Assembly: GCA_002791295.1 (NCBI GenBank)
Contig: PFWU01000049.1
Span: 47,350 to 111,349 of the forward strand
Source: Candidatus Uhrbacteria bacterium CG_4_9_14_3_um_filter_50_9
GTDB taxonomy: Bacteria > Patescibacteriota > Patescibacteriia > UBA9934 > GWF2-40-263
Direction of reading: 5' to 3'
Length of the DNA: 64,000 bases
The position numbers and the translations under genes were made by a program. Below are positions 1 to 64,000 of this stretch, one piece after another. The number at the start of each line of letters is the position of its first letter. Within the stretch, counting starts at the first letter, position 1. Under the pieces are notes generated by a model. The model was given only the letters and a program-made list of their open reading frames with translations. It did no database searches and was not told the DNA's origin.

Positions 1-229
1 CTCGAGGCGAACGGGAACGGCTACACCTCCAACACACAGCTCTAGTCGCAGCTCGAACTCACTGGATGACACCATGGGTGGATAACAACCATAGGTTAGG
101 TGAGACGTGCTGTGACACCGGATTCATTCACCAACCCCTCTGAGGTTCTGGATCGTAAATCCACGATGAACCCACTGGACGATCAGAGGACTAACGAGAG
201 AGAGGACTATGACCGGTTAGCACGAAACG

Positions 230-256
230 ACCCCGTTATTTCAACGGGGTTTTCTT
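230..256 (+). terminator. Rho-independent terminator hairpin
   Basis: Stem ccccgtt / aacgggg with loop atttc, followed by a T-run (tttcttatt). Confidence 0.5.
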
Positions 257-280
257 ATTGCTCATCCACAAGCGAAAAAA

Positions 281-299
281 CGTTGCGCTGTGCTATAAT
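281..299 (+). promoter_or_regulatory. Extended -10 promoter (TGcTATAAT) upstream of the VirB6-like gene
   Basis: tgcTATAAT at 291-299. It lies only ~11 nt before the annotated ATG at 311, so the mRNA is leaderless or the true start is further downstream. Confidence 0.35.
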
Positions 300-310
300 T
301 TGCGCAGTAT

Positions 311-3121
311 ATGCTGCAATTATTTATGCGATTGTGGGTCCTCCTTGAGCGGCTCCGAGATCGACTCCTGCAGTTGGCTGCACAACGAAAGACACGTGCC
401 GGTCGCGTTTTTATTACATCTCTCATTGGACTTCTTGCGGTGACCCGTCCGGTGTCTGCTGATAGTCACGATGAACCTGGTACGGCTGCCATTGATTGGA
501 TTTTTCAGAACATGGCGGATGTGGCGTACCAGCTTGCAGGTGTGCTCGCAAAAGGTGTGGTCTTGTTCATTGGTGTGATGACCAATGTGATGCTTTACAA
601 AGACTTTTCTACGAATAGGGTTGTGACGGCGGGTTGGTCTATTGTACGCGACACGGTCAACATGTTTTTCGTTGTGGTTCTTATTATCATTGCGTTCGGA
701 ACTATTTTTGGACATTCAAAATTTCAGTGGCAGCAGCAGGTTCCAAAGCTCATGATTTTTGCGCTCGTGATCAACTTTTCAAAAACGCTTTGTGGCCTCA
801 TGATCGATTTTGGTCAGGTGATCATGCTCACGTTCGCAAATGCCATTCGAGAGATCGTCGCTGGGAACTTCATCCAACTCCTTGGGCTTGGGGAGATCTA
901 CCAAGTGAGTACCTCCTCCACACCTATTTCTGAATCGAAAGGGTTTGCGGCGTTCGATTATTTTGCCGCAGGACTGATGTCTGTGGTGCTCATGATCTGG
1001 GTTTTTGCCACCGTGGTGATTTTGACGGTGATTTTGATCTATCGCGTGATTATGCTTTGGGTTCTTATTGTTGTCTCTCCACTCGCATGGTTTATGGGGG
1101 GAGCTGGAGGTCAGGGTGGAATTGTTTCTTCCAATGCCTATGCGCAGTGGTGGGATCGGTTTAAGTGTCTTGTCGCTGTCGGTCCTGTGCTCACGTTCTT
1201 CTTATGGTTGACGCTGGCTGTTGCTGGAGCGGGGAATGTGGCAGCAAGTACGGGGTTTAATCCAAGTGACGAAAATTCCGCTAATTTTATTGGAAAGATT
1301 TTTGAACTTGATCGGTTCATGAGTTTCTTGATTGGGATGGCCATGCTGTATGCAGGGTTTGATGCGGCGCAGCAATTTTGTTCATCCATGTCAGGAAGTT
1401 TTCTTGGGAGTACATTGAAGAAAGGACAGGGAGTTGGAGGTGCTATGGCAGGGGTTGGTATAAAAGCGACTGCAGCTGGAGCTCGAAAAGTCGGTGGTGG
1501 TCTTCGTGCAGCTCCAAAGTATCTTCCGGGTGGGGCGCAGCTTTCTGAGGCGCTGACAAATCTTCCTTTTAATCGTGAGAATCTTTATCGTGGCGTTGCT
1601 AATGTTGCTGGAGATGGAATGATTGGTAGAGCTGCGTCTTTGGGGGCTTCAAAGGCTGCTGCGGCAAAAGCCTCAAAGCGACGACAAGCTTACGACAAAG
1701 CCGGGGAAACATTTAAAGGGACGACTCGAGAAGACAAGGCAGCTTACGCACGTCGTTTTATGCAAAAGGGGGGTGCTTCTACAGCAGAAGGGCAGCGTGA
1801 ATTAGTGCACCTTTTAAAGGAGGCGATGGGAGATAAGGATTTGGCGAAGGAAATGAAGAAAGATGGCACACTCGGTAAGTTGCACGACAAGTATGGTGGT
1901 ATCGTTCAACGAGATTTTGGTGGGGATGACGATACACGAAAGAAAATGGATGCATTTAATCGTGATAATCTTGATTTATTAACGGGGCCAAAGCATGCCA
2001 AAGATCGTGAGAAAGCTATTGGAAGTATCCGTTCATGGGATGATGTAAAGGGAATGAGTGCGGAGTCCATGAATCAAAGTGATGTACGGGAACGATTGGA
2101 AAAAACTGAGACCAATTTTCGTGGAGAGAATGGTAAGGCACTTTCAGCTGCTGAGGCCCTGGCTGCTGGGTATGGTGGTTCAGAAAAAGCTGCTGCATTC
2201 CAACAGCGTACAGATTTCAGTGCTGTTCCAGCTAGCGCTGTGGCGCAACAGGTTGCCGGTGGCAACCAAGAGGCTGCTGCGGATGCCTTTAGTCGTGCAC
2301 TTGAGGCAGGGGATATGAGTAAGGCAACAGAGATTATTGAGGCGATGGCAGGGACACATGCGAATACGGATGCTCCAGAGGCTGGTGCGGAACGATTCAA
2401 TCTTTCAGTGGGTATGGATGGAATTGAAGGGAAGTTAAAAGCAGCTCTTTCTAGTGCTGAGATGGGTGGCGCAAGTGAGGCACAGGTGGGACAGCTTAAG
2501 AGTGTACTGGAAGTGTTCAATGCTCAACGTAAGAGTGCGGAAGCGTCTACGGCTTTTGCAGGGTCTTATGGAACTGTTCCAGATATTGCTGCGCAATCAG
2601 AGGCACAGGAAGACTTTAGTGGGGCAGCATTTGCTGAAGGGGCGTTTGGTGGGGCAAGCAACGAACGGCTTGCGGATGCGGCTGAGCAAATCGCTGAGCA
2701 AGTTAGAGGTCTTGAAAAAGCCGTTGCGGATGTCAAATTGAATGCTGGTGGAAGTGCTTCTTCGGGCGCAGAAGAACTTCTTTCAACGCGTATTGATTTT
2801 CTGACGCAGCAAATTAAAAATGATGTAGAGGCACGCATAAAGTCTAAGGTTGATGCGTCAAAGGGATTGAGCGTTCGTCTTGATACAGAACAAGATCTTG
2901 GAAAGCGACAAGAGCTTCAGGCGCAAAAGACACAAGTGGATGTTGAGATCAATAACGAAATCACTGCCGCTATGGACGGAAGTGAAGATTTGAAAAAGCT
3001 CAGGACACAGATGGATGGCATGAAGAAAGCCTTAGACGAAGCACGTGCTGCCTCAGATAAAGTCGCAGAATTAAAGGCTATTCGATCTGGAGGGGATGCT
3101 GCGGGAAGAGCAGCCACATAA
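311..3121 (+). CDS. VirB6/TrbL-like polytopic membrane protein (type IV secretion-like) with a ~600 aa Ala/Gly/Lys/Glu-rich low-complexity C-terminal extension
   Basis: The N-terminal ~330 aa contain a signal-peptide-like segment (RKTRAGRVFITSLIGLLAVTRPVSA) and 5-6 hydrophobic helices typical of TrbL/VirB6. It is encoded in the same cluster as a VirB4-like ATPase. The C-terminal two thirds are low-complexity and coiled-coil-like. The start codon is uncertain (311 or a later internal start). Confidence 0.5.
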   Translation: MLQLFMRLWVLLERLRDRLLQLAAQRKTRAGRVFITSLIGLLAVTRPVSADSHDEPGTAAIDWIFQNMADVAYQLAGVLAKGVVLFIGVMTNVMLYKDFSTNRVVTAGWSIVRDTVNMFFVVVLIIIAFGTIFGHSKFQWQQQVPKLMIFALVINFSKTLCGLMIDFGQVIMLTFANAIREIVAGNFIQLLGLGEIYQVSTSSTPISESKGFAAFDYFAAGLMSVVLMIWVFATVVILTVILIYRVIMLWVLIVVSPLAWFMGGAGGQGGIVSSNAYAQWWDRFKCLVAVGPVLTFFLWLTLAVAGAGNVAASTGFNPSDENSANFIGKIFELDRFMSFLIGMAMLYAGFDAAQQFCSSMSGSFLGSTLKKGQGVGGAMAGVGIKATAAGARKVGGGLRAAPKYLPGGAQLSEALTNLPFNRENLYRGVANVAGDGMIGRAASLGASKAAAAKASKRRQAYDKAGETFKGTTREDKAAYARRFMQKGGASTAEGQRELVHLLKEAMGDKDLAKEMKKDGTLGKLHDKYGGIVQRDFGGDDDTRKKMDAFNRDNLDLLTGPKHAKDREKAIGSIRSWDDVKGMSAESMNQSDVRERLEKTETNFRGENGKALSAAEALAAGYGGSEKAAAFQQRTDFSAVPASAVAQQVAGGNQEAAADAFSRALEAGDMSKATEIIEAMAGTHANTDAPEAGAERFNLSVGMDGIEGKLKAALSSAEMGGASEAQVGQLKSVLEVFNAQRKSAEASTAFAGSYGTVPDIAAQSEAQEDFSGAAFAEGAFGGASNERLADAAEQIAEQVRGLEKAVADVKLNAGGSASSGAEELLSTRIDFLTQQIKNDVEARIKSKVDASKGLSVRLDTEQDLGKRQELQAQKTQVDVEINNEITAAMDGSEDLKKLRTQMDGMKKALDEARAASDKVAELKAIRSGGDAAGRAAT

Positions 3122-3127
3122 ATTTGA

Positions 3128-4774
3128 ATGAACGATCAACCAAGCGTGAAACCTGTAACAGTGCGGGGGCTACCCACCGAGGTGCGGCAGCTACTTTTTG
3201 CTGAGAAGACATTTGAAACGTATTACAACTTGGTAGGGGCTGTCGGAGGAGATAAGAGTCAAATTCCAAAGCTTTTAGTCCTTTTTTCCGATGTGCTTAC
3301 CGGACGTGAGGATATTCATTTGTTTCCCACCAAGCTTTCTGAGCTGTTTTCCATTGATGAGACAAAAGGGTATTCCCTTGCTGTGCAACTCATGACAGGT
3401 GTGTTGATGCAGGTAGACGATCTCTTTCAAGACCTAGATTTTCAGGCGCTGACTCGTGAATGGAGTACAAAAGACGATCAAGAAGAAGAAAGTGCTGAGG
3501 AGTTTGCTCATACGTATGTTGAGCAGATGCCTGGAAAAAAAGATGAACGATCTTCACAGAGGCTCGAAGACGTGTTTACCGATTTGGCAGAGGGGGATCT
3601 TACGCATGACGAGGCTGCTTCTCGTCTGGCAAAGTCACCGAAAGTTGGTGGGCTTGGTATTGATCCAACTGTGGCAGAGAGCGTAGTGGATGTGTTTGAA
3701 ACAGAAATGAAAGGCAAGGTTTTTTTGGATGATGTTCCGGTGAATAGACCTCCATCCAAACCCAATCAGCCACAGAAACCCCAAATTGAAGCCTTTACAG
3801 AAGAAGACGAAAAAGAAATTGAGCAGATTAAGCAGGAAAAAGAAGCAGCTCTTACCCATGAGCCGATCACGTCTATTGAGGGTGTGGTGAAGCGTGTGTG
3901 TGAGGACAAGCGTTTTCAGTTTGATAATCCAGTGCTCACCGAGCGCTGTCAAAAAGTTGTTCACTCTCGTGTGCGAGGGGTGAGAGATGCTTTTGCCACA
4001 CGTCGTCAGCTTGAACGTTCTGTTGAGCAAGGCGGTGTGGGGGTGACGGGGCGGTCGCTTGCTGAGATGACGCAGCTCTTAGAGCAGGCTGTGGAGGAAT
4101 ACCATGCACATGCCGGAGCTCAGATCGAGCAAGAAAAGGAACAGGCACAGAAGGTAAAGGAGGCGGCTGCCAGTGCGGAAGAGCAGCGTCAGGTCACTGA
4201 GCAGAAGGTTATGGACAAGCGGTTTGTTGAACTCACAGGGAAGACACCCCGCACGTCTGTCTCACCAACCGGACCAAAGCGATCTCGTACGTCCGCCGCT
4301 GTCTCAGCACAAGTAGAAACACAGCAACGTGAGGGGAAGATTGATGTTGCACGTGTGAAAACAATCATCGAAGCGTCTCAGGCAGCAGCACCAAAATCAG
4401 CGCCACGCCCCAAGCCCAAGCGTGTGCAGGATGTCGTCTTTGAAAAGCGTCTCTCAGGTCCCGTAGAGGAATTAAAGCGATTAACCTTAACAGATTTCAG
4501 ACGTCTTTCATCAGATCCTGTGCAGGCCACCACCAAAATAAAGGACAAAGTGGATTTATTAGAAAATCTTGGTTACGAGCAAAAGGTTGAGGGAATCAAA
4601 GCTTGGAGATCATCGCCGCTCAACCGGCTGTACATCGAGCTCGCAGAGCAGGCCGTGTTATCTGGAACAACGATTCAAGCAGCGCTCGAATCACAGCAGG
4701 AGCGAGGGGTGGAGATGTTTAAGGATGAGGAATTAAAAGCCGTGATGAAGTTGAACGCAGACCTAAGGTTCTGA
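3128..4774 (+). CDS. Hypothetical acidic coiled-coil protein (T4SS-cluster associated)
   Basis: 548-aa ORF lying 7 nt after the previous gene on the same strand. The composition is charged and Glu/Lys-rich. No recognisable motif. Confidence 0.5.
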   Translation: MNDQPSVKPVTVRGLPTEVRQLLFAEKTFETYYNLVGAVGGDKSQIPKLLVLFSDVLTGREDIHLFPTKLSELFSIDETKGYSLAVQLMTGVLMQVDDLFQDLDFQALTREWSTKDDQEEESAEEFAHTYVEQMPGKKDERSSQRLEDVFTDLAEGDLTHDEAASRLAKSPKVGGLGIDPTVAESVVDVFETEMKGKVFLDDVPVNRPPSKPNQPQKPQIEAFTEEDEKEIEQIKQEKEAALTHEPITSIEGVVKRVCEDKRFQFDNPVLTERCQKVVHSRVRGVRDAFATRRQLERSVEQGGVGVTGRSLAEMTQLLEQAVEEYHAHAGAQIEQEKEQAQKVKEAAASAEEQRQVTEQKVMDKRFVELTGKTPRTSVSPTGPKRSRTSAAVSAQVETQQREGKIDVARVKTIIEASQAAAPKSAPRPKPKRVQDVVFEKRLSGPVEELKRLTLTDFRRLSSDPVQATTKIKDKVDLLENLGYEQKVEGIKAWRSSPLNRLYIELAEQAVLSGTTIQAALESQQERGVEMFKDEELKAVMKLNADLRF

Positions 4775-4777
4775 TCC

Positions 4778-4926
4778 TGCTATAATAGGACTGTCCCCGA
4801 ATGAGCGATCTTGCCACGTTCAGGCACCCAGACATCACTTCAACGTCCGTTTTAGGACGTCTTCAGTGATGCCAGCCCGAACGTGACAATCTCATCTCAT
4901 TAGGGAACAGTCCCTACAATAGGACT
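4778..4926 (+). promoter_or_regulatory. Promoter plus structured ~135-nt leader with nested inverted repeats, upstream of the PrgI-like gene
   Basis: An extended -10 (tgcTATAAT, 4778-4786) sits directly after the stop of the 548-aa gene. The 9-mer AATAGGACT is repeated at 4784-4792 and 4916-4924. Inverted repeats ggactgtcccc (4788-4798) and gggaacagtcc (4903-4913) enclose the central hairpin atcacttcaacgtcc-gtttt-aggacgtcttcagtgat (4843-4879). Confidence 0.45.
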
Positions 4927-5358
4927 ATGCCGGAACAATTCGTCGTTCCACAATTTATTGACTCGGAGGATAAAATTTTTGGCCCAATCACCGGCCGTCA
5001 ATTTATTATTTTGATGATCGTGGGTCTCATGGAATTCGTTTTGTTTAAGCTGCTGACATTCGTTTGGTTTCTTGTTGTTGGCATTCCGCTTATTGCCGTC
5101 GGTGGAATTTTAGCGTTTGCAAAAATTAATGGACAACCATTTCACTATTTTATTCTCAATGGCATTCAAACGTTTAAGAAACCTCGGTTGCGTGTGTGGG
5201 ACAAGCGGCACACTGATTCCGAGTTAAGGGAATACATGTTCGCAAAACCGGAGGTTCATAGTGCGGCATTTAAGCGTAAGATTTTTGCAAATACGTCCCA
5301 TCTGCAGGAAATTTCGCTCGTTGTTAATACAGGAGGGGTCTACCAGCCTGAGGAATAA
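4927..5358 (+). CDS. Small two-TM membrane protein, PrgI/VirB3-like (T4SS-associated)
   Basis: 143 aa with two adjacent hydrophobic helices (FIILMIVGLMEFVLFKLLTFVWFLVVGIPLIAVGGILAFA). It lies immediately upstream of the VirB4-like ATPase genes, the position and architecture typical of PrgI/VirB3. Confidence 0.4.
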   Translation: MPEQFVVPQFIDSEDKIFGPITGRQFIILMIVGLMEFVLFKLLTFVWFLVVGIPLIAVGGILAFAKINGQPFHYFILNGIQTFKKPRLRVWDKRHTDSELREYMFAKPEVHSAAFKRKIFANTSHLQEISLVVNTGGVYQPEE

Positions 5359-5360
5359 TT

Positions 5361-6062
5361 ATGCAGTCGAAGAAACTTGCAAAACCCAAGCCAGGAGCAT
5401 CTACCGTGAAATATCTGGATATTGCGGAGATTCGTGATGACATGGTGCTTCTTAAGGACGGGACCGTACGCGCTGTGCTCCTCGTTTCGAGTATTAACTT
5501 TGCCTTAAAGTCCTTTGATGAGCAGGAGGCTATTATTCAGGCGTACATCACCTTTCTGAACTCGCTTGAATACCCTGTACAGATCGTGATCCAATCACGT
5601 CGCATGAATATTGATGCGTACATTGATCAGCTCATTGCGCAGCAGAAGAAAACAGAGAACGACCTCTTGCGTACTCAGATCGCTGATTACCGCAACTTTG
5701 TTCTTGAGCTTGTCGAGCTTGGACAGATCATGCAAAAAATGTTTTACGTGGTGATTCCGTATGACCCCCTTTCTGATAAACGAAAAAACTTTTTTACCCG
5801 CTTGTCAGAAGCCATCTCTCCAGCCGCAGCCGCAAAACTCAACAAAAAGCAATTAGCCGATCGTATTGAGCAACTTTCAAGGAGAGTTGAGATTATTGGT
5901 GGCCAGCTCAACAGTATGGGGCTTGCCTCTTCTCGAATTGATACACAGGGGCTTATTGAAGTGTATTACAACGTCTATAACCCTGACTTGTTTGATACCG
6001 AAAAGCTAGCCGACATCAGCCAGATCCGTCAGGAGCCGGAACCTAACCGTGTCGAATCATAG
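5361..6062 (+). CDS. Hypothetical protein, T4SS-associated (resembles VirB4/TraC N-terminal region)
   Basis: 233-aa ORF starting 3 nt after the previous gene and overlapping the VirB4-like ATPase start by 14 nt (translationally coupled). Confidence 0.45.
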   Translation: MQSKKLAKPKPGASTVKYLDIAEIRDDMVLLKDGTVRAVLLVSSINFALKSFDEQEAIIQAYITFLNSLEYPVQIVIQSRRMNIDAYIDQLIAQQKKTENDLLRTQIADYRNFVLELVELGQIMQKMFYVVIPYDPLSDKRKNFFTRLSEAISPAAAAKLNKKQLADRIEQLSRRVEIIGGQLNSMGLASSRIDTQGLIEVYYNVYNPDLFDTEKLADISQIRQEPEPNRVES

Positions 6063-8244
6063 TATGCCTATTAATATTGAAAACATTAAGAAGGCGATGC
6101 CGGCTTCAGCACCAGAGAAAGTGAAGAAGGTGAAACCAGAGGAGCAACAGCTCCAAGAAGAACGACTGGTGCTTGAGGAAGAGCGTATTTTTCGCAAGGG
6201 AACGGTGACGGTAAAGGACATTATTTCTCCTGCAGCGTTTGAAGTGAAACCAACGTTCCTCCTTCTCTCAGGAGTGTATGTGCGGACGTTGTTTATTATC
6301 ACCTACCCTCGACACATTGGCATTGGATGGTCTTCGCCACTCATCAATCTCAACAAGACGTTTGATGTCGCCATGTATTTCTATCCGATCAAGGCGAGTA
6401 TTATTTTGAAACAGCTCCAGAAAAAAGTAGGTGTGTTCGAGGCAAAGATTTTTGCCGATGCAGAGAAAGGGGCTCCTCGTGATCCGATTGCGGAAACAGC
6501 CCTTCGGGACATTGAGGGATTGCGTGATGCCCTCACACAGGGGACTGAGCATTTTTTTCAATTTGCGTTTTATGTCTCAATCTACGCCAAAGACGAAACA
6601 GAGCTGGAAAAGTACACGCAGCAAGTTGAGTCGCTCTTTGGAAGCAAACTGATCTATACGAAGGCAGGTTTTTATCAGGCGGAGCAGGGATTCAATTCAA
6701 CCATTCCACTTGGGAATGATGAGTTGATGATTACCTACAACATGAATACGTCGCCGATTGCAGCCTCGTTTCCGTTTATCAGCTCTGACCTGACCTCGGA
6801 TAACGGCATTTTGTACGGCATCAACCGACACAACAATTCACTTATTCTCTTCGATCGCTTTAGTTTACAAAACGCTAATTCCGTTGTCTTTGCCACCTCC
6901 GGTGCTGGAAAATCGTACACGATCAAGCTTGAGATTTTACGATCCCTCATGATGGGAGTGGATGTGATCGTGATCGATCCAGAGTATGAGTATAAAGATT
7001 TATCTGATGCGGTTGGAGGGACGTTCATTAACGTGTCTCTTGCTTCCGAGGCGAAAGTGAATCCGTTTGATCTACCGCGTGGTGTGGGTGAGGGGACCAA
7101 GGTGGAGGACATTATTCGAAGTGCGGTTATTACGCTTAAGGGGCTTTTGCGCATCATGATTGGTCAGCCTGTGGGAGAAGCAGGAAAGATGGGATTTACT
7201 CCGTCGGAAGATTCGCTGCTTGACCGAGCATTGATCGAAACGTACGCAAAACAAGATATCACACCAGACCTCACCTCTCTTGCCGATATTGAACCTCCAG
7301 TCCTGACAGACTTTCAAGATGTACTTGAGGGTATGGAGGGGTCAGAAGAATTGGTTGCGCGCTTGAAAAAGTTTACAGAAGGAACGTTTGCAGGACTTTT
7401 GAACAACCCAACCAATGTGGTCATGAGTAACCAGTTGGTGGTGTATTCAGTGCGAGATCTTGAAGACGAGCTGCGTCCAACAGCGATCTATACCATTATC
7501 AACTACATCTGGAACGTGACGCGTTCTGAGCGAAAGAAGCGCATTTTAGTGGTGGATGAGGCGTGGTGGCTGATGCAGAATGAAGATTCTGCGAAATTCA
7601 TTTTTGCGCTTGTGAAACGCGCGCGAAAATACTTCATGGGGGTCACAACCATCACCCAGGACGTGAACGACTTCCTTCGTTCTGCATATGGGCAAGCGAT
7701 TGTGACGAACTCAGCCCTTCAGATTTTGATGAAACAGTCACCGTCTGCGATTGATCTTATTCAAAAAACATTTAGTCTCACCGACGGAGAAAAATACTTG
7801 CTTCTTGAGTCAGGGGTAGGTGAGGGTATTTTCTTTGCTGGGAACAAGCACGCCGCAATCAAAGTCGTTGCCTCCTATACAGAAGATCAAATTGTCACCA
7901 CGAATCCTCAGCAGCTGCTTGATATTGAGGAAGCCAAAAAGGAATTTGAGGCTGAACTCCAAAGGGAACAAGGAGAAGAAGGTGATGGAGGAACACCGGC
8001 GTCGAGAGAGGTTTCATCAGAACAAGCGCCTACAGAAGTCGCTTCAGAAGGAGCTCCGACAGAACCGCCACTAGACGCTACGGCCTCCAAGGAGGAAGTC
8101 TTTGATATCGAGAAAGAAGCTCAGGAGGCTTTAGCACAAGAACAAAAAGATCAACAGGCCGAGGACGCTGCAGCAGCCTTGCTTAAAGAAGAAGATGCTG
8201 GAAAGATTGAAGCTGATAAAATTCGTGAATCACTCTCCGTATGA
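6049..8244 (+). CDS. VirB4/TraC/TrbE-like type IV secretion ATPase
   Basis: Walker A (FATSGAGKSYT), Walker B (ILVVDEAWWLM), and a CagE/TrbE/VirB4-like N-terminal region. 731 aa with an acidic C-terminal tail. Confidence 0.8.
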   Translation: MSNHSMPINIENIKKAMPASAPEKVKKVKPEEQQLQEERLVLEEERIFRKGTVTVKDIISPAAFEVKPTFLLLSGVYVRTLFIITYPRHIGIGWSSPLINLNKTFDVAMYFYPIKASIILKQLQKKVGVFEAKIFADAEKGAPRDPIAETALRDIEGLRDALTQGTEHFFQFAFYVSIYAKDETELEKYTQQVESLFGSKLIYTKAGFYQAEQGFNSTIPLGNDELMITYNMNTSPIAASFPFISSDLTSDNGILYGINRHNNSLILFDRFSLQNANSVVFATSGAGKSYTIKLEILRSLMMGVDVIVIDPEYEYKDLSDAVGGTFINVSLASEAKVNPFDLPRGVGEGTKVEDIIRSAVITLKGLLRIMIGQPVGEAGKMGFTPSEDSLLDRALIETYAKQDITPDLTSLADIEPPVLTDFQDVLEGMEGSEELVARLKKFTEGTFAGLLNNPTNVVMSNQLVVYSVRDLEDELRPTAIYTIINYIWNVTRSERKKRILVVDEAWWLMQNEDSAKFIFALVKRARKYFMGVTTITQDVNDFLRSAYGQAIVTNSALQILMKQSPSAIDLIQKTFSLTDGEKYLLLESGVGEGIFFAGNKHAAIKVVASYTEDQIVTTNPQQLLDIEEAKKEFEAELQREQGEEGDGGTPASREVSSEQAPTEVASEGAPTEPPLDATASKEEVFDIEKEAQEALAQEQKDQQAEDAAAALLKEEDAGKIEADKIRESLSV

Positions 8245-8819
8245 TATCCCGACGAAAACGAACGATTTTCATTCTCCTTGCGCTCTTGGTTTTACTCCTT
8301 CTCCTGCTTTGGTTCCTCATGGCCTTTCTTTCACGTACGCCTGAAACAGAAAGCGGTCCGACTGAAACCACAACAGAAGAGGAAGTCGACGATGTTATTC
8401 CGAGCAACCCAACGATTTCTGAGGAAGCAGTGGAACGAGAACGAGAGACACGTAATGGCTCATCGGATGTTATCTCGCTTTCCAAAAGCTTTGTGGAACG
8501 TTATGGCAGTTATTCAAACGAAGCAGAGTTTGCCAACCTTGTAGATGTGCTTCCTCTCATGTCGGACAGCTTTGCCTCTGAGACAGAAGACTTTATTGAA
8601 TCCGCTGTGGCTCCAGAGGAATACTACGGGGTGAGCACACAGATTGTGACGGTCAGCGTTCTGAGTCAGTCAGAGAGCCAAGCAACAGTGCTGCTGACAA
8701 CACAGCGCGAGGAGGCAAATGGGTCTCCACAAAACACCTCTGTGTATTATCAAGATATTGAGCTCGTCTTTGTCAAAGAAGGTGGAGAGTGGCGCGTGAA
8801 TTCAGCAACTTGGCGTTAA
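8241..8819 (+). CDS. N-terminally membrane-anchored extracytoplasmic protein (possible VirB8-like component)
   Basis: Single N-terminal TM helix (IFILLALLVLLLLLLWFLMAF), then an acidic linker and a ~100-aa C-terminal domain. The start overlaps the VirB4 stop. The VirB8 assignment rests on architecture only. Confidence 0.35.
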   Translation: MISRRKRTIFILLALLVLLLLLLWFLMAFLSRTPETESGPTETTTEEEVDDVIPSNPTISEEAVERERETRNGSSDVISLSKSFVERYGSYSNEAEFANLVDVLPLMSDSFASETEDFIESAVAPEEYYGVSTQIVTVSVLSQSESQATVLLTTQREEANGSPQNTSVYYQDIELVFVKEGGEWRVNSATWR

Positions 8820-8826
8820 TGAAGAG

Positions 8827-8860
8827 GCTCCAGCTCACCCACGGGAGGCTGGAGTTTTTG
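8827..8860 (+). terminator. Rho-independent terminator
   Basis: Stem ctccagc / gctggag followed by ttttt. Confidence 0.55.
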
Positions 8861-8865
8861 TTTCT

Positions 8866-9564
8866 ATGCAGGACTTGTCAATAAAACATCAATTCCTTGA
8901 ATCGCTTTTTCCACGATTTTGTATTGGATGCAACCGTGAGGGCATGCATTGGTGTCACGGGTGTGCAAGCCGTTGGATGCCAGAGCCCCTTTCTGCTCGT
9001 TGTCCGTTTTGTCATCGCTTGGGAAGCGATCGTGTGTGCGGTGCATGTAGATCAGAAGTCTATCTTGATGGTGTGAGTGCGCTCGCACCTTACGGGAATC
9101 CTGTCGTGCGCAAGGCTCTTCAGACCTGGAAGTATGATGGAGATCGTGAAATTGAAAAGGTGTTACAGCAGTGGTTGACTGCGGGTGCTGCGCACATAAC
9201 GCCTCCGCTTGCGCCGTTTCATGCCTGTGCCGTTCCGCTTCACGAGGGGAAACAGCGCCAGAGAGGCTTTGATCAGGCAGACGTCGTTGCACAGTGGGCA
9301 AGTGGGTTGTATGGCATTCCACACACGTCACTTTTGGTGCGCAAGACAAAGACAGCTTCACAAGCCAAACGGGCTGGTGGATCAAGACAGGTGGGGGAGC
9401 TCGACGGTGTGTTTCACATCCGCCGAGATGTGGCTGTTCCAGAACACGTACTCCTCTGTGACGATGTGTTCACAAGCGGGGCAACCATCGATGCCGCCGC
9501 TCGTACGCTCAAAGAGGCCGGAGCCAAACAGGTCTGGGGTTGGGTGATTGCGAGGGGACGATAA
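8866..9564 (+). CDS. comFC: ComF-family protein (ComFC-like phosphoribosyltransferase-domain competence protein)
   Basis: N-terminal 4-Cys zinc finger (CIGC...CHGC / CPFC...CGAC) and a C-terminal PRTase motif VLLCDDVFTSGATI. Confidence 0.8.
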   Translation: MQDLSIKHQFLESLFPRFCIGCNREGMHWCHGCASRWMPEPLSARCPFCHRLGSDRVCGACRSEVYLDGVSALAPYGNPVVRKALQTWKYDGDREIEKVLQQWLTAGAAHITPPLAPFHACAVPLHEGKQRQRGFDQADVVAQWASGLYGIPHTSLLVRKTKTASQAKRAGGSRQVGELDGVFHIRRDVAVPEHVLLCDDVFTSGATIDAAARTLKEAGAKQVWGWVIARGR

Positions 9565-9582
9565 GCTCATTTCAGTAATACT

Positions 9583-10338
9583 ATGATGACAATAAAAAGA
9601 CATTCACACGAGGAGCGCATAAAGGTGGCTGAGGCACTCTTACCAAAAATTAAAGAACGGTTTGGCGAAAGCCTGGTGGCCATCGCCGTTCGTGGCTCCA
9701 CAGCAAAAAAGACTGACGGTCCATACTCTGATTTGGAGCTGTTTGCGTTTATTACATCCATGACCAACGGAGAACGTTATGGAAAGCTACGAAAGATTGT
9801 TGACGGATTATTGATTGAGATTATTTGGGTCACGCCGGAAAACTACATTCGTGAGGTCAAAGAAATTTCTCGAGCCTGGTTTGGAAGTGGTGCTGATTAT
9901 TTATTCCCTCTCTATAACAAAGAAAAAATAGACGAGTTGAATGCGTTTGTCCCCATAGATGCCGAGAAGAAGTGCCTCGATCAAGCCGCCGCTCTTTGGG
10001 ATCATGTGCAAGAAGCTGCAACAAAAGTACTCAATGCATCAGAGGCCAAAAATAGTTCCGGAATGCCTCTTGTTATGGGTGACCTGTTCAGTAATCTGCT
10101 GAAGATGGTTTCGTTTTTTAATGCCAAACCCTACACGACATTCGCTCAACTCATTGTCGAATCTAAACAGATGTCCTATCGCCCTGAGGGTTTTGATGAG
10201 CTTACGAATTTGGTTGTAGATGGTAAGTACACAGAATTTGTAAACATCTCGACTCTTGTCCTGAGCGTGATGACTGAATTTGAGGAACGTCTTCTTGGTC
10301 ATGGGTACACGTTGCAGCACTCCAGTTTTGAGTTTTAG
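9583..10338 (+). CDS. Aminoglycoside 4'-nucleotidyltransferase-like (kanamycin nucleotidyltransferase, ANT(4') family) protein
   Basis: 251 aa; the N-terminus HEERIKVAEALLPKIKERFGESLVAIAVRGSTAKKTDGPYSDLELFAF closely parallels the KNTase/ANT(4')-Ia nucleotidyltransferase domain (GS...DGPYSDIE), and a helical KNTase_C-like C-terminal half follows. Confidence 0.75.
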   Translation: MMTIKRHSHEERIKVAEALLPKIKERFGESLVAIAVRGSTAKKTDGPYSDLELFAFITSMTNGERYGKLRKIVDGLLIEIIWVTPENYIREVKEISRAWFGSGADYLFPLYNKEKIDELNAFVPIDAEKKCLDQAAALWDHVQEAATKVLNASEAKNSSGMPLVMGDLFSNLLKMVSFFNAKPYTTFAQLIVESKQMSYRPEGFDELTNLVVDGKYTEFVNISTLVLSVMTEFEERLLGHGYTLQHSSFEF

Positions 10339-10472
10339 ATCTAGATAATGCTTGAGTTGTTTGTTGAGAAATTTTCATTCTGACCCACTTTTTAAATAGA
10401 CATTTCTGGAAGGAAGATCCTCGTATCTGTTAGATGGTGATTTTGAGGCACATGGATCAAGATTTGTTTGAT

Positions 10473-11105
10473 TTACTGTCGCATTCCGCAGTTGGTGCAG
10501 AGCAATGCACGATTCATGTCGCTTCCTGTGAATAAGAGACGGTACATGCTTTTTCTCATTTCTAAAATGAAGAACAAAATGACCCAAATGCCGCCGACTA
10601 TAGTGGTGAGATAGAAAGAAATCGGTGAACTTATGACAAGCGAAATTACAAGAAATATAAGCGCGGCAACCGAAGAAACTGCCAGAAGTATAGAGATAAC
10701 CTTAACCCAAATTGGGTAACTCCACTTTCGGATAAATTTGTGCCCCTTACACTGTCGACAACTTTCTTTTAGCTCCTGAACCTCTTGAAGTTGCTGAGTG
10801 TGTCCACAAAGTTTACAGAGAAACGGTGTTTGGCTAAAAACCAGAATATTGATCAAAAAACTTAGCGCCAATCCAGCGGAAAATAATGGTACGAATCCAA
10901 AGGAGATATTTAATCCGGTTTGTGGTTCGATCACGAGATAAAACAATACTGTGACGACAATCCCCACAAAAAATGTCCACCGAAGAAATGGAATCCATGG
11001 ATCGGTCGGAATCATCAAGCTTTCTAACTGTGTGGCGTTTGGCTTTGTCTTAATCGGATTATTACCGCAATGTTCACATTTCATACGTTTACGAGTTAGG
11101 TTCAT
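10473..11105 (-). CDS. Membrane protein with N- and C-terminal zinc-ribbon CxxC pairs
   Basis: 210 aa; CEHCGN at the N-terminus, CKLCGH...CRQCKGH in the middle, CTNCGM at the C-terminus; 4-5 hydrophobic helices. Confidence 0.5.
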   Translation of the reverse strand: MNLTRKRMKCEHCGNNPIKTKPNATQLESLMIPTDPWIPFLRWTFFVGIVVTVLFYLVIEPQTGLNISFGFVPLFSAGLALSFLINILVFSQTPFLCKLCGHTQQLQEVQELKESCRQCKGHKFIRKWSYPIWVKVISILLAVSSVAALIFLVISLVISSPISFYLTTIVGGIWVILFFILEMRKSMYRLLFTGSDMNRALLCTNCGMRQ

Positions 11106-11148
11106 TGCATGTATTCTATCTTATCAAAACAACCCCGCGAAGGGTTGT

Positions 11149-11384
11149 TTACACGAAACGTTTGTTTCTAAATGCCTGTCCTGATCCCGATTTCAAGTAT
11201 TGTTCAAATCGACGAGCCTGGATTCTTGATGGAAACGCACAGTACCAAATAAGAGTGAGTGGGCGTAAGTCTTTTGTGTATTCAGATTTCCCGGATTCAT
11301 GTTCATCGACTCTTCGTTTCAAATCCGTGTACATCCCGTGTAAACAGAATCATTCGAGAGTTTTAAGAGGTAGACGTAGTACAT
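11149..11384 (-). pseudogene. GIY-YIG nuclease family small protein, interrupted by a -1 frameshift
   Basis: One frame gives the N-terminal MYYVYLLKLSNDSVYTGCT (GIY-YIG motif). The -1 frame continues TDLKRRVDEHESGKSEYTKDLRPLTLIWYCAFPSRIQARRFEQYLKS, matching the C-terminal half of small GIY-YIG proteins. The frames join at tgtacacggatt, where a single-nucleotide deletion is implied. Confidence 0.55.
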
Positions 11385-11503
11385 ACTTGACCAGAAGTTC
11401 ATTGAAGCTTCAGTTGGCTGTGGGATTGTTCTGTGTCTGGCCGCAGGCCACCCATAGCTTCAACAGGAAACGATACGTCACCCTACGCTAAAGCTTCGGG
11501 TGA

Positions 11504-11548
11504 CACCCGTCGCTTCAACAACTAACTATGCTGTTGAAGCGACGGGTG
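11504..11548 (-). terminator. 17-bp perfect hairpin immediately 3' of tRNA-Ser(GCT) (terminator or processing hairpin)
   Basis: cacccgtcgcttcaaca / tgttgaagcgacgggtg with a 11-nt loop. It overlaps the CCA end of the minus-strand tRNA and has no strong U-run. Confidence 0.4.
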
Positions 11549-11639
11549 GCGGAGAGGGAGGGATTCGAACCCTCGCGCCGGGTAAACCCGACCTACAGGA
11601 TTAGCAATCCCGCCCCTTCAGCCTCTTGGGTACCTCTCC
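11547..11639 (-). tRNA. tRNA-Ser (anticodon GCT), class II with long variable arm, CCA encoded
   Basis: The reverse complement reads GGAGAGGTACCCAAGAGGCTGAAGGGGCGGGATTGCTAATCCTGTAGGTCGGGTTTACCCGGCGCGAGGGTTCGAATCCCTCCCTCTCCGCCA. 7-bp acceptor stem, anticodon loop TTGCTAA, T-loop GTTCGAATC. Confidence 0.85.
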
Positions 11640-11642
11640 GTG

Positions 11643-11770
11643 GTAAACGATCCAGAATTGGTGATCTGCTTGTGCTTCGGCTGAACGTCGCCTCACGGTA
11701 GGATTTACCTACCGCTCGACGACGTTCAGCCTCCAGCACGGCGTAGCTCACTCAATTCTGAATCGTTTAC
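11643..11770 (-). ncRNA. Conserved structured RNA element (copy A, ~128 nt) directly 5' of tRNA-Ser(GCT); unclassified
   Basis: A 17-bp closing stem (gtaaacgattcagaatt / aattctggatcgtttac) encloses a second long stem and a hairpin with loop TAAAT. Three copies in the window maintain the helices by compensatory substitutions. Copy A ends 3 nt before the tRNA 5' end. Confidence 0.6.
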
Positions 11771-11785
11771 ATTCGATTTGTTTTT

Positions 11786-11877
<92 letters not shown>

Positions 11878-11881
11878 CTAG

Positions 11882-12010
11882 GTAAAACGTCCAGGATTAC
11901 ACCATCTGCTTGTGCTTCGGTTGAACGTCGCCTCACGGTAGGATTTACCTACCGCTCGACGACTTTCAGCCTCCAGCACAGCGCATCTGGCGCAATCCTG
12001 AACGTTTTAC
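11882..12010 (-). ncRNA. Conserved structured RNA element (copy B, ~129 nt) directly 5' of tRNA-Ser(TGA); unclassified
   Basis: Closing stem gtaaaacgtccaggatt / aatcctgaacgttttac. The interior is nearly identical to copy A. It ends 4 nt before the tRNA 5' end. The arrangement is elementB-tRNA-elementA-tRNA on the minus strand, so a polycistronic transcript is likely. Confidence 0.6.
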
Positions 12011-12150
12011 ATTCGATTTATATTCGCTTTGTGGATCCTATTTTCATTGGACGTGGGGTAGAATACTTTAAAACAGGGGAAAGTTCAAGAGGGCCCTAAG
12101 TGCTGTACACAGCTGTCTTTTGACAGAAAACATGATAAACTAGAGCCACT

Positions 12151-12648
12151 ATGGCAGAGGAACAGCTTCAAGTTGATATCGGCCGACCGGTCCTTGAGTG
12201 GGAGGTCGACGAATATCCAAAGCATGATCGATCAAAATATTGGTACATTATTGGAGCCGTGGTTGGTGTCTTCCTTGTCATCTACGCCATTTCCACAGCC
12301 AACTTTTTGTTTGCGGTCATTATTCTGATGTTGGGGATCGTGACGCTTCTTTCTACGTTTCTTCCACCGGATCGTATCGTTGTTATTGTCACGACCACCG
12401 GTGTTGTCGTGGGTGATATGTATTATGACTACGAGGCGATTCGTGACTTCTCCATTGCGTATGATCCTCCAGAGGTAAAGTACTTGTATCTTGAGTTCCA
12501 TTCTCCATGGCAGCCACTCATTTCCATTCCTCTCGAAGAAATGGATCCAAATGCCATTCGTGAGAATCTCCTTCCATTCTGTTTCGAAAACCTCGACCGT
12601 ACGGAGGAAAGCTTGACTGATGTCATGCGAAGGATGTATAAACTCTGA
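12151..12648 (+). CDS. Hypothetical membrane protein
   Basis: 165 aa with two hydrophobic helices (YWYIIGAVVGVFLVIYAI, LFAVIILMLGIVTLLSTFL). Confidence 0.5.
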   Translation: MAEEQLQVDIGRPVLEWEVDEYPKHDRSKYWYIIGAVVGVFLVIYAISTANFLFAVIILMLGIVTLLSTFLPPDRIVVIVTTTGVVVGDMYYDYEAIRDFSIAYDPPEVKYLYLEFHSPWQPLISIPLEEMDPNAIRENLLPFCFENLDRTEESLTDVMRRMYKL

Positions 12649-12655
12649 CGAACGA

Positions 12656-12720
12656 ACGTGCATGTAGCGAACGTACATGTAGCGAACGTACATGTAGCGA
12701 ACGTACATGTAGCGAACGTA
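12656..12720 (+). repeat. Tandem direct repeat, 15-nt unit acgtacatgtagcga x ~4.3
   Basis: Perfect head-to-tail copies starting immediately after the stop codon at 12646-12648. The last partial unit merges into the 5' arm of element copy C. Each unit contains the palindrome tacatgta. Confidence 0.8.
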
Positions 12721-12847
12721 AAACGTTCAGGATTGCGTCAGATGCGCCGCTCTGCAGGGAGGAAAGTTCGTGAGACGTGGGCAAATCCCACGTCGAGCGA
12801 ATTTCCGACCGAAGAGCAAGCAGATGGTGTAATCCTGGACGTTTTAC
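12718..12847 (+). ncRNA. Conserved structured RNA element (copy C, 130 nt) directly 5' of tRNA-Arg; unclassified
   Basis: Closing stem gtaaaacgttcaggatt / aatcctggacgttttac. The internal stem ggaaagttcg / cgaatttcc and the hairpin gacgtggg-CAAAT-cccacgtc differ in sequence from copies A and B but keep the same pairing (covariation). Conserved linkers are cagatgcgc and caagcagatggtgt. Confidence 0.6.
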
Positions 12848-12850
12848 TCT

Positions 12851-12927
12851 GTACCCGTAGCTCAGTTGGATAGAGCGTCAGCTTGCGGAGCTGAAGGTCG
12901 CAGGTTCGAGCCCCGCCGGGTACACCA
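12851..12927 (+). tRNA. tRNA-Arg (anticodon read as GCG), CCA encoded
   Basis: GTACCCGTAGCTCAGTTGGATAGAGCGTCAGCTTGCGGAGCTGAAGGTCGCAGGTTCGAGCCCCGCCGGGTACACCA. Anticodon stem TCAGC/GCTGA with loop TTGCGGA. The T-stem has one A-C mismatch. Confidence 0.75.
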
Positions 12928-12930
12928 CCA

Positions 12931-12958
12931 ATAAACACCAGCACGACTGGTGTTTTTT
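12931..12958 (+). terminator. Rho-independent terminator after tRNA-Arg
   Basis: aacaccag-cacgac-ctggtgtt followed by tttttt. Confidence 0.7.
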
Positions 12959-12960
12959 GG

Positions 12961-12989
12961 TTGACAAAGAGAGGTTAGGGTTGTAGTGT
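12961..12989 (+). promoter_or_regulatory. Sigma70-like promoter (TTGACA-17-TAGTGT) driving the high-GC ORF
   Basis: TTGACA at 12961-12966, a 17-nt spacer, then TAGTGT. An AGGAGG RBS lies 5 nt before the ATG at 13025. Confidence 0.4.
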
Positions 12990-13024
12990 CCTTGCTCATC
13001 TTCCATCTGCTACAGGAGGTCAGG

Positions 13025-13426
13025 ATGCACACCGGTGAGAAGATCAAGGCACTGTTCGGTCGGTTCAAGGGCCAGTTGCCCAGTCAGGAGGAGACAGGGT
13101 TCGTGTCCGTTCCATTCAGGGAAGAATACGCATTCCTCTGGATCTTCAAGAGAACACGGGTAAGCTGGCTCTGGATCATGGAGCTCGATGATCTCTGGCA
13201 CGTGGTCGTGGCACCAGCCCTTCCGCTCCAGCCGGTTTTCATGGGTGCCGTCATCAGTGTGGACTACAGCAAGATCGATGGGAGAGGGCAGAAAGCCTGG
13301 GACTCGGCCTACCAACGGTATCGTCTGTATGAGAGGTTGGAGGACGAAGTGATCAAGGCTTACGCAAGGAGTATCGACCTCGCTTACGATGAGCACATGC
13401 GTGTCGAAAGAGAGGTCAGCGCATAA
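13025..13426 (+). CDS. Hypothetical protein encoded in a high-GC (~62 %) single-gene island
   Basis: ATG at 13025 is preceded by AGGAGG. The ORF track begins at a GTG at 12986, which is probably an over-extension. The coding GC is far above flanking DNA. It is followed by an intrinsic terminator. The antisense ORF 13010..13507 is judged spurious. No recognisable family. Confidence 0.5.
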   Translation: MHTGEKIKALFGRFKGQLPSQEETGFVSVPFREEYAFLWIFKRTRVSWLWIMELDDLWHVVVAPALPLQPVFMGAVISVDYSKIDGRGQKAWDSAYQRYRLYERLEDEVIKAYARSIDLAYDEHMRVEREVSA

Positions 13427-13451
13427 CACCAGACGCATCTGGTGTTTTTCA
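13427..13451 (+). terminator. Rho-independent terminator, near-duplicate of the tRNA-Arg terminator
   Basis: acaccag-acgcat-ctggtgt followed by ttttt. Same stem as 12931-12958 with a different loop. Confidence 0.7.
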
Positions 13452-13495
13452 ATTGTCTGGGTTTTTTGATTTTCGAGTGTTAAGATGCCCCTACT

Positions 13496-15541
13496 ATGGC
13501 CATTCACTTAGGATCGTCCGTCTCTGAACTTCCTGGCATTGGAGGGAAAGCAGTTACAGACCTCAAAAACCTCGGGGTTACGTCTGTGCGGGATCTTTTG
13601 TGGTATGTGCCGTTTCGATATGATGATTTTTCGGTGATTCGTGGAGCCGGCGAGGTGCGAGCAGGGGAGACCGTGACTGTGATTGGGACCGTACAGTCGA
13701 TTCGTTCACGACCAGCGAAAAGTCGGAATCTTAAAATCATTGATGGAATTATTCAGGATGAAACAGGTGAGTTGAAAGTCACGTGGTTTAATCAGTCGTA
13801 TCTTGAGCAATCACTCCCACCTGGGACGAAGGTGTCCGTGGCAGGTGAGGTGAATAACAAGTACGGGTTGTCTATGACGAACCCTGTGATTGAGAAGCAT
13901 CAAGTAGGTGTACACACAGGGCGCATTGTGCCGGTGTATGGGCTCACAGGTTCACTCACAATGAAGCGTCTTCGTTCTGCCATGAACGTCGCGCTTCCAG
14001 CCGCAAGTGAGTTTCCTGATTGGATGCCAGGGGACATTGTGTCGACAGAGCGTCTGCCGTCCCTGCCACAGGCACTCAAAGCGATACACTTTCCTGATTC
14101 ACGAAAGGATCTTGAGACCGCTATTGAGCGACTTAAGTTTGATGAGTTGTTTTTGCACCAGCTCATGTTTGCACATGTTCGAAGCGAACGAGCGTTTAAG
14201 CGTGCGGCAGAGATTGAGCTCAATGAAGTTTTTTTGAAAGCGTTTGTCGGTGGGTTACCGTTTACGCTTACCAGCGCACAAAAGAAAGCCGTGTGGGAGA
14301 TTGTGCAGGACATGGCAAAACCACACCCAATGAACCGCTTACTTGAGGGGGATGTGGGGTCGGGTAAAACCGTCGTGTCTGCGGCAGCCGCAGCGAGTGT
14401 GCTTCGTGTGGGTCAGCGGGTTGTGTACCTGGCGCCGACGGAGATTCTCGCAACCCAGCAGCACCAGGCCTTTGTGAAGTTTTTGAATCAGCCCGTCGCA
14501 CTCTTGACGCGTTCACAACAGAAGTTGGGGGAGGAAGAAGTGTCCAAGAGTGATTTAATTGAACAGATTAACACTGGAAACGTTCAGTGCATCGTCGGGA
14601 CGCATGCGCTCTTGCAAGAAAAGGTTCAGCTTGGCGACATTGGCCTCATCATCATCGACGAGCAGCATCGTTTTGGCGTGGAGCAGCGACATGCGCTTTT
14701 AGATCACGACCCAGCACCACACCTCCTCTCTATGACGGCAACGCCGATTCCACGCTCACTGGCTCTCACGGTTTACGGAGATCTTGAACTTTCAATTCTG
14801 AACGAGATGCCAGCCGGACGAAAGCCGGTGGCAACAGCGGTTGTTCCGCATCATCAGCAAGAGGGGATGTGGAGTCATGTGCGTGCTCAGGTGAAGGAAG
14901 GCCGCCAGGTATTCGTCGTCTGCCCACTCATCGATCCGTCAGACAAGCTTGGAGCGAAGTCCGTGGCGGAAGTGGCAAAGGATCTGAAGAAAGGCCCTCT
15001 TAAGGACGTCACGATTGGGGTCTTGCACGGACGGCTCAAGTCAGACGAGAAAGAACAAGCCATCACAGACTTTCGTGATAACAAAATCGATGTGCTTGTT
15101 TCGACGACGGTCGTGGAGGTTGGAGTCGACATTCCAAATGCGAGCGTCATGGTTATCGTCGGAGCAGAACGTTTTGGCCTCGCGCAGCTTCACCAGCTGA
15201 GGGGACGTGTTGGGCGGTCGGATATTCAAAGCTATTGCTACTTGTTGCCAGGGGAGATGTTGACCGGAAACGGTGAGAGCCGGCTTAAGGCCATGGAAGA
15301 GACGGTAGATGGATTCAAACTAGCCGAAAAAGACCTCGAACTCCGCGGCCCAGGAAACGTCTTCGGAAACGCCCAATCAGGCTTCCCAGACTTCCAATTA
15401 GCGACACCAGCGGACGTCGACCTTATGAAGAAAGCAAGAGACTACACCGTGGAATTATTAGAACAAGATCCACATTTAGAGGGGCACCCATTAGTGGCGG
15501 AAAGAATCGAGAGAGAATTCGAAGCAGTTCATTTAGAGTGA
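13496..15541 (+). CDS. recG: ATP-dependent DNA helicase RecG
   Basis: 681 aa with an N-terminal wedge region, Walker A GDVGSGKT, DEQHRFGV (DEQH), and helicase C motifs (QLRGRVGR). Confidence 0.9.
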   Translation: MAIHLGSSVSELPGIGGKAVTDLKNLGVTSVRDLLWYVPFRYDDFSVIRGAGEVRAGETVTVIGTVQSIRSRPAKSRNLKIIDGIIQDETGELKVTWFNQSYLEQSLPPGTKVSVAGEVNNKYGLSMTNPVIEKHQVGVHTGRIVPVYGLTGSLTMKRLRSAMNVALPAASEFPDWMPGDIVSTERLPSLPQALKAIHFPDSRKDLETAIERLKFDELFLHQLMFAHVRSERAFKRAAEIELNEVFLKAFVGGLPFTLTSAQKKAVWEIVQDMAKPHPMNRLLEGDVGSGKTVVSAAAAASVLRVGQRVVYLAPTEILATQQHQAFVKFLNQPVALLTRSQQKLGEEEVSKSDLIEQINTGNVQCIVGTHALLQEKVQLGDIGLIIIDEQHRFGVEQRHALLDHDPAPHLLSMTATPIPRSLALTVYGDLELSILNEMPAGRKPVATAVVPHHQQEGMWSHVRAQVKEGRQVFVVCPLIDPSDKLGAKSVAEVAKDLKKGPLKDVTIGVLHGRLKSDEKEQAITDFRDNKIDVLVSTTVVEVGVDIPNASVMVIVGAERFGLAQLHQLRGRVGRSDIQSYCYLLPGEMLTGNGESRLKAMEETVDGFKLAEKDLELRGPGNVFGNAQSGFPDFQLATPADVDLMKKARDYTVELLEQDPHLEGHPLVAERIEREFEAVHLE

Positions 15542-15550
15542 TTTTCGGTA

Positions 15551-15579
15551 CCTTCCTAATCAGGAGGGTTTTTCTTTTT
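15551..15579 (+). terminator. Rho-independent terminator after recG
   Basis: ccttcct-aatc-aggaggg followed by tttttctttttg. Confidence 0.5.
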
Positions 15580-15623
15580 GTCACACATTGATCGATTCGT
15601 GCATAGTACTTGTATAGGCCTAT

Positions 15624-16136
15624 TTGATTATGAATGAACAGGAGAAGAAGCAACTGTTTTCGCGGGAATATTCGGAGCTTTTTGATTTTGTGTATCGCTA
15701 TGTTCGGTATCGTCTTCCGCAGAAGGAGGAGGCTGAGGATTTGGTGTCGGAGGTTTTTTTGCAGGCGTACCACAAGCTGTCGGAGTTTGATCCTATAAAA
15801 GGGGGATTGCGTCAGTGGATGACTGGGATCGCGAAGAACAAGTTGTTGATGCATTGGCGTCGACGGGTTGTGAAGGTTGATTTGGATTCTGTCGGAGAGA
15901 TTACAAATGAAGACGACAAGCAAGCACTTGCATTCCTAGATTCGAAATTACTTGTCGAGAAATTATTGAGTCATGTGTCAGACGACATGAAAGCGTTGTT
16001 AGCATTTCGATATGTAGATGGACTTACGTTTGATGAGATCGCTCAGGTGATCGGGAAGGAAGGAACGGCAGTGCGACAATGTTTCTCTCGGCTTCATAAA
16101 AAGCTTCAGGAGATTTACGAAGAAATTTATGCTTAA
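15624..16136 (+). CDS. RNA polymerase sigma factor, ECF (sigma-24) subfamily
   Basis: 170 aa. Region 2 (FDFVYRYVRYRLPQKEEAEDLVSEVFLQAYHKL) and a region 4 HTH (LTFDEIAQVIGKEGTAVRQCFSR). Confidence 0.8.
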   Translation: MIMNEQEKKQLFSREYSELFDFVYRYVRYRLPQKEEAEDLVSEVFLQAYHKLSEFDPIKGGLRQWMTGIAKNKLLMHWRRRVVKVDLDSVGEITNEDDKQALAFLDSKLLVEKLLSHVSDDMKALLAFRYVDGLTFDEIAQVIGKEGTAVRQCFSRLHKKLQEIYEEIYA

Positions 16137-18069
16137 TGAAAAATTCGACAATCAATACAAACGAGAGGTTGAGCAGATCGAAGTTAATCAGGATTTGAAA
16201 CAGAAGATCGCTTCTCAACTCAAAATTGAACCAGAAAAACCTATGGAAAAGAAGACGCCGTTGTTCGTGTTGTTCAGTCCGCTCTTGGGTGTGACAGCTG
16301 TCGCACTCGTTCTCTTCTTTGTCGTTTCTCCTGACGCAATCGAAAACATGACAGACCCCATTGTGTATGGAGATCAGATCGATGACTGGGTGTTTGATGG
16401 GGTTGATGAGGAAGAGGTTCTCAGTAAATCATATGGATCCACGACGGGTCTTGGGAGTAGCGGATTCGGATCATTGAGTGCATTAGGTTCATCTCCAAGT
16501 GTGATAAGCGACATGGCTATGGAGGAATCGATTGGATTCTCTGTCGGTGGATCAAAAGATGTTGATAGTTTCCGAACGAACATCGAAAACGGCTATCTTC
16601 CACTTATTGACTCTCTTACCTACGAGGGATTGTTCTACGAATACTTCTTCGACACAGGAGCAGAGGAAGTGTGTGCGGATCTTTTTTGTCCGTCGTATAC
16701 AAAAGCGGTTTCTCTTGACCCTCTCTCTGGGGAAGAAGAATTCTATCTTGCTGTTGGTCTAAATTCTGGAATGACAGAAGCGGATTTCGAGCGAAAGAAA
16801 TTGAACCTTGTTGTGGTTATGGATATTTCTGGATCTATGAACTCCTCGTTTGATCAGTATTATTACGATGGGTATGGCAACTACATGGAGGTTGAAGAGT
16901 ACTCATCAGATTCAAAGATGGAAGTAGCGAATGAGTCTGTTGTTGGCTTGTTGAGTCACTTGAATAACGATGACCGCATTGGAATCGTCTTGTTTGATGA
17001 CGAGGCTTATGAAGCAAAGCCGGTGCGACTTGTAGGAGAAACCGATATGAATGCCCTGGAAGAACATATCTTGGACATCACCCCTCAAGGGGGGACAGAC
17101 ATGTCTGAAGGGATGGATATGGCGACAAAACTTCTCTCAGAATTTGAGGGAGTGGATGCAGATGAATACGAGAATCGCATCATTTTTATTACGGATGCCA
17201 TGCCAAATACGGGAGACATTTCAAAAGGAGGGTTACTGGGAATGGTAGAGGACAATGCTGATAAGGGAGTCTATACAACCTTTATCGGTGTGGGAGTCGA
17301 CTTCCAGTCTGAGTTAATTGAGTCCATTACAAACGTTCGAGGAGCGAACTACTATTCTGTGCATTCATCTAAAGAATTCTCTGAACGCATGGATGAAGGA
17401 TTCGAGTACATGGTGACTCCGCTTGTATTCAACTTAGAACTTGTACTTGAGGCTGAGGGATATGACATCGAAGCGGTGTACGGATCGCCAGAAGCAAATC
17501 TTGCAACGGGTGAAATTCTGTATGTGAATACACTTTTCCCATCGAAGACTACTGGAGGAGAGACGCGTGGAGGTCTGATCTTGCTCAAACTGACAAAGAC
17601 GTCTGAAAATGCAGAAATGTCTTTGAGTGCTCAGTATGAAGATCGTACGGGCACAGTATTTTCAACAGATGAAGAGATTACGTTTGAGCATACCCAAGCA
17701 GGTTCATACGATACAACCGGCATCCGAAAGGGAATTCTTCTTTCACGATATGTCGATGTATTGAAAAACTGGATGATCGATGAGCGAGGGGCAATGGTGT
17801 ATGCACGTGACATAGAAGTTTCGCTGAACGATGAAGTGGGTATTACGGCTCCAGACAGTATCCCTACAGGAAGTCTGTGGGAGCAGACGTCTGTTCCACT
17901 TACCGTGGCACAAGCGTATCAAGAGTTGTTTGTGCAGTTCTTAGAACACTTTAAGTCTGAGATGAAAGAGCTTGATGACGCAGAGCTTGAGCAAGAGATT
18001 GAGATTCTGGAAACCCTTGTGGGGGCACCGAGAGGGTTGCTGGAAGGATTCATGGAAGATTTTTTTTGA
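16129..18069 (+). CDS. Membrane protein with von Willebrand factor A domain; putative anti-sigma factor partner
   Basis: The start overlaps the sigma gene stop by 8 nt. A ~45-aa cytoplasmic N-terminus precedes one TM helix (LFVLFSPLLGVTAVALVLFFVV). The vWA domain has a DxSxS MIDAS motif (VVMDISGSMN). Confidence 0.6.
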   Translation: MLNEKFDNQYKREVEQIEVNQDLKQKIASQLKIEPEKPMEKKTPLFVLFSPLLGVTAVALVLFFVVSPDAIENMTDPIVYGDQIDDWVFDGVDEEEVLSKSYGSTTGLGSSGFGSLSALGSSPSVISDMAMEESIGFSVGGSKDVDSFRTNIENGYLPLIDSLTYEGLFYEYFFDTGAEEVCADLFCPSYTKAVSLDPLSGEEEFYLAVGLNSGMTEADFERKKLNLVVVMDISGSMNSSFDQYYYDGYGNYMEVEEYSSDSKMEVANESVVGLLSHLNNDDRIGIVLFDDEAYEAKPVRLVGETDMNALEEHILDITPQGGTDMSEGMDMATKLLSEFEGVDADEYENRIIFITDAMPNTGDISKGGLLGMVEDNADKGVYTTFIGVGVDFQSELIESITNVRGANYYSVHSSKEFSERMDEGFEYMVTPLVFNLELVLEAEGYDIEAVYGSPEANLATGEILYVNTLFPSKTTGGETRGGLILLKLTKTSENAEMSLSAQYEDRTGTVFSTDEEITFEHTQAGSYDTTGIRKGILLSRYVDVLKNWMIDERGAMVYARDIEVSLNDEVGITAPDSIPTGSLWEQTSVPLTVAQAYQELFVQFLEHFKSEMKELDDAELEQEIEILETLVGAPRGLLEGFMEDFF

Positions 18070-18253
18070 TCATTGCCAGCGAGGAATATGTGTCATTTGT
18101 TGCGCGGTTGTCATGAGTCGAGGAGATACATTGCCTGAGGTGATTCGTGCGCTTGGAGCAAAATCTGCAACAGCCAAGGATGTAAAGAAAAAGGCCTAGG
18201 AAACGTTTACTCTCCTTGGAGTCGTGGCGAAATGATGTTATTCTGTCTTTACT

Positions 18254-18502
18254 ATGAGCGATCAAGTTTCAACCAATGAAATCATGGAGTTCCTCAAGGA
18301 GAACATGGTTATGAGGGAGGAAATCGAGTCCATTGTCGACTCAAGGGTTCTGGCATCTGAATCCAGAGTTATCGAGCATGTGGATCGTTTCGCGAAGCTT
18401 CATGAGACTCTCGATCAAGAGCTCATCATGTTGCGCAGCAAGTATGATCGACTCGAGGAACGCCTTGACCTTGTTGAAGCAAAACTTGGAATGACTGTCT
18501 GA
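18254..18502 (+). CDS. Small coiled-coil hypothetical protein
   Basis: 82 aa, heptad-like Glu/Leu-rich sequence. Followed by a terminator. Confidence 0.4.
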   Translation: MSDQVSTNEIMEFLKENMVMREEIESIVDSRVLASESRVIEHVDRFAKLHETLDQELIMLRSKYDRLEERLDLVEAKLGMTV

Positions 18503-18506
18503 ACAC

Positions 18507-18536
18507 AAACACCCTCCATCACGGAGGGTGTTTGTT
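18507..18536. terminator. Bidirectional rho-independent terminator between convergent genes
   Basis: acaccctcc-atca-cggagggtgt, flanked by an A-run on one side and a T-run on the other. Confidence 0.65.
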
Positions 18537-18541
18537 TAGAC

Positions 18542-19192
18542 TCAAGCGTTTTTGTTGATACTTGTTTTGATTCGGATCAGTCCGTAAACAATTAGGAGAC
18601 TTCCAACGAGGGTGTTTAGTGTTTGAATGACGGGTACTGGCACGGATTCTTTTAGGAGTGAAAAAAGTATCACTGCTGTTCCCATGAAAAGAAATGTTGC
18701 CAGACCTACAGAGAGTCCAAAAATGAGCAGTTGGTGTTTTGTATAATGGTACTCTACGGCTTTTGCAGAAAAGAGGCCGGTGAAGAAGAGGATTGTCATT
18801 GGATTTGTGATGGTGAGCACGAAGACAGAGAGAAAGCTCGAGAATAGGGTTGGTGTCTCTGACAGGGTGGATGTGGGGGCGGAGATCGTGCTTGCTCCGT
18901 AGATAAAAAGGACGCCAAATGCAATGAGGATGACGGAGCTTATGATGCCGAATGATTTACGAACATGTTTCTTTTCTAAAAGTTTTCCAACACCTAAAAT
19001 CGCAAGAGTAATATAGAGATAGTCGACGGCTGTGACCGCAAATACTCCAACCACGCCATCAAGAAATGATTTTTGTAGGGTTAGATTCGCGATAAATAGA
19101 AAGACAGGACCGATCGCCAGCTGAAGGGTGAGTCCCGTAACTAAACCCGTCACAAATATTTTAACTGGAGAAGTACGCACACTCTTAAGCAA
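18542..19192 (-). CDS. LysE/RhtB-family amino-acid exporter-like membrane protein
   Basis: 216 aa, six hydrophobic helices, and a GPV motif in the first helix as in LysE-type translocators. Confidence 0.55.
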   Translation of the reverse strand: MLKSVRTSPVKIFVTGLVTGLTLQLAIGPVFLFIANLTLQKSFLDGVVGVFAVTAVDYLYITLAILGVGKLLEKKHVRKSFGIISSVILIAFGVLFIYGASTISAPTSTLSETPTLFSSFLSVFVLTITNPMTILFFTGLFSAKAVEYHYTKHQLLIFGLSVGLATFLFMGTAVILFSLLKESVPVPVIQTLNTLVGSLLIVYGLIRIKTSINKNA

Positions 19193-19198
19193 GGGTCT

Positions 19199-20509
19199 TT
19201 ATAGCTCTTTAATGTTACTCACTCGTTTAACTTCGATCTTTTCTGTTTTTATATCTGCTTTCGTTGGGATGGCGGCGCACTCAATGCCGAGTCGGCTGGC
19301 TTCAGTGAGTCGTTTCTGGGTGAGGGGAGCGCTGCGGACTTCGCCACCGAGACCGACTTCGCCGATGTAGACGGTGGGGGTGGTGTTGGCTTGGTTTGTG
19401 AAGGCGCTTTTGATTGCCGCGCAGATGGCTAGGTCCACGGCGGGTTCTTTGAGCTTCATTCCGCCGATCACGTTCACGTAGACATCTTTATCGCCGAGTT
19501 TCAGGCCGGCGCGTTTACTCAAAATGGCGACGAGCATCTGGAGCCGGTTTTGATCAAACCCAGACGCACGACGCACGGGGGTGCCGTAAAAGCTGTTTTC
19601 AACCAGCGCCTGAACTTCTACCAGAAAGACGCGTGACCCTTCGATCGTTGCGGCGATCACGGAGCCAGGCGTATTCGCGCGTTCTTCTAGGAACCTGGCA
19701 GATGGATTCTCAACAGCGATCAGGCCTTTCTCGGTCATCTCAAACACGCCGATTTCGTCCGTGGCTCCGAAACGATTTTTGTTTGCGCGAAGCATACGGT
19801 AGGCGTGGACCGGGTCACCCTCGATTTCGATTACGACGTCGACGAGGTGTTCGAGCGTCTTCGGTCCTGCGATGGATCCGTCTTTGGTGACTTGTCCAAC
19901 AAGAAGAATAGAAACGCCTGTACGTTTAGCTGTTTCAAGAAGAAGGGCTGTGGCGTAACGCACGAGGGCAGGGGAGCCGGTGGTACTGTCGAGTTCGTCA
20001 GACGTGAGGGTCTGCACAGAATCGATGATGACGAGCGCAGGTTTTTCTTTTTCAATGGTTTGGGCGAGTAACTCTACGGGGAGTGGATCGAGGATACGCA
20101 CATGGTCCGTAGGTTTTTCGATGCGGTGAAAACGTGCGGCGAGCTGGCCTGGGGATTCTTCACCTGAGATGTAGAGCACCGTGTCCCGTATCGAACCGGC
20201 GATCGCAGCGACGATCGTTGACTTTCCAATACCTGGCTCGCCTGAGATGAGGACCAGCGATCCTTTTACGATTCCACCCCCGAGCACACGGTTGATTTCC
20301 GGGTCGCCAGTTGGAAGACGTTCGTGTTCATTTTGTTTTGCGACATCCTTGAGCGGTTGGCTCGCTGTTGTTTTTACAGGAGTCGAAGAAGACGAGCGTT
20401 TTTTGCTCGTCCCTCCTTGTTCTTCTGTGAGGGTTCCCCACTTGGCACATTCCGTGCATCGCCCAGCCCACTTGGGGAATTGCGAGTCACAATTGCTACA
20501 GATAAACAT
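19199..20509 (-). CDS. radA: DNA repair protein RadA/Sms
   Basis: N-terminal C4 zinc finger (CSNCDSQFPKWAGRCTECAKW), Walker A GEPGIGKST, KNRFG motif, and a Lon-protease-like C-terminal domain. The start was moved to the internal ATG (MFICSNC); the upstream part of the ORF-track call overlaps the next gene. Confidence 0.9.
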   Translation of the reverse strand: MFICSNCDSQFPKWAGRCTECAKWGTLTEEQGGTSKKRSSSSTPVKTTASQPLKDVAKQNEHERLPTGDPEINRVLGGGIVKGSLVLISGEPGIGKSTIVAAIAGSIRDTVLYISGEESPGQLAARFHRIEKPTDHVRILDPLPVELLAQTIEKEKPALVIIDSVQTLTSDELDSTTGSPALVRYATALLLETAKRTGVSILLVGQVTKDGSIAGPKTLEHLVDVVIEIEGDPVHAYRMLRANKNRFGATDEIGVFEMTEKGLIAVENPSARFLEERANTPGSVIAATIEGSRVFLVEVQALVENSFYGTPVRRASGFDQNRLQMLVAILSKRAGLKLGDKDVYVNVIGGMKLKEPAVDLAICAAIKSAFTNQANTTPTVYIGEVGLGGEVRSAPLTQKRLTEASRLGIECAAIPTKADIKTEKIEVKRVSNIKEL

Positions 20510-20510
20510 A

Positions 20511-21728
20511 CTAGTTACAGGTTGATGACATTTTTGGTTTTTCAAAGTGCCAAGGCTCAGACCGAAGGTTGCAGAAACCCTCAGCACGCATCGCATCAAT
20601 GAGTGTTCCCTGACAATCATCTTCTCTACAAGCATCTCGATCAGCAAGACATTCGTCTTGAGAAAGACATTGTGCTCCACCCTTGGTTCCCCAGATATCG
20701 AGTGCACGGCCTGTTGTATGCGGACAATTGGCTGGATCGTTGTTGCGCAGAATACAGGTGGTTGGTCTCCCTGGTTTTGGATTGCAGGTGGCTGACCCTG
20801 CTGGATTTTGACAGTTTTTTGCAATGAGTGCTTTTTGTTTTTCCACACTTCGATAACTTGAGGAAATGGCAATACCATATCCCTTATCAGCCATGGTCGC
20901 AGCAGCCGCTTCAATATCTGTGACAAGTTCATCTGGAATGCTCGAAACACCTCCGCCGGTAATATTTGAACCACTGGCTGTGCTCAGGCTTGTGGCCACA
21001 GTTCCTGTGACAGAATCATCCTCACTTTCTTCTCCATCAATCGCTTCAAACTTAATGTTTGTAAGAGTTGGGGTTTCAAGTGAGACGAGCTGTGGGTTTA
21101 CAAGATACAAAATTGAGTAGGTGCTTAACAAAAGGACTAATCCTATGACCGCATTTTTGATGCGTTCTTTCGCCTTTCCCACATCCCCATGACCACCTGC
21201 AAAGGCATACTGAAGGCCACCAATCATGATCATGATAATGGCAATAAGAATTGAGATGCCAATCAGATAGACATAGATTGCAGAAACATAGAGTTCAAAA
21301 AAGTTGAAATCAAGGACACTGTCACCACCCGCTGTGACACTTTTTGTGACGGAAAAATTACCCACGTTTAATCCAGGAATATCAACATTCAAGGTTGGGG
21401 TAATCGTCTTGGCTGTATTTGAAGTCGTAGACGTTGAGGTGGCGGTTGGGTCGGTATTTGACAGACCTGCGCCAGAGCAGGTGGTCGTGCACTCAATAGA
21501 GGCCGAGGTGGTTGTGCAGGTACAGAATCCATCATCTCCAACGCTCTGAAGTGTCTCTCCAAACGAGGCACAGGCGGCGGTGCACTCGTCCTCGGAATTT
21601 TCTGAGGAACCGACACCATTTTCATCGTAGCAGGAGCAGTCAGCAAGGACGGGGGTTGCGGAAAAAAGGAGTCCTGCCAAAACAACAGAAAAAAGGAGTG
21701 TACCGATAGTGAACTGTTGTCGTTTCAT
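20511..21728 (-). CDS. Secreted Cys-rich protein with a VirB2/TrbC-like two-helix membrane hairpin, fused to a peptidase M15 (VanY/LAS-type) peptidoglycan hydrolase-like domain
   Basis: Signal peptide MKRQQFTIGTLLFSVVLAGLLFSATPVLA. A 9-Cys region (CSCYDENG...CTTTCSGAG). The hairpin YVYLIGISILIAIIMIMIGGLQYAFAGG-KAKERIKN-AVIGLVLLLSTYSILYLV. The C-terminal SSYRS...HTTGRALDIWG is typical of LAS/M15 zinc peptidases. Confidence 0.55.
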   Translation of the reverse strand: MKRQQFTIGTLLFSVVLAGLLFSATPVLADCSCYDENGVGSSENSEDECTAACASFGETLQSVGDDGFCTCTTTSASIECTTTCSGAGLSNTDPTATSTSTTSNTAKTITPTLNVDIPGLNVGNFSVTKSVTAGGDSVLDFNFFELYVSAIYVYLIGISILIAIIMIMIGGLQYAFAGGHGDVGKAKERIKNAVIGLVLLLSTYSILYLVNPQLVSLETPTLTNIKFEAIDGEESEDDSVTGTVATSLSTASGSNITGGGVSSIPDELVTDIEAAAATMADKGYGIAISSSYRSVEKQKALIAKNCQNPAGSATCNPKPGRPTTCILRNNDPANCPHTTGRALDIWGTKGGAQCLSQDECLADRDACREDDCQGTLIDAMRAEGFCNLRSEPWHFEKPKMSSTCN

Positions 21729-21729
21729 A

Positions 21730-23025
21730 TTAGTAGTCTAAACATGTCAGTAAATCTCCTCCACGCTCCCAAGTCATATGTACGTGTGGACCTGAGGTGT
21801 TTCCTGCTTGTTGATAATCTTGGCAGCTGCAAGATTGTGCAGCGTAAGGGTCTGTACAGGCTGTTCCACCTACATTACACCAACCGTATTTTGCAGAGTA
21901 CCAATTAGCCGGTGGGTTCTGGTCGTCACAACAGTTCCCCCCAATGTGACCAATGGTGGCTCCCTGTTCTACCGTGACGCCATCTAATACCTTTCCGCTG
22001 TCATTAATAAAGTCCTTCATGTGACAGATAACCAAGCTTGCTCCAGCTGCGTCTCCTGTCCCTGTGATGGTCACACGGTTTCCGCAACGGTTCTTATCAT
22101 CCGTTTGTTTTTCATACGTGAGTGTTCCACTGATTGGTGCTTTAATTTCAAGTCCCCATCCAGCGGCAAAGTCCAAGTTGTTGATTTTTTTGTAATCTCC
22201 GTTTGCCCCATCATCAAACCAGTGGTGGTTTCCACAGTTAGGCTGCCCACCGGTGGGGGAGATCACGGTTTGTGAGATGTCGCAGGTTCCGTCATCCTTA
22301 GCTGTTGCGACGATTGCGTCGCATGTGGAGCGACTTATGTTTGAGGGGACTCCTTCATCTCCAGATGCAGCTAAGTCTAATTTGATCTCGTTTACCTCAA
22401 GTAATTTGAGCGCATCAAAGAAGACAAGGTTTGGGTTTACGAGAAAGAGAATCATGAACACGCTTAGTAAGAGAGAGAATCCAATGATGGCGTTGTTGAT
22501 GCGCTTCTTGGCCTTTGCCGTATCTCCACCACCTGCAGCAAAGGTGTACTGGAGGCCACCAATCATGACCATAATAATCGCAAGAAAGGCACCTATTCCG
22601 ACTAAGTATTGGTAGACACTGGAGACGTAGTCACCCAACCAGCTAATCTCAAGGTTGCCTTTTTTTGAAATAACGTCTGTAAACGAAAAACCAGGAATAT
22701 CAACGTTGAGGTTTGGTTCAACGTAGTCTTTCGTGTCCGTGACGGTGGGTGGTTCATGGGAGTAGCCTGCTGCAGCACAAGTGGTTTCGCAGGTAATGGT
22801 TGCAGATGTATTACTTTCTGGACAATCACAGACACCATCTTCCTCTGTCGCTCCTCCTTCACCACAGGCGGTCACACATTCCGCTGTTCCATCCAGAGAT
22901 GAGCTTAAGCCACCATCTTCGTAACAGGTGCAAGCGAAGGCAGTATTCGCACTCCCGAGCAACATGAAACCAACCATCAAGAATGTTGCGAGGATGTGTT
23001 TAAGAAAAAAAGACATGATCCACAT
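21730..23025 (-). CDS. Paralogous secreted Cys-rich protein with VirB2/TrbC-like hairpin fused to a peptidase M23 (LytM-type) domain
   Basis: Same architecture as 20511..21728: signal peptide, a 9-Cys region, and the hairpin YQYLVGIGAFLAIIMVMIGGLQYTFAAGG-TAKAKKRINN-AIIGFSLLLSVFMILFLV. The C-terminus carries an M23 signature (...GATIGHIGG...SGPHVHMTWE). Confidence 0.6.
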   Translation of the reverse strand: MWIMSFFLKHILATFLMVGFMLLGSANTAFACTCYEDGGLSSSLDGTAECVTACGEGGATEEDGVCDCPESNTSATITCETTCAAAGYSHEPPTVTDTKDYVEPNLNVDIPGFSFTDVISKKGNLEISWLGDYVSSVYQYLVGIGAFLAIIMVMIGGLQYTFAAGGGDTAKAKKRINNAIIGFSLLLSVFMILFLVNPNLVFFDALKLLEVNEIKLDLAASGDEGVPSNISRSTCDAIVATAKDDGTCDISQTVISPTGGQPNCGNHHWFDDGANGDYKKINNLDFAAGWGLEIKAPISGTLTYEKQTDDKNRCGNRVTITGTGDAAGASLVICHMKDFINDSGKVLDGVTVEQGATIGHIGGNCCDDQNPPANWYSAKYGWCNVGGTACTDPYAAQSCSCQDYQQAGNTSGPHVHMTWERGGDLLTCLDY

Positions 23026-23678
23026 TAAGGAGTGTTTGCAAGCAGATCCTCGATCATCTCGATGAGTTGCTCAGAGCTCACGGCACCTACGAGGATTTCA
23101 TCTCCGATAAAGAGGGTGGGGGTGGAAGTGAGTCCAAGGCCAAGAGCTTCTTCGTAGTCTTTTTTTACGATTGGAAGGGTCTCTCGGTCGTCGTAGCAGG
23201 ATTGGAATTTTTCCACATCGAGCCCAAGCGTTGTTGCGATTTGTAAAAACTGACTTTCAGAAAGATAACTCTGTCGCACAAAGAGTTCATCATGGTACCC
23301 CCAAAATGTTCCTTGTCGATCGGCACAGTGTGCGGCAATGGCTGCGGGGGTTGATAATTCGTGTAGCGATTCATTTGGAAGATCTTTCCACACCACTTGT
23401 ACGTCGTCTGGATAGCTGCTGAGAATGGTTTGAAGCGTGCTGCTAAGGGTCTTGCAGGGACCGCACTCAAAATCACCATACTCAATGATGGTCACCGTTG
23501 GTTCTTCAGCCCCCTTTGCTGGATTCACAAACGTGACGGTGGGTTCGCTCACCTCTTGGATGTCATCTGTGTACGCATCGTAGTTTATTTCAACAGGTCG
23601 CACGCGCAGCCAAAAGAAGATAAATACAAGTGCTGAGAGCATGCCGAAGGTGAACAATGTTAAATAACGGTGTTGCAT
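23025..23678 (-). CDS. Membrane-anchored thioredoxin-fold thiol:disulfide oxidoreductase (DsbA/BdbD-like)
   Basis: N-terminal TM helix and a CGPC active-site motif (DFECGPCKTL) in a ~170-aa thioredoxin-like domain. The start overlaps the upstream gene. Confidence 0.65.
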   Translation of the reverse strand: MQHRYLTLFTFGMLSALVFIFFWLRVRPVEINYDAYTDDIQEVSEPTVTFVNPAKGAEEPTVTIIEYGDFECGPCKTLSSTLQTILSSYPDDVQVVWKDLPNESLHELSTPAAIAAHCADRQGTFWGYHDELFVRQSYLSESQFLQIATTLGLDVEKFQSCYDDRETLPIVKKDYEEALGLGLTSTPTLFIGDEILVGAVSSEQLIEMIEDLLANTP

Positions 23679-23679
23679 A

Positions 23680-24894
23680 TTATCGCAGGTACATCAGTTG
23701 AAGTTGACCGTTATCGTTTGTGAAATAAAGTTTGGTGCCGTCGTCGCTGACCCAGAGACCACTGATCACTGTGTCATCCTCAGGAATTGCGAGAAGACTT
23801 GCGCGACCGGTCTTCACATCAATGTAGTAAATGACATCCGGTCCAACATCAGAGAGGGATCGTTGTAAGCCAGCACTTGATTTAAGGGCTGTGGGGACGG
23901 CGCAGTAGACTTCAGAGCTTGAGTGCCATGTACATTTGTCTGCCCACGTGTTGAGTCCGAGGCTATGACGATCATTTCCCATGGTGTTTGACGTTGCCTC
24001 TACCAACCAGATGAGAGGCTTGAAATCACTATATTCACCCGCAACGGAATAAAGAAGTTGTTTTCCGTTTGGAGACCAGAGGGAAATAAAATCAAGTCCC
24101 TCAACCGTGAGGCCTTTGAAGTTTTCTTCGTTTTTTCCAACAGGAATTATGAAGCGTCGATCAAAGCCACCTTCGCGTGATTCAACGGTGTCTGCGAACG
24201 CGACCACCTGGTCATTTGGGGACCAGTTGACGTCCACCTTGCTTTCGTTTTGACCAAGAGCGGCGATGCTTTCTGTTTGTGAACCATCATCACTTGCAAT
24301 GACGAGCCATCGGTTATTCGGATCAAGTCCAATGCTTTTGGCAATGATTTCGTCTGTGACGGGCGAGAAGTCAAAGTCTTCCCAATGGTCAGGGAGGGTG
24401 ACCTGATCTTCTGTTTCAAAATCGTAGATAATGTTCGATCCGTCTGGAAATTCAAGTAAGGCTTTTTCTGAGTCCTTGTTCCATACGACTGTTTCTACTT
24501 CTGGGAATTGGGTTGAGCTCATGGCAACGACTTCACCGTCTTCGTTGATGGTATAGAAGCGTCCATCTGTTGGATCGTAGTAGTTGACATCGTTTCCGTT
24601 GATGACCGTGTCCGTCACTTCTGAAGTGGTGAGAGTTGTGGTGGCTGTCACGCCTCCACGCGCAACGGTGTCTGCCTCGGTAAGACCAACACCTTCGCCT
24701 GTTGTGTCATCGTCTCCCCTCACACCACCTTCTCCAGAAGACGGAAGCACTCCCGTGAGTTCTTCTTCCGTATCTTCAACGGTTGCTTCAGGAGGGGCAC
24801 TGCGGAAAAAAAGAGCATAGAGGATGAAGGCAAAGGCAAAGACGGAGAGAACGAATCCGATGATGAGAAGAATGCGTTTAAGTCGTTGGCTCAT
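23680..24894 (-). CDS. Membrane-anchored protein with PD40/TolB-like beta-propeller repeats
   Basis: N-terminal TM anchor. Repeated W-S-P-N/D-G motifs (VNWSPNDQVVAF, LWSPNGKQLLYS, WVSDDGTKLYF). Confidence 0.5.
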   Translation of the reverse strand: MSQRLKRILLIIGFVLSVFAFAFILYALFFRSAPPEATVEDTEEELTGVLPSSGEGGVRGDDDTTGEGVGLTEADTVARGGVTATTTLTTSEVTDTVINGNDVNYYDPTDGRFYTINEDGEVVAMSSTQFPEVETVVWNKDSEKALLEFPDGSNIIYDFETEDQVTLPDHWEDFDFSPVTDEIIAKSIGLDPNNRWLVIASDDGSQTESIAALGQNESKVDVNWSPNDQVVAFADTVESREGGFDRRFIIPVGKNEENFKGLTVEGLDFISLWSPNGKQLLYSVAGEYSDFKPLIWLVEATSNTMGNDRHSLGLNTWADKCTWHSSSEVYCAVPTALKSSAGLQRSLSDVGPDVIYYIDVKTGRASLLAIPEDDTVISGLWVSDDGTKLYFTNDNGQLQLMYLR

Positions 24895-24903
24895 AGAAAA
24901 AGG

Positions 24904-25887
24904 TTAGAAGCTCCCAATCATTATAGCAGCAACACAGGAACTTCCTGGAGTTGAAATAACAGAGAGGGCAAAATTGAGGGGATTTTGCATGAAGGCGGCG
25001 TAATCGTACATCAGACAAAATCCAAGAAAGAAGAGACAGAAGCCTAGGATGACGATCGCAATATCTGCGGCGATGACCAGCCCATCGAGGATGACCGCGT
25101 TTGGATCGACTGGCATTGGGATCGGATCCCAGGAGAGAGGAGAGATAAATGGATCTTTTCCTTTTCGGAATTTTTTTCCATAAAAAAGTTCAAGGTTGAG
25201 CCATCCAAACGTAAACGTGTAGATCAGGATGTCTACAATCATTGAGACACCAACGGTTCCGATATCAAATGAAGCTGCAATGAGGTCAATAACCCAAATG
25301 ACTCCGCGTTTGAATGCCGCTTTTGCTCGTTTTTTTATTGCACTTCTGAGTCGTGCCATTTGTTCATCTTTGAGCTTCTCCAGTTCATCTTTTGCAGATT
25401 GGTTCTTCGTTCGCGCCATCTGTAACTTGAGGTTGGAAAGTTGGGCTCTGAGTTGGTCGACCGGGGTTGGGTCGACTTCCTGTGTGCCTCTTGGTCGATT
25501 GGATTCTGGCGTTTCATCTTGTCGGCGACGCTCTGCGGCCTGCGCTTCTGGGGTTTGAAGGTCTGGACGTGGACCAAAGGCTGGAGCCTGAGGATCCAAC
25601 CCTCGGCGGGATCCGAAGGAGTTGCTGACGCTGTTCGCAAGTTGAGTCGCTTTGTTTTTGCTTCGGCGTGCATCCGTCGTTGAACGATTTCTTGATCCGG
25701 CCGCACGATCACGTTGGTTTAAAAGAAGTTCTCTTGATGATCCACCCGGAGTTGTCCCACGCATTTCACGATTTCGTTGTGCTGCTCTTGGTGATGAGGT
25801 TTTTGCTCTGCGTGAAGCAACGCGAGCTCGTGTGAGTTGCTCGCGTTTGCTTGGGATTGCTGCTGCGGTACCTCCTGCCGGTGCCAT
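24904..25887 (-). CDS. Hypothetical protein with basic disordered N-terminal half and 4-TM C-terminal half
   Basis: 327 aa. The N-terminal ~190 aa are Arg/Ser/Thr-rich. The C-terminus has four hydrophobic helices. First gene of the minus-strand operon. Confidence 0.45.
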   Translation of the reverse strand: MAPAGGTAAAIPSKREQLTRARVASRRAKTSSPRAAQRNREMRGTTPGGSSRELLLNQRDRAAGSRNRSTTDARRSKNKATQLANSVSNSFGSRRGLDPQAPAFGPRPDLQTPEAQAAERRRQDETPESNRPRGTQEVDPTPVDQLRAQLSNLKLQMARTKNQSAKDELEKLKDEQMARLRSAIKKRAKAAFKRGVIWVIDLIAASFDIGTVGVSMIVDILIYTFTFGWLNLELFYGKKFRKGKDPFISPLSWDPIPMPVDPNAVILDGLVIAADIAIVILGFCLFFLGFCLMYDYAAFMQNPLNFALSVISTPGSSCVAAIMIGSF

Positions 25888-25890
25888 AGA

Positions 25891-28377
25891 TTAGGTCTTG
25901 GCCTTGGTTACGGTGATCACGTTTCCTTTGAGTCGAATATTCAGTGACTGTGGGCTATCGTTCTTTGTGAGTCGTTCTGCAATCTTGTGTTCAATATGCT
26001 GCTGGATATGCTGACGGATATTGCGTGCGCCGTACTGTGTGTCCGCCATACCTGAAAGGTGGGGGACAAGGGCCTTGTGAATGTTGATGTGAAGCCCCTG
26101 TTCTTTCAGTCGATGGATGAGTTCATCAAGTTGTTTTTGGGTGATTTGGTGCAGGACATCTTTTGAAAGTGGCTGGAACACGCAGGTGTGGTCGATGCGG
26201 TTCACAAGCTCAGGGCGGAAGCGTTCCTCAAGTTCCTTGCGGAGATCTTGGTTGAGGACAATGGTTCGATCCTCTTCCGTACCCATGAATCCAATTCCAT
26301 CCTTGGTAAAGCGCTCAAGACCTACATTAGACGTCATGACCACAATCGTGTTGCGGAAGTTCACCTTGCGCCCCGTAGCGTCTGTCAGCTCACCTTCCTC
26401 AAGAATTTGAAGGAGTAAGTTTTGAACATCACGATGAGCTTTTTCAATCTCATCGAAAAGGACGACCGAGTACGGACGCTGCTTCACCCGATCGGTCAGG
26501 TTCGCAGATTCTCGGTACCCCACGTATCCAGCTGGAGCGCCGATGAGTTTTGACATGGTAAATCCTTCTGAATATTCAGACATGTCGAGTCGGATGAGGT
26601 TTTTGCGGTTATGAAAGAGATTGTCTGAGATCGATTTTGCAAGTTCTGTTTTTCCCACACCAGAGGGACCCAAAAAGAGGAATGACGCCAATGGGCGATG
26701 TGGGTGGGCAACACCCGTCTTGGCACGTTTAATCGCACCCGTCACGATATGTAGCACGGCCTCTTGTCCAAGCACACGTTCAGAGAGAAAGCCCAGAAGG
26801 TTACTGAGTTTATTTGCGTTTTCAAGCAAAATATCTTCAACAGGAATTCCTGTGATTCTTGAAACCACTCCAGCGACTTGGTCTGCTTGGATGATGGGGA
26901 CGCATTCTTGTTCCGCTGGGAGGTCGCCCTTGGCCATGGCGGCATGGGTTCGTGCTTCTTGCTCTTTGAGACGGATGGCATCGATGAATCGTTCTTCGAC
27001 CACGGCTTGGCGCTTTGAGTTTCGGATCGATGAAAGTTCTTGTTCAAGATGACGTTGTTTGTACTGCGGTGTTGGGTCCGTGCTTTTTACGCGAACAGAT
27101 GCGGCTGCTTCGTCAATGAGGTCGATTGCTTTGTCGGGGAGTTGCTTGTCTTGAATGTATCGGTCTGACATGTGGACTGCTTGTTCGAGGGCTTCTGGGC
27201 TGATACGGACACGGTGGAAGGTTTCGTAGTAGGGGGCAATACCCTGAAGGATTTCTAACGCCTTTTCTTTTGAAGGTTCTTCTACGTACACACTTTGGAA
27301 GCGTCGTTCTAACGCACTGTCAGATTCGATATTCTTTTTAAACTCTGTTGGGGTGGTGGCACCAATGCAGCGTATCTCACCGCGCGCAAGCGCAGGCTTT
27401 AAAATATTTGCGGCATCCATAGAACCAGAGGCAGCCCCTGCGCCAACAATGGTGTGGATTTCATCGATGAACAAGAGGATGTCGTCATTGCTCTTCACTT
27501 CGTCAACAATTTGCTTCAGGCGCCCCTCAAACTCCCCGCGGTACATGGTTCCAGCAATGAGCATGGCCATGTCCACAGCGAAGATGCGCTTGTGCGCAAG
27601 CGCAGGTGGGACCGTTCCCTCCACGATCATCTTGGCGAGACCCTCCACAATGGCGGTTTTTCCAACGCCCGGTTCCCCAAGGAGCAGGGGATTGTTTTTT
27701 GTACGTCGACAGAGAATTTCCATGACCCGTTCGATTTCGGCTTCGCGTCCAATCACCGGATCAATTTCTTTTTGTGCCTCAAGGGTTGTCAGTTCTCGGC
27801 CAAAGTACTCAAGCGCTTGCAGTGTTTTTTCCTCCTGGATCTCTGTGGCCTGTCTGTCTGTTTCTTGCATCATGAGTCCTTTGCCGTCCTGAGTCATCGT
27901 GCTTGCAAGGTCAGGAAATTTCGACGTACTTTTTAGCACAATGGAAAGCTGTGAGCGGATTTCTTTGAGGTCTGTTTTCGTTTGTTCAAAAAACGTCGTG
28001 AGGACAGGTGTGTTCGTTTGCAGCATGCCTGAGAGCAAGTGCTCAGTTCCCACATAGCGATGGCCGTAGATATTCGCTGTGAGAACAGCTTTCTCCACAA
28101 TGCGTTTCGCATCATCTGAAAGGTGAAGGGTCAGATCGGAAGGTGTGTTGTTCGCACTGACCTGAGCTTTTGCTCCGATGAGTTTTCTTAAGGCCGTTGC
28201 CTTCACTCCTGTTTTTTTCAAGATTTCTGCCGCAATGCAGCCTTTCTGTGTCCCAAGCGCCCAGAGGAGATGCTCAGGTTGAATCGTCTGTTCATTTGTC
28301 TCAACAACGAAACAGAGCGCCCGTGTGAGGACGTCCTTTAAGTGGCTGGAAAATTTGTCGACGATGTCATAGCTCAT
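25891..28377 (-). CDS. Clp/Hsp100 AAA+ chaperone ATPase (ClpC/ClpB family, short middle domain, ClpC-like)
   Basis: Clp_N repeats; NBD1 Walker A GEPGVGKTAIVEGLA; NBD2 Walker A GPSGVGKTELAKS; sensor and arginine-finger regions. The start was moved to the internal MSYDIV, which overlaps the htpX stop in an ATGA arrangement. Confidence 0.85.
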   Translation of the reverse strand: MSYDIVDKFSSHLKDVLTRALCFVVETNEQTIQPEHLLWALGTQKGCIAAEILKKTGVKATALRKLIGAKAQVSANNTPSDLTLHLSDDAKRIVEKAVLTANIYGHRYVGTEHLLSGMLQTNTPVLTTFFEQTKTDLKEIRSQLSIVLKSTSKFPDLASTMTQDGKGLMMQETDRQATEIQEEKTLQALEYFGRELTTLEAQKEIDPVIGREAEIERVMEILCRRTKNNPLLLGEPGVGKTAIVEGLAKMIVEGTVPPALAHKRIFAVDMAMLIAGTMYRGEFEGRLKQIVDEVKSNDDILLFIDEIHTIVGAGAASGSMDAANILKPALARGEIRCIGATTPTEFKKNIESDSALERRFQSVYVEEPSKEKALEILQGIAPYYETFHRVRISPEALEQAVHMSDRYIQDKQLPDKAIDLIDEAAASVRVKSTDPTPQYKQRHLEQELSSIRNSKRQAVVEERFIDAIRLKEQEARTHAAMAKGDLPAEQECVPIIQADQVAGVVSRITGIPVEDILLENANKLSNLLGFLSERVLGQEAVLHIVTGAIKRAKTGVAHPHRPLASFLFLGPSGVGKTELAKSISDNLFHNRKNLIRLDMSEYSEGFTMSKLIGAPAGYVGYRESANLTDRVKQRPYSVVLFDEIEKAHRDVQNLLLQILEEGELTDATGRKVNFRNTIVVMTSNVGLERFTKDGIGFMGTEEDRTIVLNQDLRKELEERFRPELVNRIDHTCVFQPLSKDVLHQITQKQLDELIHRLKEQGLHINIHKALVPHLSGMADTQYGARNIRQHIQQHIEHKIAERLTKNDSPQSLNIRLKGNVITVTKAKT

Positions 28378-29255
28378 AGCATGCCTCTCAGTTTTGCGAT
28401 ACGTTCTTCGATGGGTGGGTGGGTTGAGAACCAACCTTCAAATTTTTTGGCAACATGCGGATCAAAGGGGTTCGCAAGAAACATGTGTGCAGTTGCGTGA
28501 TTTGCTTTTTTCATTGGCGCATCATGCTTGGCAATTTTTTCAAGCGCAGAGGCAAGGCCTTCTGGATACCGTGTCAGTAGTGATGCAGAGGCATCCGCGA
28601 GATACTCACGTGAACGGGAGACAGCAAGTTTGATGAGTTCTGCAAAGAAGGGGGAAAGAATGGCAAGGATAATTCCCAGAATGAGCAAGGGAAGGGCTCC
28701 TTTGTTGTCGCGGCCCCGGCTGCCATAGAGGAAGGTACGCATGAGTACATCGGAAAGGAGGAGTACGACACCGACAAGGACGACCACGATGGTCATCACG
28801 CGAATATCGTAGTTTTTTACATGGGACATTTCGTGTGCGAGCACTCCTTCAAGTTCCTGATCTGTCATGATGTTCATGAGACCGGTGGTGACCGCAATGG
28901 CTGCGTGTTCAGGATCTCGACCTGCGGCAAAGGCGTTGGCTGATGCGTCCTGGATGACATACACCTTTGGTGTTGGCACGCCCGCCGTGATCGCAAGGTT
29001 CTCGACCATGCGATACAGCCTTGGGTTGTCAGCTTTTTGAATCTCCTTTGCCCCCGCAGTTGCTAGTGCGACTTTGTCGCCTTTGAAATACGCAACAAGG
29101 TTCATGATGGTCGCGATCATGACAGCGAGAATGATGCCGGCATTGCCTGAGCCGCCGTATTCTCCAAGGACCCAACCGAGTAAGCAGATCACGATCGTAA
29201 AGATTGCGATCAAAAACCAGGTCTTGCGTTTATTTGCGTCGATTTGTGTGTACAT
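28374..29255 (-). CDS. htpX: Zinc metalloprotease HtpX (peptidase M48)
   Basis: HEMSHV (HExxH) and N-terminal TM helices, 293 aa. Confidence 0.85.
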   Translation of the reverse strand: MYTQIDANKRKTWFLIAIFTIVICLLGWVLGEYGGSGNAGIILAVMIATIMNLVAYFKGDKVALATAGAKEIQKADNPRLYRMVENLAITAGVPTPKVYVIQDASANAFAAGRDPEHAAIAVTTGLMNIMTDQELEGVLAHEMSHVKNYDIRVMTIVVVLVGVVLLLSDVLMRTFLYGSRGRDNKGALPLLILGIILAILSPFFAELIKLAVSRSREYLADASASLLTRYPEGLASALEKIAKHDAPMKKANHATAHMFLANPFDPHVAKKFEGWFSTHPPIEERIAKLRGML

Positions 29256-29257
29256 GT

Positions 29258-29809
29258 TTAGAAGCTCACCTGAGGTGCTTCATTCACTTCGTCTGGGGCG
29301 TCAAAGAAGTCTCGGTCTTTGAATCCAAACATGCCAGCGATCAAGTTGGTTGGGAAAACTTGAAGCTTGGTGTTGAAGTCACGGACGTTTCCGTTATAAA
29401 AGCGGCGTGAAGCTTGAATCTTGTCTTCTGCGTCTGTGAGCTCGTGCTGCAGGTGAAGAAAGTTTTCTGATGCACGGAGCTGTGGGTAGTTTTCAGAAAC
29501 AGCAAAAAGAGATTTCAATGCTCCTGTCAGCATGTTCTCTGATGCGGCGTGTTCTTCCATTGAGGTTGCCCCCATGGCAGCTGTTCGCGCTTCTGTTACT
29601 TTTGTGAAGACTCCTTCCTCGTGCTTCGCATACCCCTTCACGGAATTCACAAGGTTTGGGATGAGGTCATAGCGACGCTTCATCTGCACTTCGATATCAG
29701 ACCAAGCTTCGTCTGTGCGGTTACGAGATTGGATAAGGCCGTTGTATGTTAGAATAAGCCACACAGCCGCAACGCCGAGGACGATCACGAGTATCCAAAT
29801 GAGTTCCAT
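29258..29809 (-). CDS. lemA: LemA family protein
   Basis: N-terminal TM helix plus conserved LemA sequence (LTYNGLIQSRNRTDEAWSDIEVQMKRRYDLIPNLV). Adjacent to htpX, as is common. Confidence 0.8.
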   Translation of the reverse strand: MELIWILVIVLGVAAVWLILTYNGLIQSRNRTDEAWSDIEVQMKRRYDLIPNLVNSVKGYAKHEEGVFTKVTEARTAAMGATSMEEHAASENMLTGALKSLFAVSENYPQLRASENFLHLQHELTDAEDKIQASRRFYNGNVRDFNTKLQVFPTNLIAGMFGFKDRDFFDAPDEVNEAPQVSF

Positions 29810-29875
29810 ACTTGTCGAAAATTAAGGCTAATTTACACACGAATTTTACGAAATTTAGGGCATTACGTCAAAGAT

Positions 29876-31249
29876 ATGGATTTTCCAAGAAAGATCTTTA
29901 AAGCCTATGATATCCGCGGGCTTGTGGAGGAGGAAATAACCAACGAATTAGCGGAAAAAATAGGTCAGGCCTATGCCACTCTTCGTCAGGGTGAGGTTGG
30001 GGCAGACAAGAGACATACGGTGGCTGTTGGGCGTGACATGCGTGACAGCTCACCAATTTACCAACAGCATCTCATGAACGGATTAATGCGCATGGGGGTG
30101 GACGTGGTTGATATTGGCCTTGTTTCCACACCAGCATTTTATTTTGGAGTCGGTCATCTGGGAGCAGATGGGGGAATCATGGTTTCCGCCTCTCACAACC
30201 CAGCTGAATACAACGGATTCAAACTCACACGCGAACAGGCCATTCCTGTAAGTGGTGACACGGGGATTGAAACGATCGCCGACCTTATTGAACAGAATAC
30301 GTTTGTCGATGCACCTCAGAAGGGACGTGTGCGGGTCGCAGAAGGGATTCCTCAAGCAGCGGCTCAGGCGGAGCGTTTGTTTGCAGGGGGTGATCCTGTG
30401 AAAACGTTTAAGATTGTTGCAGATACAGGAAACGGAATGGGAGCACAGTTTTTGGATGAACTGTTTGGTTTTTTGGATACGGATGTCACACGGATGTATT
30501 GGGAACTCGATGGTACGTTTCCGAATCACGAGTCTAATCCATTCAAGCCAGAGAATATCGTTGATCTTCAAAAGACGGTTGTTGAACTTGGAGCGGATGT
30601 TGGGATTGCGACGGATGGGGATGGGGATCGCATTTTTTTTGTTGACGATAAAGGGCAGCTTGTGACTCCAGCTGTGCTGCGTGGACTCCTCGCACAGATC
30701 GCATTGCGTGATCATCCGGGTGCCACGATTTGTTACGACATTCGTCCGGGAAAGATTACTGAGGATATGATTGTCGAGGCAGGAGGGAAACCATCTGTCA
30801 CACGCGTGGGTCACTCACTCATTAAAGAGCAGATGCGAAAAGAAGGTGCTGTGTTTGGGGGGGAGTCTTCTGGTCACTTCTTTTATGCGTTTGAAACAGG
30901 TGTGTACGAGGGGCCTGTGACGGTGGCTATGCAGATGCTCCAAGAGATGACACGACAAGGGAAACCTCTTTCAGAAATCGTTGAGCCGCTCGAGCGTTAT
31001 GTGCACTCTGGTGAAATCAACTTTACGGTGGAAGACAAGGAAGGGATGATGAACAAAATTAAACAGCATTTTAGAGAGGGGACGCTCAGTGAGCTCGATG
31101 GCATCACCCTGACGTATCAGGACTTCTGGTTCAATGTGCGTCCATCAAACACAGAATCCACCCTCCGCCTAAATCTCGAAGCCGTTGATCGAGCAACCAT
31201 GGAAGCCAAGCGAGATGAGGTGATTGCGCTCATTAAGGCTGGGGTTTAG
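29876..31249 (+). CDS. Phosphoglucomutase/phosphomannomutase family protein (PMM/PGM or GlmM-like)
   Basis: Active-site phosphoserine loop GIMVSASHNPAEYNGFK. Metal-binding DGDGDR. 457 aa. Confidence 0.8.
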   Translation: MDFPRKIFKAYDIRGLVEEEITNELAEKIGQAYATLRQGEVGADKRHTVAVGRDMRDSSPIYQQHLMNGLMRMGVDVVDIGLVSTPAFYFGVGHLGADGGIMVSASHNPAEYNGFKLTREQAIPVSGDTGIETIADLIEQNTFVDAPQKGRVRVAEGIPQAAAQAERLFAGGDPVKTFKIVADTGNGMGAQFLDELFGFLDTDVTRMYWELDGTFPNHESNPFKPENIVDLQKTVVELGADVGIATDGDGDRIFFVDDKGQLVTPAVLRGLLAQIALRDHPGATICYDIRPGKITEDMIVEAGGKPSVTRVGHSLIKEQMRKEGAVFGGESSGHFFYAFETGVYEGPVTVAMQMLQEMTRQGKPLSEIVEPLERYVHSGEINFTVEDKEGMMNKIKQHFREGTLSELDGITLTYQDFWFNVRPSNTESTLRLNLEAVDRATMEAKRDEVIALIKAGV

Positions 31250-31305
31250 GGGCAGAACCAACGCAAAACAAAAAACCGCTCTGTGGGACAGACCCCGGTG
31301 GCGGG

Positions 31306-31584
31306 TTAGTCAAATAGATTAGAATGTGAGCCTGTGGCGATCAGTTGAAGAATAAGAATATCATTATCGATTCTATAAATCAGGAGCCAGTCTGGCTCAA
31401 CATGACATTCTCGAAACATATTTAATGACCCTTTCAACTGATGGTCACGATGTGACACGTCAAGCTCTTTTTTGGCAGCGAGTCTATCGACAACAGATAA
31501 CAATTTTTTGAATAAAACCTCATCCGATCGCCTTAATTTTTTCAACTGACGTTTACATCGCTTTGTTGGAACAATTCGATACAT
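31306..31584 (-). CDS. yafQ: Type II toxin YafQ (RelE/ParE superfamily mRNA interferase)
   Basis: 92 aa. DHQLKGSLNMFRECHVEPDWLLIYRIDND...ATGSHSNLF closely parallels E. coli YafQ. Confidence 0.8.
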   Translation of the reverse strand: MYRIVPTKRCKRQLKKLRRSDEVLFKKLLSVVDRLAAKKELDVSHRDHQLKGSLNMFRECHVEPDWLLIYRIDNDILILQLIATGSHSNLFD

Positions 31585-31586
31585 AT

Positions 31587-31922
31587 CTAGATGGTCAAAT
31601 CCTTGAGCAGTTCCTTTGTTGATGTGTATCCTTTGAGTTTTCCTGTTTTATACGCCTCAAGTGCCTGATTCGACTCGTCAATGAGCGCTTGTTCCTGTAG
31701 AGGGGTCATGTCGTTTTCCGTTGTGAGCGGAAACGGAATACCTTTGCGTAATGAAATCTGACGCAAATAAAGCTTTACCGCCATGCTCATATCCATCCCT
31801 AATTGATCAAGGACCTTTTTGGCGTCGTTCTTTGTTTTGTCATCAATACGAATTTGAATATGACCCATATGCTTATAGGATATCTGATCTGTCATGACAA
31901 TGTCAATACATCCACAACACAT
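31587..31922 (-). CDS. dinJ: Antitoxin DinJ/RelB family
   Basis: 111 aa. Ribbon-helix-helix N-terminus IRIDDKTKNDAKKVLDQLGMDMSMAVKLYLRQI. Lies 3 nt upstream of the toxin gene. Confidence 0.75.
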   Translation of the reverse strand: MCCGCIDIVMTDQISYKHMGHIQIRIDDKTKNDAKKVLDQLGMDMSMAVKLYLRQISLRKGIPFPLTTENDMTPLQEQALIDESNQALEAYKTGKLKGYTSTKELLKDLTI

Positions 31923-32064
31923 CTATTGAAAAAATTCAATCTTTGTGCCTAAATAGGCCCTTCTCTCACAACCCCTGCTGGGACGCAGCGGTGCGGGTGC
32001 CCATGGTGGGTACACCAAACTTAAGCGACTGGATCAGGGAGTTCGCGGAGAAGAGGAGAGAGTC

Positions 32065-33219
32065 ATGAGTCGAGTGGAAGCAGAGGACATCTACGCCCTC
32101 ATGGAAGCACTGCGTGCGCGCAGGGGCTACATCAGTGCCGAGGACCTCCGTGCGCTCATCGAACGCCGCGGCGGCCCGATCATCCCGGAGCTTCAAGGCC
32201 ACACGGTGGTCGAGATGAAACGGTTGCCCAAGGGGACGAACACGACAGGAGACGGTCGACCCTACACCAACAACCGTGCGATCAGTCAGCTTCAGGTTGA
32301 CCCCGCAGGACATCCGGCGTGGGTCAACAAAGAGTCGGGCAAAACAGTCGTGCGCCACGACAAGTGTGTGCACGCAAGCCCGAATCCTGACGGCTGGAGC
32401 GGGCTCAATGTGGAACTCATCGACTTCCTCCCGAATCCTGATGGATCGTGGACGCCCCGTTGGAGCCGGGGTCCAATGAGAACGATTCATGGTGAGCGGC
32501 TGGAGATCTACCATGGTGGCCGACAGCAGCCCGAACGCGACGGACTCATTGACTTCTACCCGCAGCCGGACGGCAGGATCGTGCGTGTGTACAAGATGCC
32601 CAAGGACAGTGGCATCGGATACCGCATCATGCTCGACGCAGATGTCCTGCACGACAGTCACCCCGCTGCTTCCGAGTGCAGAAACATCGTCCAGGCTCCC
32701 GACGGAACTTGGTACGCCCTGCACGGCACCTACGTGAGGAACGGTTTCATCGCTCGTCCACTTGTGGAGGACAGTGACAGGGTCACCGACATCGCCGCGG
32801 TCGATCTCGCCCTACACAGCGGCACCCTCTACCTCATCGCAGACCACACGAAGGTGCCTGACAACACCACTCAGCCCGAGTTCCGCGCTGCCGTGCACAA
32901 ACGACTGGGTACGGGTGTCACCGTCATCTCTCTTACCAAGATTCCCTACAAGCGCTGGTTCACGCCCGATGTTGCGCAGGGTGGCTACGAGGAGGAGCCG
33001 ACTTACCTAGGCGAGACCTACGTCGGCCAGGTCGGTGACGGAAACGCACGGTTCGAAACCTGGATCGCCCAGAACTTCTACCCCGACACCCCGCCGCTCC
33101 TCGTCGGCCCCAACTGGGACCACGTGAGCCAGACCTTTCAGGATCCCGAGTACGGCCTGTGCTACTGGGCCGTGGCCGGAATGCACCTCTACAAGGTGGC
33201 CTTCAGCCCCTACGGCTAG
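32065..33219 (+). CDS. Hypothetical protein encoded in a high-GC (~63 %) single-gene island; contains repeated F/Y-x-P-N/Q-PDG-S/R motifs
   Basis: 384-aa ORF with RBS gagaagaggag before the ATG. A GC-rich leader runs from ~31966. An intrinsic terminator follows directly after the stop. The antisense ORF 31966..32724 is judged spurious. Confidence 0.55.
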   Translation: MSRVEAEDIYALMEALRARRGYISAEDLRALIERRGGPIIPELQGHTVVEMKRLPKGTNTTGDGRPYTNNRAISQLQVDPAGHPAWVNKESGKTVVRHDKCVHASPNPDGWSGLNVELIDFLPNPDGSWTPRWSRGPMRTIHGERLEIYHGGRQQPERDGLIDFYPQPDGRIVRVYKMPKDSGIGYRIMLDADVLHDSHPAASECRNIVQAPDGTWYALHGTYVRNGFIARPLVEDSDRVTDIAAVDLALHSGTLYLIADHTKVPDNTTQPEFRAAVHKRLGTGVTVISLTKIPYKRWFTPDVAQGGYEEEPTYLGETYVGQVGDGNARFETWIAQNFYPDTPPLLVGPNWDHVSQTFQDPEYGLCYWAVAGMHLYKVAFSPYG

Positions 33220-33226
33220 TCCAACG

Positions 33227-33258
33227 TCCGATCTCCCCGAGAGGTCGGATTTCTTTTT
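33227..33258 (+). terminator. Rho-independent terminator after the island ORF
   Basis: tccgatctc-cccga-gaggtcgga followed by tttcttttt. Confidence 0.65.
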
Positions 33259-33299
33259 AATGGATTCTCCATTGACAAAACAAGCCAAACTTGATAAAG

Positions 33300-33436
33300 A
33301 AGGGGCATCTTGTGTGTGGAATATGGTGTGAATCCGTAACTGTCTCTCTGCAACTGTGAGGTTACCCAACCCAACCGAGTCAGATCTTCACTCAAGTGCA
33401 CCCCAAGTACTGCCTCAGAGAGGGCAGTATTTTTAT
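33300..33436 (+). ncRNA. Candidate small RNA or cis-acting leader (~135 nt) between a TTGACA promoter and an intrinsic terminator, upstream of rseP
   Basis: -35 TTGACA at 33272-33277, a 17-nt spacer, and a TAAAGA -10-like hexamer. Terminator actgcct-cagaga-gggcagt plus atttttattt at 33409-33436. No convincing ORF. Confidence 0.4.
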
Positions 33437-33494
33437 TTCGTTATTCAATGTTTGTTTGATCAACTGCACGTAAACAGGTATCCTTTACTAACTT

Positions 33495-34610
33495 ATGGGA
33501 ACAATACTACTTTTCATCATCGTTCTTTCTTTGCTCGTTTTCGTCCATGAATTGGGGCATTTTTTAATGGCCAAAAAGATGGGGATGCGCGTTGATGAGT
33601 TCGGATTCGGTTTTCCTCCTCGTTTGTTTGCGATTCGAAGGGGCGGAACGGATTATTCGATCAACTGGATCCCGCTCGGGGGTTTTGTAAAAATCAAAGG
33701 GGAGTCTGGTGCGCACAAGTTTGAGACAGACAGTTTTTCTTCTAAAAAAGCGTGGCAGCGGTTCCTTGTTTTGATTGCGGGTGTCGCCATGAATATTTTC
33801 TTGGCCGCTATTCTTTTTTCAATCGGGTTCATGGTTGGTTTGCCAAGCCAAATCGATGACACCCTCCCAGCCGGCGCACGTGTGGTCGATCAGGAAGTGC
33901 TCATCATGCAAGTCTTAGAGTCTTCTCCAGCAAGTGGGGCGGGGATCCTTCCAGGCGATGTTCTTGTTTCTGTTGATGGACGTTTTTTTGAGACGGATGC
34001 AGAAGCCCGTGCGTATATTCAGGAGCGTGGAGAAGAACCTCTTTCCGTTATTGTTGAAGGGGAGGATGGAACAGATCGAACGTATGTGCTTTCGGCAACG
34101 TACCTAGAAGAGGTGGATGCCACAGCATTGGGGATCGGATTTATTACCACAGGGACCGTCTCTTATCCGTTTTTTACCGCCTTGGTGCAAGGGGTCGGTA
34201 CGACGTTTTCTCTAACCTGGGAAGTCCTGAAGGCTTTTGTGGATTTGATTCGCAATTTGGTTTCAGGTCAGGGAGTCGGTGTGGAGCTCTCTGGTCCAGT
34301 TGGGATTGCAGTGATGACTGGGGAGGTTGCGGCACTTGGTCTTATCTATCTTCTTCAGTTCACGGCGATTCTTTCGATTAACCTTGCGATCATCAACGTT
34401 CTTCCATTTCCAGCACTCGATGGAGGTCGCATTCTCTTCTTAATCATCGAGAAACTACGCAGTAAGCCGGTTGACGAGCGTGTGGAGGCCGTGGTGCACA
34501 ACTTAGGATTTTTGTTTCTCATGGTTCTTGTTGTTCTCGTAACGTATCGTGATGTTGTGACATTCGGGGATGAAATCATTGGAGCGATTAAAGGAATGGT
34601 AGGGGTTTAA
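33495..34610 (+). CDS. rseP: RIP metalloprotease RseP/RasP (site-2 protease, peptidase M50)
   Basis: HELGHF (HExxH) in the first TM, a PDZ domain, and NVLPFPALDGGRILF (LDG motif). Confidence 0.85.
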   Translation: MGTILLFIIVLSLLVFVHELGHFLMAKKMGMRVDEFGFGFPPRLFAIRRGGTDYSINWIPLGGFVKIKGESGAHKFETDSFSSKKAWQRFLVLIAGVAMNIFLAAILFSIGFMVGLPSQIDDTLPAGARVVDQEVLIMQVLESSPASGAGILPGDVLVSVDGRFFETDAEARAYIQERGEEPLSVIVEGEDGTDRTYVLSATYLEEVDATALGIGFITTGTVSYPFFTALVQGVGTTFSLTWEVLKAFVDLIRNLVSGQGVGVELSGPVGIAVMTGEVAALGLIYLLQFTAILSINLAIINVLPFPALDGGRILFLIIEKLRSKPVDERVEAVVHNLGFLFLMVLVVLVTYRDVVTFGDEIIGAIKGMVGV

Positions 34611-34611
34611 T

Positions 34612-35667
34612 ATGAAAGAGCAGTTAGAACAAATTAGAAGAGATTTTTTAACGCTGGTTAAGGAGGTGCGAGATCGCACACAGCTTGAAGAGTTGAAGAA
34701 TGAATTCTTAGGTCGAAAAGGACGTCTGAAGGGAGCCATGAAAGAAATGGCTTCTTTGGCTGAGGAAGAGCGAAAGTTAATCGGGGCATTTGCGAATGAA
34801 ATAAAAGAAGCGATTGAACACGTGTACGGTGAAGAGGAGAAGAAGATTGAGCGAGAAGAAGAAGCAACACGCGCTGAGCGTGAGTGGATTGATATTACAG
34901 AGCCAGGGTCTTTTCAGAAGACTGGGCATCTCCATCCCGTCAGTCAGACGATCGCTGAGATCACGGATATTTTTGCACGTATCGGATTTACACGTGTACC
35001 TGTTCCCGAAGTGGATTGGGATTACTATGCGTTTGAAGCCCTGAACATGCCAAAAGATCATCCTGCGCGTGATGACTGGGAGACGTTTTTTATTGATGCT
35101 CCGGAGGGGAAGAAGGGGAAGATTGTGGCAATACCTCACATCTCAAATGTGCAGGTACGTGCCATGGAGGAGTTAAAGACCCCGTTCCGCGCACTTTACA
35201 TCGGTCGCGCCTATCGACGACAAAGTGACACATCTCATTTGCCCATTCATCATCAGTTTGAAGTGTTGATGGTTGATAAGGGGGTGACTCTTTGTGATCT
35301 CAAAGGAGTCATTGAACATTTTGTACACTCCTACTTTGGCAAAGATCGCACGGTGCGTTTACGACCACATCATTTTCGCTTTACCGAACCAAGTTTTGAA
35401 ATCGATATTAGCTGCGACGTTTGCAAGGGGTCGGGAGAGAACAACGGAGCCTCATGCCGACTCTGTAAAGAAGGATGGCTTGAGCTTGCCGGGGCTGGAA
35501 TGACACATCCGAATGTGTTGAAGGCTGGTGGAATCGATCCAAATACATACACAGCGCTCGCCTTCGCCTTCGGAATTGAGCGTACACTCATGATGCGCGA
35601 GGGGATTAATCTCGATGATATCCGCTTGCTCTATAAGAATGATCTCCGATTCGTCAATCAGTTTTAG
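34612..35667 (+). CDS. pheS: Phenylalanine--tRNA ligase alpha subunit
   Basis: Class II aaRS motifs (HPARDDWETFFI, FRFTEPSFEIDI), 351 aa. Confidence 0.9.
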   Translation: MKEQLEQIRRDFLTLVKEVRDRTQLEELKNEFLGRKGRLKGAMKEMASLAEEERKLIGAFANEIKEAIEHVYGEEEKKIEREEEATRAEREWIDITEPGSFQKTGHLHPVSQTIAEITDIFARIGFTRVPVPEVDWDYYAFEALNMPKDHPARDDWETFFIDAPEGKKGKIVAIPHISNVQVRAMEELKTPFRALYIGRAYRRQSDTSHLPIHHQFEVLMVDKGVTLCDLKGVIEHFVHSYFGKDRTVRLRPHHFRFTEPSFEIDISCDVCKGSGENNGASCRLCKEGWLELAGAGMTHPNVLKAGGIDPNTYTALAFAFGIERTLMMREGINLDDIRLLYKNDLRFVNQF

Positions 35668-35668
35668 T

Positions 35669-38047
35669 ATGCAAATTCTCGCTTCATACAATTGGATTAA
35701 GGAATATCTCGACACAAATCTTTCGCCGGAGGAGTTTGCAACGCTCACAACAGATGTGGGGAATTCAGTGGAGGTGATGGATCGTGTTGCTGACCGTTTC
35801 GATCAGATGGTCGTTGGAGATGTGCTTCAGGTAGAGCCGCATCCACATGCAGATAAGTTACACATTGTTTTGACTGACATTGGCAAGAAGAAGGTGGAAA
35901 TTGTTTGTGGTGGAGCGAATCTTGCAGTTGGTCAGAAGGTTGTCGTAGGTCTTCCAGGCGCCAAGGTGCGTTGGCATGGCGAAGGAGAGTTGGTTGAGCT
36001 CAAAGAAACTGAGATCCGTGGGGTCACGAGCCACGGCATGATTTGTGCCGTAGAAGAGATCGGGTTTGAGAAGCTCAAACAACATGATGGCGATATTTGG
36101 GATATCACTGCGCTGACGAACACAAAAGCTGGGACATCTGTGAGCGAGGCACTTGATCTGGATGATGTTCTTTTTGATATCGAAGTGACCAGCAATCGTC
36201 CTGATTGCAAAAGCATCATCGGCCAAGCACGGGAGGGGGCTGCTGCAACAGAGACGATGTTTACGTGGGTGCCAGGCGTGCCGGAGGGGGTAAGTGGTGA
36301 TGCAGGGTTTTCTGTTGAGGTGAAAGATTCAGATCTTTGTCCACGCTATACGGCTGTTGTGATTGATGGAATTACGGTGGGGCCGTCGCCGTGGTGGCTT
36401 CAGAAGAAGCTTCTCTTGTCTGGATTCAAGCCGATTAACAATCTTGTTGATATCACCAATTTCGTGTTGCACGAATATGGTCAGCCGCTTCACACGTTTG
36501 ATGCCGACAAACTTGAAGGTCAAAAGATTGTGGTGCGCAAAGCAAAAAAAGGAGAGCAGTTCGTCGCACTCGATGAACAAGCATACGAACTTTCGAGTGA
36601 CATGCTCGTCGTCGCTGACGGGGAACGTCCTGTGGCGGTGGCAGGGGTGATGGGGGGTCTTGCAACAGGTACAACAGAATCCACAACAAAAGTCGTGATT
36701 GAGTGTGCCGCATTTGAGCCGGTTTCTGTACGCCGCACAGCACGAACCCTGAATCTTTATTCTGACTCCCAGCTCTTGTTCGAAAAAGGTCTCTCAACCG
36801 AGGCACTTGGGCCGGCCCTTGCTCGTGCCATTGAACTCATCAAGGAATTAGCTGGTGGAGAGGTCGTTTCAAAAATTTTTGATGAACGTCGTGGGGTCTA
36901 CGAACCGCTTCGCTTTCCATATGATGCTGCGGCCGTAAACCGCTTGTTGGGGATTCAGATAGAAGAAAAAGATCAGGTGGCCATCCTTCATCGACTTGGG
37001 TTTGATGTGAAAGGAGGTCAAGCTGTTGTGCCGTACTGGCGAGATCATGATATTGAGGAGAGCGTGGATTTGGTTGAAGAGATTGCACGTGTGTATGGCT
37101 ACAATAATTTTCCGTCACGACTTCCATCAGGAGAGCTCCCACGAGCCACAGAGCACCCTGGCCTTGTTTGGCAGCGTCGTGTGAAGGAGTTTCTCGCGGG
37201 TATTGGATTTTCAGAGGCCTATAGCTACTCATTTGTTTCAAAAGATCAGCTCGAACATTACGGCATCAATGAAGAGACGGCTGTGAAGGTGCGTAATCCT
37301 CTCAGTGTTGAGCATGAGTATCTTCGCACTAGTCTGGTGCCAAGTCTTATGACGACCGTGGAAGAGAATCAGGCGCGTGTGACCAGTGCGGATATTTTTG
37401 AGCTTGCACCGATTTATACAGCAAAGAAACACGACATCCCAGATCAAGAATTTCGTCTTGTGATGGGAACCTATGGAAAGGATGGAGCTGCATTGTTCGT
37501 ACGCTTGAAGGGGGCATTAGAGCAACTCTTTAAGCATGTCGGGATTCGTGACTGGTCCCTTGCGCGTGGGACGGATGGATCTCGTTGGCATCTTGGTCGG
37601 TCCGCACGTATTTTGGTGAATGGACAAGAGGTTGGTGTGATCGGTCAAGTGAGTCGTTCTGTGGAACAGGCATTTGGAGTCGATGTCGCAACCGTTGTGA
37701 TTGATCTTGATTTTGAATCCTTAATTCCTCAGTTGACCAAGGCAAAGGTATTCATACCCGTACCGCAATTTCCAGCCGTGAAGCGTGATCTCGCGTTCTT
37801 AGTTGATGAACGCATCGAGTATGGAATGATTGAGGAAAAGATTCTCGGAGCCAGTCACTTAGTACAATGCGTCGAGCTCTTTGATGTGTATCGCGGGAAG
37901 GGAATTGGTGAACAGCAAAAATCACTTGGTGTACATCTTGACTTCCGTTCAGATGAGAAGACTCTCGAGGCAGAAGAGGTGGACGAGCAGCTATCCACTA
38001 TTCGAAAGATGCTTGAAAAGGAGTTTGATGCTATACTGCGTTCATAA
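35669..38047 (+). CDS. pheT: Phenylalanine--tRNA ligase beta subunit
   Basis: The start was moved to ATG MQILASYNWIKEYLD, 1 nt after the pheS stop. B3/B4 and B5 domains (FDIEVTSNRPDC); 793 aa. Confidence 0.9.
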   Translation: MQILASYNWIKEYLDTNLSPEEFATLTTDVGNSVEVMDRVADRFDQMVVGDVLQVEPHPHADKLHIVLTDIGKKKVEIVCGGANLAVGQKVVVGLPGAKVRWHGEGELVELKETEIRGVTSHGMICAVEEIGFEKLKQHDGDIWDITALTNTKAGTSVSEALDLDDVLFDIEVTSNRPDCKSIIGQAREGAAATETMFTWVPGVPEGVSGDAGFSVEVKDSDLCPRYTAVVIDGITVGPSPWWLQKKLLLSGFKPINNLVDITNFVLHEYGQPLHTFDADKLEGQKIVVRKAKKGEQFVALDEQAYELSSDMLVVADGERPVAVAGVMGGLATGTTESTTKVVIECAAFEPVSVRRTARTLNLYSDSQLLFEKGLSTEALGPALARAIELIKELAGGEVVSKIFDERRGVYEPLRFPYDAAAVNRLLGIQIEEKDQVAILHRLGFDVKGGQAVVPYWRDHDIEESVDLVEEIARVYGYNNFPSRLPSGELPRATEHPGLVWQRRVKEFLAGIGFSEAYSYSFVSKDQLEHYGINEETAVKVRNPLSVEHEYLRTSLVPSLMTTVEENQARVTSADIFELAPIYTAKKHDIPDQEFRLVMGTYGKDGAALFVRLKGALEQLFKHVGIRDWSLARGTDGSRWHLGRSARILVNGQEVGVIGQVSRSVEQAFGVDVATVVIDLDFESLIPQLTKAKVFIPVPQFPAVKRDLAFLVDERIEYGMIEEKILGASHLVQCVELFDVYRGKGIGEQQKSLGVHLDFRSDEKTLEAEEVDEQLSTIRKMLEKEFDAILRS

Positions 38048-38059
38048 TCATAGGAGGAT

Positions 38060-38389
38060 ATGTTCTCACCACTTGAAGTGCTTTACATCGTCTTAGCGTT
38101 CTGTGCACTCTGGTTCACCGCCGGAATCTTTTGGATCATTTGGCAAATCGCCACGGTGATTCGTACGGTTAACATGGCTGTTGGGCAAGTGCAAGAAACG
38201 ATGAGCAAGATGGAGGAAGCGATTACGGGCATTCGATCTAAATTTGACAACACTTCCGCATCGCTTGGAGCGGTGGTGCACACAGCGACAAAGGCCGTCG
38301 AGTACATCATGGAAAAGAAACTGAATAAGGCAGCGAAACGTGCCACAGCAAAGAAGTCGACAAGCAGAAAAAAGAAAATGGATAGCTAA
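38060..38389 (+). CDS. Small membrane protein, hypothetical
   Basis: 109 aa with one TM helix (VLYIVLAFCALWFTAGIFWIIWQI) and a basic C-terminus. Confidence 0.45.
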   Translation: MFSPLEVLYIVLAFCALWFTAGIFWIIWQIATVIRTVNMAVGQVQETMSKMEEAITGIRSKFDNTSASLGAVVHTATKAVEYIMEKKLNKAAKRATAKKSTSRKKKMDS

Positions 38390-38414
38390 ATTTAGGCCTC
38401 AAAACAGCTTGTTG

Positions 38415-38445
38415 ACCCGCCATAGCCTCAGCGACGGCGGGTTTT
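38415..38445 (+). terminator. Rho-independent terminator upstream of dnaE
   Basis: cccgcc-atagcctcagcgac-ggcggg followed by tttt. Confidence 0.55.
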
Positions 38446-38482
38446 GAAATTGCGTAAAGAGGTGGTAAGCTCGAGGACGAAT

Positions 38483-41400
38483 ATGTCCAAATTTGTTCAC
38501 CTCCACACCCATTCGCACTACTCCCTTCTTGAAGCTCTTCCAAAGGTGAAGGACCTGTTGAAACATATAAAGGGAATGGGAATGGATGCGGTTGCCATGA
38601 CGGACAACGGCACCCTGTACGGCATCATTGAGTTTTACCAGAAGGCCATGGACGCCGAGGTGAAACCGATTATTGGTTGCGATATGTATGTGGCGCGTGA
38701 GAGTCGGCACATGAAACGTGCGCACATTGATACGCGACCACACAGGCTTGTCTTACTTGCTGAGAATAATGAGGGGTACGCCAATCTTCTGAAACTTTCA
38801 TCGATTGGGTTTCTGGAAGGATTTTATTACAAGCCACGTATCGATAAGGAACTTCTTCGTGAATACCGTAAAGGACTGATCGCACTTTCAGGTGGGTATC
38901 TTGGGGAGATTGATGAGTATCTCAAACTTGATAAGCAGGAGGAGGCCGAGACGGCCATCAAAGAGTACGTGGATCTTTTTGGAGAAGAAAATTTCTTTTT
39001 GGAGCTTGTTGATCGTCCTGAGATTGCCGAGCAGGAGGCGACTAACGCAAAACTGATCACACTTGGAAAAAAACTTGGGGTGCCTGTTGTGGCGACAAAG
39101 AACACCTTTTATTTAAAGCCACAGGATGTGGAGGCTTGGAAGATTTTAAATTGCATCAAGGGAGGAAAGACCCTTGAGCATTTCGATCGCATTAATCAGT
39201 TTGAGTATGACGCATCCATGGTGAGTGGTGAGTACATGGAGGAACGATTTAAGGATGTTCCGGAGGCGATTGAAAACACACGCAAGATTGCTGATCGCTG
39301 CCACGTTGAGTTAACACTCGGAGCGTGGAATTTCCCGAAGTTTGTGATTCCAGAAGGGAAGTCATTTTTGGAAGTTCTGACAGAGCAGGCGTTTGCTAAA
39401 CTTCAGGAACTGCGCGCGGGTCGAGAGCTGACTCAAGAAGAAGTTGACCGTCTCAATTACGAACTCGATATCATTGAGCAAAAGGGATTCTGTCCATACT
39501 TTCTTATCGTGGCTGATTTTATTTCGTGGGCACGCACAAACGGAGTCATGACCACCACACGTGGTTCAGCGGCAGGGTCTCTTGTGGGGTTTTCCATTGG
39601 CATTTCAACGATTGATCCGCTGTTATACGAGTTGCCGTTTGAACGCTTTTTAAATCCACAGCGTCCGTCAGCCCCGGATGTGGATGCCGATTTTGCGGAT
39701 AACCGCCGTGACGAGGTGTTGGATTATGTGCGTGAAAAGTACGGTCACGAACAGGTGGCACAGATTTGTACCTTTGGAACCATGCTTGCGAGAGGGTCTG
39801 TACGCGATGTGGGGCGTGCGCTCGGATTTGAATACGGCATGATCGACGAGATCGCCAAGCTCGTGCCAATGGGAAGTCAGGGATTTCCTATGACCCTTGA
39901 ACGTGCTCTTGAGGAAGCCCCAGACTTGAGGCGTAAGTACGACACAGATGCGAACGTGCGGCGCGTGATTGATCTTGCGCAGCGCATTGAAGGCTGTGGT
40001 CGACATGTCTCCATCCATGCGGCAGGAACAGTGATTTCACCGACGGCTCTGACAGACTTTACGCCACTGCAGATTGATACTCGTGAGGGTAAGGTGATTA
40101 CTCAGTACGAGATGAAGTCCGTGGAATCTGCTGGGCTTGTGAAGATGGATTTTCTCGGGATTCGCAACCTCTCCATTCTTGGAGATGCCGTTCATCTTGT
40201 AAAGAAGACAAAAGATGTTGATATTGTCGTCGAAGAGATTCCTGTTGGAGACGAGAAGACGTTTAAGCTCTTAGCCGCGGGTCATACCATGGGAGTCTTC
40301 CAACTTTCAGGAGATGGCATGACGAAGTATTTAATGGACCTGAGGCCTGAGCGTGTTGAGGATATTATGGCCATGGTGGCACTCTATCGTCCGGGGCCAA
40401 TGGAAGTGATTCCAGAGTATATCGATCGCAAGGATCATCCGGAGAAGGTGAAGTATCTTGATCCCCGTATGAAGGAGTTTTTGCAGAAATCTTACGGGCT
40501 TTTGGTGTATCAAGATGACGTGATGCTTACCGCGATTTACCTCGCAGGATACTCCTGGCTTGAAGCGGATAAACTTCGAAAGGCCATGGGAAAGAAAATT
40601 CCCGAGGAAATGGCAAAGCAGAAAATTAAGCTGCTTGACGGCTTTGTGGAGCATGGTTTGAGTGAAAAGATGGCGCAGAAACTTTGGAAGCTCATCGAGC
40701 CATTTGCGGCGTACGGATTTAACAAAGCGCATGCAGCGAGTTACGGCATGGTGGCCTATCAGACGGCCTACATGAAGGCGAATTTTCCAGCCGAGTACAT
40801 GACGGCACTCATGACGGCTGAATCTGCCGACCTTGAGAAGATTGCGGAGGCCGTGAGTGAGTGCGAGCGCATGGGGATCGAAGTCCTGTCACCAGACATT
40901 AACGAGTCACTCAAGGATTTTACCTACATCAACGATACACAGATTCGTTTTGGACTGCTTGTGATCAAGAACTTGGGGGAGGAGGTGATTGAGTCGATTA
41001 TTCAGGAGAGAAAAGCGCAGGGTGTGTTTAAGGATTTAGCTGATTTTGCTGGACGCGTGTCCCATAGGGCCTTTAACAAAAAATCACTTGAGGCACTCAT
41101 CAAGGTTGGGGCATTGGATCGGTTTGGAGAACGCAAGCAGCTCCTTGTGAATTTAGACCGGCTTTTGATGTACAACAAGAATAGTCAGAAAGAGAAATCA
41201 TCAAATCAACAAAACCTCTTTGCTAGGGCTCCCCAAGTGATGGACAAAGCCATTTCACTTCGCCCTACTGAGAAAGCAAGCACACAGGAACTTTTGAGTT
41301 GGGAGAAGGAGCTCTTAGGGCTGTATGTGTCTGCACATCCGTTTGATGAAGTGGTGCCTGTGCTTGGGGAGTATCTGGTGTCGTGTGTCGATGTTCCTAG

Positions 41401-41998
41401 TCTTCCAGAGGGGAAGTTTGTGCGCTGTGGAGGAGTGGTGACGTTTTTGAAAGAGATTATCACCAAGAAGGGAGATCCAATGGCGTTTTTGGGGATTGAA
41501 GATGACACAGGAAAGCAGGAAGTGATTGTGTTTCCACGCGTCTATGTGCAAGCAAAGGAATATCTTGAGGAAGGGAAGGTGGTGTTGGTTTCTGCGAAAG
41601 TCTCTAAGAGAGAGGGAGAAGAGGCGAAGCTGCTCGCAAATAGTTTTATTGTGATTGGAGAGGGTGAGTTGCCCGATATTACCGGGATGCTTAGAGAGGG
41701 ACATTGGATTGCGCAGGAAGATCGACATTACAAGCCGATACATGAGGCTGTGGAAGAACCAAAGATCACTCCTCGGGGAGGGCTTTCTATTGCACTCAAA
41801 GGCAAGCCGACTCCAGAGATGGTTGAACAACTACGTGCTATTCTTCGATCAGCTCCAGGACCCAAGCCTGTTTGTCTCATGGTTGAGTCTGGTGGAAGGA
41901 TGCGGCGAATTGAAACCGATTACTCCGTCAATGCGTCAGAGGCAATGGTCGATGCTATTGCACAGCTTGTGGGTCGACAGAATGTCGTTTTAGAGTAA
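38483..41998 (+). CDS. dnaE: DNA polymerase III alpha subunit DnaE
   Basis: PHP domain (FVHLHTHSHYSLLEA), polymerase core (DFLGIRNLS), and an OB-fold C-terminus. The start was set at ATG MSKFVH; the ORF-track TTG start lies inside the upstream terminator T-run. Confidence 0.9.
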   Translation: MSKFVHLHTHSHYSLLEALPKVKDLLKHIKGMGMDAVAMTDNGTLYGIIEFYQKAMDAEVKPIIGCDMYVARESRHMKRAHIDTRPHRLVLLAENNEGYANLLKLSSIGFLEGFYYKPRIDKELLREYRKGLIALSGGYLGEIDEYLKLDKQEEAETAIKEYVDLFGEENFFLELVDRPEIAEQEATNAKLITLGKKLGVPVVATKNTFYLKPQDVEAWKILNCIKGGKTLEHFDRINQFEYDASMVSGEYMEERFKDVPEAIENTRKIADRCHVELTLGAWNFPKFVIPEGKSFLEVLTEQAFAKLQELRAGRELTQEEVDRLNYELDIIEQKGFCPYFLIVADFISWARTNGVMTTTRGSAAGSLVGFSIGISTIDPLLYELPFERFLNPQRPSAPDVDADFADNRRDEVLDYVREKYGHEQVAQICTFGTMLARGSVRDVGRALGFEYGMIDEIAKLVPMGSQGFPMTLERALEEAPDLRRKYDTDANVRRVIDLAQRIEGCGRHVSIHAAGTVISPTALTDFTPLQIDTREGKVITQYEMKSVESAGLVKMDFLGIRNLSILGDAVHLVKKTKDVDIVVEEIPVGDEKTFKLLAAGHTMGVFQLSGDGMTKYLMDLRPERVEDIMAMVALYRPGPMEVIPEYIDRKDHPEKVKYLDPRMKEFLQKSYGLLVYQDDVMLTAIYLAGYSWLEADKLRKAMGKKIPEEMAKQKIKLLDGFVEHGLSEKMAQKLWKLIEPFAAYGFNKAHAASYGMVAYQTAYMKANFPAEYMTALMTAESADLEKIAEAVSECERMGIEVLSPDINESLKDFTYINDTQIRFGLLVIKNLGEEVIESIIQERKAQGVFKDLADFAGRVSHRAFNKKSLEALIKVGALDRFGERKQLLVNLDRLLMYNKNSQKEKSSNQQNLFARAPQVMDKAISLRPTEKASTQELLSWEKELLGLYVSAHPFDEVVPVLGEYLVSCVDVPSLPEGKFVRCGGVVTFLKEIITKKGDPMAFLGIEDDTGKQEVIVFPRVYVQAKEYLEEGKVVLVSAKVSKREGEEAKLLANSFIVIGEGELPDITGMLREGHWIAQEDRHYKPIHEAVEEPKITPRGGLSIALKGKPTPEMVEQLRAILRSAPGPKPVCLMVESGGRMRRIETDYSVNASEAMVDAIAQLVGRQNVVLE

Positions 41999-42033
41999 GT
42001 TTTGGTGTATACTGGAATTAATTAGGAGGAACT

Positions 42034-43269
42034 ATGCCCACACCAAAGAAAAAAACAACCACCAAAAAACGCGTGGCGGTAAAAAAGTCATCCGCTTCGA
42101 TTAAAAAGGTGCCGGTGAACAAGCAAGTGGTTGAAGCACCCGAGTATCAATCATCAGCCGTACCACTTGTGATGTATAAGCGTATTGCGCTTACCTTTGT
42201 GGTGATTGTGGCGTTTGCGCTTATCAGTGTGTTGTACCTCGCGACCATGCAGGCTGTGATTTATGTGGATGCCACTCAGACAGAGCACGCAGCTGAATTT
42301 ATTGTGACAGCGGTTGAAACGCCAACAAGTGAGACACAGATTCCAGCAGAACTTGTTTCTGGAACTCTTGGCAAAACGAAGACGTTTGAAGCGTCTGGTG
42401 AAGGAGCTATTGAACAGGTGGGTGTGGCAACAGGAACTGTGACGCTCCATAACAACATGAGCACGTCTCAGCCTCTTGTTGAGACCACACGACTTCTTAC
42501 CCCTGAGGGGGTGTTGTTCCGTCTCGCAGAGCAGGTCACGGTGCCAGCAAGTGGAACAGTGACCGCAAGTGTGTATGCGGATGAAGAAGGATCGAGTGGG
42601 GATATTGGTCCATCCACATTCACGATTCCTGGTTTGTCTTCTGCGAAACAGGAGCTTATTTATGCGGAAAGCTCGGAAGCGTTTACAGGGGGAGTCGTCA
42701 TGGTGTCGGTTGTAACACAGGAAGAATTAGATGCAGCGGTGACGGAGCTTACGAATGAGCTGCTTGAAGACGCAAAAGTGATGCTGCGTGATGAAGCTGC
42801 CGGTGAATACGGTGGAGAGATTTTTAAGACAAACGTGAGTGAGCGCGCATTCAGCATTGAACCCAATACCCAAGCTGATGCGTTTGAGGTTACGGTCAGT
42901 GTTGAGACATTGGCTGTGTTTTATAACAGTGGATCCCTCGAACAGCTCGCTCTCATCAAACTCTATGAGGGACTTGGGCAAGGTCAGGAGTTTACGCATA
43001 TTGCGACCGATGAACTTCAAGTAACCCTAGAGGCGTTTAATGAGGAAACCGGGCAAGCGTCTTTACGTGCCACACTGACAGGACGAGCCATTACATCTCG
43101 TGCGAGTGATCGTTTAGATGTTGGGCGCTTTGTTGGGATGACCGGAGAGGAGGTCAAGACGCTTTTGCTGGGGGAAGGAGTCGCTGAGGCTGTGCGTGTC
43201 GAGTTCTTTCCGTTCTGGGTCAGAACTGTACCGCAATTGAAGGATCATATTTATATCGAAATTGAATAA
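42034..43269 (+). CDS. Hypothetical membrane-anchored protein
   Basis: 411 aa. Lys-rich N-terminus, one TM helix (IALTFVVIVAFALISVLYLATM), and a large extracytoplasmic domain. Preceded by an AGGAGG RBS. Confidence 0.5.
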   Translation: MPTPKKKTTTKKRVAVKKSSASIKKVPVNKQVVEAPEYQSSAVPLVMYKRIALTFVVIVAFALISVLYLATMQAVIYVDATQTEHAAEFIVTAVETPTSETQIPAELVSGTLGKTKTFEASGEGAIEQVGVATGTVTLHNNMSTSQPLVETTRLLTPEGVLFRLAEQVTVPASGTVTASVYADEEGSSGDIGPSTFTIPGLSSAKQELIYAESSEAFTGGVVMVSVVTQEELDAAVTELTNELLEDAKVMLRDEAAGEYGGEIFKTNVSERAFSIEPNTQADAFEVTVSVETLAVFYNSGSLEQLALIKLYEGLGQGQEFTHIATDELQVTLEAFNEETGQASLRATLTGRAITSRASDRLDVGRFVGMTGEEVKTLLLGEGVAEAVRVEFFPFWVRTVPQLKDHIYIEIE

Positions 43270-43273
43270 CTTG

Positions 43274-43300
43274 ACGCCCCGTGAAAGCGGGGCTATTGTT
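43274..43300 (+). terminator. Rho-independent terminator
   Basis: cgccccg-tgaaag-cggggc followed by tattgtttt. Confidence 0.55.
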
Positions 43301-43571
43301 TTACTATCGCAGTGAAGAAAGACATGTGTGCCTGTGGTGCCGTACAGAGACAGGGGTCGTGGCTGAGAGCCCCTGCGGATCGATCAGATACATACCACTT
43401 TTTGAGCGACCAGGCCCTGGAGGGCATTAATTGAGTGGCCAGGTGGGCGAGACAGCTTACTGGCAATTCGGGTGGAAACGTCCGCTGAGCTTTTAAAAGC
43501 GAAGTGGATCCCGAGACTTCACGTGTTCGTGAGGTTTTTTGTTTAATGGGAACAGTCCCCTAACTAACAGT
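43301..43571 (+). promoter_or_regulatory. Long structured thrS leader with a terminator-like hairpin immediately before the start codon (attenuation-type control; weak T-box-like sequence)
   Basis: A ~270-nt untranslated leader contains AGAGA, and AATTCGGGTGGAAACGTCCG, which is only a partial match (13/18) to the T-box consensus AATTAGGGTGGTACCGCG. A hairpin plus T7 run (cttcacgtgttcgtgagg-tttttt, 43517-43540) ends 30 nt before the ATG. Confidence 0.3.
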
Positions 43572-45368
43572 ATGGATCAAGACAAATTGCATGCCATGAG
43601 GCATACGGCCGCACACGTGCTCGCCGCAGCTGCTGAGCGTCTTTACCCGGGAGTTAAGCTAGGTGTTGGACCAGTTATTGATAACGGGTTCTTTTACGAC
43701 ATGCTCTTTCCAGAGCCTATTTCTGATGAGGTACTGAGAAAGCTTGAAAAAGAGATGCACAAGATCGTTAAGGAGGGGCACCAGATGGAGCGCGAGGAGA
43801 TGAAGATTGATGACGCTATTCAATTCTTTCGTGACAAAGGGCAGGAGTTCAAAGTTGAGCTTCTAAGTGATCTAAAAGAAAAAGGCACTACGAAGATCAA
43901 CCCAGAGGAAGCGCAGGATATTGATGTGGAGAATCGAGACATTGCCTCAATCTATAAGACGGGGGATTTTGTCGATCTTTGTCGGGGGCCACACGTTGCT
44001 AATGTGAGAGAGGTTGGAGCGTTTAAACTTTGGAAGCTTGCGGGGGCGTACTGGCGGGGGAGTGAGGAGAATGCGCAGCTTCAACGTGTCTATGGGCTGT
44101 GTTTCGAAACCCAAGACGAGCTCGATCAACATCTTGTCATGTTGGAAGAAGCAAAGAAGCGTGACCATCGTAAGCTTGGTAAAGAATTGGATCTCTTTGT
44201 GTTTTCTGATCTTGTGGGGCCAGGGCTCCCGCTGTGGACCCCAAAGGGGACGGTGCTCCGTAACAAGCTTGATGAGTTTGTTTGGAAGTTGCGTGAAGCA
44301 CGGGGGTATCAAAAAGTTGAGATTCCGCATATCACAAAGAAAGAGCTGTACGAAACCAGCGGGCACTGGGAGAAGTTTAAGGATGATTTGTTTAAGATTG
44401 AGACGCGTGAAGGACATGTGTTTGCCATGAAGCCAATGAATTGTCCGCACCACACACAGATTTTTGATCGCAAGCAACATAGTTACCGTGAGATGCCACA
44501 GCGATTTGCGAATACCACCATGGTGTATCGTGACGAGCAAACAGGAGAACTCCATGGACTCTCACGTGTGCGTTCAATTACACAGGATGATGCGCATGTT
44601 TTTTGCCGTCATGCACAGGTGAAAGAGGAGATGCTGAAGATTTGGGATATTATTGAGATCTTTTACAAAGGGTGCGGATTCCCGGAGTTGCGTGTACGCC
44701 TATCGCTCCATGATCCAAAACATCCGGAGAATTATCTTGGAACCCCAGAGATTTGGCAGGACGCAGAGAATGCGCTTCGTGAACTCGTGAACGCGCGGGG
44801 GGTGGAGGCAAAGGAAGAATTGGGCGAGGCAGCATTTTACGGGCCAAAGATTGATTTTGTGACACAGGATTCCATAGGTCGAGAGTGGCAGGTAGCGACC
44901 ATTCAACTCGACATGAACATGCCAGAGCGGTTTAATCTGTTTTGTATCAACGAAGATGGGGAGCAAGAGCGCATTGTGATGATTCATGCGGCCATCATGG
45001 GGGCCATCGAACGGTTCCTCTCAAACTTGATTGAACACACGGCTGGCGTCTTTCCATTTTGGATGGCGCCCGTACAGATTCGTTTAGCAACTGTGAGTCA
45101 GGATTTTGTTCCGTTTGCTGAGGGGCTCAGCGTACAGCTTGCTCAGGCGGGGATCCGTGTGGAGCTTGATCGTTCAGACGAGAAGGTTGGGAAGAAGATT
45201 CGTGAGGCAGCCACGCAGAAGATTCCATGGATCATTGTCATCGGGAGTCAGGAAGCTGAGGGAGGGGATTATAAAGTGAATGTGTTTGGCCAGGAAGAGG
45301 ATCTTGTCATTCCTGCGGCTGAGCTTATACAGATGGTTCAGGACATGTCAGAACTTCCTCTTGAATAG
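43572..45368 (+). CDS. thrS: Threonine--tRNA ligase, lacking the N-terminal TGS domain
   Basis: HAMRHTAAHVLAAA (N2 editing domain), DHRKLGKELDLF, class II catalytic core FAMKPMNCPHH, and an anticodon-binding C-terminus. ATG 43572 was chosen; the ORF-track TTG start at 43539 falls inside the attenuator T-run. Confidence 0.85.
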   Translation: MDQDKLHAMRHTAAHVLAAAAERLYPGVKLGVGPVIDNGFFYDMLFPEPISDEVLRKLEKEMHKIVKEGHQMEREEMKIDDAIQFFRDKGQEFKVELLSDLKEKGTTKINPEEAQDIDVENRDIASIYKTGDFVDLCRGPHVANVREVGAFKLWKLAGAYWRGSEENAQLQRVYGLCFETQDELDQHLVMLEEAKKRDHRKLGKELDLFVFSDLVGPGLPLWTPKGTVLRNKLDEFVWKLREARGYQKVEIPHITKKELYETSGHWEKFKDDLFKIETREGHVFAMKPMNCPHHTQIFDRKQHSYREMPQRFANTTMVYRDEQTGELHGLSRVRSITQDDAHVFCRHAQVKEEMLKIWDIIEIFYKGCGFPELRVRLSLHDPKHPENYLGTPEIWQDAENALRELVNARGVEAKEELGEAAFYGPKIDFVTQDSIGREWQVATIQLDMNMPERFNLFCINEDGEQERIVMIHAAIMGAIERFLSNLIEHTAGVFPFWMAPVQIRLATVSQDFVPFAEGLSVQLAQAGIRVELDRSDEKVGKKIREAATQKIPWIIVIGSQEAEGGDYKVNVFGQEEDLVIPAAELIQMVQDMSELPLE

Positions 45369-45385
45369 CGAGAGAAACAAAAAAA

Positions 45386-45414
45386 CACACCCCTTGCGGG
45401 GCGTGTTTTTTTGT
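45386..45414. terminator. Bidirectional rho-independent terminator between convergent genes
   Basis: An A7 run, then cacacccc-ttgc-ggggcgtg, then a T7 run. Confidence 0.65.
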
Positions 45415-45417
45415 TTC

Positions 45418-47334
45418 CTATAAGTTTCCAGCCATCTTTACGCTAATTCCAGATTTCTGGATTTTTTCCCGTTGTTCCTGGAGTCGTTGTTTCATACGCT
45501 CAGGGACGGCAACACTGCCAGCCACCTTTTGCATGTAGGCCTCTTCGAGAGCCTTCATTCCTTTTTTCATTTCTGACTTTCCGCCAAACATACGCTTGAA
45601 GAATCCGCTTTCTGAGCTCTTCTTCTGAGCAACGAATGTGGTCCAGCTATTTGGAAGACCATAGGTATCCATCTGTTGACCTTCGGCTTTGATCACACCC
45701 TTTACGGTTTCGTAGACGAGTTTCATCTTAGCAAAATCGGAGGCTTCCATTCCAACTTCAGCTGCGGCAGCTGCCATTTCAGCGGAATTAGCTGGAGACT
45801 CTTCGATAAAGAATTCTTCATCGAGAGATTCAATGTTTTCTTCCGGAATTTCTCCGAGGACTGGTTCGCCACCGATGACTGTAGCCTCGCCCTCTTCGTT
45901 CGTTTCAATAAGCTCAGAATATTCAACTTTTCCAGTTTCAATATCCTTGCTCAGGGCTTCAAATGCTTTCTTTGCAAGATCGCTTGGACCAACTTCTGCC
46001 ATGCGTCCAAACATGTTCATCATGCTCTCTGCACGCTTCTTTAATCCAAGGGATTGGTACATTCCACGAAACTTCTTATAAAGTGCTGTTGTTCGTGGGT
46101 CAAAATCCTTTACAGCTTCACGTGGAGCAACACCTGCTGCTTCCATGCCGCTACGGATCTCTTCGAGTTCTGCTTTTTCTTCTTCGAGAAGTTTGTATTC
46201 AGCTTGTGCTTCACTACCCCCCTTACGTTCATCGATTTCACGCATGCGTGCTTCGATTTCCTTGAGACGTGCGGTGTCCTTCATCCAAGGGAGAACAGCG
46301 GCAAGCTTGTTGCGTGCGGCTTCAAGGACGCTCCATTTTACTGTTGGTTCATCCTCGGTAGACATCAGTTCCTGACGCTCAGCATTGAGCTTGGCGTAGT
46401 TTGCTTCTGCTGTCTTACCACCTTTTCCTGCGTCAATATCACGCATCTGAGTCTCGATTTCTTTAATGCGTCCCATGCGCTCAGCACTTGCTTCAGAAGA
46501 AAGAGCATCCATCTGCTCCTGCAAGGAAGCAACTTCAGCCTCCATGTCTCCCAAACTCTTGTTTGAAGTTTCAATACCAACCATTCCCTGAACACGTTCA
46601 GCAATTGCTTCAGCCGTTGCTGTTGGATCCATGGATTTATGCAGCTCAGTCATCTGAGCTTCAACACCGTACACTTCTGCAACAGCGTCATTGTACGCTT
46701 TAATGTTTGCTGCCGATTCGTTCTTTTTCACAGCGGCATAGGCTGCTTCTGCAGTCATCTTCGTGTCTCGGTGTTTTGTTCCTAAATCTGCTAAGTCTTG
46801 GCGTTCTTTGTCGGTAACACCTGACTCTGCCTTAAGAGCCGTCACAAGGGCTGCTTCTGGGCTTTCTTCACCCATGGCAGCAGCAACCATGTCGATCTTG
46901 CGATCACTCATGGATGCGAGCCAAGCATCACGTTCAGCTCCATCAAGGCCTTTTACTTCTGCAACGGATTTAAGAGCCTCATCATAAACATCAAGCATCC
47001 GGTCCATGGCGTCAGCGGCTTTTTCACGCGCTGGCATTTCAAGTTCTGGCATCACAATAGCAACAGGGCCTTCTTCACCCTTTGCATAGGTTGCCTGTTG
47101 GTCAAGGCCTGCAATTTCGACCTTACCAGCTCCATGGAGCTCCATTTTGCCTCCACCAGGGAGACGGAGTTCAAAGACCTCACCACGGGACATTCCTTCA
47201 GCTTGTGCTTCAGGAGCCTCCTGCGCACCCATGTCTGGGCGCTCGACCTGCGATTCAGCCCCTTCTGGTGTTGAACGCTTTTCAGCGGCATTTGATCGTG
47301 CCATAGAAATTGTACTGTTATTAGATGAATTCAC
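45418..47334 (-). CDS. Hypothetical acidic coiled-coil protein
   Basis: 638 aa, Glu/Ala/Lys-rich with repeated MxxxDxxKG segments. No recognised catalytic motif. Confidence 0.5.
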   Translation of the reverse strand: MNSSNNSTISMARSNAAEKRSTPEGAESQVERPDMGAQEAPEAQAEGMSRGEVFELRLPGGGKMELHGAGKVEIAGLDQQATYAKGEEGPVAIVMPELEMPAREKAADAMDRMLDVYDEALKSVAEVKGLDGAERDAWLASMSDRKIDMVAAAMGEESPEAALVTALKAESGVTDKERQDLADLGTKHRDTKMTAEAAYAAVKKNESAANIKAYNDAVAEVYGVEAQMTELHKSMDPTATAEAIAERVQGMVGIETSNKSLGDMEAEVASLQEQMDALSSEASAERMGRIKEIETQMRDIDAGKGGKTAEANYAKLNAERQELMSTEDEPTVKWSVLEAARNKLAAVLPWMKDTARLKEIEARMREIDERKGGSEAQAEYKLLEEEKAELEEIRSGMEAAGVAPREAVKDFDPRTTALYKKFRGMYQSLGLKKRAESMMNMFGRMAEVGPSDLAKKAFEALSKDIETGKVEYSELIETNEEGEATVIGGEPVLGEIPEENIESLDEEFFIEESPANSAEMAAAAAEVGMEASDFAKMKLVYETVKGVIKAEGQQMDTYGLPNSWTTFVAQKKSSESGFFKRMFGGKSEMKKGMKALEEAYMQKVAGSVAVPERMKQRLQEQREKIQKSGISVKMAGNL

Positions 47335-47376
47335 ACGAAATTTTAGCAGAAAAATTGTGATTTGTCAATTCACACC

Positions 47377-47405
47377 TTGACAAAAACCCTTATTTTACTT
47401 ACTGT
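47377..47405 (+). promoter_or_regulatory. Sigma70-like promoter (TTGACA-17-TACTGT) driving the high-GC ORF
   Basis: TTGACA at 47377-47382, a 17-nt spacer, then TACTGT. An AAGGAGG RBS lies 5 nt before the ATG at 47429. The architecture nearly duplicates the promoter at 12961. Confidence 0.4.
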
Positions 47406-47428
47406 TTTTTGTCCACAAGGAGGATCGA

Positions 47429-47836
47429 ATGGCTATCATCAGCCTTTCCGCCCGAGACGGGCGTATCGGTGAGGTCTGTCGACAGGCCCTGCCCAGAACC
47501 CCGCGAGTTGCCGAGTACCTCACCCGGCGCCTTGAGGCACTGGGTGGAAGTGAACGTGTGGCCAATCTGATCTTGGCCCGCCTCCCGACAGGTGCCCACG
47601 TCGACAGCGAGGTGATCACTCGCTTGTGTGTCGACAATGACCTCGACGCAATGAAGCGGCTCATGGACTGGTATGGGGACACCCTCGATACCTCCATGAC
47701 GGCCCTCAGCCTTCAGCTCCATGCGAGCCTGGGGGGCGTGGCGAGCGATCGGATCACCGAGTTCATCCGCGTGTACGTCTGCACGCGAAGCATGCTCAGC
47801 GGGGTCGAGTTCGACCCGCGGGCGATCGCGGCCTGA
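47429..47836 (+). CDS. Hypothetical protein encoded in a high-GC (~63 %) single-gene island
   Basis: 135-aa ORF with a strong RBS, a coding-confined GC anomaly, and a perfect intrinsic terminator directly after the stop. The antisense ORF 47399..47995 is judged spurious. Confidence 0.5.
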   Translation: MAIISLSARDGRIGEVCRQALPRTPRVAEYLTRRLEALGGSERVANLILARLPTGAHVDSEVITRLCVDNDLDAMKRLMDWYGDTLDTSMTALSLQLHASLGGVASDRITEFIRVYVCTRSMLSGVEFDPRAIAA

Positions 47837-47850
47837 CGACGGTACAACAA

Positions 47851-47874
47851 ACCGACTCATACGGAGTCGGTTTT
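47851..47874 (+). terminator. Rho-independent terminator
   Basis: ccgactc-atacg-gagtcgg followed by tttt. Confidence 0.7.
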
Positions 47875-48017
47875 CGAATTTCATAAAGGGGAAAGCTTCG
47901 GTAAACGAACTTATGAGATCGGCTGGATTCTCATTGAGCCGACTCAACGTTGTTTGCCTCAGTTTCCTGACTCTCGTTATTGAGCTTCTCATCATTTCCT
48001 GTTACGCTCTGCCCGTT

Positions 48018-49403
48018 ATGAAATCCAGATATCACATTATTACCTTCGGCTGCCAGATGAACAAAAGTGATTCTGAGCGCATGGAGACTCTCTTAAAGGG
48101 GGTGGGGTTGGAGTCGACCGATGATCAGGAAGAGGCGGATGTGATCTTGGTGAACACCTGTTCGGTTCGTCAGAGCGCAGAGGATCGGGTGTATGGATTG
48201 GTCAAGGGATTTAAGAAACTCAAGAAGAAAAAACCTGAGTTGATCATTGGCGTCACAGGATGCCTGCCTGGTCGAGATCGTGATGGAGCACTGAAACGCA
48301 CACTCGAGATTGTCGACCTTTATTTTCCCACAAAAGAAATGGGGCAGTTACCACGTTGGATTGGAGAGATCCGGCCAGAGCTTGTGAACAGTACGGATGC
48401 TGTTGAGGATTATTTGAAAATTAAGCCTGAGTATCACACCAAGCGTCAGGCGTTCGTTTCCATTCAAACAGGCTGCAATAAGTTTTGCACCTATTGTGTT
48501 GTTCCGTTTGCTCGAGGCCTTGAAAAGAATCGACCTGTCGCTGACATCATGGAGGAGATTCAGGATTTGGCTGCTCATGGATGTGTGGAAGTTACTTTAC
48601 TTGGGCAGACCGTAAACAGCTATCAAGCACCAGACGCAGAGAACTTTTCAGAAGGGAACCCGTATGAGGATCATTTTGCCAAGCTTCTATGGGAAGTGAA
48701 TCAGGTGGAGGGGATTAATCGTCTGCACTTTACTGCGCCACATCCGCTGCACATGACCGATGAGGTCATCGACGCCATGACCCTTCCGGCTCACCTAAAC
48801 TTTATCCATTTGCCCGTTCAGGCGGGATCAGATGATGTGCTTAGACGCATGAATCGCCGGTATACCTCCAAACAGTTTTTAGATGTTGTGAAGCGGCTTA
48901 AGGCCAAGATCCCAGAGTTAGCCATTGGAACAGATATTGTTGTTGGGTTCTGTGGGGAGTCGCCCGAGCAGTTTGATGAGACTGTGGAATTGTTTAAAGA
49001 AGTTGATTTTGATATCTCGTATACCGCACGCTACTCCACACGCTCGGGCACCGCTGCTTGGCGGGCGTTTAACGATGATGTGAGCCACGAGGAGAAGAAG
49101 CGTCGGTGGGAGGTGTTGCAGAAGCTGATGGAAGAGTCCGTGTATAAAAAGAATCAGAAGTTTGTTGGAGAGGTAGTAAGCGTGCTTGTTGATCGTCATG
49201 AGCCACCCAAGGTTACTGATGAGATGCTCACAATGCCAGAAAAGATTCAGGAACTCATGGCGCAGCAACCCGGTACTTGTTATGGTCAATCAAGAGAAAT
49301 GAAACTCACACGGTTTGCAGGTGGAGAAGAATATGTGGGTGAGATCGTAGAGGTGCGTGTCACACGTGCGGACAAGTGGATTTTGGAAGGGGAGATCGTA
49401 TGA
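48018..49403 (+). CDS. miaB: tRNA-2-methylthio-N6-dimethylallyladenosine synthase MiaB (radical SAM methylthiotransferase)
   Basis: MTTase N-domain (YHIITFGCQMNKSDSE), radical SAM CNKFCTYCVVP, and a TRAM domain. The start was moved to the internal ATG at 48018; the ORF-track N-terminal 99 aa read through the high-GC island and are spurious. Confidence 0.85.
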   Translation: MKSRYHIITFGCQMNKSDSERMETLLKGVGLESTDDQEEADVILVNTCSVRQSAEDRVYGLVKGFKKLKKKKPELIIGVTGCLPGRDRDGALKRTLEIVDLYFPTKEMGQLPRWIGEIRPELVNSTDAVEDYLKIKPEYHTKRQAFVSIQTGCNKFCTYCVVPFARGLEKNRPVADIMEEIQDLAAHGCVEVTLLGQTVNSYQAPDAENFSEGNPYEDHFAKLLWEVNQVEGINRLHFTAPHPLHMTDEVIDAMTLPAHLNFIHLPVQAGSDDVLRRMNRRYTSKQFLDVVKRLKAKIPELAIGTDIVVGFCGESPEQFDETVELFKEVDFDISYTARYSTRSGTAAWRAFNDDVSHEEKKRRWEVLQKLMEESVYKKNQKFVGEVVSVLVDRHEPPKVTDEMLTMPEKIQELMAQQPGTCYGQSREMKLTRFAGGEEYVGEIVEVRVTRADKWILEGEIV

Positions 49404-50356
49404 AGCCAAAGGTGATTGCCATCTTAGGGCCAACAGCCTCAGGGAAGACTTCCCTAGGAATTGCTATTGCAAAACAATTTAATGGAGAAGTGGTCTCCGT
49501 CGATTCGAGACAAGTTTATCGTGAGATGAATATCGGGACGGCGAAACCAGAAGGTGTGTGGGTGGAACATGAGATTGAGAAGGGGGGAAGCATCAATCAG
49601 CTTTTTGGTGCGCGCAAGATGTTTGTTGTAGATGAGGTTGTTCACTGGGGAATTGACCTTGTTGATCCAGATGAAGATTACAGTGTCGCTCAGTTTAAGC
49701 AGTACGCTGAGCAGAAAATTAAAGAGATTGTTCAGCGAGGGAAGTTACCGATTCTGGTTGGTGGAACAGGGCTTTGGCTTCAGGCGGTAATTGATAACTT
49801 AGATCTTGCAGCGACTCCTGCTGACGCTGATGTACGTGCGGAACTTGAATCACGACCACTCGGAGATTTATTTGCCGAATATAAACGGCTTGATCCGGCT
49901 GGAGCAGAATTTATTGATCGAGAAAATAAGCGTCGTGTGGTCCGTGCGCTCGAGGTGACGAAGCTCACAGGCAAGCCGTTTTCTGAGCAGCGTTCCGCAG
50001 GGGAGCCGAAGTACGACGTGTTGCAAATCGGTCTCGATGTCCCACGCGAGGAGTTGTATGAGCGCATTAATCAGCGTGTTGAGGAAATGGTGGCCATGGG
50101 CCTTGTCGATGAGGTGCGAAGACTGAAGGGCAAGTATGGCTGCGAGATTGATGCGATGACGGGGATTGGATACAGGCAGATTTGCGAGTTTTTAAACGGA
50201 AATGAAAGCTTGGCGGAAGCGATACAGGCAACAAAACAAGCAACCCGTCGCTACGCCAAAAGACAGATGACATGGTTTAAACGCGATGAGCGGATTAAGT
50301 GGATTACGCCAGGGGAGTCCGTCGACGAGCTCATCAAGACATTCCTAAAAAAATAA
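49400..50356 (+). CDS. miaA: tRNA dimethylallyltransferase MiaA
   Basis: P-loop GPTASGKT and DSRQVYREMNIGTAKP. The ATG overlaps the miaB stop (ATGA). Confidence 0.85.
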   Translation: MKPKVIAILGPTASGKTSLGIAIAKQFNGEVVSVDSRQVYREMNIGTAKPEGVWVEHEIEKGGSINQLFGARKMFVVDEVVHWGIDLVDPDEDYSVAQFKQYAEQKIKEIVQRGKLPILVGGTGLWLQAVIDNLDLAATPADADVRAELESRPLGDLFAEYKRLDPAGAEFIDRENKRRVVRALEVTKLTGKPFSEQRSAGEPKYDVLQIGLDVPREELYERINQRVEEMVAMGLVDEVRRLKGKYGCEIDAMTGIGYRQICEFLNGNESLAEAIQATKQATRRYAKRQMTWFKRDERIKWITPGESVDELIKTFLKK

Positions 50357-50393
50357 AAAACTTCTCATGTTGAGAGGTTTTTTATGAATGATG

Positions 50394-50864
50394 CTATTTA
50401 CTCAACTGTGTCAGTATCTCTAGTGGATACCCTGCTCCTGAGAAGTAACTTTCAAATCTTGCGGTGGTGGTTTCTGAGCGGTGTTCTTTTTTTCGGTTCA
50501 TGATTTCTTCCCGCGTGAGCCAGAGGGTTTCAATAATTTCTGGTGCCTCGATAGGATACTGTTTTTCATCGACAAGTTCACAGCGGAAGAGGAAATAGAT
50601 TCCCATGTAGTCCCGAGAGGAGAGGGTGGCTTGGTGGACACCTACAAGTTCAACAGATTTTACCTTGTACCCTGTTTCTTCCATGACTTCTCGGACGACG
50701 GCATCTGTCAGGAGCTCGTTCTTCTCGACATGTCCTGCGGGTTGGTTCATGACGGAGGCATGGTCTTCCGGGAGGTCTGCTGGTCGTTCTCGGATGACCA
50801 GAAGTTTGCCATCACGTTCAATAAAACCAGCCACGATGACGCGTGCGGTGTGTCGTTCTGACAT
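50394..50864 (-). CDS. NUDIX hydrolase
   Basis: Nudix box GHVEKNELLTDAVVREVMEETGY, 156 aa. Confidence 0.8.
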   Translation of the reverse strand: MSERHTARVIVAGFIERDGKLLVIRERPADLPEDHASVMNQPAGHVEKNELLTDAVVREVMEETGYKVKSVELVGVHQATLSSRDYMGIYFLFRCELVDEKQYPIEAPEIIETLWLTREEIMNRKKEHRSETTTARFESYFSGAGYPLEILTQLSK

Positions 50865-50865
50865 A

Positions 50866-50967
50866 GGAGATTAGCGAGATTAGCTAGATTAGCGGGATTA
50901 GGCTGATTGTTGCGCATGAGTTACTCCTAATCTAGCCAATCCAGCTAATCTCGCTCGTCCAGCTAGT
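50866..50967. repeat. Imperfect ~100-nt palindrome built from 4-5 direct GATTAGC repeats and 3 inverted GCTAATC repeats
   Basis: The left arm reads gagATTAGCgagATTAGCtagATTAGCgggATTAGGctgATTG. The right arm reads CCTAATCtaGCCAATCcaGCTAATCtcgc. It lies in the gatB-NUDIX intergenic region. Confidence 0.7.
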
Positions 50968-50970
50968 ACT

Positions 50971-52518
50971 CTAATTATCAATTTCTGGTTCAAGGAGTAC
51001 GAGCAGGAGGTTCTGGGCCATGGCTGCGTCGGCGGTTCCTTCAGAGGCCTTCATCACCATTCCGATCAGGAACTTGAGAAGCTGCTTTTCTCCTGCCCTG
51101 TAGCGTGCGACTTCCGCTGGATATTCTTCGACGACACGACTCACAATTTCGCTCAGAGCTCCTTCGTCGTCCATTCTTCCGAGTTGCTGGTCTTCCATGA
51201 TGTGTGATGGGTCAGAGCCATCGTCGAGCATGGCGCTGAGCACCTTGAGTCCGCCAGCATTGTTGAGTTTGTGTGTTGCGATAAGGGTGATGAATTCCGC
51301 AAAGTTTTCCGGGGTGATCTTCATGATACGGATATCAATACTACGCTCAGAGAGAAGTCCGCCGAGCTTTGAGAGGAGCCACCCGGACACTGTGCGTGCG
51401 AGTTTGGCCTGTTCTTTTTCGAGTGCCTCCCCAGCCAGCTCATCCATTTCTGGGAGCGCATTCATCCATGCATGGAGCTCTGAAAAGACGTGTTCAACAA
51501 AATCAGCGAGCGCAGGATCTTCGCAAATTTGTTTTGCGTCAGACGGTTTCAATTTGTATTCACTCGCAAAGCGGGCACGACGAGCTGCTGGCAGTTCTGG
51601 AATTTGCGAGCGCAGTTCGTCCGCTAGGTCTTTGAGTTTGAGAGGGGGAATATCTGGTTCAGGGAAGTAGCGGTAGTCGGCGGCATCCTCCTTTGAACGC
51701 TGATCCTCAGTCACACCCTTTGCATCATTCCATCCACGGGTTGTAGAGGTGAGTGGAGGAGTATCTGCTTCCCAGAGTTTGGTTTGGCGCTGAATTTCGT
51801 GTTCGAGCGCACGTTCAACGTGTTTAAAGGAGTTGAGGTTTTTGACTTCTGTTTTTGGATTGAAATGTGGGCCAACAAGGTTTCCCTTATCGTCATACCG
51901 CCGCAGCGAAATGTTGGCGTCGCAGCGCAGGTGGCCTTTTTCCATGTCTGCATCTGACACACCAAGATAGCGTGCGATCAAACGGAGTTCATGTAAGAAG
52001 ATGTTTGCCTCACGAGGGGAGCGGAAGTCTGGCTCGGTCACAATCTCGACGAGGGGCGTGCCCCCACGATTGAAGTCGACAAAGGTGTTTCCATCTTCAT
52101 GGTGGAACGATTTTGCTGCATCTTCTTCAAGGTGGGCACGCGTAATGCCGATACGTGCTGCCTCTCGTTCACCTCCTGGGATTTCAATATCGAGATGCCC
52201 TTTCTCCGCAATCGGAAGATCGAATTGAGAAATTTGATAGGCTTTTGGAAGGTCTGGGTAAAAGTAATTTTTGCGATCGAATTTTGAGTGATTGGCAATC
52301 TGACAATTGAGCGCCAAGCCCACCAAGACGCCATAACGGATGGCTTGCTCGTTTGGGACGGGGAGTACTCCTGGGTGCCCGAGACAGATGGGGCAGACAT
52401 GTGTGTTTGGAGAGATCGCAGAATCATGGGCTCTGCACCCACAAAACATTTTTGATTTGGTTTTGAGCTGAATGTGGATTTCGAGTCCAATCACGGGTTC
52501 ATACATCATACGTGCCAC
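50971..52518 (-). CDS. gatB: Aspartyl/glutamyl-tRNA(Asn/Gln) amidotransferase subunit B
   Basis: YEPVIGLEIHIQLKTKSKMFCGC...CPICLGHPGVLP plus a YqeY-like C-terminal domain. 515 aa. Confidence 0.85.
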   Translation of the reverse strand: MARMMYEPVIGLEIHIQLKTKSKMFCGCRAHDSAISPNTHVCPICLGHPGVLPVPNEQAIRYGVLVGLALNCQIANHSKFDRKNYFYPDLPKAYQISQFDLPIAEKGHLDIEIPGGEREAARIGITRAHLEEDAAKSFHHEDGNTFVDFNRGGTPLVEIVTEPDFRSPREANIFLHELRLIARYLGVSDADMEKGHLRCDANISLRRYDDKGNLVGPHFNPKTEVKNLNSFKHVERALEHEIQRQTKLWEADTPPLTSTTRGWNDAKGVTEDQRSKEDAADYRYFPEPDIPPLKLKDLADELRSQIPELPAARRARFASEYKLKPSDAKQICEDPALADFVEHVFSELHAWMNALPEMDELAGEALEKEQAKLARTVSGWLLSKLGGLLSERSIDIRIMKITPENFAEFITLIATHKLNNAGGLKVLSAMLDDGSDPSHIMEDQQLGRMDDEGALSEIVSRVVEEYPAEVARYRAGEKQLLKFLIGMVMKASEGTADAAMAQNLLLVLLEPEIDN

Positions 52519-52521
52519 AGC

Positions 52522-53280
52522 TTACGCTACCTGTTTGTCGTTTTCAACCGGGGGAGTAACAGGGTGATTTTTGAGTTCAATATAGAGAAGGGTGAAGTAC
52601 ATTAACATCATCGGCGTGACAAACATGTCTGCAATGCTCTCAAGGATTCCTACCCACAGTGGTGCCCCTTCTTCGAAGAGCGGTTCAATTTGAGCACCGG
52701 TAGCAAGACCGATGGTTGTGATGAGAGCCACAAGAATAGACGTGTAGATGAACGTGATAATGATGGGGCCTGAAACAAGTTTCCATGTAACGATCCAAAA
52801 TCTTCCCTGCACGAGTTGCTTACTTTGACTCAGACTTTGTAGGCCTCGAGTCCCATCGAGGATGAGGGCGAACTGCGCAAAGGCGTACCACACAAGAAAG
52901 ATGAGGCCAGGGATAATGAAGAGCAGAGCTCCACCTGTAACAATGATGGTTTGCAAGAAGGTGACGGCAAGCAACGGAGTGATGAGCATCCAGGAAGCGT
53001 GTTGGAGTGTTTTTAGGTCGAGGGTTTTGCCATCGATGATGACCGCACAGAGTTTTGTCAGGATGATGGTCAGCCAGAGACCTAGGAAGATGACAGATGT
53101 TGCCACAAGGAGCACGACAGGGATGAACCACACGGCGTCTTGATAGGTTTCTCGACTAAACTCAAGAGCCAAAAACGCCGCTGATGGCAGAAGAAGCCAG
53201 GCGGCGTATCCAAGGAGCGTCCAAACATGTTTACGATACAGTCGGTATGAGCGTAGAAGGAGTTCCGTAACAGTGAGCAT
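52522..53280 (-). CDS. Hypothetical polytopic membrane protein (paralog of 53284..54168)
   Basis: 252 aa, 6 predicted TM helices. Confidence 0.5.
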   Translation of the reverse strand: MLTVTELLLRSYRLYRKHVWTLLGYAAWLLLPSAAFLALEFSRETYQDAVWFIPVVLLVATSVIFLGLWLTIILTKLCAVIIDGKTLDLKTLQHASWMLITPLLAVTFLQTIIVTGGALLFIIPGLIFLVWYAFAQFALILDGTRGLQSLSQSKQLVQGRFWIVTWKLVSGPIIITFIYTSILVALITTIGLATGAQIEPLFEEGAPLWVGILESIADMFVTPMMLMYFTLLYIELKNHPVTPPVENDKQVA

Positions 53281-53283
53281 AGA

Positions 53284-54168
53284 TTAACTTCGGTTGTCTT
53301 TGAGAGATTGGTACAAAAGGACATCCGAGATAATGATGAGCGGGTTGATAAGGACAACGATCATAATTGGAATGATCGTGTTGGTCATGGTAGTGAGGCG
53401 CAACTGCAGATCAAGATTCAGGCCACCACTTGCATCAACAAAGAAGGTTGCCACATACGAGAACATGGTCATAGCAAAGACACCGAAACTGAGAAAGACG
53501 AGCTTAGGCACAATGATACGTGCCAGCACCTCCCAAAATTTACCAGCCACTAAGCGACGGCTTGCCTCAAGAGCTTGTCGTCCTTTTAAGTTGTCATTAA
53601 TCGTTGCGATCGGAGCAAAGAAGTAGTACACCATCCACTGAACAGAAAGGTAGAGCGCAAGAAAGAGTCCAAAGATAAGTAAGAGATTCCCAACAAAGAT
53701 GAGACCACTCACAGAAAACCAGGCACCGATCCCTGCAATGATGGCTGGTGGGCCGAATCCGATCACGATGGCCAGCACAAGCATGAGAAGCACCATGATG
53801 GTTGTAATGAGGGCAGGGATAAATGCTTGACGTCCTTCTTTGATCGCAGACGCATGATCCACACTTCGGCGCGCAAGATGGGCACGGACCATGCGTGTGA
53901 GAGAGATATAGACCCAGAAGGTAATAATTGGGGAGATGATAAAGGTGTTGAGGGCAAAGAGGATCACACCAATAAATTCCATGTTCGACAAATCGCCTCC
54001 AAGCCCCAGTTTGGTTGCGGAAGGATAGAAGGAGAGGGCAATCGCGTAAAGAATGGCTGTGACAAGAACCCAACCTGAGACACTGAGAAGTTCTACAAGT
54101 CGCCCGCGGAAAATATCCCAGGATTGGTCAATGAGTTGTCCGACGGAAATGAGCGGTTTGGAAGGCAT
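53284..54168 (-). CDS. Hypothetical polytopic membrane protein (paralog of 52522..53280)
   Basis: 294 aa. The N-terminus resembles that of the neighbour (LIDQSWDIFRGRLVELLSVSGWVLV vs LLLRSYRLYRKHVWTLLGYAAWLLL). Confidence 0.5.
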   Translation of the reverse strand: MPSKPLISVGQLIDQSWDIFRGRLVELLSVSGWVLVTAILYAIALSFYPSATKLGLGGDLSNMEFIGVILFALNTFIISPIITFWVYISLTRMVRAHLARRSVDHASAIKEGRQAFIPALITTIMVLLMLVLAIVIGFGPPAIIAGIGAWFSVSGLIFVGNLLLIFGLFLALYLSVQWMVYYFFAPIATINDNLKGRQALEASRRLVAGKFWEVLARIIVPKLVFLSFGVFAMTMFSYVATFFVDASGGLNLDLQLRLTTMTNTIIPIMIVVLINPLIIISDVLLYQSLKDNRS

Positions 54169-54178
54169 AGCCTTGTGG

Positions 54179-54892
54179 TTATGTGGTGAGAATAGATTGA
54201 ATGAGTTGAGTGGCCTGTGTGTTGGTTTCTTCGAGGGTGCCGGATGTGTCTAGTGTGTGGAGGGTTGTTCCTCGCGTTTCGAACAATTCTTTCAGCCAGG
54301 GTTCCTGGAATCGCTCTTCAAGTTGTTTCAGGAAGTCGAGTTGTGCAAAGACACCTTTTGCTTCGTCAGTGCGTGCGTGGATGCGGGCGTGAGCTAGTTC
54401 TGCGGGGATGCGCGTTAGGATGAGTGCGTCAGGAGCATACGCAAGCGCAAGCTGATTTCCCGGAAGATTCATGACCTCTTCAAGGGGAACGGATTGAGGC
54501 ATGATGGGTTGGTAGACAAGAGAACTTGAGACACCTCGATCTTGAATCACGATTTTGCCCGCTTCAAGTGCTGGGATGATCAACCGTCGATACATGATTT
54601 GTCGGTCCAGTGCGAATGCGTCGGCAAGTTCTGTGCCCCCATAGGGGTGATCCTCTCTTGAAAGTTCATAGCGTATCGCACCACCGACCCAGTTCCGTGT
54701 GGGTTCGTAGGTGAAGTAGAGATCGTAGTCTGATACGTCTTCGTAGCGAGGTGGGGCTGGTTCATTCCAATCAATCAATCGAAATATGCGGTGATCGCTT
54801 TCCTGCGCCCATGTGTGTACCGACTTAAGCACAGTGGATTTGCCGCTGCCGGCAATTCCATCCACCATGATAAAGCGTCCGTTTGTCTTCAT
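54179..54892 (-). CDS. P-loop nucleoside/nucleotide kinase, thymidylate kinase-like
   Basis: Walker A VDGIAGSGKST and DRGVSSSLVYQ (cf. the Tmk DRY...AYQ region). It sits next to the divergently oriented thyA / DHFR-family pair at 55008-56365. Confidence 0.55.
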   Translation of the reverse strand: MKTNGRFIMVDGIAGSGKSTVLKSVHTWAQESDHRIFRLIDWNEPAPPRYEDVSDYDLYFTYEPTRNWVGGAIRYELSREDHPYGGTELADAFALDRQIMYRRLIIPALEAGKIVIQDRGVSSSLVYQPIMPQSVPLEEVMNLPGNQLALAYAPDALILTRIPAELAHARIHARTDEAKGVFAQLDFLKQLEERFQEPWLKELFETRGTTLHTLDTSGTLEETNTQATQLIQSILTT

Positions 54893-55007
54893 AAGTATAC
54901 CAAATTCGCCATGATTACTTAAGCGGTTTTGGTGGACAAAAGATGTCCACAGGCGATCGAGCTTCGGACGTATTTTAGCGGAAAATGTTTGGTGGTGGAA
55001 ACGAAAG

Positions 55008-55865
55008 GTGGGTGGTAAAGTGAACCTTGCTATGACACAGTTTGATCACATTTTTCGTGAAGCGATTGGCCGCGTGTACAACGAAGGGGCTGACGTCTTT
55101 AGTGAACGTACAGGCTATTCAACCAAGGCGCTCCCAGGGCTGACGTATGAGATTGAACCGGCACAGGGATTCCCGCTCTTAACGCTTCGAAAAATTCCCG
55201 TGAAATTGTTTTGTGCAGAGGTTGTGTGGATGGTGACTGGCCACAAGCATCTAGATTTCATCAGACAGTTTACAAAGATTTGGGATGATTTTGCTGAAGA
55301 GGATGGCACGATGGAAACAGCCTATGGCTATCGCTGGCGTCATCACTTCGGCCGCGATCAGCTTTTGGAACTTATTGAGCATTTGCGGCAAGAACCGTCT
55401 TCACGCCAGGGGGTGGTGCTTATGTGGGATCCTGCAAGTGATGGGCTTACAGCTCCTAAAAAGAAGAATGTCCCATGCCCGTTCACGTGGACGGCAAATA
55501 TTATCGCTGACAAGTTGAATCTTCATCTCATCATCCGATCAAATGACATGATGCTGGGGAATCCTCACGACACCGCTGGATTCGCGCTCCTGCAGGCCAT
55601 GCTTGCGCAGGAGCTCGGGGTCCATGTCGGAAAGCTCACCGTATCGATTTCTCACGCACACATTTACGAAAATCATTACGAGCAAGTTGAAGAGATGCTT
55701 GCGCGTGAGGATCACACGCATGATGAAATCTTCTGTCGATTACCAGAGCATAGTTTTCAACGTGCACTGAGTGAAGACGCAGAACTCGTGAACGAACTCT
55801 TCCAAATGTTTAAGTCTCAGTACCAGCCAGCCCCGCCGGTTAAGACGATGCAGATTGCGCTATGA
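55008..55865 (+). CDS. thyA: Thymidylate synthase family protein (ThyA-like; active-site Cys in a PCP rather than PCH context)
   Basis: ThyA-like GFPLLTLRKIPVKL, YGYRWRHH, VPCPFTW (catalytic Cys), and IIRSNDMMLGNP (RSxD). The start is possibly at the internal MTQFDHIF. Confidence 0.7.
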   Translation: MGGKVNLAMTQFDHIFREAIGRVYNEGADVFSERTGYSTKALPGLTYEIEPAQGFPLLTLRKIPVKLFCAEVVWMVTGHKHLDFIRQFTKIWDDFAEEDGTMETAYGYRWRHHFGRDQLLELIEHLRQEPSSRQGVVLMWDPASDGLTAPKKKNVPCPFTWTANIIADKLNLHLIIRSNDMMLGNPHDTAGFALLQAMLAQELGVHVGKLTVSISHAHIYENHYEQVEEMLAREDHTHDEIFCRLPEHSFQRALSEDAELVNELFQMFKSQYQPAPPVKTMQIAL

Positions 55866-56365
55866 AGGTCATTCTTGTTGCGGCCATGTCGGCTGATGGA
55901 AAAATTGCAGAGTCCCCCGAGCAGAATTCGCTCGATTGGACGAGTAAGGAAGACACGGCTTTTTTTGTGAAAAAGACGAAGGAAGCAGGTCTGGTGATTA
56001 TGGGGCAGACAACGTTTCAGACGATAGGAAAGCCGCTCAAAGATCGTCGTCTCATTGTGCTCACACGCGAACCAGAACAGTATCCTTCTCAAGAGGGGAT
56101 CGAGTTTGTGAATGTGCCTGTTCAAACCATTTTAGACACCTTAACGCAGGAGGGGGTCGAACAAGTCGTGATTGCTGGCGGCTCATCTGTCTACAGCCAA
56201 TTCCTGCAAGGCGGACATGTGACAGACATTTTTCTCACTGTAGAGCCACTCTTATTCGGCGAGGGGATCCCACTCGCCTCAGGATTTGATCGGGTACATA
56301 TGGAGCTCGTAGAGGTGGGGCGCATAGGGGAGCATGGTGTGTTGATCCATTATCGAGTGAAATAA
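55862..56365 (+). CDS. Dihydrofolate reductase family protein (RibD C-terminal domain type)
   Basis: MKVILVAAMSADGKIA...VIAGGSSVYSQFL...DIFLTVEPLLFGEGIPL. The start overlaps the thyA stop (ATGA). Confidence 0.6.
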   Translation: MKVILVAAMSADGKIAESPEQNSLDWTSKEDTAFFVKKTKEAGLVIMGQTTFQTIGKPLKDRRLIVLTREPEQYPSQEGIEFVNVPVQTILDTLTQEGVEQVVIAGGSSVYSQFLQGGHVTDIFLTVEPLLFGEGIPLASGFDRVHMELVEVGRIGEHGVLIHYRVK

Positions 56366-56522
56366 TACCATCTCCAACTAACCATTCCACACTATCCCGT
56401 ACAAAATTGGGCTGCGACTTTGGGAAAAGTTTTCATCATATCTACGGATATGTTTCAAACTTTTCCCTTCGTCTCGCCACAATTTTGAACGGGCTATGCG
56501 GAAGCGTTAATTGGAGATGGTA
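56366..56522 (+). repeat. 12-bp perfect inverted repeat (taccatctccaa / ttggagatggta) flanking a 133-nt AT-rich segment with nested inner inverted repeats
   Basis: Outer inverted repeat at 56366-56377 and 56511-56522. Inner inverted repeat caaaattg / caattttg with a central gaaaagttttc palindrome. No convincing ORF. Confidence 0.5.
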
Positions 56523-56530
56523 TAAAAAAC

Positions 56531-56566
56531 AAAGCCGTAGGACAGCCCCTACGGCTTTGTTTTTTC
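56531..56566. terminator. Bidirectional rho-independent terminator
   Basis: An A6 run, then aaagccgtagg-acagcc-cctacggcttt, then a T7 run. It abuts the stop of the minus-strand 1058-aa gene. Confidence 0.75.
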
Positions 56567-59500
56567 TTATCCTCTTTGCTCGCGGGTCGCATCGATGCCG
56601 ATGCGTCCGAGCTCTCCAGCAATGATCTTGTTTTCGTCAGCGATTTTTTCGGCGAGCATTCTGAATTCTGGTGTTCCAGAATAACCCTCCTGGCCCATCT
56701 CTTGAAGGAGACCGGTGAAGCCTTCTAATCGTGCCATGCGTCTGACGAGGCTGTCTGTGGCGTTGTTTGGTTCCTGATTATAACGAACCCCACGAGCGAA
56801 CTGATCTGTGGTCATGGGCGCATCAGGGGCTGGATGAACGATAGGTGTTCCTTCCCCAAGGAATCCCTGATTGATTTGTTCTTCGGTGAGACCCCAGTTC
56901 TCTAGGGCTTGATCATTAAATTTTGCTTCACTGAATCCAGGGAGGAAGGCATCCCATACTTCTTTATTCCCCGCTTCATTCTTGTGGTATTGGAAACGGA
57001 TTTTCGCATCTTCACCTTTGAAGGTTTTGAGAGGCTCTCCATCGGATGGGACTTCTGGTGCGTTCTCTGTGTCTTCTGTGGCCCATACATCGGCTGTGCC
57101 CTCTGCCCCACGGGCAATACTTGGAACATCGATCTTCGAAGCGGAAGTAATGACTCCATCTTCATAACGTACTTCTTCAATGATTCCGTTTTGATCGATC
57201 ATGTTTAGAATCAAGGTGTCTCCATCAGTCCCAACAAGGATTTCAGCAGGTTTGGAGACGAGATCACCGTTTGCATCGACGATCTGACTCATGAAGCTCA
57301 GAGAGGTATCTGGTTTCCCTGAGAAAATTCCCTGACCATTAAGCTCTAGTCCTTGTTTTGCTAAGAGGGCTTGCACATCTCCTCCAACAACTTCAACACG
57401 AGGGGGTGTGTCGATGTCCGTGTAGTGATATTCGCCACTGATAACTTTCTCGTAAATTCCCCGGATGTAGGGATCACTTTGTCTTAATACTTCTGAGCGT
57501 TCCGTGATAGCTGCGTCGCTGCCCCGCTCAGCAGCCCCCTCAGGTGACTCCGTAGCTGCTCCACCTTCCGTTTCAGTTGTGCCTGTTTCCGCATCAGTTT
57601 CAGGAACTTCACGAGAGACGTCCGCACCTTCCGGTGCCGATGGGGCTTCACTCTCAAGCAAAGATTCATTCAATGATCCATGGACATAGGTGAGTCCAGC
57701 GTCTGGATCGAGCAGTTGATCGGTTGGGATGATGTCGTTTGTTTGTGTGTCAAAGAATTCAATCACAACACCTCCCTCACCATCTGGAGAGGCAAGGACG
57801 GCGAGTCGATCAATCGCATTCGTTCCAAGTCGGAGGTCACCACCACTTTGAACGATTCCAGCTTGCTGGGTGGCTTCGAGAGCCTGCTGCTGCGCCCAGG
57901 CATCCACTCCAGATGGGTCGCCCGTGTACCCAAAGTCTGCTGAGTTGGCTTTGAGCTGGTTTACGAGAAGGGCTGTGATGCTGTTGTGTTTGTTGTCAGC
58001 TTTGACGACTGCTTGTTCCACGAGCTCTGGTGACAGTTCATGCGCTGTTTCCGGTGTTGCATCGAGAGCGGCTTCAACAGGGATACTTTCTGGGTACTGT
58101 CCTGACGTATCGGCTTCTGTCATGATGCCAGGTTCTGCAGCCTGTTCCGCCATCATGGCTTGCATGGCACTTGTTTCAGTGGCTTCTGCTGTTGCTTCTG
58201 TGATGTCTGGTTCACCTTCTGAACTGGTAAACAACGAAGAGGCACTGTCCCACATGGGTTTGTACTGATCCTGAAGATTGGAACCCGCGTAATCCATGAG
58301 ACCATCAGACTCAGACCATTTTTCAGAAAGTTTTTCCATGAGACCAGAAAATCCTTGACCCCCTTCAAAGTCACCTTGGGCAATTCCCGCTACCGTGAAG
58401 GCACGCATGAGCACTCCAGCGGCTTGCATGCGATTGAGATTACGTCCCGTGCGGGTTTCCGCGCCACCACCACCGAGTTTGCTGATGGTTTCGGTGACTC
58501 CTTGAACCACATAGCGATTCAAGTAGTCTTTGGCTCCTGTCGTCTCTTCTTTTTTACGTTCCTTTGATACTTTTTGGTGTCGTTCGTACATCGCAACAGC
58601 TGTGTATCCAAGTGTACGTAGTGAAGCAATGCCTGTTGCGACCATGGCGGTGTTGAGCCCCTCTTTTAAGACCGTTGTGCCTTTGACGCGCGCTTGGATG
58701 GCTTCATCTAACAGTTGAGCAATCTTTTCGTTTCGTTCCTGTTCTTTTGATTCAAGATCCGAGTTATAGGTTTCTACAACAAGGTTTATTTGTTCAGTGA
58801 GTTTTGTTTTTTGTTCAGGAGTGAGAAATTTGGATGCCTTGATGCGCTCAGCAATGGCTGTTTGTTTGTGTTCAACCAGTTTGTTACTTGCAATCGGTGC
58901 CTCTCGATTAAAGGCAGCGTCTGCATCCTCGACCGCCTTCAAGAGACGTTCTCGTTCTTTCCCTGTGTAGTATTTTTGTGTGAACCAACGAGGAAGATCT
59001 GCAGCGATTTTGGTGCCGGTGTAGGTCATGGCCATACTGACGAAACCAGTAGCAACCATGCGTGCATAGTCTTTCTTTGAATATTCGCCCGTCAGTTCCT
59101 CTTCTTGCTTTTCACCACGAAGATCCCGCATGAAGCGGCTGTCTTTGAATTTATCGTAGGCGTTCGCAAATGCATCAATGGCACGGTTGCGTAGTTCGGT
59201 TGGGCTTTGTGGTGTTTCTTCCTCTGTCTGCTCTGTTCCTACCTCAGGGCCTTTTTCCGTTGCCTCAGCTGGTGCTGTGGATGCTTCTGGTGGTTCGGCT
59301 GTGCCAGTCGTTCCTGGTTCTGGTGTGGAAGCAGGTGGTTCTGTGGCTGGGGGAGCAGTGCCGGATTCTGGTGCAGAGGCTTCGGGAATCTTTCGGTATG
59401 TATTAAGGGTCGTGTTAATTTTTGTGCGAAGTTCAGTCTTCTTTTCCCCTGTCTGTCCGTCAGCACCCAACGCATTCCATTCCGATTGAATTTTGTGAAG

Positions 59501-59743
59501 TTCTGTGATGAGCGAATTAAGCTGTTCTTTTGGGACATCCTCACGAATGCGCGTCATTTTTCTTCGAACAGCAAAAATCATTCGAACGTCCTTGTCCAAC
59601 GCTCGCAGGATTTGTTCCGCATCCTTTACGAGTTTTTCGGTGCGTTCAGCCTCAGAATCAATGTTTTGAGATGCTTCACTTCCAGTGTTTTTTGGAGGTT
59701 CCTCCTCTCCAGGACCTGGACTTTTTGGTGCTTCTTTGCTCAT
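56567..59743 (-). CDS. Large hypothetical protein (1058 aa) with Pro/Thr/Glu-rich low-complexity N-terminal segments
   Basis: Longest ORF in the region; no signal peptide or catalytic motif recognised. The start overlaps the downstream small gene by 4 nt. Confidence 0.5.
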   Translation of the reverse strand: MSKEAPKSPGPGEEEPPKNTGSEASQNIDSEAERTEKLVKDAEQILRALDKDVRMIFAVRRKMTRIREDVPKEQLNSLITELHKIQSEWNALGADGQTGEKKTELRTKINTTLNTYRKIPEASAPESGTAPPATEPPASTPEPGTTGTAEPPEASTAPAEATEKGPEVGTEQTEEETPQSPTELRNRAIDAFANAYDKFKDSRFMRDLRGEKQEEELTGEYSKKDYARMVATGFVSMAMTYTGTKIAADLPRWFTQKYYTGKERERLLKAVEDADAAFNREAPIASNKLVEHKQTAIAERIKASKFLTPEQKTKLTEQINLVVETYNSDLESKEQERNEKIAQLLDEAIQARVKGTTVLKEGLNTAMVATGIASLRTLGYTAVAMYERHQKVSKERKKEETTGAKDYLNRYVVQGVTETISKLGGGGAETRTGRNLNRMQAAGVLMRAFTVAGIAQGDFEGGQGFSGLMEKLSEKWSESDGLMDYAGSNLQDQYKPMWDSASSLFTSSEGEPDITEATAEATETSAMQAMMAEQAAEPGIMTEADTSGQYPESIPVEAALDATPETAHELSPELVEQAVVKADNKHNSITALLVNQLKANSADFGYTGDPSGVDAWAQQQALEATQQAGIVQSGGDLRLGTNAIDRLAVLASPDGEGGVVIEFFDTQTNDIIPTDQLLDPDAGLTYVHGSLNESLLESEAPSAPEGADVSREVPETDAETGTTETEGGAATESPEGAAERGSDAAITERSEVLRQSDPYIRGIYEKVISGEYHYTDIDTPPRVEVVGGDVQALLAKQGLELNGQGIFSGKPDTSLSFMSQIVDANGDLVSKPAEILVGTDGDTLILNMIDQNGIIEEVRYEDGVITSASKIDVPSIARGAEGTADVWATEDTENAPEVPSDGEPLKTFKGEDAKIRFQYHKNEAGNKEVWDAFLPGFSEAKFNDQALENWGLTEEQINQGFLGEGTPIVHPAPDAPMTTDQFARGVRYNQEPNNATDSLVRRMARLEGFTGLLQEMGQEGYSGTPEFRMLAEKIADENKIIAGELGRIGIDATREQRG

Positions 59744-60063
59744 AAGGTTTCGATTTCATCACGAATTTGTTTGATACGTTGTTCACGCCCGACCTCATCG
59801 GCGAGCTTGAGTGTTTGTTTTGCGGCTTCTGTCTCGGCGGTGGCTTTGCCCTCCTCGTAGCTTCCCTGCACGTTATCGAAGTTGTCTATGAGGGCATCAA
59901 CAATGGCTGTATCAGCCGCATGCCATTTAAAAACAAGCTCAGAGATTTGTTCCTCCAGTTCAGGTTCGCTATTAAGCGAGAGGAGATCAATAATCATGAG
60001 CTTCGTCTCTCGGTCTAACGAGCTATGTTTGAGAATGTCGGTGAGCTTGTCCCAGTCGGGCAT
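59740..60063 (-). CDS. Small acidic hypothetical protein (107 aa)
   Basis: Same length and composition as the adjacent 60066..60389 product. Likely helical and paralogous. Confidence 0.45.
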   Translation of the reverse strand: MPDWDKLTDILKHSSLDRETKLMIIDLLSLNSEPELEEQISELVFKWHAADTAIVDALIDNFDNVQGSYEEGKATAETEAAKQTLKLADEVGREQRIKQIRDEIETL

Positions 60064-60065
60064 AC

Positions 60066-60389
60066 TTAAGATTCAGCCTGATCGAGGAGACGTTCAATTT
60101 CCTTGAGATCATTTATGGCCTTTTCCTGGAGCGCTTGTGCTTCTGTTTGATGTCTTTCCTCAATCACCTTAATGTTTGCCACAAATTCCTTGGCCTCGAC
60201 TTCGGCTGTTCCTGCGATGTTTTGTTCGAGCATGTGTGTGAGTGCGTCCATTTGCTCTGGAGTCATTTCAGGGAGCATGACAATGATGGCTTCCTTGACG
60301 TCTTCAGGAAGGGAAGAGGATGCAAGTAAAAACCCGAGGCGTTCACCTAACTGTTTTGCCTGTGTTTCAAGGTCTTGTTGTTCACTCAT
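60066..60389 (-). CDS. Small acidic hypothetical protein (107 aa)
   Basis: Glu/Leu/Ala-rich helical protein, head-to-tail with the 59740..60063 paralog. Confidence 0.45.
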   Translation of the reverse strand: MSEQQDLETQAKQLGERLGFLLASSSLPEDVKEAIIVMLPEMTPEQMDALTHMLEQNIAGTAEVEAKEFVANIKVIEERHQTEAQALQEKAINDLKEIERLLDQAES

Positions 60390-60431
60390 AGGGGGTATGC
60401 TAATTTTAGGTAGTATAACACTTCACCCCCT

Positions 60432-61343
60432 ATGCTAGATATAAGTTATCCCTACATGCCAGAAGGCCGATTGTTAACGTATGTTTCGGCGGATCACCCG
60501 TTGATGCAGGAAGCGGCAAAAGCGCGTGCTGAGTGTGCGGGCGATCCGCTGTATCCCGTTGGAGGTGTGCTCGTCAAAGATGGGCGTGTGATTGCGCGTG
60601 CTGGGAATGGCTACAACCGAGGCCCTGGAACCGTGCATGTGTGTCCTCGGATTGTGCTTGATTGTCCAAGTGGAACAGGGTATGACCTGTGTGATCTCCA
60701 TGATGCCCCAGGGCACGCTGAACAGATGACTATCAAAGCCGCTCGTGAGGCAGGAGAAGACCCTACCGGTGCAGATTTTTACATGTATGGGCATTGGTGG
60801 GCTTGTGAGCCGTGTTGGAATGCACTGATTGAGGCAGGGGTGCGTGACGTGTATGTTACAGACGATGCACATGAACGTTTTAGTCGAGACCGGGTGTATG
60901 GGGAAACACTTAAGTCGAGCGTAAAGAGTGCGTACATTGCAGGGCCCATAACGAACGTGGAAGATTTTGCATCGCAGGCAGCGTTTTACGAGTCGATTGG
61001 TGCTGTCTGTGAGGAAATGGGGTGTAAGGCGCGCATTCCGCATCGTGATAACACACTCAATGAAGATCGCGATCAGGGAAACTCCCGTGGGGTGTTTGAG
61101 TGGGCAGCAAATGAATCTCGGGTGAATGATGTGGTGGTGGCTGAGGTGAGTGATCCGTCACTTGGAACCGGTGGGGAACTCGTTGAGGCTCATAACCACG
61201 GAACACCCATTGTTCTTCTTTCACGAAAAGGCGCACGGGTCTCGAGATTTGTGTTAGGGAATCCGTCTGTGGTTTATCATATCGAGTACGAAACCCAAGA
61301 AGATGCTCTCAAACAGATTAGGAATGTTCTCAAACAGTTATAG
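60432..61343 (+). CDS. Fusion protein: N-terminal dCMP/cytidine deaminase zinc-binding domain plus C-terminal nucleoside 2-deoxyribosyltransferase-like domain
   Basis: HAEQMTIKAA...WACEPCWNAL (the H-A/C-E...PC..C deaminase signature). The C-terminal AYIAGPITNVEDF...TGGELVEAHNHGTPIV resembles the NDT/PF05014 fold. Confidence 0.6.
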   Translation: MLDISYPYMPEGRLLTYVSADHPLMQEAAKARAECAGDPLYPVGGVLVKDGRVIARAGNGYNRGPGTVHVCPRIVLDCPSGTGYDLCDLHDAPGHAEQMTIKAAREAGEDPTGADFYMYGHWWACEPCWNALIEAGVRDVYVTDDAHERFSRDRVYGETLKSSVKSAYIAGPITNVEDFASQAAFYESIGAVCEEMGCKARIPHRDNTLNEDRDQGNSRGVFEWAANESRVNDVVVAEVSDPSLGTGGELVEAHNHGTPIVLLSRKGARVSRFVLGNPSVVYHIEYETQEDALKQIRNVLKQL

Positions 61344-61457
61344 TTCGTGTTATCCACATTGCGAGTTTTATACAACTCACTCAAAATGAAATTAACGTTC
61401 AATTCAATTTGAACCAGGAGGCACCCATGAGGTGTCTCCTTCTCTTTTTATTAAGTC

Positions 61458-62498
61458 ATGAAGCCAAACACTATGTCTCACACCATTGCCGAGTACATTT
61501 GGATCGACGGGCATGAGCCGACCAAGGGTCTTCGTTCAAAAGCAAAGATCATCACAGGTCCGGTGAATCGACTGGAGGATTTGCCCGATTGGGGCTTCGA
61601 TGGTTCAAGTACTGAGCAGGCAGAGGGACATGCGAGTGATTGCAGACTTAAGCCGGTTCGGTTTGTGCGCGATCCTTTTCGTGGAGGTGATCATGTGCTC
61701 GTGATGTGTGAGGTGTTTACAGAAGATGGGCGAGTGCATCCGTCGAATACCCGTGCACGTCTTCGTGAGGTGTCGAGTGCCTATGCCGATCACGAACCGT
61801 GGTTTGGGATTGAGCAGGAGTACACGCTTTTTCAAGATGGTCGGCCGCTTGGGTGGCCAGAGCACGGATATCCAGGGCCACAGGGTCCGTACTACTGTGC
61901 CGTGGGAGCGAGGAATATTTATGGACGTGAACTTGTTGAAGCACATCTGCAAGCGTGTCTTGATGCAGGTCTACGGATCGCTGGCATTAACGCCGAAGTC
62001 ATGCCATCTCAGTGGGAGTTTCAGGTTGGACCTCTTGGACCATTGGATGCAGGGGATGAGCTCTGGCTTGCTCGATGGATGTTGCACCGATTGGGAGAGG
62101 AACTTGATATCGAGGTGTCGCTCAGTCCTAAGCCGGTGAAAGGGGACTGGAATGGGGCAGGAGCACACACAAACTTTTCTACAAAGGCCATGCGTGCACC
62201 TGGCGGGATTCGCGTGATTGAGGAAGCCTGCCAAAAACTTGGTCGTACTCATGAGGCGCACATCAAGGCGTATGGGTATCGGAATGGCGATCGGCTTACG
62301 GGGAAGCATGAAACGTGTGACATCCACACCTTCCGATATGGGGCAAGCGACCGTGGGGCCTCTATTCGCATTCCAATCGCAACCACGGATGCTCAAGCTG
62401 GATACCTTGAAGACCGTCGGCCAGCAGCAAACATGGATCCGTACTTGGTTGCCCGTGCCATCATTGAAACAACGTGCGGGAACGGGTTTATTGCTTAA
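61458..62498 (+). CDS. Glutamine synthetase type II (eukaryote-like GSII)
   Basis: 346 aa. EYIWIDG, GIEQEYTLF, NAEVMPSQWEFQVGP, and KPVKGDWNGAGAHTNFS, all typical of GSII. Confidence 0.8.
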   Translation: MKPNTMSHTIAEYIWIDGHEPTKGLRSKAKIITGPVNRLEDLPDWGFDGSSTEQAEGHASDCRLKPVRFVRDPFRGGDHVLVMCEVFTEDGRVHPSNTRARLREVSSAYADHEPWFGIEQEYTLFQDGRPLGWPEHGYPGPQGPYYCAVGARNIYGRELVEAHLQACLDAGLRIAGINAEVMPSQWEFQVGPLGPLDAGDELWLARWMLHRLGEELDIEVSLSPKPVKGDWNGAGAHTNFSTKAMRAPGGIRVIEEACQKLGRTHEAHIKAYGYRNGDRLTGKHETCDIHTFRYGASDRGASIRIPIATTDAQAGYLEDRRPAANMDPYLVARAIIETTCGNGFIA

Positions 62499-62503
62499 TT
62501 TGA

Positions 62504-62551
62504 AAAGGCTCCCGACTTCCAACCCTGAGTGGGAAGGAAGCGGGAGCCTTT
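62504..62551. terminator. Long terminator-like hairpin between convergent genes
   Basis: aaaggctcccg ... cgggagccttt (11-bp stem) with an inner cttcc/ggaag helix. Weak U-run. Confidence 0.4.
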
Positions 62552-62592
62552 GCGTTGTCCTGAGTCTGTCAGGACGCTTGGGACGGCTGAGT

Positions 62593-63906
62593 TCAGGTCA
62601 TCTCGACGAAGCCGAGGGGGTCGATGATCGCACGGATCGTCTCCATGATCTCGGGTTCGATGCCGTCGATCTCGGGGAAGAATCCACCCACGGCGCCGAT
62701 GGGGGTCTGGCGCAGGATCTGGTTGGGCCAGATCATCAGGCGGTAGAGTGCAGGTTCGCGCCTCGGGTCCACCGTGATCTGGCGGTGCACGGCGATGAAG
62801 CCGGCCCAGTACTGGCCATTCCCCTCACCACCCCGAGACCAGAAGCTGGTCGCAATGGTCAGTCGACCATCGAAGAGCCTCAGGATGCGGAAGTCGTCGT
62901 GGTAGACGAAGCTGCCGGTGTCGTTGAGCTCCTGTGCCGGAGCCCAGTCGTCGTGACCGGTCAGGGTCTCGACCCAGCACTCGAAGGCGGATCTGGCTCG
63001 ATCCATTTGATACCGACCACGGCGGTCCATCCGCTCATGGATTTCGATCCGCTTCTCTCGGCCTAGGCTCTGGTTCACCAGGCTGACCCACTCTCCCGGT
63101 GTCCGCTCGCTCGGGATGAAACCTCGCAGTTCCCGGATCTCGTCGATTGGCTTGACTGGCAGAAGCCCGTAGCAGGTGTAGGGCTCGGGCTGCTGGGTGC
63201 GAATCTCGAATGAGGGTGTCGGCGTTTCTTGTTCACCCGGGATGAACCCGAAGCGGGAGAGGATAAGGATGTCGCGGGCCCAGGCCATGGGGATGAAGAT
63301 CTTATCTATTGGCCACTTCTTGAGGTCTATGTTCCTCTGGAGCACCTTCCAGTCGGTCGTATCATAGCCCCACTGAGTTGCACCCGAGCAGTCGCCGTCC
63401 TTGGGAACGGTTTCGTAGATGCGGAAGCGGCCGGCCGCCGACCAGATGGCGGCGTTGGGCTCGTAGTAGCTGGACGGGGAGACCGGCGCAAAGGCACGCA
63501 GACACTTGATCGGTTCCATGACGATGGCCGTTGCGACGTCCGTCAGGCGGACGTAGCGGACCGGCTTCTCGCCAATCTTGAGGTTGGTCTCGATACTCTC
63601 GAGATCGACCGGATTGAACGTGCGGAACAGTTCGTCATTGAGTGCCTGTTGGGCGACCCGTACGCAGTCGCGCCGGTAGCCGCTTTGGCTTGGGTACTGC
63701 TGGTCGTCGGCGATGCAGATAGCTGCGAAGGGCTTGTCGCATACGAGCAGGAGGTCGACTGTGTTGGACCAGGCGTGCGACTCCCGCCTGTGCATGTCGC
63801 TGATCTGGTGGACCATCACCTCTTCCTGGGTGACACCTAGTACACGGATGAATCGCGTCACGACCTGGGTGTGTGGGCGCAGTCGTACGTCCGAGTGACC
63901 CTCCAT
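62593..63906 (-). CDS. Hypothetical protein encoded in a high-GC (~63 %) segment running to the window end
   Basis: 437-aa ORF. The GC-rich region continues past 63990, so the island and possibly further genes extend beyond the window. The start is uncertain. The plus-strand ORFs 63229..63840 and 63713..63898 are judged spurious. Confidence 0.45.
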   Translation of the reverse strand: MEGHSDVRLRPHTQVVTRFIRVLGVTQEEVMVHQISDMHRRESHAWSNTVDLLLVCDKPFAAICIADDQQYPSQSGYRRDCVRVAQQALNDELFRTFNPVDLESIETNLKIGEKPVRYVRLTDVATAIVMEPIKCLRAFAPVSPSSYYEPNAAIWSAAGRFRIYETVPKDGDCSGATQWGYDTTDWKVLQRNIDLKKWPIDKIFIPMAWARDILILSRFGFIPGEQETPTPSFEIRTQQPEPYTCYGLLPVKPIDEIRELRGFIPSERTPGEWVSLVNQSLGREKRIEIHERMDRRGRYQMDRARSAFECWVETLTGHDDWAPAQELNDTGSFVYHDDFRILRLFDGRLTIATSFWSRGGEGNGQYWAGFIAVHRQITVDPRREPALYRLMIWPNQILRQTPIGAVGGFFPEIDGIEPEIMETIRAIIDPLGFVEMT

Positions 63907-64000
63907 GTTGACCCCGACGCGCTTGTCCTCGGGGTGGGTGGTGAGGGAGGCTCAGAGCCCACTTGCCGTCCTCGACGACAATGTTGACTATCTTCCACCC

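What the first reader, a model, noticed from the sequence alone, without database searches (positions are those of the whole stretch)
311..8819. Type-IV-secretion-like module: VirB6-like with giant disordered tail, PrgI-like, split VirB4-like ATPase, VirB8-like candidate
Seen in sequence. The cluster is co-directional and tightly packed, with translationally coupled overlaps:
- a TrbL/VirB6-like polytopic protein;
- a 548-aa acidic protein;
- a two-TM PrgI/VirB3-like protein;
- a 233-aa protein;
- a VirB4/TraC ATPase with Walker A and B motifs;
- a membrane-anchored possible VirB8-like protein.

No relaxase, coupling protein (VirD4) or obvious pilin is present. ComFC follows immediately downstream. 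In reduced-genome episymbiotic bacteria such minimal VirB4/VirB6 sets are suspected to act in DNA uptake or host interaction rather than conjugation (established knowledge).

The VirB6-like protein carries a ~600-aa Ala/Gly/Lys/Glu-rich low-complexity C-terminal extension. That is atypical for the family and could form a long surface-exposed fibre or spacer.
Basis: partly seen in the sequence, partly recalled or inferred. Interest (0 to 1): 0.5.

Follow-up and report, generated by a model that had tools for sequence, protein, structure and literature searches.

The report
Patescibacterial (ABY1-type) type IV secretion locus

Summary
The six co-directional ORFs at 311-8819 are real and conserved. 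In about 50 related Uhrbacteria-, Magasanikbacteria- and Falkowbacteria-like genomes the order is the same: VirB6-like, a 548-aa unknown protein, PrgI/VirB3, TrsD, VirB4, VirB8-like, ComF; Uhrbacteria-like loci also carry SerRS and an M23 peptidase upstream.

Tests support every assignment:
- PrgI passes Pfam's threshold.
- The 233-aa protein matches the N-terminal part of VirB4 profiles.
- The 731-aa protein passes the NCBIfam CD1110 VirB4 cut-off.
- The polytopic domain of the 936-aa protein has R388 TrwI/VirB6 as top structural hit, but no curated profile hit.

The split VirB4 and the long VirB6 tail are normal for this lineage, not anomalies. No relaxase or coupling protein was recognised in the window (not all ORFs were profile-scanned).

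"No pilin" holds only inside 311-8819. Two pilin-domain proteins fused to cell-wall hydrolases sit at 20511-23025 (- strand). In some relatives this conserved cluster directly abuts VirB8.

The system matches the Patescibacteria T4SS published in 2023 and 2025, including the ABY1-specific comF/recG/radA neighbourhood. It is a new member of a known kind. Function remains inferred.

The parts
1..45 (+). 3' end of a 635/652-aa secreted Peptidase_M23 gene, cut by the window start. The full gene is at L001 2039/2090-3997. It is a candidate VirB1-type wall hydrolase of the system.
   Evidence: L001 is identical to the window over 11,723 nt. Pfam Peptidase_M23 scores 52.4 bits against GA 28.7. It lies upstream of the VirB6-like gene in about 50 of the 80 related loci.
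229..260 (+). Terminator-like hairpin plus T-run after the M23 gene. It is followed by an extended -10-like TGCTATAAT at 291-299, just before the VirB6-like start.
   Evidence: Consensus scan. Fold energy is -14.4 kcal/mol, z -3.7. Sequence read. These are consensus matches only, and promoter-like sites are not enriched overall.
311..3121 (+). Extended VirB6-like protein. It has a signal-like N-terminus, a polytopic domain (aa ~55-365) and a ~570-aa hydrophilic Ala/Gly/Glu/Lys-rich C-terminal tail.
3128..4774 (+). Conserved 548-aa soluble acidic protein of unknown fold. It is a lineage-specific component that always sits between VirB6-like and PrgI.
   Evidence: 44 homologues, those with names all Uhrbacteria or Patescibacteria. 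Present at this position in every related locus long enough to show it. No Pfam, NCBIfam or PDB match for 29 family members.
4778..4926 (+). Intergenic insert. A second TGCTATAAT lies at 4778-4786. A 126-nt near-perfect palindrome at 4788-4913 is flanked by 22-nt direct repeats (82 % identical), at 4780-4801 and 4914-4935.
   Evidence: Fold energy is -59.7 kcal/mol, z -8.7. About half of the related loci have a gap of only ~12 nt or less here, and many of those gaps begin with a TAnAAT-like motif. A partial copy lies at L001 1952-1988.
4927..5358 (+). PrgI / VirB3-like two-TM protein.
   Evidence: Pfam PrgI PF12666 scores 36.7 bits against GA 27. Two TM segments.
5361..6062 (+). TrsD-like protein: the N-terminal piece of VirB4 encoded as a separate gene.
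   Evidence: NCBIfam matches: VirB4_plasma positions 94-238 (E 6e-11), TrsD/TraD NF041427 (E 6e-6), CD1110 positions 18-123, PRK13853 VirB4 positions 14-172. It is 28 % identical (E 2e-26) to the gene in the same position of the Pontibacillus plasmid locus. It is a separate gene in all related loci.
6049..8244 (+). VirB4 ATPase body of the MPF_FATA / CD1110 type, with a 117-aa acidic C-terminal tail.
   Evidence: NF045971 scores 328.8 bits against cut-off 325, profile positions 171-730 of 752. P-loop_TraG scores 94.6 bits. Walker A at aa 282 and Walker B at aa 499. The closest plasmid homologues are 35 % identical and from monoderms.
8241..8819 (+). VirB8-like bitopic protein: N-terminal TM, acidic linker, NTF2-like domain.
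8823..8862 (+). Terminator-like hairpin with a 13-bp stem and a U-run, between VirB8-like and ComF.
   Evidence: Fold energy -21.4 kcal/mol, z -2.65. Sequence.
8866..9564 (+). ComF-family (ComFC/GntX-like) protein. It is the conserved downstream neighbour.
   Evidence: TIGR00201 E 2.3e-21, GntX E 6.6e-18, DZR_2 plus Pribosyltran domains. It follows VirB8-like in most related loci.
13496..15541 (+). RecG helicase (conserved neighbourhood gene).
   Evidence: Pfam RecG_wedge, DEAD, Helicase_C and RecG_dom3_C. RecG is convergent with RadA in many related loci.
19199..20509 (-). RadA/Sms. It starts at the ATG at 20509, immediately after the pilin-VanY gene.
   Evidence: Pfam KaiC/AAA_25, zinc ribbon, ChlI/Lon_C. 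Start codon analysis. It follows the pilin genes in most of the metagenome loci that extend past them.
20511..21728 (-). VirB2-like pilin-domain protein fused to a VanY/M15 D-Ala-D-Ala carboxypeptidase domain. It has a signal peptide and 18 Cys.
   Evidence: T4SS_pilin PF18895 scores 38.7 bits (GA 26.6) and VanY 25.7 bits (GA 25). The motifs SxYR, HxxGxAxD and ExWH were read from the sequence. Cys count.
21730..23025 (-). Paralogous pilin-domain protein fused to a Peptidase_M23 domain. It has a signal peptide and 20 Cys.
   Evidence: T4SS_pilin scores 36.7 bits (GA 26.6). Peptidase_M23 scores 26.2 bits, just below GA 28.7. HxxxD and HxH were read from the sequence. It is 41 % identical to its neighbour over the N-terminal ~240 aa.
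23025..25887 (-). Three genes: a DsbA-like thioredoxin (23025-23678), a 404-aa N-terminal-TM protein (23680-24894), and a 327-aa protein with a basic N-terminus and C-terminal TMs (24904-25887). They are conserved partners of the pilin genes.
   Evidence: Thioredoxin_4 and DSBA hits. The order p327-p404-DsbA-pilin(s)-RadA recurs in the metagenome loci. In L104, VirB8, pilin, p404, pilin and RadA are contiguous on one strand.

Best explanation
The locus is the chromosomal, vertically inherited type IV secretion system of a class-ABY1 (Uhrbacteria-like) Patescibacterium. It is a monoderm-type, MPF_FATA-derived core.

Composition:
- an extended VirB6;
- VirB3/PrgI;
- a VirB4 ATPase encoded in two genes (TrsD-like N-terminal piece plus ATPase body);
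- a bitopic VirB8-like protein;
- one lineage-specific soluble 548-aa protein;
- a secreted M23 wall hydrolase upstream;
- a partner cluster at 19199-25887 on the - strand: two pilin-domain/wall-hydrolase fusion proteins, a DsbA-like oxidoreductase, two membrane proteins and RadA.

Shown here: the identity of the parts, their conservation and order, the chromosomal setting, and that the searches run recognised no relaxase or coupling protein in the window.

Inferred mechanism: VirB4 hexamers, docked to the membrane through TrsD and VirB3, power a VirB6/VirB8 platform. The platform extracts the two-helix pilin hairpins from the membrane and assembles or presents them, as in the R388 pilus-biogenesis model. 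This carries the fused, disulfide-rich M23 and VanY hydrolase domains outward to open cell wall at the contact with the host bacterium.

The confidence given (0.85) is for the identity of the system. I put this 'pilin-hydrolase display / protein export at the host interface' mechanism at about 0.4, and DNA import at about 0.3.
For: Component identities.

The gene order VirB6ext-ORF2-PrgI-TrsD-VirB4-VirB8-ComF is conserved in about 50 of 80 loci from Uhrbacteria, Magasanikbacteria, Falkowbacteria and unnamed Patescibacteria, with SerRS-M23 upstream in the Uhrbacteria-like ones.

Chromosomal context: RecG, RadA, a Clp/Hsp100-type chaperone, DnaE, aminoacyl-tRNA synthetases and tRNAs, with even GC of 0.45-0.51.

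No ORF with a TM plus P-loop architecture like VirD4 is present, and no relaxase family appeared among the window ORFs that were scanned.

The pilin-domain proteins score above the Pfam threshold. Their cluster abuts VirB8 or VirB4 in L100, L104-L107, L110 and L113.

Each pilin fusion has 18-20 Cys, all outside the TM hairpin, and a DsbA-like gene is adjacent.

Literature:
- Patescibacterial VirB4 forms a clade inside MPF_FATA. TrsD is its commonest partner. VirB8 hits are nearly all in ABY1. comF, recG and radA flank the T4SS in ABY1. Relaxases are mostly absent (PMC12102498).
- The T4SS and its pilins are essential for epibiotic growth of Southlakia (PMC10633639).
- VirB6 acts as the pilin recruitment and assembly platform in R388 (PMC9259494).
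Against: - No curated VirB6/TrbL profile matches the 936-aa protein or 15 relatives. The structural match rests on a pLDDT-64 model, and Foldseek is not significant.
- The pilin cluster is 12 kb away on the opposite strand in this genome, so co-regulation is not shown.
- A 200-aa enzyme on every pilin subunit is hard to reconcile with a packed pilus. These proteins may be membrane-anchored hydrolases rather than pilus subunits.
- The conserved linkage to ComF, RadA and RecG points to DNA handling rather than protein export.
- VirB4 clade membership was not tested by phylogeny.
- No expression or functional data exist for any ABY1 member.
Confidence: 0.85

Rival explanations
1. Same machine, different job. 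It is a DNA-import apparatus, a T4SS run inward like H. pylori ComB or the archaeal Ced system. It takes host or environmental DNA across the membrane and hands it to ComF, RadA and RecG for processing or recombination.
For: ComF follows VirB8-like in most related loci, and RadA follows it in four more distant ones. RadA always follows the pilin genes, and RecG is convergent with RadA. This association survives rearrangements: compare the window with L104 and with L083-L096. PMC12102498 notes the same comF/recG/radA association for ABY1. Absence of a relaxase and coupling protein fits a non-export DNA role.
Against: A terminator-like hairpin separates VirB8-like from ComF. SerRS is equally conserved upstream, so the synteny may simply be inherited gene order. 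VirB4 scores 45.7 bits on CedB against 328.8 bits on the conjugative CD1110 model. In Southlakia, competence depends on ComEC, which is dispensable for growth, whereas the T4SS is essential. No ComEC or ComEA was seen in the window, although not all ORFs were scanned.
Confidence: 0.3
2. It is a remnant or active part of an integrative conjugative element or plasmid of Gram-positive type that was captured by this genome.
For: The VirB4, TrsD and PrgI families are those of monoderm conjugative elements. The closest non-CPR relatives are on plasmids. The Pontibacillus plasmid locus has the same gene order.
Against: No relaxase, coupling protein or integrase appeared among the window ORFs that were scanned. 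GC is the same as in the surroundings. The same housekeeping neighbours recur across many genomes and several candidate phyla. Identity to plasmid VirB4 is only 35 %. The literature finds the system chromosomal, near-universal and vertically inherited within classes.
Confidence: 0.04
3. It is not a T4SS. Instead, a HerA/FtsK-type DNA pump lies next to unrelated membrane proteins.
For: Weak DUF87/HerA (33 bits) and AAA_10 hits on the ATPase. No curated VirB6 hit.
Against: The VirB4-specific model is passed at its curated cut-off and covers 560 residues. PrgI is above threshold. The VirB8 fold and the VirB6 fold are top-ranked structural hits. T4SS pilin domains are nearby.
Confidence: 0.02

Closest known systems
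Patescibacteria-clade T4SS (Southlakia epibionticum SEML1_0006-0019, Wang et al. 2023, PMC10633639; survey by Quinonero-Coronel et al. 2025, PMC12102498), ABY1-class arrangement
   Same: It is chromosomal. It has an MPF_FATA-type VirB4 with an adjacent TrsD, PrgI/VirB3 and VirB6. No relaxase or coupling protein lies nearby. VirB2-like pilin domains are present. A VirB8-like protein and the comF/recG/radA neighbourhood match what was reported specifically for ABY1.
   Different: The two papers, as far as I read and searched them, do not mention three features: the ~570-aa VirB6 tail, the conserved 548-aa protein between VirB6 and PrgI, and pilin domains fused to M23/VanY hydrolases. In Southlakia the pilin array lies inside the cluster, and the 2025 survey (PMC12102498) reports that no structural VirB8 homologue was detected there. 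Here VirB8-like is clear, and the pilin genes are 12 kb away.
Monoderm conjugative MPF_FATA systems: pGO1/pSK41 (TrsC-TrsD-TrsE), CTn2/CD1110 family, pCF10 PrgH-PrgI-PrgJ-PrgK-PrgL
   Different: There is no relaxase, coupling protein or adhesin. The locus is not on a mobile element. Pilin-domain proteins are present. VirB6 is extended, and there is an extra 548-aa protein.
Pontibacillus sp. ALD_SL1 megaplasmid NZ_CP062975 locus (closest non-CPR VirB4, 35 % identity)
   Same: The order is two T4SS_pilin genes, a 779-aa TrbL-like protein, a PrgI/TraL-like protein, a 274-aa TrsD homologue, VirB4, then an M23 + NlpC/P60 hydrolase. PLSDB types the plasmid as non-mobilizable.
   Different: The pilins are short and not fused to hydrolases. 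There is no ORF2 homologue or VirB8-like gene in that position. The VirB6-like proteins show no detectable sequence similarity.
Extended VirB6 proteins (F-plasmid TraG, Rickettsiales VirB6 paralogues), as defined in PMC12857230
   Same: A polytopic VirB6 domain is followed by a large hydrophilic C-proximal region of unknown role.
   Different: The tail has no sequence relationship to those proteins. It is poorly conserved even within the family, at 8-26 % identity.
T4SS-related DNA-import systems (H. pylori ComB; archaeal Ced, CedA/CedB)
   Same: They are built around a VirB4-type ATPase, have no relaxase, and are linked to DNA uptake.
   Different: VirB4 here scores far better on conjugative models than on CedB. 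ComB is a diderm system with VirB7, VirB9 and VirB10 (own knowledge).

Membership tests
Patescibacteria-clade T4SS (PMC12102498) | VirB4 of MPF_FATA type | tested here: met
   NF045971 CD1110 scores 328.8 bits against cut-off 325. The ranking is CD1110 > Mycoplasma ICE VirB4 > F TraC > VirB4_CagE > Bacteroides TraG > CedB.
Patescibacteria-clade T4SS (PMC12102498) | VirB4 falls inside the monophyletic Patescibacteria clade | not tested
   No phylogeny was run. Indirect evidence: VirB4 homologues sit in the same gene order in ~60 Patescibacteria loci, while the best plasmid hits are only 35 % identical.
Patescibacteria-clade T4SS (PMC12102498) | TrsD homologue encoded next to virB4 | tested here: met
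Patescibacteria-clade T4SS (PMC12102498) | VirB3/PrgI homologue near virB4 | tested here: met
   PF12666 scores 36.7 bits against GA 27.
Patescibacteria-clade T4SS (PMC12102498) | Chromosomal, with no relaxase or coupling protein beside virB4 | tested here: met
   Housekeeping context. No VirD4-like TM + P-loop ORF in 64 kb. No relaxase family appeared among the ORFs scanned; a few ORFs remain unscanned.
Patescibacteria-clade T4SS, ABY1 pattern | VirB8 homologue present, with comF, recG and radA in the neighbourhood | tested here: met
   Uhrbacteria belong to ABY1 (PMC10413278).
Patescibacteria-clade T4SS (PMC12102498) | VirB2-like pilin genes | tested here: met
   PF18895 scores 38.7 and 36.7 bits against GA 26.6, at 20511-23025 on the - strand. 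They are not inside 311-8819.
VirB6/TrbL family | Match to a curated VirB6/TrbL profile at threshold | tested here: not met
   No Pfam hit for 16 family members. Only sub-threshold NCBIfam hits, each in a single member, to conjugative membrane-protein families: CD3337/EF1877 E 0.004, MMCAP2_0566, pLS20_p028, Mbov_0396. The precomputed PF19590 flags on P0018 and P0019 were not reproduced.
VirB6/TrbL family | Polytopic protein with the VirB6 helical fold, encoded beside VirB3/VirB4 | tested here: met
VirB8 family | Bitopic: N-terminal TM plus NTF2-like extracytoplasmic domain with the VirB8 fold | tested here: met
VirB8 family | Pfam VirB8 (PF04335) at gathering score | tested here: not met
   The window protein has no hit. 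7 of 40 relatives give weak hits, best E 1.8e-5.
Conjugative MPF_FATA T4SS | Relaxase and type IV coupling protein; location on a plasmid or ICE | tested here: not met
Ced / ComB DNA-import systems | ATPase closest to CedB; CedA-type or ComB-type partners | tested here: not met
   CedB scores 45.7 bits against a cut-off of 700, and CedD 24.8 bits.
HerA/FtsK ATPases | Best match to HerA/FtsK models | tested here: not met
   DUF87 scores 33 bits over 63 residues only, whereas VirB4 models cover 560 residues.

The most novel reading that the evidence does not exclude
ABY1 Patescibacteria carry a distinct T4SS variant in which three things come together. VirB2-type pilin hairpins serve as carriers for disulfide-rich peptidoglycan hydrolases (M23, VanY and others). 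An extended VirB6 and a lineage-specific 548-aa protein replace the missing coupling protein. The machine breaches the host wall and imports host DNA, which is handed to the co-inherited ComF/RadA/RecG set. In effect this would be a secretion system turned into a feeding and uptake organ.
Probability: 0.15. Interest if true: 0.75.

Novelty: new member of a known kind. Interest (0 to 1): 0.3.

Why it matters
The Patescibacteria T4SS is the only T4SS known to be essential for the growth of its owner, and its substrate and direction of transport are unknown.

This locus adds no new kind of system. It does give a clean, well-conserved ABY1 example with three things going for it:
- a structurally convincing VirB8;
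- a defined extra component (the 548-aa protein) and an extended VirB6 whose roles could be tested;
- pilin-hydrolase fusions that suggest a concrete, testable activity at the host cell wall.

Tried and rejected
- Pfam and NCBIfam on the VirB6-like protein and 13-15 relatives gave no hit at threshold.
- A PDB sequence search with the full-length VirB6 alignment returned only low-complexity noise from the tail.
- hhalign of the VirB6 domain profile against the Pontibacillus TrbL-like protein showed no similarity.
- The 548-aa protein family gave nothing usable in Pfam, NCBIfam, PHROGs or PDB sequence searches. It shows no similarity to the VirB6 tail and has no internal repeats.
- PHROGs 'terminase large subunit' hits on TrsD and VirB4 were set aside as generic P-loop/VirB4-like similarity.
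- PDB sequence searches with the hydrolase halves of the pilin fusions and with the 404-aa protein gave no hits.
- The afdb50 fold library was unavailable.
- The sigma-70 promoter scan was not enriched over shuffles, so promoter statements rest only on reading two TGCTATAAT motifs.
- Tail topology: the positive-inside rule favours a cytoplasmic tail. Across the family, the 70 residues after the last TM have K+R of about 11 against D+E of about 2.4. However, in the R388 structure only two VirB6 helices are in the membrane, so I left the question open.
- A frameshift artefact as the cause of the TrsD/VirB4 split was rejected, because the split is present in every related locus and in the Pontibacillus plasmid.

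Full report
**Observation.** The window carries six co-directional ORFs at exactly the coordinates given: 311-3121 (936 aa), 3128-4774 (548 aa), 4927-5358 (143 aa), 5361-6062 (233 aa), 6049-8244 (731 aa) and 8241-8819 (192 aa). ComF follows at 8866-9564. The junctions are a 6-nt gap, a 152-nt gap, a 2-nt gap, a 14-nt overlap and a 4-nt overlap. An independent metagenome assembly (ENA ERZ17912254 NODE_3714) is identical over 11,723 nt and extends the sequence 3.95 kb upstream. GC content is even across the region.

**PrgI, TrsD and VirB4.**
- The 143-aa protein passes the Pfam PrgI threshold (36.7 bits against 27) and has two TM segments.
- The 731-aa protein passes the NCBIfam cut-off of the CD1110 family of VirB4-like conjugal ATPases (328.8 against 325). 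It aligns only to profile positions 171-730 of 752.
- The 233-aa protein aligns to the missing N-terminal part: CD1110 positions 18-123, VirB4_plasma positions 94-238 and PRK13853 positions 14-172. It also hits the TrsD/TraD family.
- Walker A (ATSGAGKS, aa 282) and Walker B (ILVVDE, aa 499) are present.

**Conservation.** A scan of one genome per species returned 80 loci. These are nearly all Uhrbacteria, plus Magasanikbacteria, Falkowbacteria and unnamed Patescibacteria. Wherever the contig is long enough, the order is VirB6-like (819-1110 aa, median 954), ORF2 homologue, PrgI, TrsD (223-267 aa), VirB4 (622-742 aa) and VirB8-like. ComF follows in most loci, about 50 in all, and RadA follows in four distant ones. 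SerRS and an M23 peptidase lie upstream in the Uhrbacteria-like loci. Three conclusions follow:
- The TrsD/VirB4 split is not a frameshift.
- The long VirB6 tail is the family norm. Most of the best 150 of 21,767 profile hits are 800-1100 aa long.
- The 548-aa protein is a fixed component, although it matches nothing known.

**The VirB6 tail.** The tail is compositionally biased but not repetitive. It is poorly conserved, at 8-26 % identity, against 60-87 % in the membrane motifs. Which side of the membrane it occupies is unresolved. The positive-inside rule suggests the cytoplasm. In the R388 structure, however, only two VirB6 helices are in the membrane.

**Wider window.** The region is chromosomal. 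It contains RecG (13496-15541), RadA (19199-20509, - strand), a Clp/Hsp100-type chaperone, DnaE, aminoacyl-tRNA synthetases and three tRNAs. No VirD4-like ORF (TM plus P-loop) is present, and no relaxase family appeared among the ORFs scanned.

**Pilin cluster.**
- 20511-21728 and 21730-23025 (- strand) are tandem paralogues.
- Each has a signal peptide, a Cys-rich N-terminal region, a T4SS_pilin two-helix hairpin above Pfam threshold, and a C-terminal wall-hydrolase domain.
- One hydrolase domain is VanY/M15, at threshold. The other is Peptidase_M23, just below threshold. Catalytic motifs are intact in both.
- Each has 18-20 cysteines, all outside the hairpin, and a DsbA-like gene is adjacent.
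- The block p327-p404-DsbA-pilin(s)-RadA recurs in the 36 metagenome loci retrieved.
- In L104 the order ORF2-PrgI-TrsD-VirB4-VirB8-pilin-p404-pilin-RadA is contiguous on one strand. Several other loci have a pilin-like ORF directly after VirB4 or VirB8.

I therefore count the block 19199-25887 as the second half of the same system.

**Transcription signals (weak evidence).**
- A terminator-like hairpin follows the M23 gene (229-251), and another follows VirB8-like (8823-8859).
- An extended -10-like TGCTATAAT precedes both the VirB6-like gene (291-299) and PrgI (4778-4786).
- The 152-nt ORF2-PrgI spacer is a 126-nt palindrome flanked by direct repeats. About half of the relatives have a gap of only ~12 nt or less here.

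**Comparison with what is known.** The system matches the Patescibacteria T4SS.
- Quinonero-Coronel et al. 2025 (PMC12102498) found VirB4 in about 80 % of 3,035 genomes, forming a clade nested in MPF_FATA.
- In that survey TrsD was the most frequent partner, PrgI and VirB6 were common, relaxases were rare, and coupling proteins were rarely encoded near virB4.
- VirB8 hits were almost confined to class ABY1, and comF, recG and radA lay in the ABY1 neighbourhood.
- Uhrbacteria belong to ABY1.
- Wang et al. 2023 showed that the T4SS and its pilins are essential for epibiotic growth of Southlakia.
- The closest non-CPR relative is a Pontibacillus megaplasmid locus. Its VirB4 is 35 % identical, and it has pilins, a TrbL-like protein, a PrgI-like protein, a TrsD homologue and an M23/NlpC hydrolase in the same order.
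- 'Extended VirB6' is a recognised class.

In the two papers I found no mention of the VirB6 tail, the 548-aa protein or pilin-hydrolase fusions.

**Mechanism.** The parts and their linkage are shown. Everything else is inferred.

The gene set is VirB4, VirB3, VirB6, VirB8 and pilin-domain proteins, without a coupling protein or relaxase. In the R388 model this is the set needed to extract pilins from the membrane and assemble them on VirB6. My preferred reading, at about 0.4, is that the machine presents pilin-anchored hydrolases at the contact with the host.

The persistent linkage with ComF, RadA and RecG keeps DNA import a serious rival, at about 0.3. Two points weigh against reading too much into that synteny: a terminator-like hairpin precedes ComF, and SerRS is equally conserved upstream.

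**Verdict.** The system is a new member of a known kind and of moderate-to-low interest in itself. The pilin-hydrolase fusions and the unknown 548-aa component are the points worth further work.

Noticed in passing
window 20511-23025 (- strand), with 23025-25887 and RadA 19199-20509: Two tandem paralogues, each combining a T4SS_pilin hairpin with a peptidoglycan-hydrolase domain (VanY/M15 and M23) and 18-20 Cys. They lie next to a DsbA-like gene, a 404-aa and a 327-aa membrane protein, and RadA. The cluster is conserved in 36 metagenome loci and is contiguous with VirB8 in L104. I found no mention of such fusions in the two T4SS papers read.
   Followed up: yes
L001 2039-3997 (ends at window 45): A 635/652-aa secreted M23 peptidase with an acidic Asp/Ser/Glu linker and a large Cys-containing C-terminal region lies directly upstream of the VirB6-like gene. 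It is conserved there in Uhrbacteria-like loci and is a probable VirB1 analogue. The window start cuts it off.
   Followed up: partly
window 4778-4935; L001 1952-1988: A 126-nt near-perfect palindrome (-59.7 kcal/mol, z -8.7) is flanked by 22-nt direct repeats and inserted between ORF2 and PrgI. About half of the relatives have a gap of only ~12 nt or less there, often starting with a TAnAAT-like motif. Several other lineages carry unrelated palindromic inserts at the same junction. A 37-nt partial copy lies between SerRS and the M23 gene. It looks like a small MITE/REP-like element and an insertion hot spot.
   Followed up: partly
window 7891-8244 (VirB4 aa 615-731): VirB4 ends in a 117-aa very acidic Glu/Ala/Gln-rich tail (pI 4.1), beyond the region that matches VirB4 profiles. 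VirB4 length varies from 622 to 742 aa among relatives, so this tail is lineage-specific.
   Followed up: no
window 12653-12720: A 15-nt tandem repeat (CGAACGTACATGTAG, 4.5 copies, 98 % matches) lies between a 165-aa membrane-protein ORF and tRNA-Arg(GCG). Two tRNA-Ser genes are at 11547-11877 on the - strand.
   Followed up: no
window 9583-10338: A KNTase/ANT(4')-like nucleotidyltransferase lies directly after ComF. It scores 80 bits against a cut-off of 350, so it is not a bona fide resistance enzyme. An ECF sigma factor (15624-16136) overlaps the start of a 646-aa VWA-domain protein (16129-18069) after RecG.
   Followed up: no
loci L006, L010, L011, L014, L018, L021 and others; L063, L070, L076: Many public MAG records carrying this Uhrbacteria-type locus are titled 'uncultured Gammaproteobacteria bacterium'. 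Three are titled Bacillota, Vicinamibacterales or Acutalibacteraceae. These are probably mislabelled or mis-binned contigs.
   Followed up: no
L002 (NZ_CP062975.1 351801-361354): A Pontibacillus 898-kb 'non-mobilizable' plasmid carries a relaxase-less T4SS-like locus next to flagellar genes. Its order is pilin x2, TrbL-like, PrgI-like, TrsD-like, VirB4, M23+NlpC/P60. It is the closest non-CPR relative of this system and shows that pilin-bearing monoderm T4SS are not confined to Patescibacteria.
   Followed up: partly

What the first reader, a model, noticed from the sequence alone, without database searches (positions are those of the whole stretch)
12931..13451. High-GC single-ORF island inserted at the tRNA-Arg 3' end, flanked by near-duplicate terminators
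Seen in sequence. A ~62 % GC coding sequence (13025-13426, 133 aa, no recognisable family) lies in a ~47 % GC context. The GC shift starts at the RBS and ends at the stop codon. The segment is bracketed by two almost identical terminators: aacaccag-cacgac-ctggtgtttttt-ggttgac at 12931 and aacaccag-acgcat-ctggtgttttt-caattgtc at 13427. The first directly follows tRNA-Arg.

tRNA 3' ends are classic integration sites, and the duplicated terminator looks like an att-type duplication. Yet the cargo is a single gene, with a host-style TTGACA-17-TAGTGT promoter and AGGAGG RBS and no integrase.
Basis: seen in the sequence. Interest (0 to 1): 0.55.

Follow-up and report, generated by a model that had tools for sequence, protein, structure and literature searches.

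The report
Orphan gene inserted downstream of tRNA-Arg
A small gene of unknown function, found in only one groundwater bacterium, was inserted between a tRNA gene and the DNA-repair gene recG at a spot where related bacteria carry either nothing or different inserts; this is a fairly ordinary case of local gene gain.

Summary
The sequence features are real, but the headline number is wrong. The 133-aa ORF (13025-13426, +) is 55.2 % GC, not 62 %, and lies only at the 93rd percentile of same-size windows. The anomaly sits at third codon positions: GC3 is 0.71 against 0.48 for native genes, and no native 402-nt chunk reaches it. Two other GC-rich orphan-like genes in the window share this codon bias.

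Two intrinsic terminators with identical 8-bp stems and T-runs but different loops flank the ORF. The first starts 6 nt after tRNA-Arg(GCG). They are two of only four strict terminators in 64 kb.

Nine related Uhrbacteria keep the order membrane protein, tRNA-Arg, recG.
- Five have a 47-84 bp spacer with one terminator, which is an empty site.
- Two have partial tRNA-Arg repeats.
- Two have an unrelated 757-aa gene.

So the spacer is a recurrent insertion hot spot, and ORF133 is a lineage-specific gain. It has no homologue among 5.8 billion proteins. An integrase or att mechanism is not shown: there is no tRNA-derived repeat and no integrase, and the repeat is limited to the hairpin.

Verdict: an ordinary, moron-like orphan gene unit of low interest. 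A conserved ~130-nt hairpin abutting the 5' end of tRNAs, seen in passing, is more intriguing.

The parts
12851..12927 (+). tRNA-Arg (anticodon GCG), the conserved left anchor of the variable spacer
   Evidence: ARAGORN and Rfam tRNA at 65.5 bits. The same tRNA precedes recG in 9 related loci.
12933..12958 (+). H1, the intrinsic terminator of tRNA-Arg. The stem is AACACCAG/CTGGTGTT, the loop is CACGA, followed by a T-run. It is orthologous to the single terminator of empty sites.
   Evidence: -16.6 kcal/mol, z = -5.7. Aligned with the empty-site terminators. The L024 ortholog differs by one compensated base pair (AACAtCAG/CTGaTGTT).
12961..12989 (+). Promoter-like TTGACA (12961-12966), 17-nt spacer, TAGTGT (12984-12989). 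Putative only.
   Evidence: Read from the sequence. The -10 matches the consensus at only 3 of 6 positions and the scan did not list it.
13014..13019 (+). Shine-Dalgarno AGGAGG, 5 nt upstream of the ATG
   Evidence: Sequence.
13025..13426 (+). ORF133, a 133-aa orphan protein (15.7 kDa, pI 5.9), annotated at NCBI as hypothetical protein CO174_04840
   Evidence: No homologue except itself. No Pfam, PHROG or PADLOC family. GC3 is 0.709. Amino-acid composition is typical of a sense strand.
13425..13449 (+). H2, the terminator of ORF133. It has the same stem and T-run as H1, with loop ACGCAT, and it overlaps the TAA stop codon.
   Evidence: -11.8 kcal/mol, z = -4.3.
13457..13467 (+). CTGGGTTTTTT, a third, partial copy (3' arm plus T-run only) of the terminator. 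It resembles the recG-proximal terminator 3' arm of L011.
   Evidence: Sequence comparison. Inference only; the extended fold is not significant (z = -1.6).
13478..13486 (+). TGTTAAGAT, a conserved extended -10-like element of recG and the right anchor of the ancestral spacer
   Evidence: TG(C/T)TA(A/C)(G/T)AT lies at the same distance from the recG ATG in most relatives (L013-L016, L024, L036), with variants TGCTAAGCT in L011/L012 and TGTTACAGT in L019.
13496..15541 (+). recG helicase gene, the conserved right neighbour
   Evidence: Pfam RecG_wedge, DEAD, Helicase_C and RecG_dom3_C. Orthologs at 66-88 % identity in the Uhrbacteria-like loci (L011-L020, L024, L036).

Best explanation
ORF133 is a recently gained, lineage-specific single-gene transcription unit. 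It sits in the tRNA-Arg(GCG) to recG spacer of a Candidatus Uhrbacteria genome.

Ancestrally this spacer held only about 50 bp: one terminator for the tRNA and the -10 element of recG. It is a recurrent gene-gain hot spot in this clade.

In the window lineage about 0.5 kb was inserted distal to the tRNA terminator. The insert carries a coding sequence with foreign, GC3-rich codon usage. The ancestral terminator is now present in 2.5 copies:
- H1 ends the tRNA transcript.
- H2 ends the ORF133 transcript and insulates recG, which keeps its own conserved -10 element.
- A 3'-arm remnant follows H2.

The unit has a promoter-like site, a strong Shine-Dalgarno sequence, an ORF and a terminator. In layout it works like a phage 'moron': an autonomous, insulated accessory gene dropped between two resident genes.

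SHOWN: the insertion relative to relatives, the terminator duplication, the foreign codon usage, the orphan status and the preference for the + strand.

INFERRED: that the gene is expressed and functional, and that the terminator copies arose during or because of the insertion. The likely route is recombination or repair at the hairpin rather than an integrase att reaction. It is also inferred that the 19-nt direct repeats could mediate precise loss of the unit.

The biochemical role of the protein is unknown. It is soluble, with no family or defence-system match. The low-confidence single-sequence model (pLDDT 47.6) suggests a mixed alpha/beta layout (N-terminal helix, five strands, long C-terminal helix), but this is tentative. 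My best guess is a dispensable accessory protein from the Patescibacteria mobile gene pool.
For: - Synteny up165, tRNA-Arg, recG holds in 9 related loci. The spacer is 47-84 bp with one terminator in L014, L015, L016, L019 and L024, against 568 bp in the window.
- H1 and H2 both align to the single terminator of empty sites. The recG -10 element TG(C/T)TA(A/C)(G/T)AT is kept in most relatives, with variants in L011/L012 and L019.
- Other lineages carry different cargo at the same spot. L011 and L012 have 1 and 2 partial tRNA-Arg copies. L013 and L036 have a 757/763-aa coiled-coil gene, itself bracketed by two terminators.
- GC3 is 0.709 and exceeds all 202 native chunks. The codon-usage z-score is -3.0.
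- The codon usage fits the model built from the two other GC-rich orphan-like genes better than the native model. The difference is +0.147; native chunks give -0.324 +/- 0.105 with a maximum of 0.067.
- Only self-hits among 5.8 billion proteins and 1.84 billion representatives. Nothing in phages, plasmids or viral contigs.
- + strand amino-acid composition log-ratio is 0.150. Sense chunks give 0.141 +/- 0.075 and antisense chunks -0.156 +/- 0.075. The minus ORF scores -0.043.
- AGGAGG lies 5 nt from the ATG and the stop codon abuts H2.
- The terminators are significant.
- The same arrangement appears in at least 15 independently assembled contigs, so it is not an assembly artefact.
- Single-gene transfers and islands are reported as common in Patescibacteria (PMC12455944).
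Against: - There is no direct evidence of expression or selection. Population contigs carry no synonymous variation in the ORF, and only one W50S variant exists.
- The single-sequence AlphaFold model is poor, with pLDDT 47.6.
- On 2 contigs some gene callers chose the antisense 142-aa ORF instead (P0007).
- The -10 hexamer is weak.
- Bulk GC is only mildly raised, and tetranucleotide composition is not anomalous.
- The mechanism that duplicated the terminator is not resolved.
- The closest available relative is still distant (RecG 80-88 % identical), so the insertion cannot be dated.
Confidence: 0.6

Rival explanations
1. This is the first reader's reading: a remnant of an integrase-mediated integrative element that used the tRNA-Arg 3' region as attB. 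On this view the duplicated terminator is the att core duplication, and the integrase and the rest of the element have since been lost.
For: - tRNA-Arg is used as an att site in the nearest sister lineages. L011 has one and L012 two direct repeats of tRNA-Arg positions 15/19-77 downstream of the intact tRNA.
- The window insert is flanked by a 19-nt direct repeat.
- The codon usage is foreign.
Against: - There is no tRNA-derived repeat inside the window insert. The best alignment score is 17, with a shuffle maximum of 26.
- There is no integrase or recombinase within 10 kb on either side, and ORF133 has no family.
- The repeat covers only the stems and T-run, and the loops differ in sequence and length.
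- The ORF133 stop codon overlaps H2, which leaves no room for a degraded attR tRNA fragment.
- The sequence just right of H1 loosely resembles the ancestral spacer of L024 (by eye).
- The hairpin sequence is generic, occurring in at least 120 unrelated metagenome contigs.
Confidence: 0.15
2. The ORF is not a functional gene. The 0.5-kb insert would be decaying foreign or junk DNA, such as a remnant of a larger element. Its open frame persists by chance or because GC3-rich sequence lacks stop codons on both strands.
For: - It is a singleton among 5.8 billion proteins, and neither strand has homologues.
- Both strands are open, 146/133 aa and 165/142 aa.
- The structure model has low confidence.
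- There is no evidence of purifying selection.
Against: - The + strand amino-acid composition sits exactly at the mean of sense-strand chunks, 4 sd from the antisense mean.
- Codon-position periodicity is marked: GC1 0.575, GC2 0.373, GC3 0.709.
- A canonical AGGAGG lies at the right distance, and a terminator starts at the stop codon.
- The ORF is intact in all contigs from several samples and studies.
Confidence: 0.15
3. ORF133 belongs to a hairpin-bounded cassette that entered by recombination directed at the terminator hairpin itself. The logic would be integron-like or hairpin-targeting: conserved stems serve as the recombination site and the loop is free to vary.
For: - The stems are identical and the loops differ, which is the pattern seen for structure-recognised sites.
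- The cargo is a single gene.
- A second, independent insertion at the same spot (L013 and L036) is also bracketed by two terminator hairpins that share the flank TTTTCGTTT.
Against: - No recombinase lies nearby.
- The hairpins are 21-22 nt, far shorter than attC sites, and lack the GTTRRRY core (sequence).
- The cassette carries its own promoter-like site.
- There is only one cassette and no array.
- The stems of the two L013/L036 terminators differ from each other.
- Any gene inserted between a tRNA and recG would need a terminator on each side, so selection alone explains the layout.
Confidence: 0.06
4. ORF133 is an ancestral Uhrbacteria gene that was lost repeatedly in relatives.
For: The flanking 19-nt direct repeats could drive precise deletion (inference). 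The hot spot shows frequent turnover.
Against: - The closest relative (L024) and the four most distant ones all have empty sites.
- No homologue exists anywhere.
- GC3 lies outside the native range.
Confidence: 0.04

Closest known systems
tRNA-adjacent genomic islets or integration hot spots (tyrosine-integrase islands at tRNA 3' ends)
   Same: It lies immediately downstream of a tRNA gene, is absent from related genomes, has atypical codon composition and is flanked by a short direct repeat. Sister lineages (L011, L012) show the classical partial-tRNA direct repeats at the same tRNA-Arg.
   Different: There is no integrase and no tRNA-derived repeat. The repeat is the terminator hairpin only. 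The cargo is a single 402-bp gene. The insertion point may lie distal to the tRNA terminator, judged by eye.
Phage 'morons': autonomous promoter-gene-terminator units inserted between two genes, with deviant composition (Hendrix, Juhala and colleagues, 2000; cited from my own knowledge)
   Same: It is a single ORF with an upstream promoter-like site and a downstream factor-independent terminator. Its composition differs from both neighbours, and it is inserted between two genes that are adjacent in relatives.
   Different: The context is a conserved chromosomal tRNA-recG junction, not a prophage. Neither the ORF nor its neighbours match any PHROG family. Promoter activity has not been tested.
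Integron gene cassettes (an ORF plus an attC hairpin)
   Same: It is a single-gene unit bounded by imperfectly repeated hairpins whose stems are conserved and whose loops vary.
   Different: The hairpins are 21-22 nt intrinsic terminators with U-runs, not 57-141-nt attC sites. They have no R/L boxes or GTTRRRY core. There is no IntI or attI, there is only one unit, and the ORF has its own promoter-like site.

Membership tests
tRNA-targeted integrative island (tyrosine integrase type) | An integrase or recombinase gene within or next to the island | tested here: not met
   The island holds one ORF with no Pfam family. The called genes within 10 kb on either side carry no integrase domain.
tRNA-targeted integrative island (tyrosine integrase type) | Direct repeats (attL/attR) made of the 3' part of the target tRNA | tested here: not met
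   The best local alignment of tRNA-Arg to the 568-bp spacer scores 17. Shuffles average 16.6 with a maximum of 26. By contrast, L011 and L012 have 59-63-nt partial tRNA-Arg copies.
tRNA-targeted integrative island (tyrosine integrase type) | The insert is absent at the same site in related genomes | tested here: met
   The spacer is 47-84 bp with a single terminator in L014, L015, L016, L019 and L024.
tRNA-targeted integrative island (tyrosine integrase type) | Composition atypical for the host genome | tested here: inconclusive
   GC3 and codon usage are clear outliers. Bulk GC is only at the 93rd percentile, and tetranucleotide distance is ordinary.
Phage moron | Its own promoter upstream of the ORF | tested here: inconclusive
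   TTGACA, 17 nt, TAGTGT is present. The -10 matches at only 3 of 6 positions and the consensus scan did not call it. There are no transcript data.
Phage moron | A factor-independent terminator directly downstream | tested here: met
   H2 at 13425-13449 has a 9-bp stem and a T-run, -11.8 kcal/mol, z = -4.3.
Phage moron | Located between two genes of a phage or prophage | tested here: not met
   The neighbours are tRNA-Arg and recG, in synteny conserved across 9 genomes. There are no PHROG hits and no phage or viral matches.
Integron gene cassette | An attC site of 57-141 nt with R''-L''/L'-R' boxes and a GTTRRRY core | tested here: not met
   Read directly from the sequence, the hairpins are 21-22 nt, AACACCAG-loop-CTGGTGTT followed by T-runs.
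Integron gene cassette | An IntI integrase with attI and Pc nearby, and an array of cassettes | tested here: not met
   No such gene lies within 10 kb on either side. The hairpin pattern occurs only twice in 64 kb.
Intrinsic (Rho-independent) terminator | A GC-containing stem-loop followed directly by a U-run | tested here: met
   H1 and H2 are both listed by the scan. Fold z-scores are -5.7 and -4.3. Function has not been tested experimentally.

The most novel reading that the evidence does not exclude
The pair of terminators with identical stems and different loops may mark a hairpin-directed recombination site. On this reading, in Uhrbacteria or CPR bacteria, single promoter-bearing gene cassettes enter and leave at intrinsic-terminator hairpins downstream of tRNA genes. 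The mechanism would recognise the hairpin structure, with the recombinase encoded elsewhere or by the host. It would be a minimal, integron-like gene-capture system in genomes that lack classical integrons.
Probability: 0.06. Interest if true: 0.6.

Novelty: new member of a known kind. Interest (0 to 1): 0.22.

Why it matters
The main result is a clean, small example of how reduced Patescibacteria genomes gain genes. A roughly 50-bp tRNA-recG spacer has been hit independently at least three times in one clade. In one lineage it captured an insulated orphan gene with foreign codon usage.

This is useful as a documented hot spot, and as a case where a tRNA terminator was duplicated to insulate the new gene. 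It does not change any concept.

The protein is a true singleton, so its function is open, but nothing points to a particular biology.

Tried and rejected
- The two weak hits from the exhaustive HMMER search (P0002, P0003; E = 6.6e-5 and 2e-4) are long, perfectly repetitive proteins. Their scores come from 5-7 repeated short stretches, so I rejected them as homologues.
- Pfam, PHROG and PADLOC scans of ORF133 found nothing.
- tblastn against phage and plasmid collections and a scan of IMG/VR found nothing.
- The single-sequence AlphaFold2 model had pLDDT 47.6. This is too poor for a fold search, so none was run.
- I scanned metagenomes for the hairpin pattern, hoping to find an empty-site strain, a donor or further cassettes. 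It returned at least 120 unrelated contigs, none with ORF133. This shows only that the sequence is a generic terminator.
- I looked for synonymous polymorphism to test selection. The population is clonal over the ORF; there is one W50S variant, and L010 diverges only inside recG.
- No partial tRNA-Arg copy was found in the window insert.
- The antisense ORF (165/142 aa) is not favoured as the real gene. It has no homologues, no Shine-Dalgarno sequence, and a composition intermediate between sense and antisense.
- ORF133 shows no similarity to the other GC-rich orphan-like genes or to the inserts of relatives.

Full report
WHAT IS THERE

The window comes from Candidatus Uhrbacteria bacterium CG_4_9_14_3_um_filter_50_9, identified by an exact protein match (PJA45130.1). 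On the + strand, positions 12851 to 15541 carry the following features:
- tRNA-Arg(GCG) at 12851-12927.
- Hairpin H1 at 12933-12958 (AACACCAG-cacga-CTGGTGTT plus T-run).
- A promoter-like TTGACA, 17-nt spacer, TAGTGT at 12961-12989.
- AGGAGG at 13014-13019.
- A 133-codon ORF at 13025-13426.
- Hairpin H2 at 13425-13449 (AACACCAG-acgcat-CTGGTGTT plus T-run), overlapping the TAA stop codon.
- A partial third 3' arm, CTGGGTTTTTT, at 13457-13467.
- TGTTAAGAT at 13478-13486.
- recG at 13496-15541.

CHECK OF THE OBSERVATION: TERMINATORS

The two hairpins are real. The pattern occurs twice in 64 kb, against 0.00 expected from shuffles. They fold at -16.6 and -11.8 kcal/mol, with z-scores of -5.7 and -4.3. 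Under a strict definition (perfect stem of at least 7 bp and at least 5 T) they are two of only four terminators in the window.

CHECK OF THE OBSERVATION: GC CONTENT

The GC claim is wrong in size. The ORF is 55.2 % GC, not 62 %. The window is 49.1 % and the 5-kb flanks are 47.3-47.4 %. The ORF ranks at the 93.5th percentile of 402-bp windows. Its neighbours recG (52 %) and the tRNA (62 %) are similar.

The anomaly is at synonymous sites. GC3 is 0.709. Native 402-nt chunks average 0.480 +/- 0.063 with a maximum of 0.657, so none of 202 reaches it. The codon-usage z-score is -3.0. Tetranucleotide distance is ordinary.

Two other genes in the window show the same bias and have no Pfam, PHROG or PADLOC hit. 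They lie at 32065-33219 (GC 61.6 %, GC3 0.76) and 62593-63906 (GC 61.5 %, GC3 0.80). ORF133 fits their codon model better than the native one. The difference is +0.147, whereas native chunks give -0.324 +/- 0.105 and never exceed 0.067. One of them has 43-45 % identical homologues in other Patescibacteria and Uhrbacteria. The GC3-rich class therefore plausibly comes from higher-GC relatives or their mobile elements.

IS IT A GENE, AND ON WHICH STRAND?

Both strands are open. On two contigs some pipelines called the antisense 142-aa ORF.

The + strand is favoured for three reasons:
- Its amino-acid composition log-ratio is 0.150. Sense chunks average 0.141 +/- 0.075 and antisense chunks -0.156 +/- 0.075. 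The minus ORF scores -0.043.
- It has a canonical Shine-Dalgarno sequence at the right spacing.
- Its stop codon abuts a terminator.

Neither strand has homologues. The two weak HMMER hits are low-complexity repeat proteins and were discarded. There is no family in Pfam, PHROGs or PADLOC. Nothing matches in phage, plasmid or viral collections.

The single-sequence structure model is poor, with pLDDT 47.6. Its secondary structure reads helix, five strands, long helix. No fold search was justified.

COMPARATIVE EVIDENCE

A RecG-based scan of one genome per species returned nine Uhrbacteria-like loci with the same order: 165-aa membrane protein, tRNA-Arg(GCG), recG. The distance from the tRNA 3' end to the recG ATG varies as follows.

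| Loci | Spacer length |
|---|---|
| L014, L015, L016, L019, L024 | 47-84 bp |
| L011 | 256 bp |
| L012 | 886 bp |
| L013 | 2465 bp |
| L036 | 2477 bp |
| Window | 568 bp |

The short spacers consist of one A-tract/hairpin/T-run terminator, then GTTTG-TG(C/T)TA(A/C)(G/T)AT, about 10 nt, and the ATG. Both H1 and H2 align to that single terminator. The window's TGTTAAGAT aligns to the conserved -10-like element.

The closest relative is L024/L020, with RecG 80-88 % identical. It has an empty site whose terminator differs from the window's by one compensated base pair (AACAtCAG/CTGaTGTT).

The other lineages carry different cargo:
- L011 has one partial direct copy of tRNA-Arg and L012 has two, covering positions 15/19-77. 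This is the classical signature of integrase-type integration.
- L013 and L036 carry a 757/763-aa coiled-coil gene. The two proteins are 50 % identical, and the inserts are 35-39 % GC in loci of 43-44 % GC. This gene is itself bracketed by two terminators.

The ancestral state is therefore an empty spacer. At least three independent insertions occurred, and ORF133 is specific to the window lineage.

The arrangement is not an assembly artefact. At least 15 contigs from JGI, ENA and Logan assemblies show it, most of them identical in sequence.

HOW THE INSERT GOT THERE

An att-type duplication is not demonstrated:
- The window spacer has no tRNA-derived repeat. The best alignment scores 17, and the shuffle maximum is 26.
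- No integrase lies within 10 kb on either side.
- The repeat covers only the stems and T-run, 19 nt in all. The loops differ in sequence and length.
- The sequence just right of H1 loosely resembles the sequence right of the L024 terminator (by eye, untested). This hints that the junction lies distal to H1.
- The hairpin sequence is generic. An exact-pattern scan hit at least 120 unrelated metagenome contigs, several of them after other tRNAs and none with ORF133.

A third 3'-arm remnant follows H2 and resembles the recG-proximal terminator of L011. This suggests local duplication and slippage of the ancestral terminator.

My best reading is insertion of foreign DNA at a permissive, hairpin-containing spacer, accompanied by duplication of the terminator. 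The exact mechanism is unresolved. The result is an insulated promoter-gene-terminator unit, laid out like a phage moron but in a chromosomal context.

The 19-nt direct repeats could mediate precise loss of the unit. This is inference only.

SELECTION

There are no informative polymorphisms. The population contigs are identical across the ORF. One variant protein carries W50S. L010 diverges only inside recG. Function and expression remain untested.

COMPARISON WITH KNOWN KINDS AND VERDICT

The unit resembles tRNA-adjacent islets, phage morons and, superficially, integron cassettes. The membership tests are in the table. It fails the defining features of integrase islands, having no integrase and no tRNA repeat. 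It fails those of integron cassettes, having no attC and no IntI. It meets the layout of a moron but not the phage context.

Single-gene transfers and islands are reported as frequent in Patescibacteria (PMC12455944).

Verdict: this is a real, lineage-specific orphan gene insertion in a recurrent hot spot. It is a new member of a known kind and of low interest.

SEEN IN PASSING

All three tRNAs in the window are directly preceded, 3-4 nt upstream, by a ~130-nt rod-like hairpin. The hairpins fold at -80 to -86 kcal/mol, with z-scores of -11 to -15.

Homologous hairpins abut different tRNAs in L011, L012, L013, L019, L024 and L036, and are absent in L014-L016.

Across ten copies, 31 of 41 pairs show compensatory changes and 90.5 % of cells are paired. 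Slid-register controls give 36-46 % paired, and 0 of 500 shuffles reach the observed values. G-U pairs occur on the tRNA-sense strand.

A covariance model finds five further copies that are not next to tRNAs, including window 4784-4917 on the minus strand. No Rfam family matches. Three literature searches found no description.

It looks like a MITE-, ERIC- or REPIN-like structured repeat with a striking preference for the position immediately 5' of tRNA genes. It deserves its own follow-up.

Noticed in passing
window 12718-12847 (+), 11882-12010 (-), 11643-11770 (-), 4784-4917 (-). Also L011:2622-2712, L012:3357-3490, L013:905-1040, 724-859 and 8120-8257, L016:12631-12766, L019:2601-2731, L024:4864-4995, L036:1196-1328, 3315-3447 and 3138-3273.: A family of ~130-nt rod-like hairpins. 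In 10 cases the hairpin ends 0-5 nt before the 5' end of a tRNA gene (Ser-GCU, Ser-UGA or Arg-GCG, varying by genome) and lies on the tRNA strand. Five further copies are not next to tRNAs. The window copies fold at -80 to -86 kcal/mol, z = -11 to -15. Covariation is strong: 31 of 41 pairs have double changes, 90.5 % of cells are paired against 36-46 % in slid controls, and G-U pairs occur on the tRNA-sense strand. Conserved internal motifs are GAUGAGAU/AGAUCGC and CUGGAGG/CCGAAG..CAAGCAG. There is no Rfam match and no description was found in the literature. It may be a MITE- or ERIC-like element that targets tRNA 5' flanks, or a functional pre-tRNA leader.
   Followed up: partly
window 12650-12715: A 15-nt tandem repeat (CGAACGTACATGTAG, about 4.5 copies) lies directly upstream of the tRNA-Arg leader hairpin. 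Its unit repeats the 5' boundary of the hairpin (CGAACGTA). The copy number varies in the population: contig L009 lacks exactly one unit.
   Followed up: partly
window 32065-33219 (+) and 62593-63906 (-): Two further GC-rich ORFs (61.6 % and 61.5 % GC, GC3 0.76 and 0.80) with no Pfam, PHROG or PADLOC family. They share the non-native codon bias of ORF133. The 384-aa one has only 43-45 % identical homologues in a few Patescibacteria and Uhrbacteria. For the 437-aa one the coding strand is ambiguous by amino-acid composition.
   Followed up: partly
L011:5867-5945, and L012:5156-5214 and 5312-5374: Partial direct copies of tRNA-Arg (positions 15/19-77) lie between the intact tRNA-Arg and recG. 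This is a classical attL/attR-type signature. The L011 copy carries a 21-nt hairpin insertion (cctgcctgccggtaggcaggg) in the anticodon loop, next to the canonical 37/38 intron position.
   Followed up: partly
L013:1239-3512 and the homologous ORF in L036:3524-6000: A 757/763-aa glutamate/lysine-rich, coiled-coil-like protein with no Pfam or PADLOC family occupies the same tRNA-Arg to recG spacer in two other Uhrbacteria. The two proteins are 50 % identical, the gene has lower GC than its genome, and it is bracketed by two terminators.
   Followed up: partly
window 11152-11334 (-): A truncated GIY-YIG nuclease-domain ORF of 61 aa matches Pfam profile positions 21-74 of 78. An in-frame stop codon interrupts the upstream part of the domain. 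It lies next to the two tRNA-Ser genes and is probably a pseudogene of a small GIY-YIG protein.
   Followed up: partly
L010 (Logan SRR6050960) against window 12998-13950: This contig is identical to the window through ORF133 and the first 315 nt of recG. From 13811 onwards it diverges, mostly at third codon positions. It is either a recombinant strain or a chimeric assembly of two related Uhrbacteria.
   Followed up: no

What the first reader, a model, noticed from the sequence alone, without database searches (positions are those of the whole stretch)
20511..25887. Operon of two paralogous secreted Cys-rich proteins (pilin-like hairpin plus peptidoglycan hydrolase), DsbA-like oxidoreductase, PD40 propeller and basic membrane protein, ending in radA
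Seen in sequence. Two adjacent paralogs share this architecture:
- a signal peptide;
- a ~70-aa domain with 9 conserved Cys (CxCY[DE][DE]xG...EC[TV]xAC...C[TD]C...C[TE]TTC[SA][GA]AG);
- an LNVDIPG motif;
- a two-helix hydrophobic hairpin (IGGLQY[AT]FA[GA]GG-KAK-[IV]IG[LF]-LLLS) that resembles VirB2/TrbC-type pilin cores;
- a C-terminal cell-wall hydrolase domain, M15/LAS-like in one (SSYRS...HTTGRALD) and M23/LytM in the other (SGPHVHMTWE).

A membrane-anchored CGPC thioredoxin-fold oxidoreductase is encoded in the same operon, immediately upstream of the two paralogs. It is plausibly the disulfide catalyst for the Cys-rich domains. Further upstream are a TolB-like PD40 propeller and a membrane protein with a ~190-aa basic disordered N-terminus.

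Fusion of pilin-like anchors to two different peptidoglycan hydrolases is unusual. It could be a surface apparatus for remodelling the organism's own wall (T4SS or pilus passage), or for attacking or attaching to a host cell wall (inference).
Basis: partly seen in the sequence, partly recalled or inferred. Interest (0 to 1): 0.6.

Follow-up and report, generated by a model that had tools for sequence, protein, structure and literature searches.

The report
Pilin-anchored cell-wall hydrolases beside a T4SS
Two neighbouring genes of an uncultivated ultrasmall bacterium (Candidatus Uhrbacteria) each fuse a secretion-system pilin module to a cell-wall-cutting enzyme, with a dedicated disulfide-forming enzyme encoded next to them, which suggests how these host-dependent bacteria could cut through cell walls at the point of contact.

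Summary
Window 20511-23025 (minus strand) encodes two paralogs, 41% identical over their first 251 residues. Each has:
- a signal peptide;
- an 8-Cys (not 9) ectodomain;
- an LNVDIPG motif;
- a two-helix hairpin that passes Pfam's threshold for T4SS_pilin (PF18895);

A membrane-anchored CGPC DsbA lies directly upstream.

It contains no pilin gene of its own.

- **Synteny:** the gene order is conserved in about 40 Uhrbacteria genomes.
- **Second locus:** a second DsbA plus pilin-fusion pair recurs elsewhere in the same genomes.
- **Family:** the same N-terminal module carries SLT, NlpC/P60, M23, M15, amidase, glucosaminidase or C39-like domains.
- **Short relatives:** the hairpin model also hits the short pilin arrays inside Saccharibacteria T4SS clusters.

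Best reading: disulfide-stabilised wall hydrolases built on a VirB2-like scaffold, doing the VirB1 job for this T4SS. Function is inferred, not shown. I found no paper describing the fusion. New variant of a known kind; interest 0.6.

The parts
20511..21728 (-). Paralog A, 405 aa: signal peptide, 8-Cys ectodomain, PF18895 hairpin module, LAS/VanY-type zinc peptidase
21642..21728 (-). A residues 1-29: Sec-type signal peptide (LLFSVVLAGLLFSATPVLA, then DC)
   Evidence: Hydrophobic segment 11-29. Helix 2-22 in the model. Cleavage site inferred, not predicted with a dedicated tool.
21471..21641 (-). A residues 30-86: small disulfide-rich ectodomain with 8 Cys (CxC, Cx3C, CxC, Cx3C)
   Evidence: Cys positions. 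pLDDT about 92 with small strands and two helices. C31, C33, C49, C53 and C80 are at least 90% conserved in 60 homologs. No significant solved-structure match.
21087..21398 (-). A residues 111-214: conserved LNVDIPG-plus-hairpin module (helices 143-176 and 183-210, loop GGHGDVGKAKERIKN)
   Evidence: PF18895 at residues 150-207. Helices. This is the most conserved part of the family: 0.57 mean top-residue frequency against about 0.2 in the flanks.
20514..20942 (-). A residues 263-405: LAS (Hedgehog/DD-peptidase fold) zinc peptidase with SSYRS, HTTGRALD and EPWH motifs and 10 Cys
   Evidence: Motifs align to LdcB SGYRS / SEHQTGLAMD / EPWH.
21730..23025 (-). Paralog B, 431 aa (428 aa if started at Met4): same N-terminal architecture with a C-terminal M23-like domain
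   Evidence: ORF. PF18895 36.7 bits and Peptidase_M23 26.2 bits. 26 ortholog clusters, many with precomputed PF01551. Gene call of 428 aa.
22771..22932 (-). B residues 32-85: 8-Cys ectodomain paralogous to that of A
22426..22716 (-). B residues 104-200: LNVDIPG-plus-hairpin module
   Evidence: Hairpin HMM 137.6 bits. PF18895 at residues 134-193.
21733..22248 (-). B residues 260-431: M23-like domain with a Cys-rich insertion. D285, H360, H414 and H416 are invariant; H268, D271 and H335 are at least 90% conserved. The canonical first His of HxxxD is replaced (KINNLD).
   Evidence: Alignment A2. Profile hit to M23 structures 3slu/6muk at E 0.013, with residue-level alignment.
23025..23678 (-). 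Membrane-anchored DsbA-family thiol:disulfide oxidoreductase (CGPC at residues 72-75). Its stop codon overlaps the first ATG of B (TAATG).
   Evidence: Thioredoxin_4 E 6.5e-23 and DSBA E 6.1e-17. TM segment 6-24 and Cys positions. Conserved position upstream of pilin fusions.
23680..24894 (-). TM-anchored protein with an acidic disordered linker (35-81) and a 7-bladed beta-propeller, highly conserved
   Evidence: AlphaFold pLDDT 81. Generic propeller matches only. 893 homologs; the best 120 are at least 53% identical over full length.
24904..25887 (-). Membrane protein with a basic, variable N-terminal region (about 190 aa) and a conserved C-terminal TM region carrying a GKDPFISPLSWDPIPMPVDP loop; no family match
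19199..20509 (-). radA/sms, 1 nt downstream of paralog A
   Evidence: TIGR00416 E 3.8e-145. Gene call of 436 aa. Follows the pilin fusions in all type I loci.
25891..29809 (-). Upstream part of the same co-directional row: LemA (29258-29809), HtpX/M48 (28374-29255), ClpB/ClpC-like AAA+ (25891-28434)
   Evidence: Conserved in relatives.
311..9564 (+). Patescibacteria-type T4SS cluster with no pilin gene: polytopic 936-aa membrane protein (VirB6-like by position only), 548-aa unknown, PrgI (4927-5358), TraC-like (5361-6062), VirB4 (6049-8244), 192-aa TM protein (8241-8819), ComF (8866-9564)
   Evidence: P-loop_TraG E 6.9e-27. PrgI E 6.3e-9 and ComF-type domains. TraC-like PF26593 in orthologs. 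The hairpin HMM finds only A and B in the window.
13496..15541 (+). recG, lying between the T4SS cluster and the pilin-fusion row as in relatives
   Evidence: synteny.

Best explanation
A and B are extracytoplasmic peptidoglycan hydrolases built on a VirB2-like pilin scaffold, and they belong functionally to the Patescibacteria-type T4SS encoded 11 kb away.

Proposed steps:
1. Each protein is exported by Sec and its signal peptide is removed.
2. The two hydrophobic helices insert as a hairpin. The lysine/arginine-rich loop faces the cytoplasm, and both the 8-Cys N-domain and the C-terminal zinc peptidase lie outside the membrane.
3. The co-transcribed membrane-anchored DsbA oxidises their 18 and 20 cysteines.
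4. The conserved hairpin module docks the enzymes to, or lets them be taken up into, the pilin-based T4SS structure.
5. Stem-peptide and cross-link cleavage (LAS/M15 type in A, M23 type in B) is therefore delivered exactly where the apparatus must cross a wall. This is the VirB1 job, done by enzymes physically joined to the VirB2-like unit.

Shown here: domain composition, topology-compatible sequence features, fold of the A peptidase, gene linkage, and family modularity. Inferred: disulfide formation by this DsbA, association with the T4SS, catalytic activity, and which wall (own or host) is cut.
For: Domains and fold:
- Domain assignments.
- Fold of the A peptidase.

Hairpin as a T4SS element:
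- PF18895 is the family used to call the VirB2-like pilins of Patescibacteria T4SSs. Six such genes are essential in Southlakia epibionticum.
- A hairpin HMM built from the fusions hits arrays of 5-8 short pilins next to VirB6-like/PrgI/TraC-like/VirB4/ComF genes in Saccharibacteria and other Patescibacteria loci, at E 1e-6 to 1e-15.
- The hairpin module is the conserved core of the family: 0.57 against about 0.2 top-residue frequency across 112 representatives. This is more than a passive anchor would need.

Context:
- The window's T4SS cluster has no pilin gene, and A and B are the only pilin-domain ORFs in 64 kb.
- About 40 Uhrbacteria genomes share the order DsbA, fusions (1-3 copies), RadA, then RecG on the opposite strand. 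Wherever the flank reaches far enough, ComF, the 192-aa TM protein and VirB4 follow (8 loci plus 2 JGI contigs).
- This matches the published note that ABY1-class T4SS loci carry comF, recG and radA.

Hydrolase role:
- The same N-module carries C39_2 16, NlpC/P60 14, M23 10, SLT 9, VanY 9, M15_4 5, glucosaminidase 2, Amidase_2 2 and 3D 2 of 112 representatives. These are the domain types of VirB1-like T4SS hydrolases, including SLT itself.
- In Southlakia, separate essential genes next to virB4 encode a Hedgehog/DD-peptidase-fold protein (SEML1_0007) and a lysozyme plus cysteine-peptidase protein (SEML1_0006). Components that are separate there are fused here.

DsbA:
- A DsbA homolog lies directly upstream of the fusions in 46 of 58 loci, including an independent second locus with a 4-nt gene overlap.
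- The fusions have a median of 6 plus 11.5 Cys. The short pilins have 0-2 Cys and no adjacent DsbA.
Against: - No experiment exists for any member of this family.
- The fusions are not inside the T4SS cluster. They sit in a row that starts with the envelope quality-control genes LemA, HtpX and ClpB, and in this genome recG, an ECF sigma/vWA pair and LysE lie between the fusions and the cluster.
- All synteny evidence comes from one lineage (Uhrbacteria-type), where conserved gene order may be inherited rather than functional.
- Direct homology to classical VirB2 is weak. hhalign against six MPF_T VirB2 proteins gives probability 22.7%, P 9e-4; a profile search of solved structures finds no pilin; structural hairpin matches are generic.
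- B lacks the canonical first His of the M23 HxxxD motif, so its activity is uncertain.
- A 140-170-aa domain on each subunit is sterically awkward for a homopolymeric pilus.
Confidence: 0.55

Rival explanations
1. Housekeeping autolysins. A and B remodel the organism's own wall for growth and division, the hairpin is only a membrane anchor of pilin ancestry, and the T4SS plays no part.
For: - The fusions lie in a conserved block headed by LemA, HtpX and ClpB rather than in the T4SS cluster.
- M15, M23, NlpC/P60, amidase and SLT are the normal autolysin repertoire.
- The neighbouring propeller is highly conserved, like a core envelope gene.
- Synteny evidence is confined to one lineage.
Against: - The hairpin module is the most conserved part of the proteins, not merely hydrophobic.
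- Its short homologs are T4SS-cluster genes.
- The window's T4SS cluster has no other pilin.
- In Southlakia, LAS-fold and lysozyme-type hydrolases are essential T4SS-cluster genes.
Confidence: 0.25
2. Strong version: A and B are true polymerising pilins. The T4SS pilus, or its tip, is built from subunits that display wall-degrading enzymes and Cys-rich knobs on its surface, and it bores through the host cell wall.
For: - Both termini of a VirB2-type hairpin face outside, so N- and C-terminal domains would be displayed. This rests on established knowledge of F- and T-pilus structures, not on a test here.
- There is a linker of about 50 residues between TM2 and the peptidase.
- The hairpin superposes on the Aeropyrum conjugative pilin 8dfu at 2.5 A over 70 of 84 residues.
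- No other pilin gene is found near the T4SS.
- The family offers an enzyme for every bond class in peptidoglycan.
Against: - Crowding: two ectodomains per subunit.
- The structural match is no better than to many unrelated helical hairpins.
- Short, divergent pilins elsewhere in the genome cannot be excluded.
- No filament data exist for Uhrbacteria.
Confidence: 0.15
3. B, and possibly other members, is a catalytically inactive LytM-type module that binds peptidoglycan or activates another hydrolase, as EnvC and NlpD do, rather than cutting it.
For: - In the profile alignment to M23 structures, the canonical HxxxD His is replaced (RLHTGID against KKIKNLD).
- The Pfam score is below the gathering threshold.
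Against: - D285, H414 and H416 are invariant and H335 is at least 90% conserved.
- An at least 90% conserved NHHWFD motif 17 residues upstream could supply the missing ligand.
- Degenerate LytM domains usually lose several ligands, not one. This is from my own knowledge.
Confidence: 0.1
4. A phage-derived lysis cassette, with the hairpin acting as a holin-like element fused to an endolysin.
For: The best structural matches of the A peptidase are the phage endolysins Ply500 and LysB4.
Against: - An N-terminal signal peptide and ectodomain precede the hairpin.
- There are no phage genes in the neighbourhood.
- No relative is found in IMG/VR viral contigs.
- The chromosomal position is stable across about 40 genomes.
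Confidence: 0.02

Closest known systems
VirB2-like pilin arrays (Pfam PF18895) of Patescibacteria T4SSs, e.g. SEML1_0014-0019 of Southlakia epibionticum (Wang et al. 2023, PMC10633639; Quinonero-Coronel et al. 2025, PMC12102498)
   Same: - Same Pfam family and the same signal-peptide-plus-hairpin core.
- Tandem paralogs.
- The same type of T4SS (VirB4, PrgI, TraC-like, VirB6-like, no relaxase seen here) and the same association with comF.
   Different: - Those pilins are 95-185 aa and stand alone, have 0-2 Cys, sit inside the T4SS cluster and have no DsbA next to them.
- A and B are 405 and 431 aa and carry an 8-Cys N-domain and a C-terminal peptidase.
- A and B lie 11 kb from virB4 and are preceded by DsbA.
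VirB1-type cell-wall hydrolases of monoderm T4SSs (PrgK of pCF10, TraG of pIP501, CwlT of ICEBs1, TcpG of pCW3). In Southlakia, the essential SEML1_0006 (lysozyme-like x2 plus cysteine peptidase) and SEML1_0007 (C-terminal Hedgehog/DD-peptidase fold) next to virB4.
   Same: - Membrane-tethered extracytoplasmic peptidoglycan hydrolases associated with a T4SS.
- The same domain repertoire across the family (SLT, NlpC/P60-CHAP-like, M23/LytM, LAS).
   Different: - Known examples are anchored by a plain N-terminal TM helix, carry two or three hydrolase domains on one chain, and are separate from any pilin.
- Here there is one hydrolase per chain, several paralogs, a pilin-family hairpin as anchor, an extra Cys-rich N-domain, and DsbA coupling.
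Classical VirB2/TrbC pilins (PF04956) with the adjacent virB1-virB2-virB3 gene order of MPF_T systems
   Same: - Signal peptide, two hydrophobic helices and a short basic loop.
- A pilin gene beside a wall-hydrolase gene in the canonical operon.
- Sub-threshold to significant PF04956 matches in family members, best E 6.7e-8.
   Different: - Profile-profile similarity is weak.
- There is no evidence of cyclisation or of polymerisation.
- The hydrolase and the pilin are one polypeptide, and the hydrolases are peptidases rather than the lytic transglycosylase of VirB1.
BdbD/DsbA-dependent folding of secreted or pilus proteins. Examples from my own knowledge, not tested here: B. subtilis BdbDC for ComGC, and thioredoxin-fold TrbB/TraF of F-type T4SSs.
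   Same: A dedicated thiol:disulfide oxidoreductase encoded with the surface-structure proteins it is presumed to oxidise.
   Different: - The oxidoreductase is paired gene-by-gene with each pilin-fusion locus (two loci per genome).
- The substrates carry 18-40 cysteines.
- No DsbB/VKOR partner was seen in the window.

Membership tests
Pfam PF18895 T4SS_pilin (VirB2-like pilins of Patescibacteria) | Match to the family model above the curated gathering score | tested here: met
   A 38.7 bits and B 36.7 bits against a cut-off of 26.6. 109 of 112 family representatives match.
Pfam PF18895 T4SS_pilin (VirB2-like pilins of Patescibacteria) | Signal peptide followed by a two-helix hydrophobic hairpin with a short basic loop | tested here: met
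   Hydrophobic segments at 11-29, 151-169 and 192-210 in A; loop GGHGDVGKAKERIKN. Helices 143-176 and 183-210 at pLDDT above 90.
Pfam PF18895 T4SS_pilin (VirB2-like pilins of Patescibacteria) | Small stand-alone protein (about 100-190 aa) | tested here: not met
   405 and 431 aa, with folded domains on both sides of the hairpin. The short relatives are 91-226 aa.
Pfam PF18895 T4SS_pilin (VirB2-like pilins of Patescibacteria) | Encoded within or next to the virB4 cluster | tested here: inconclusive
   The start of paralog A lies 13.5 kb, and its 3' end 12.3 kb, from the end of virB4 (8244); about 11 kb separates it from the end of the cluster (ComF, 9564). It is on the opposite strand, with comF, tRNAs, recG, an ECF sigma/vWA pair, LysE and radA in between. 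The arrangement is conserved in about 40 genomes.
Pfam PF18895 T4SS_pilin (VirB2-like pilins of Patescibacteria) | Assembles into an extracellular filament | not testable with these tools
   Needs microscopy or proteomics.
Classical TrbC/VirB2 pilins (PF04956) | Significant sequence or profile similarity to VirB2/TrbC | tested here: inconclusive
   - PF04956 E 0.024 for A.
- 7 of 112 relatives at E 1e-3 or better, best 6.7e-8.
- hhalign of 121 hairpins against six MPF_T VirB2: probability 22.7%, P 9e-4, 63 columns in register; reversed control P 0.23.
- No pilin found in a PDB profile search.
LAS / M15 VanY-VanX-LdcB zinc peptidases | Family model match and Hedgehog/DD-peptidase fold | tested here: met
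   - VanY 25.7 bits against a cut-off of 25.
- Foldseek E 7.5e-5, probability 1.0.
LAS / M15 VanY-VanX-LdcB zinc peptidases | Catalytic motifs SxHxxGxAxD and ExxH, plus the upstream S-x-x-R | tested here: met
   CPHTTGRALD, EPWH and SSYRS in A align to SEHQTGLAMD, EPWH and SGYRS of LdcB and are conserved in the family consensus. In A the residue before the His is Pro rather than Ser; the zinc-binding His and Asp are kept.
LAS / M15 VanY-VanX-LdcB zinc peptidases | Peptidase activity and bond specificity | not testable with these tools
   Carboxypeptidase and endopeptidase (Ply500-like L-Ala-D-Glu) activities cannot be told apart from sequence.
Peptidase M23 (LytM/lysostaphin type) | Family model match above the gathering score | tested here: not met
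   26.2 bits against a cut-off of 28.7, E 9.3e-6. Orthologs reach E 7.5e-9 and 1.2e-9. Profile against PDB M23 structures gives E 0.013.
Peptidase M23 (LytM/lysostaphin type) | Zinc and catalytic residues HxxxD, H, HxH | tested here: inconclusive
   D285, H414 and H416 are invariant and H335 is at least 90% conserved. The His of HxxxD is replaced at the aligned position (KINNLD). An at least 90% conserved NHHWFD lies 17 residues upstream.
DsbA / Thioredoxin_4 thiol:disulfide oxidoreductases | Thioredoxin fold with inserted helical domain, a CxxC active site, and extracytoplasmic location | tested here: met
   Thioredoxin_4 E 6.5e-23 over the full profile and DSBA E 6.1e-17. CGPC at residues 72-75 and a single N-terminal TM helix. 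Orientation is inferred.
TolB (Tol-Pal system propeller) | Match to the TolB equivalog model and Tol-Pal gene context | tested here: not met
   TIGR02800 scores 20.8 bits against a cut-off of 343. No tol or pal genes nearby. The fold search gives only generic 7-bladed propellers.
VirB1-type T4SS wall hydrolases of monoderms | Membrane-tethered peptidoglycan hydrolase encoded with, and required by, a T4SS | tested here: inconclusive
   Hydrolase domains and tethering are met. Genomic linkage is loose but conserved. A requirement for the T4SS is not testable here.

The most novel reading that the evidence does not exclude
In Uhrbacteria-type Patescibacteria the T4SS filament, or its tip, is assembled from pilins that each carry an enzyme. 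The result would be a polymer displaying a complete peptidoglycan-degrading toolkit (glycosidases, amidase, and several endopeptidase classes) plus disulfide-knotted knobs. It would drill through the host cell wall. Because it sits with comF, recG and radA, it would serve to import host DNA or nutrients. Dedicated DsbA enzymes would be needed because the whole surface is disulfide-stabilised.
Probability: 0.15. Interest if true: 0.85.

Novelty: new variant of a known kind. Interest (0 to 1): 0.6.

Why it matters
The T4SS is the one envelope machine shown to be essential for the host-dependent life of a cultivated Patescibacterium, and what it does is unknown. The current literature notes that most Patescibacteria with VirB2-like pilins lack a recognisable VirB1, and concludes that pilus biogenesis may not need one.

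The fusions described here offer another answer for a large lineage: the wall-cutting enzymes are attached to the pilin-like module itself. This gives a concrete, testable handle on three points:
- how an ultrasmall epibiont breaches a wall, whether its own or its host's;
- a set of small, expressible enzyme domains whose bond specificity could indicate the type of host wall;
- an example of gene-by-gene pairing between a DsbA and heavily disulfide-bonded surface proteins in a monoderm-like bacterium.

If the proteins turn out to be ordinary autolysins, the result is still a tidy case of a pilin module reused as a membrane anchor.

Tried and rejected
- **Profile of the hairpin against PDB sequences.** No pilin was found.
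- **hhalign against VirB2.** The 10-sequence hairpin alignment against six MPF_T VirB2 gave probability 2%. A 121-sequence alignment raised this to 22.7%, P 9e-4, which is still not proof.
- **8-Cys N-domain.** No significant solved-structure match, and disulfide pairing could not be read because coordinates are not returned.
- **Propeller.** Only generic WD40-type matches and no sequence relative in PDB, so no specific function can be proposed.
- **Basic membrane protein.** No Pfam or NCBIfam match.
- **Promoter and terminator scan.** Counts are at chance level. The best promoter-like site lies upstream of LemA, which is suggestive only.
- **Phage origin.** No relatives in IMG/VR.
- The search for related loci with the full-length alignment A1 failed for lack of a conserved stretch, so a hairpin-only alignment was used. 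The AFDB50 fold library was unavailable.
- **Literature.** Five searches found no description of pilin-hydrolase fusions or of a DsbA link in Patescibacteria. Subscription-only papers were not searched.
- **Weak third hairpin hit.** The hit at 38054-38386 (E 0.16) is a single-TM coiled-coil protein, not a pilin.

Full report
**What is there.** On the minus strand, the window carries a tightly packed row of co-directional genes: LemA (29258-29809), HtpX (28374-29255), a ClpB/ClpC-like AAA+ protein (25891-28434), a membrane protein with a basic N-terminus (24904-25887), a TM-anchored beta-propeller (23680-24894), a DsbA-family oxidoreductase (23025-23678), paralog B (21730-23025), paralog A (20511-21728), radA (19199-20509) and a LysE-type exporter (18542-19192). 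Gaps are -4 to 9 nt as far as radA and 45 nt before LysE. The finding's coordinates cover the five central genes correctly. The propeller protein is 100% identical to a protein of Candidatus Uhrbacteria bacterium CG_4_9_14_3_um_filter_50_9 (lineage), so the window comes from that organism or a very close relative.

**The two paralogs.** A and B share 41% identity over their first 251 residues (E 3e-52) and nothing after that. Both have these features:
- A hydrophobic N-terminal signal sequence.
- A small domain with eight cysteines arranged CxC, Cx3C, CxC, Cx3C.
- The motif LNVDIPG.
- Two long hydrophobic helices joined by a glycine- and lysine-rich loop (GGHGDVGKAKERIKN in A).

The helices match Pfam T4SS_pilin (PF18895) above its gathering score in both proteins. 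They also give weaker matches to TrbC/VirB2 and to pilin-like conjugation proteins of Mycoplasma ICEs and to TcpD. An AlphaFold model of A built on 60 homologs is confident (pLDDT 89). It shows the small N-domain, a hairpin of helices 143-176 and 183-210, a linker of about 50 residues, and a compact C-terminal domain.

**The C-terminal enzymes.**
- *Paralog B.* The C-terminal domain is M23-like. It scores E 9.3e-6 but falls below Pfam's cut-off. A profile of 24 orthologs hits solved M23 peptidases at E 0.013, and orthologs reach E 1e-9. D285, H414 and H416 are invariant and H335 is at least 90% conserved. However, the histidine of the canonical HxxxD motif is replaced at the aligned position. 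An at least 90% conserved NHHWFD motif lies 17 residues upstream. I therefore file B as M23-like with an unresolved first zinc ligand.
- *Cysteines.* Both enzyme domains are also cysteine-rich, with 10 Cys in A and 12 in B. The count of 10 recurs in almost every VanY-type ortholog.

The same window holds a Patescibacteria-type T4SS cluster on the plus strand at 311-9564:
- a 936-aa polytopic membrane protein;
- a 548-aa protein of unknown function;
- PrgI (4927-5358);
- a TraC-like protein (5361-6062);
- VirB4 (6049-8244, P-loop_TraG E 6.9e-27);
- a 192-aa TM protein (8241-8819);
- ComF (8866-9564).

recG follows at 13496-15541. An HMM of the hairpin module, searched with all filters off against every ORF of at least 40 codons in the window, finds only A and B. 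A weak third hit is a single-TM protein. So this T4SS cluster has no pilin gene of its own, and the only pilin-family genes within 64 kb are the two fusions.

**Conservation of the arrangement.** Gene neighbourhoods of homologs and a scan of one genome per species gave 65 loci.
- *Type I loci.* About 40 Uhrbacteria-type genomes have LemA-HtpX-ClpB-(TM protein)-propeller-DsbA, then one to three long pilin fusions, then RadA, followed on the other strand by RecG. In the 8 loci and 2 JGI contigs whose flanks reach far enough, ComF, the 192-aa protein, VirB4, the TraC-like protein and PrgI follow. This matches the published remark that T4SS loci of the ABY1 class commonly include comF, recG and radA. 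That Uhrbacteria fall in that GTDB class is from my own knowledge.
- *Type II loci.* The same genomes have a second locus elsewhere, in which another DsbA gene directly precedes another long pilin fusion of 430-700 aa. These proteins have 10-12 Cys before the hairpin and 16-32 after it, and no recognisable C-terminal domain. In the window's own organism this is P0150, whose gene overlaps its DsbA gene by 4 nt.
- *DsbA pairing.* In all, 46 of 58 loci with long fusions have a DsbA homolog immediately upstream.
- *Short pilin arrays.* In Saccharibacteria, Komeilibacteria and other Patescibacteria the same hairpin HMM hits arrays of five to eight short pilins (91-226 aa, 0-2 Cys). These lie next to VirB6-like, PrgI, TraC-like, VirB4 and ComF genes, with no DsbA nearby.

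**The family.** The first 215 residues of A find 10,481 cluster representatives at E 1e-3 or better and 1,135 at E 1e-10 or better among 1.84 billion proteins. Nearly all of the best 150 are 280-670 aa with the module at the N-terminus. A Pfam census of 112 of them gave:

| Pfam family | Members of 112 |
|---|---|
| T4SS_pilin | 109 |
| Peptidase_C39_2 (papain-like) | 16 |
| NlpC/P60 | 14 |
| M23 | 10 |
| SLT | 9 |
| VanY | 9 |
| M15_4 | 5 |
| Glucosaminidase | 2 |
| Amidase_2 | 2 |
| 3D | 2 |
| GDSL lipase | 1 |
| TrbC/VirB2 (PF04956) | 7 (best E 6.7e-8) |

The 80 pilin ORFs of the genome loci give the same picture. The module is thus a carrier for enzymes that between them cut every class of bond in peptidoglycan, including the SLT domain that defines VirB1. 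Across these very different proteins the LNVDIPG-hairpin module is by far the most conserved part, with a mean top-residue frequency of 0.57 against about 0.2 for the regions on either side.

**Comparison with what is known.**
- VirB2-like PF18895 pilins, often in arrays, are described for Patescibacteria T4SSs. The six pilin genes of Southlakia epibionticum are essential for epibiotic growth.
- The same cluster in Southlakia contains two essential hydrolase genes next to virB4. SEML1_0006 has two lysozyme-like domains and a cysteine peptidase. SEML1_0007 has a C-terminal domain with the Hedgehog/DD-peptidase fold, which is the fold of A's enzyme.
- In canonical MPF_T operons, virB1 (lytic transglycosylase) and virB2 are adjacent genes.
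- Monoderm T4SSs use membrane-anchored multidomain hydrolases such as PrgK, TraG and CwlT (cited).
- The window's proteins therefore combine in one chain two components that are separate, but linked, in every described system.
- The survey paper states that most Patescibacteria with VirB2 homologs lack VirB1, and infers that pilus biogenesis may not need it. It does not mention fusions, and five literature searches found no description of them or of a DsbA link. Automated annotation has occasionally labelled single members with both functions (JGI name of P0021).

**How it most likely works.**
- *Shown:* the domain order, a sequence pattern that fits a topology with both ectodomains outside (hydrophobic hairpin with a K/R-rich loop), the fold of A's enzyme, the linkage to DsbA, and the conserved neighbourhood.
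- *Inferred:* after Sec export and hairpin insertion, the DsbA oxidises the 18 and 20 cysteines. The conserved hairpin module brings the enzymes to the T4SS, either by docking with its membrane components or by being taken into a pilin-based structure. The peptidases open the wall where the apparatus has to pass. I put this at 0.55.
- *Main rival (0.25):* these are ordinary autolysins that reuse a pilin-derived anchor. The LemA-HtpX-ClpB context and the single-lineage nature of the synteny evidence speak for that. The strong conservation of the hairpin and the T4SS context of its short relatives speak against it.
- *Strong version (0.15):* the proteins polymerise and the pilus itself displays enzymes that drill into the host wall. 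The evidence does not exclude this, and it would be the most interesting outcome.
- *Inactive regulatory role for B:* possible (0.1).
- *Phage-type lysis cassette:* effectively excluded.

**Limits.**
- Homology of the hairpin to classical VirB2 is only weakly supported by direct comparison. It rests mainly on the Pfam family, the PF04956 hits in relatives and the gene context of the short homologs.
- The propeller and the basic membrane protein are conserved members of the row, but no function could be assigned.
- Absence of short pilins elsewhere in the genome could not be checked.
- Nothing here is experimental.

**Verdict.** The feature is a new variant of known kinds: VirB2-like pilins and VirB1-like hydrolases, fused and paired with DsbA. 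It is widespread in one Patescibacteria lineage and, as far as I could search, undescribed. Interest 0.6.

Noticed in passing
window 311-9564 (+): A complete-looking Patescibacteria-type T4SS cluster without a pilin gene and without a recognisable coupling protein or relaxase. It contains a 936-aa polytopic membrane protein, a 548-aa unknown, PrgI, a TraC-like protein, VirB4, a 192-aa TM protein and ComF. The 936-aa and 548-aa proteins have no Pfam match.
   Followed up: partly
L080:6197-8370 (same organism as the window); type II loci L021, L028, L030, L034, L038, L045, L046, L048, L054, L064, L070 and others: A second module of DsbA plus a pilin fusion elsewhere in the genome (P0150, 479 aa, 4-nt overlap with its DsbA gene, followed by uvrA). 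These proteins have 10-12 Cys before and 16-32 Cys after the hairpin, and a C-terminal domain of about 250 aa with no Pfam match. It may be an adhesin or a tip domain.
   Followed up: partly
window 23680-24894 (-): The TM-anchored 7-bladed propeller is far more conserved than its neighbours: the best 120 homologs are 53-78% identical over full length, and two Cys are invariant. It always sits between the basic membrane protein and DsbA. Its function is unknown.
   Followed up: partly
window 15624-18069 (+): An ECF-type sigma factor (170 aa) overlaps a 646-aa protein that has an N-terminal TM segment and a vWA domain, which looks like an anti-sigma arrangement. Together with LysE, this pair is inserted between recG and radA compared with most relatives.
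   Followed up: no
window about 31306-31868 (-): A RelB antitoxin and YafQ/ParE-type toxin pair, according to the gene calls on the matching contig L007 (1149-1711).
   Followed up: no
window 10473-11105 (-): A 210-aa membrane protein with four CxxC zinc-ribbon-like motifs separated by TM segments, lying between the T4SS/ComF region and two tRNA-Ser genes. No confident family match.
   Followed up: no
window 32001-34000 and 62001-64000: G+C rises to 0.55 and 0.60 against about 0.48 elsewhere. No rRNA or other Rfam family is found there. ORFs 32065-33219 (384 aa) and 62593-63906 (437 aa) have no Pfam match.
   Followed up: no
window 45418-47334 (-) and 56567-59743 (-): Large ORFs of 638 and 1058 aa with no Pfam match at E 1e-5 or better.
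   Followed up: no
L067-L073 (Saccharibacteria, Komeilibacteria and 'Babeliales'-labelled MAGs): Arrays of 5-8 short PF18895-type pilins regularly end next to a comF gene. comF therefore travels with the pilin or T4SS genes across distant Patescibacteria, not only in Uhrbacteria.
   Followed up: no
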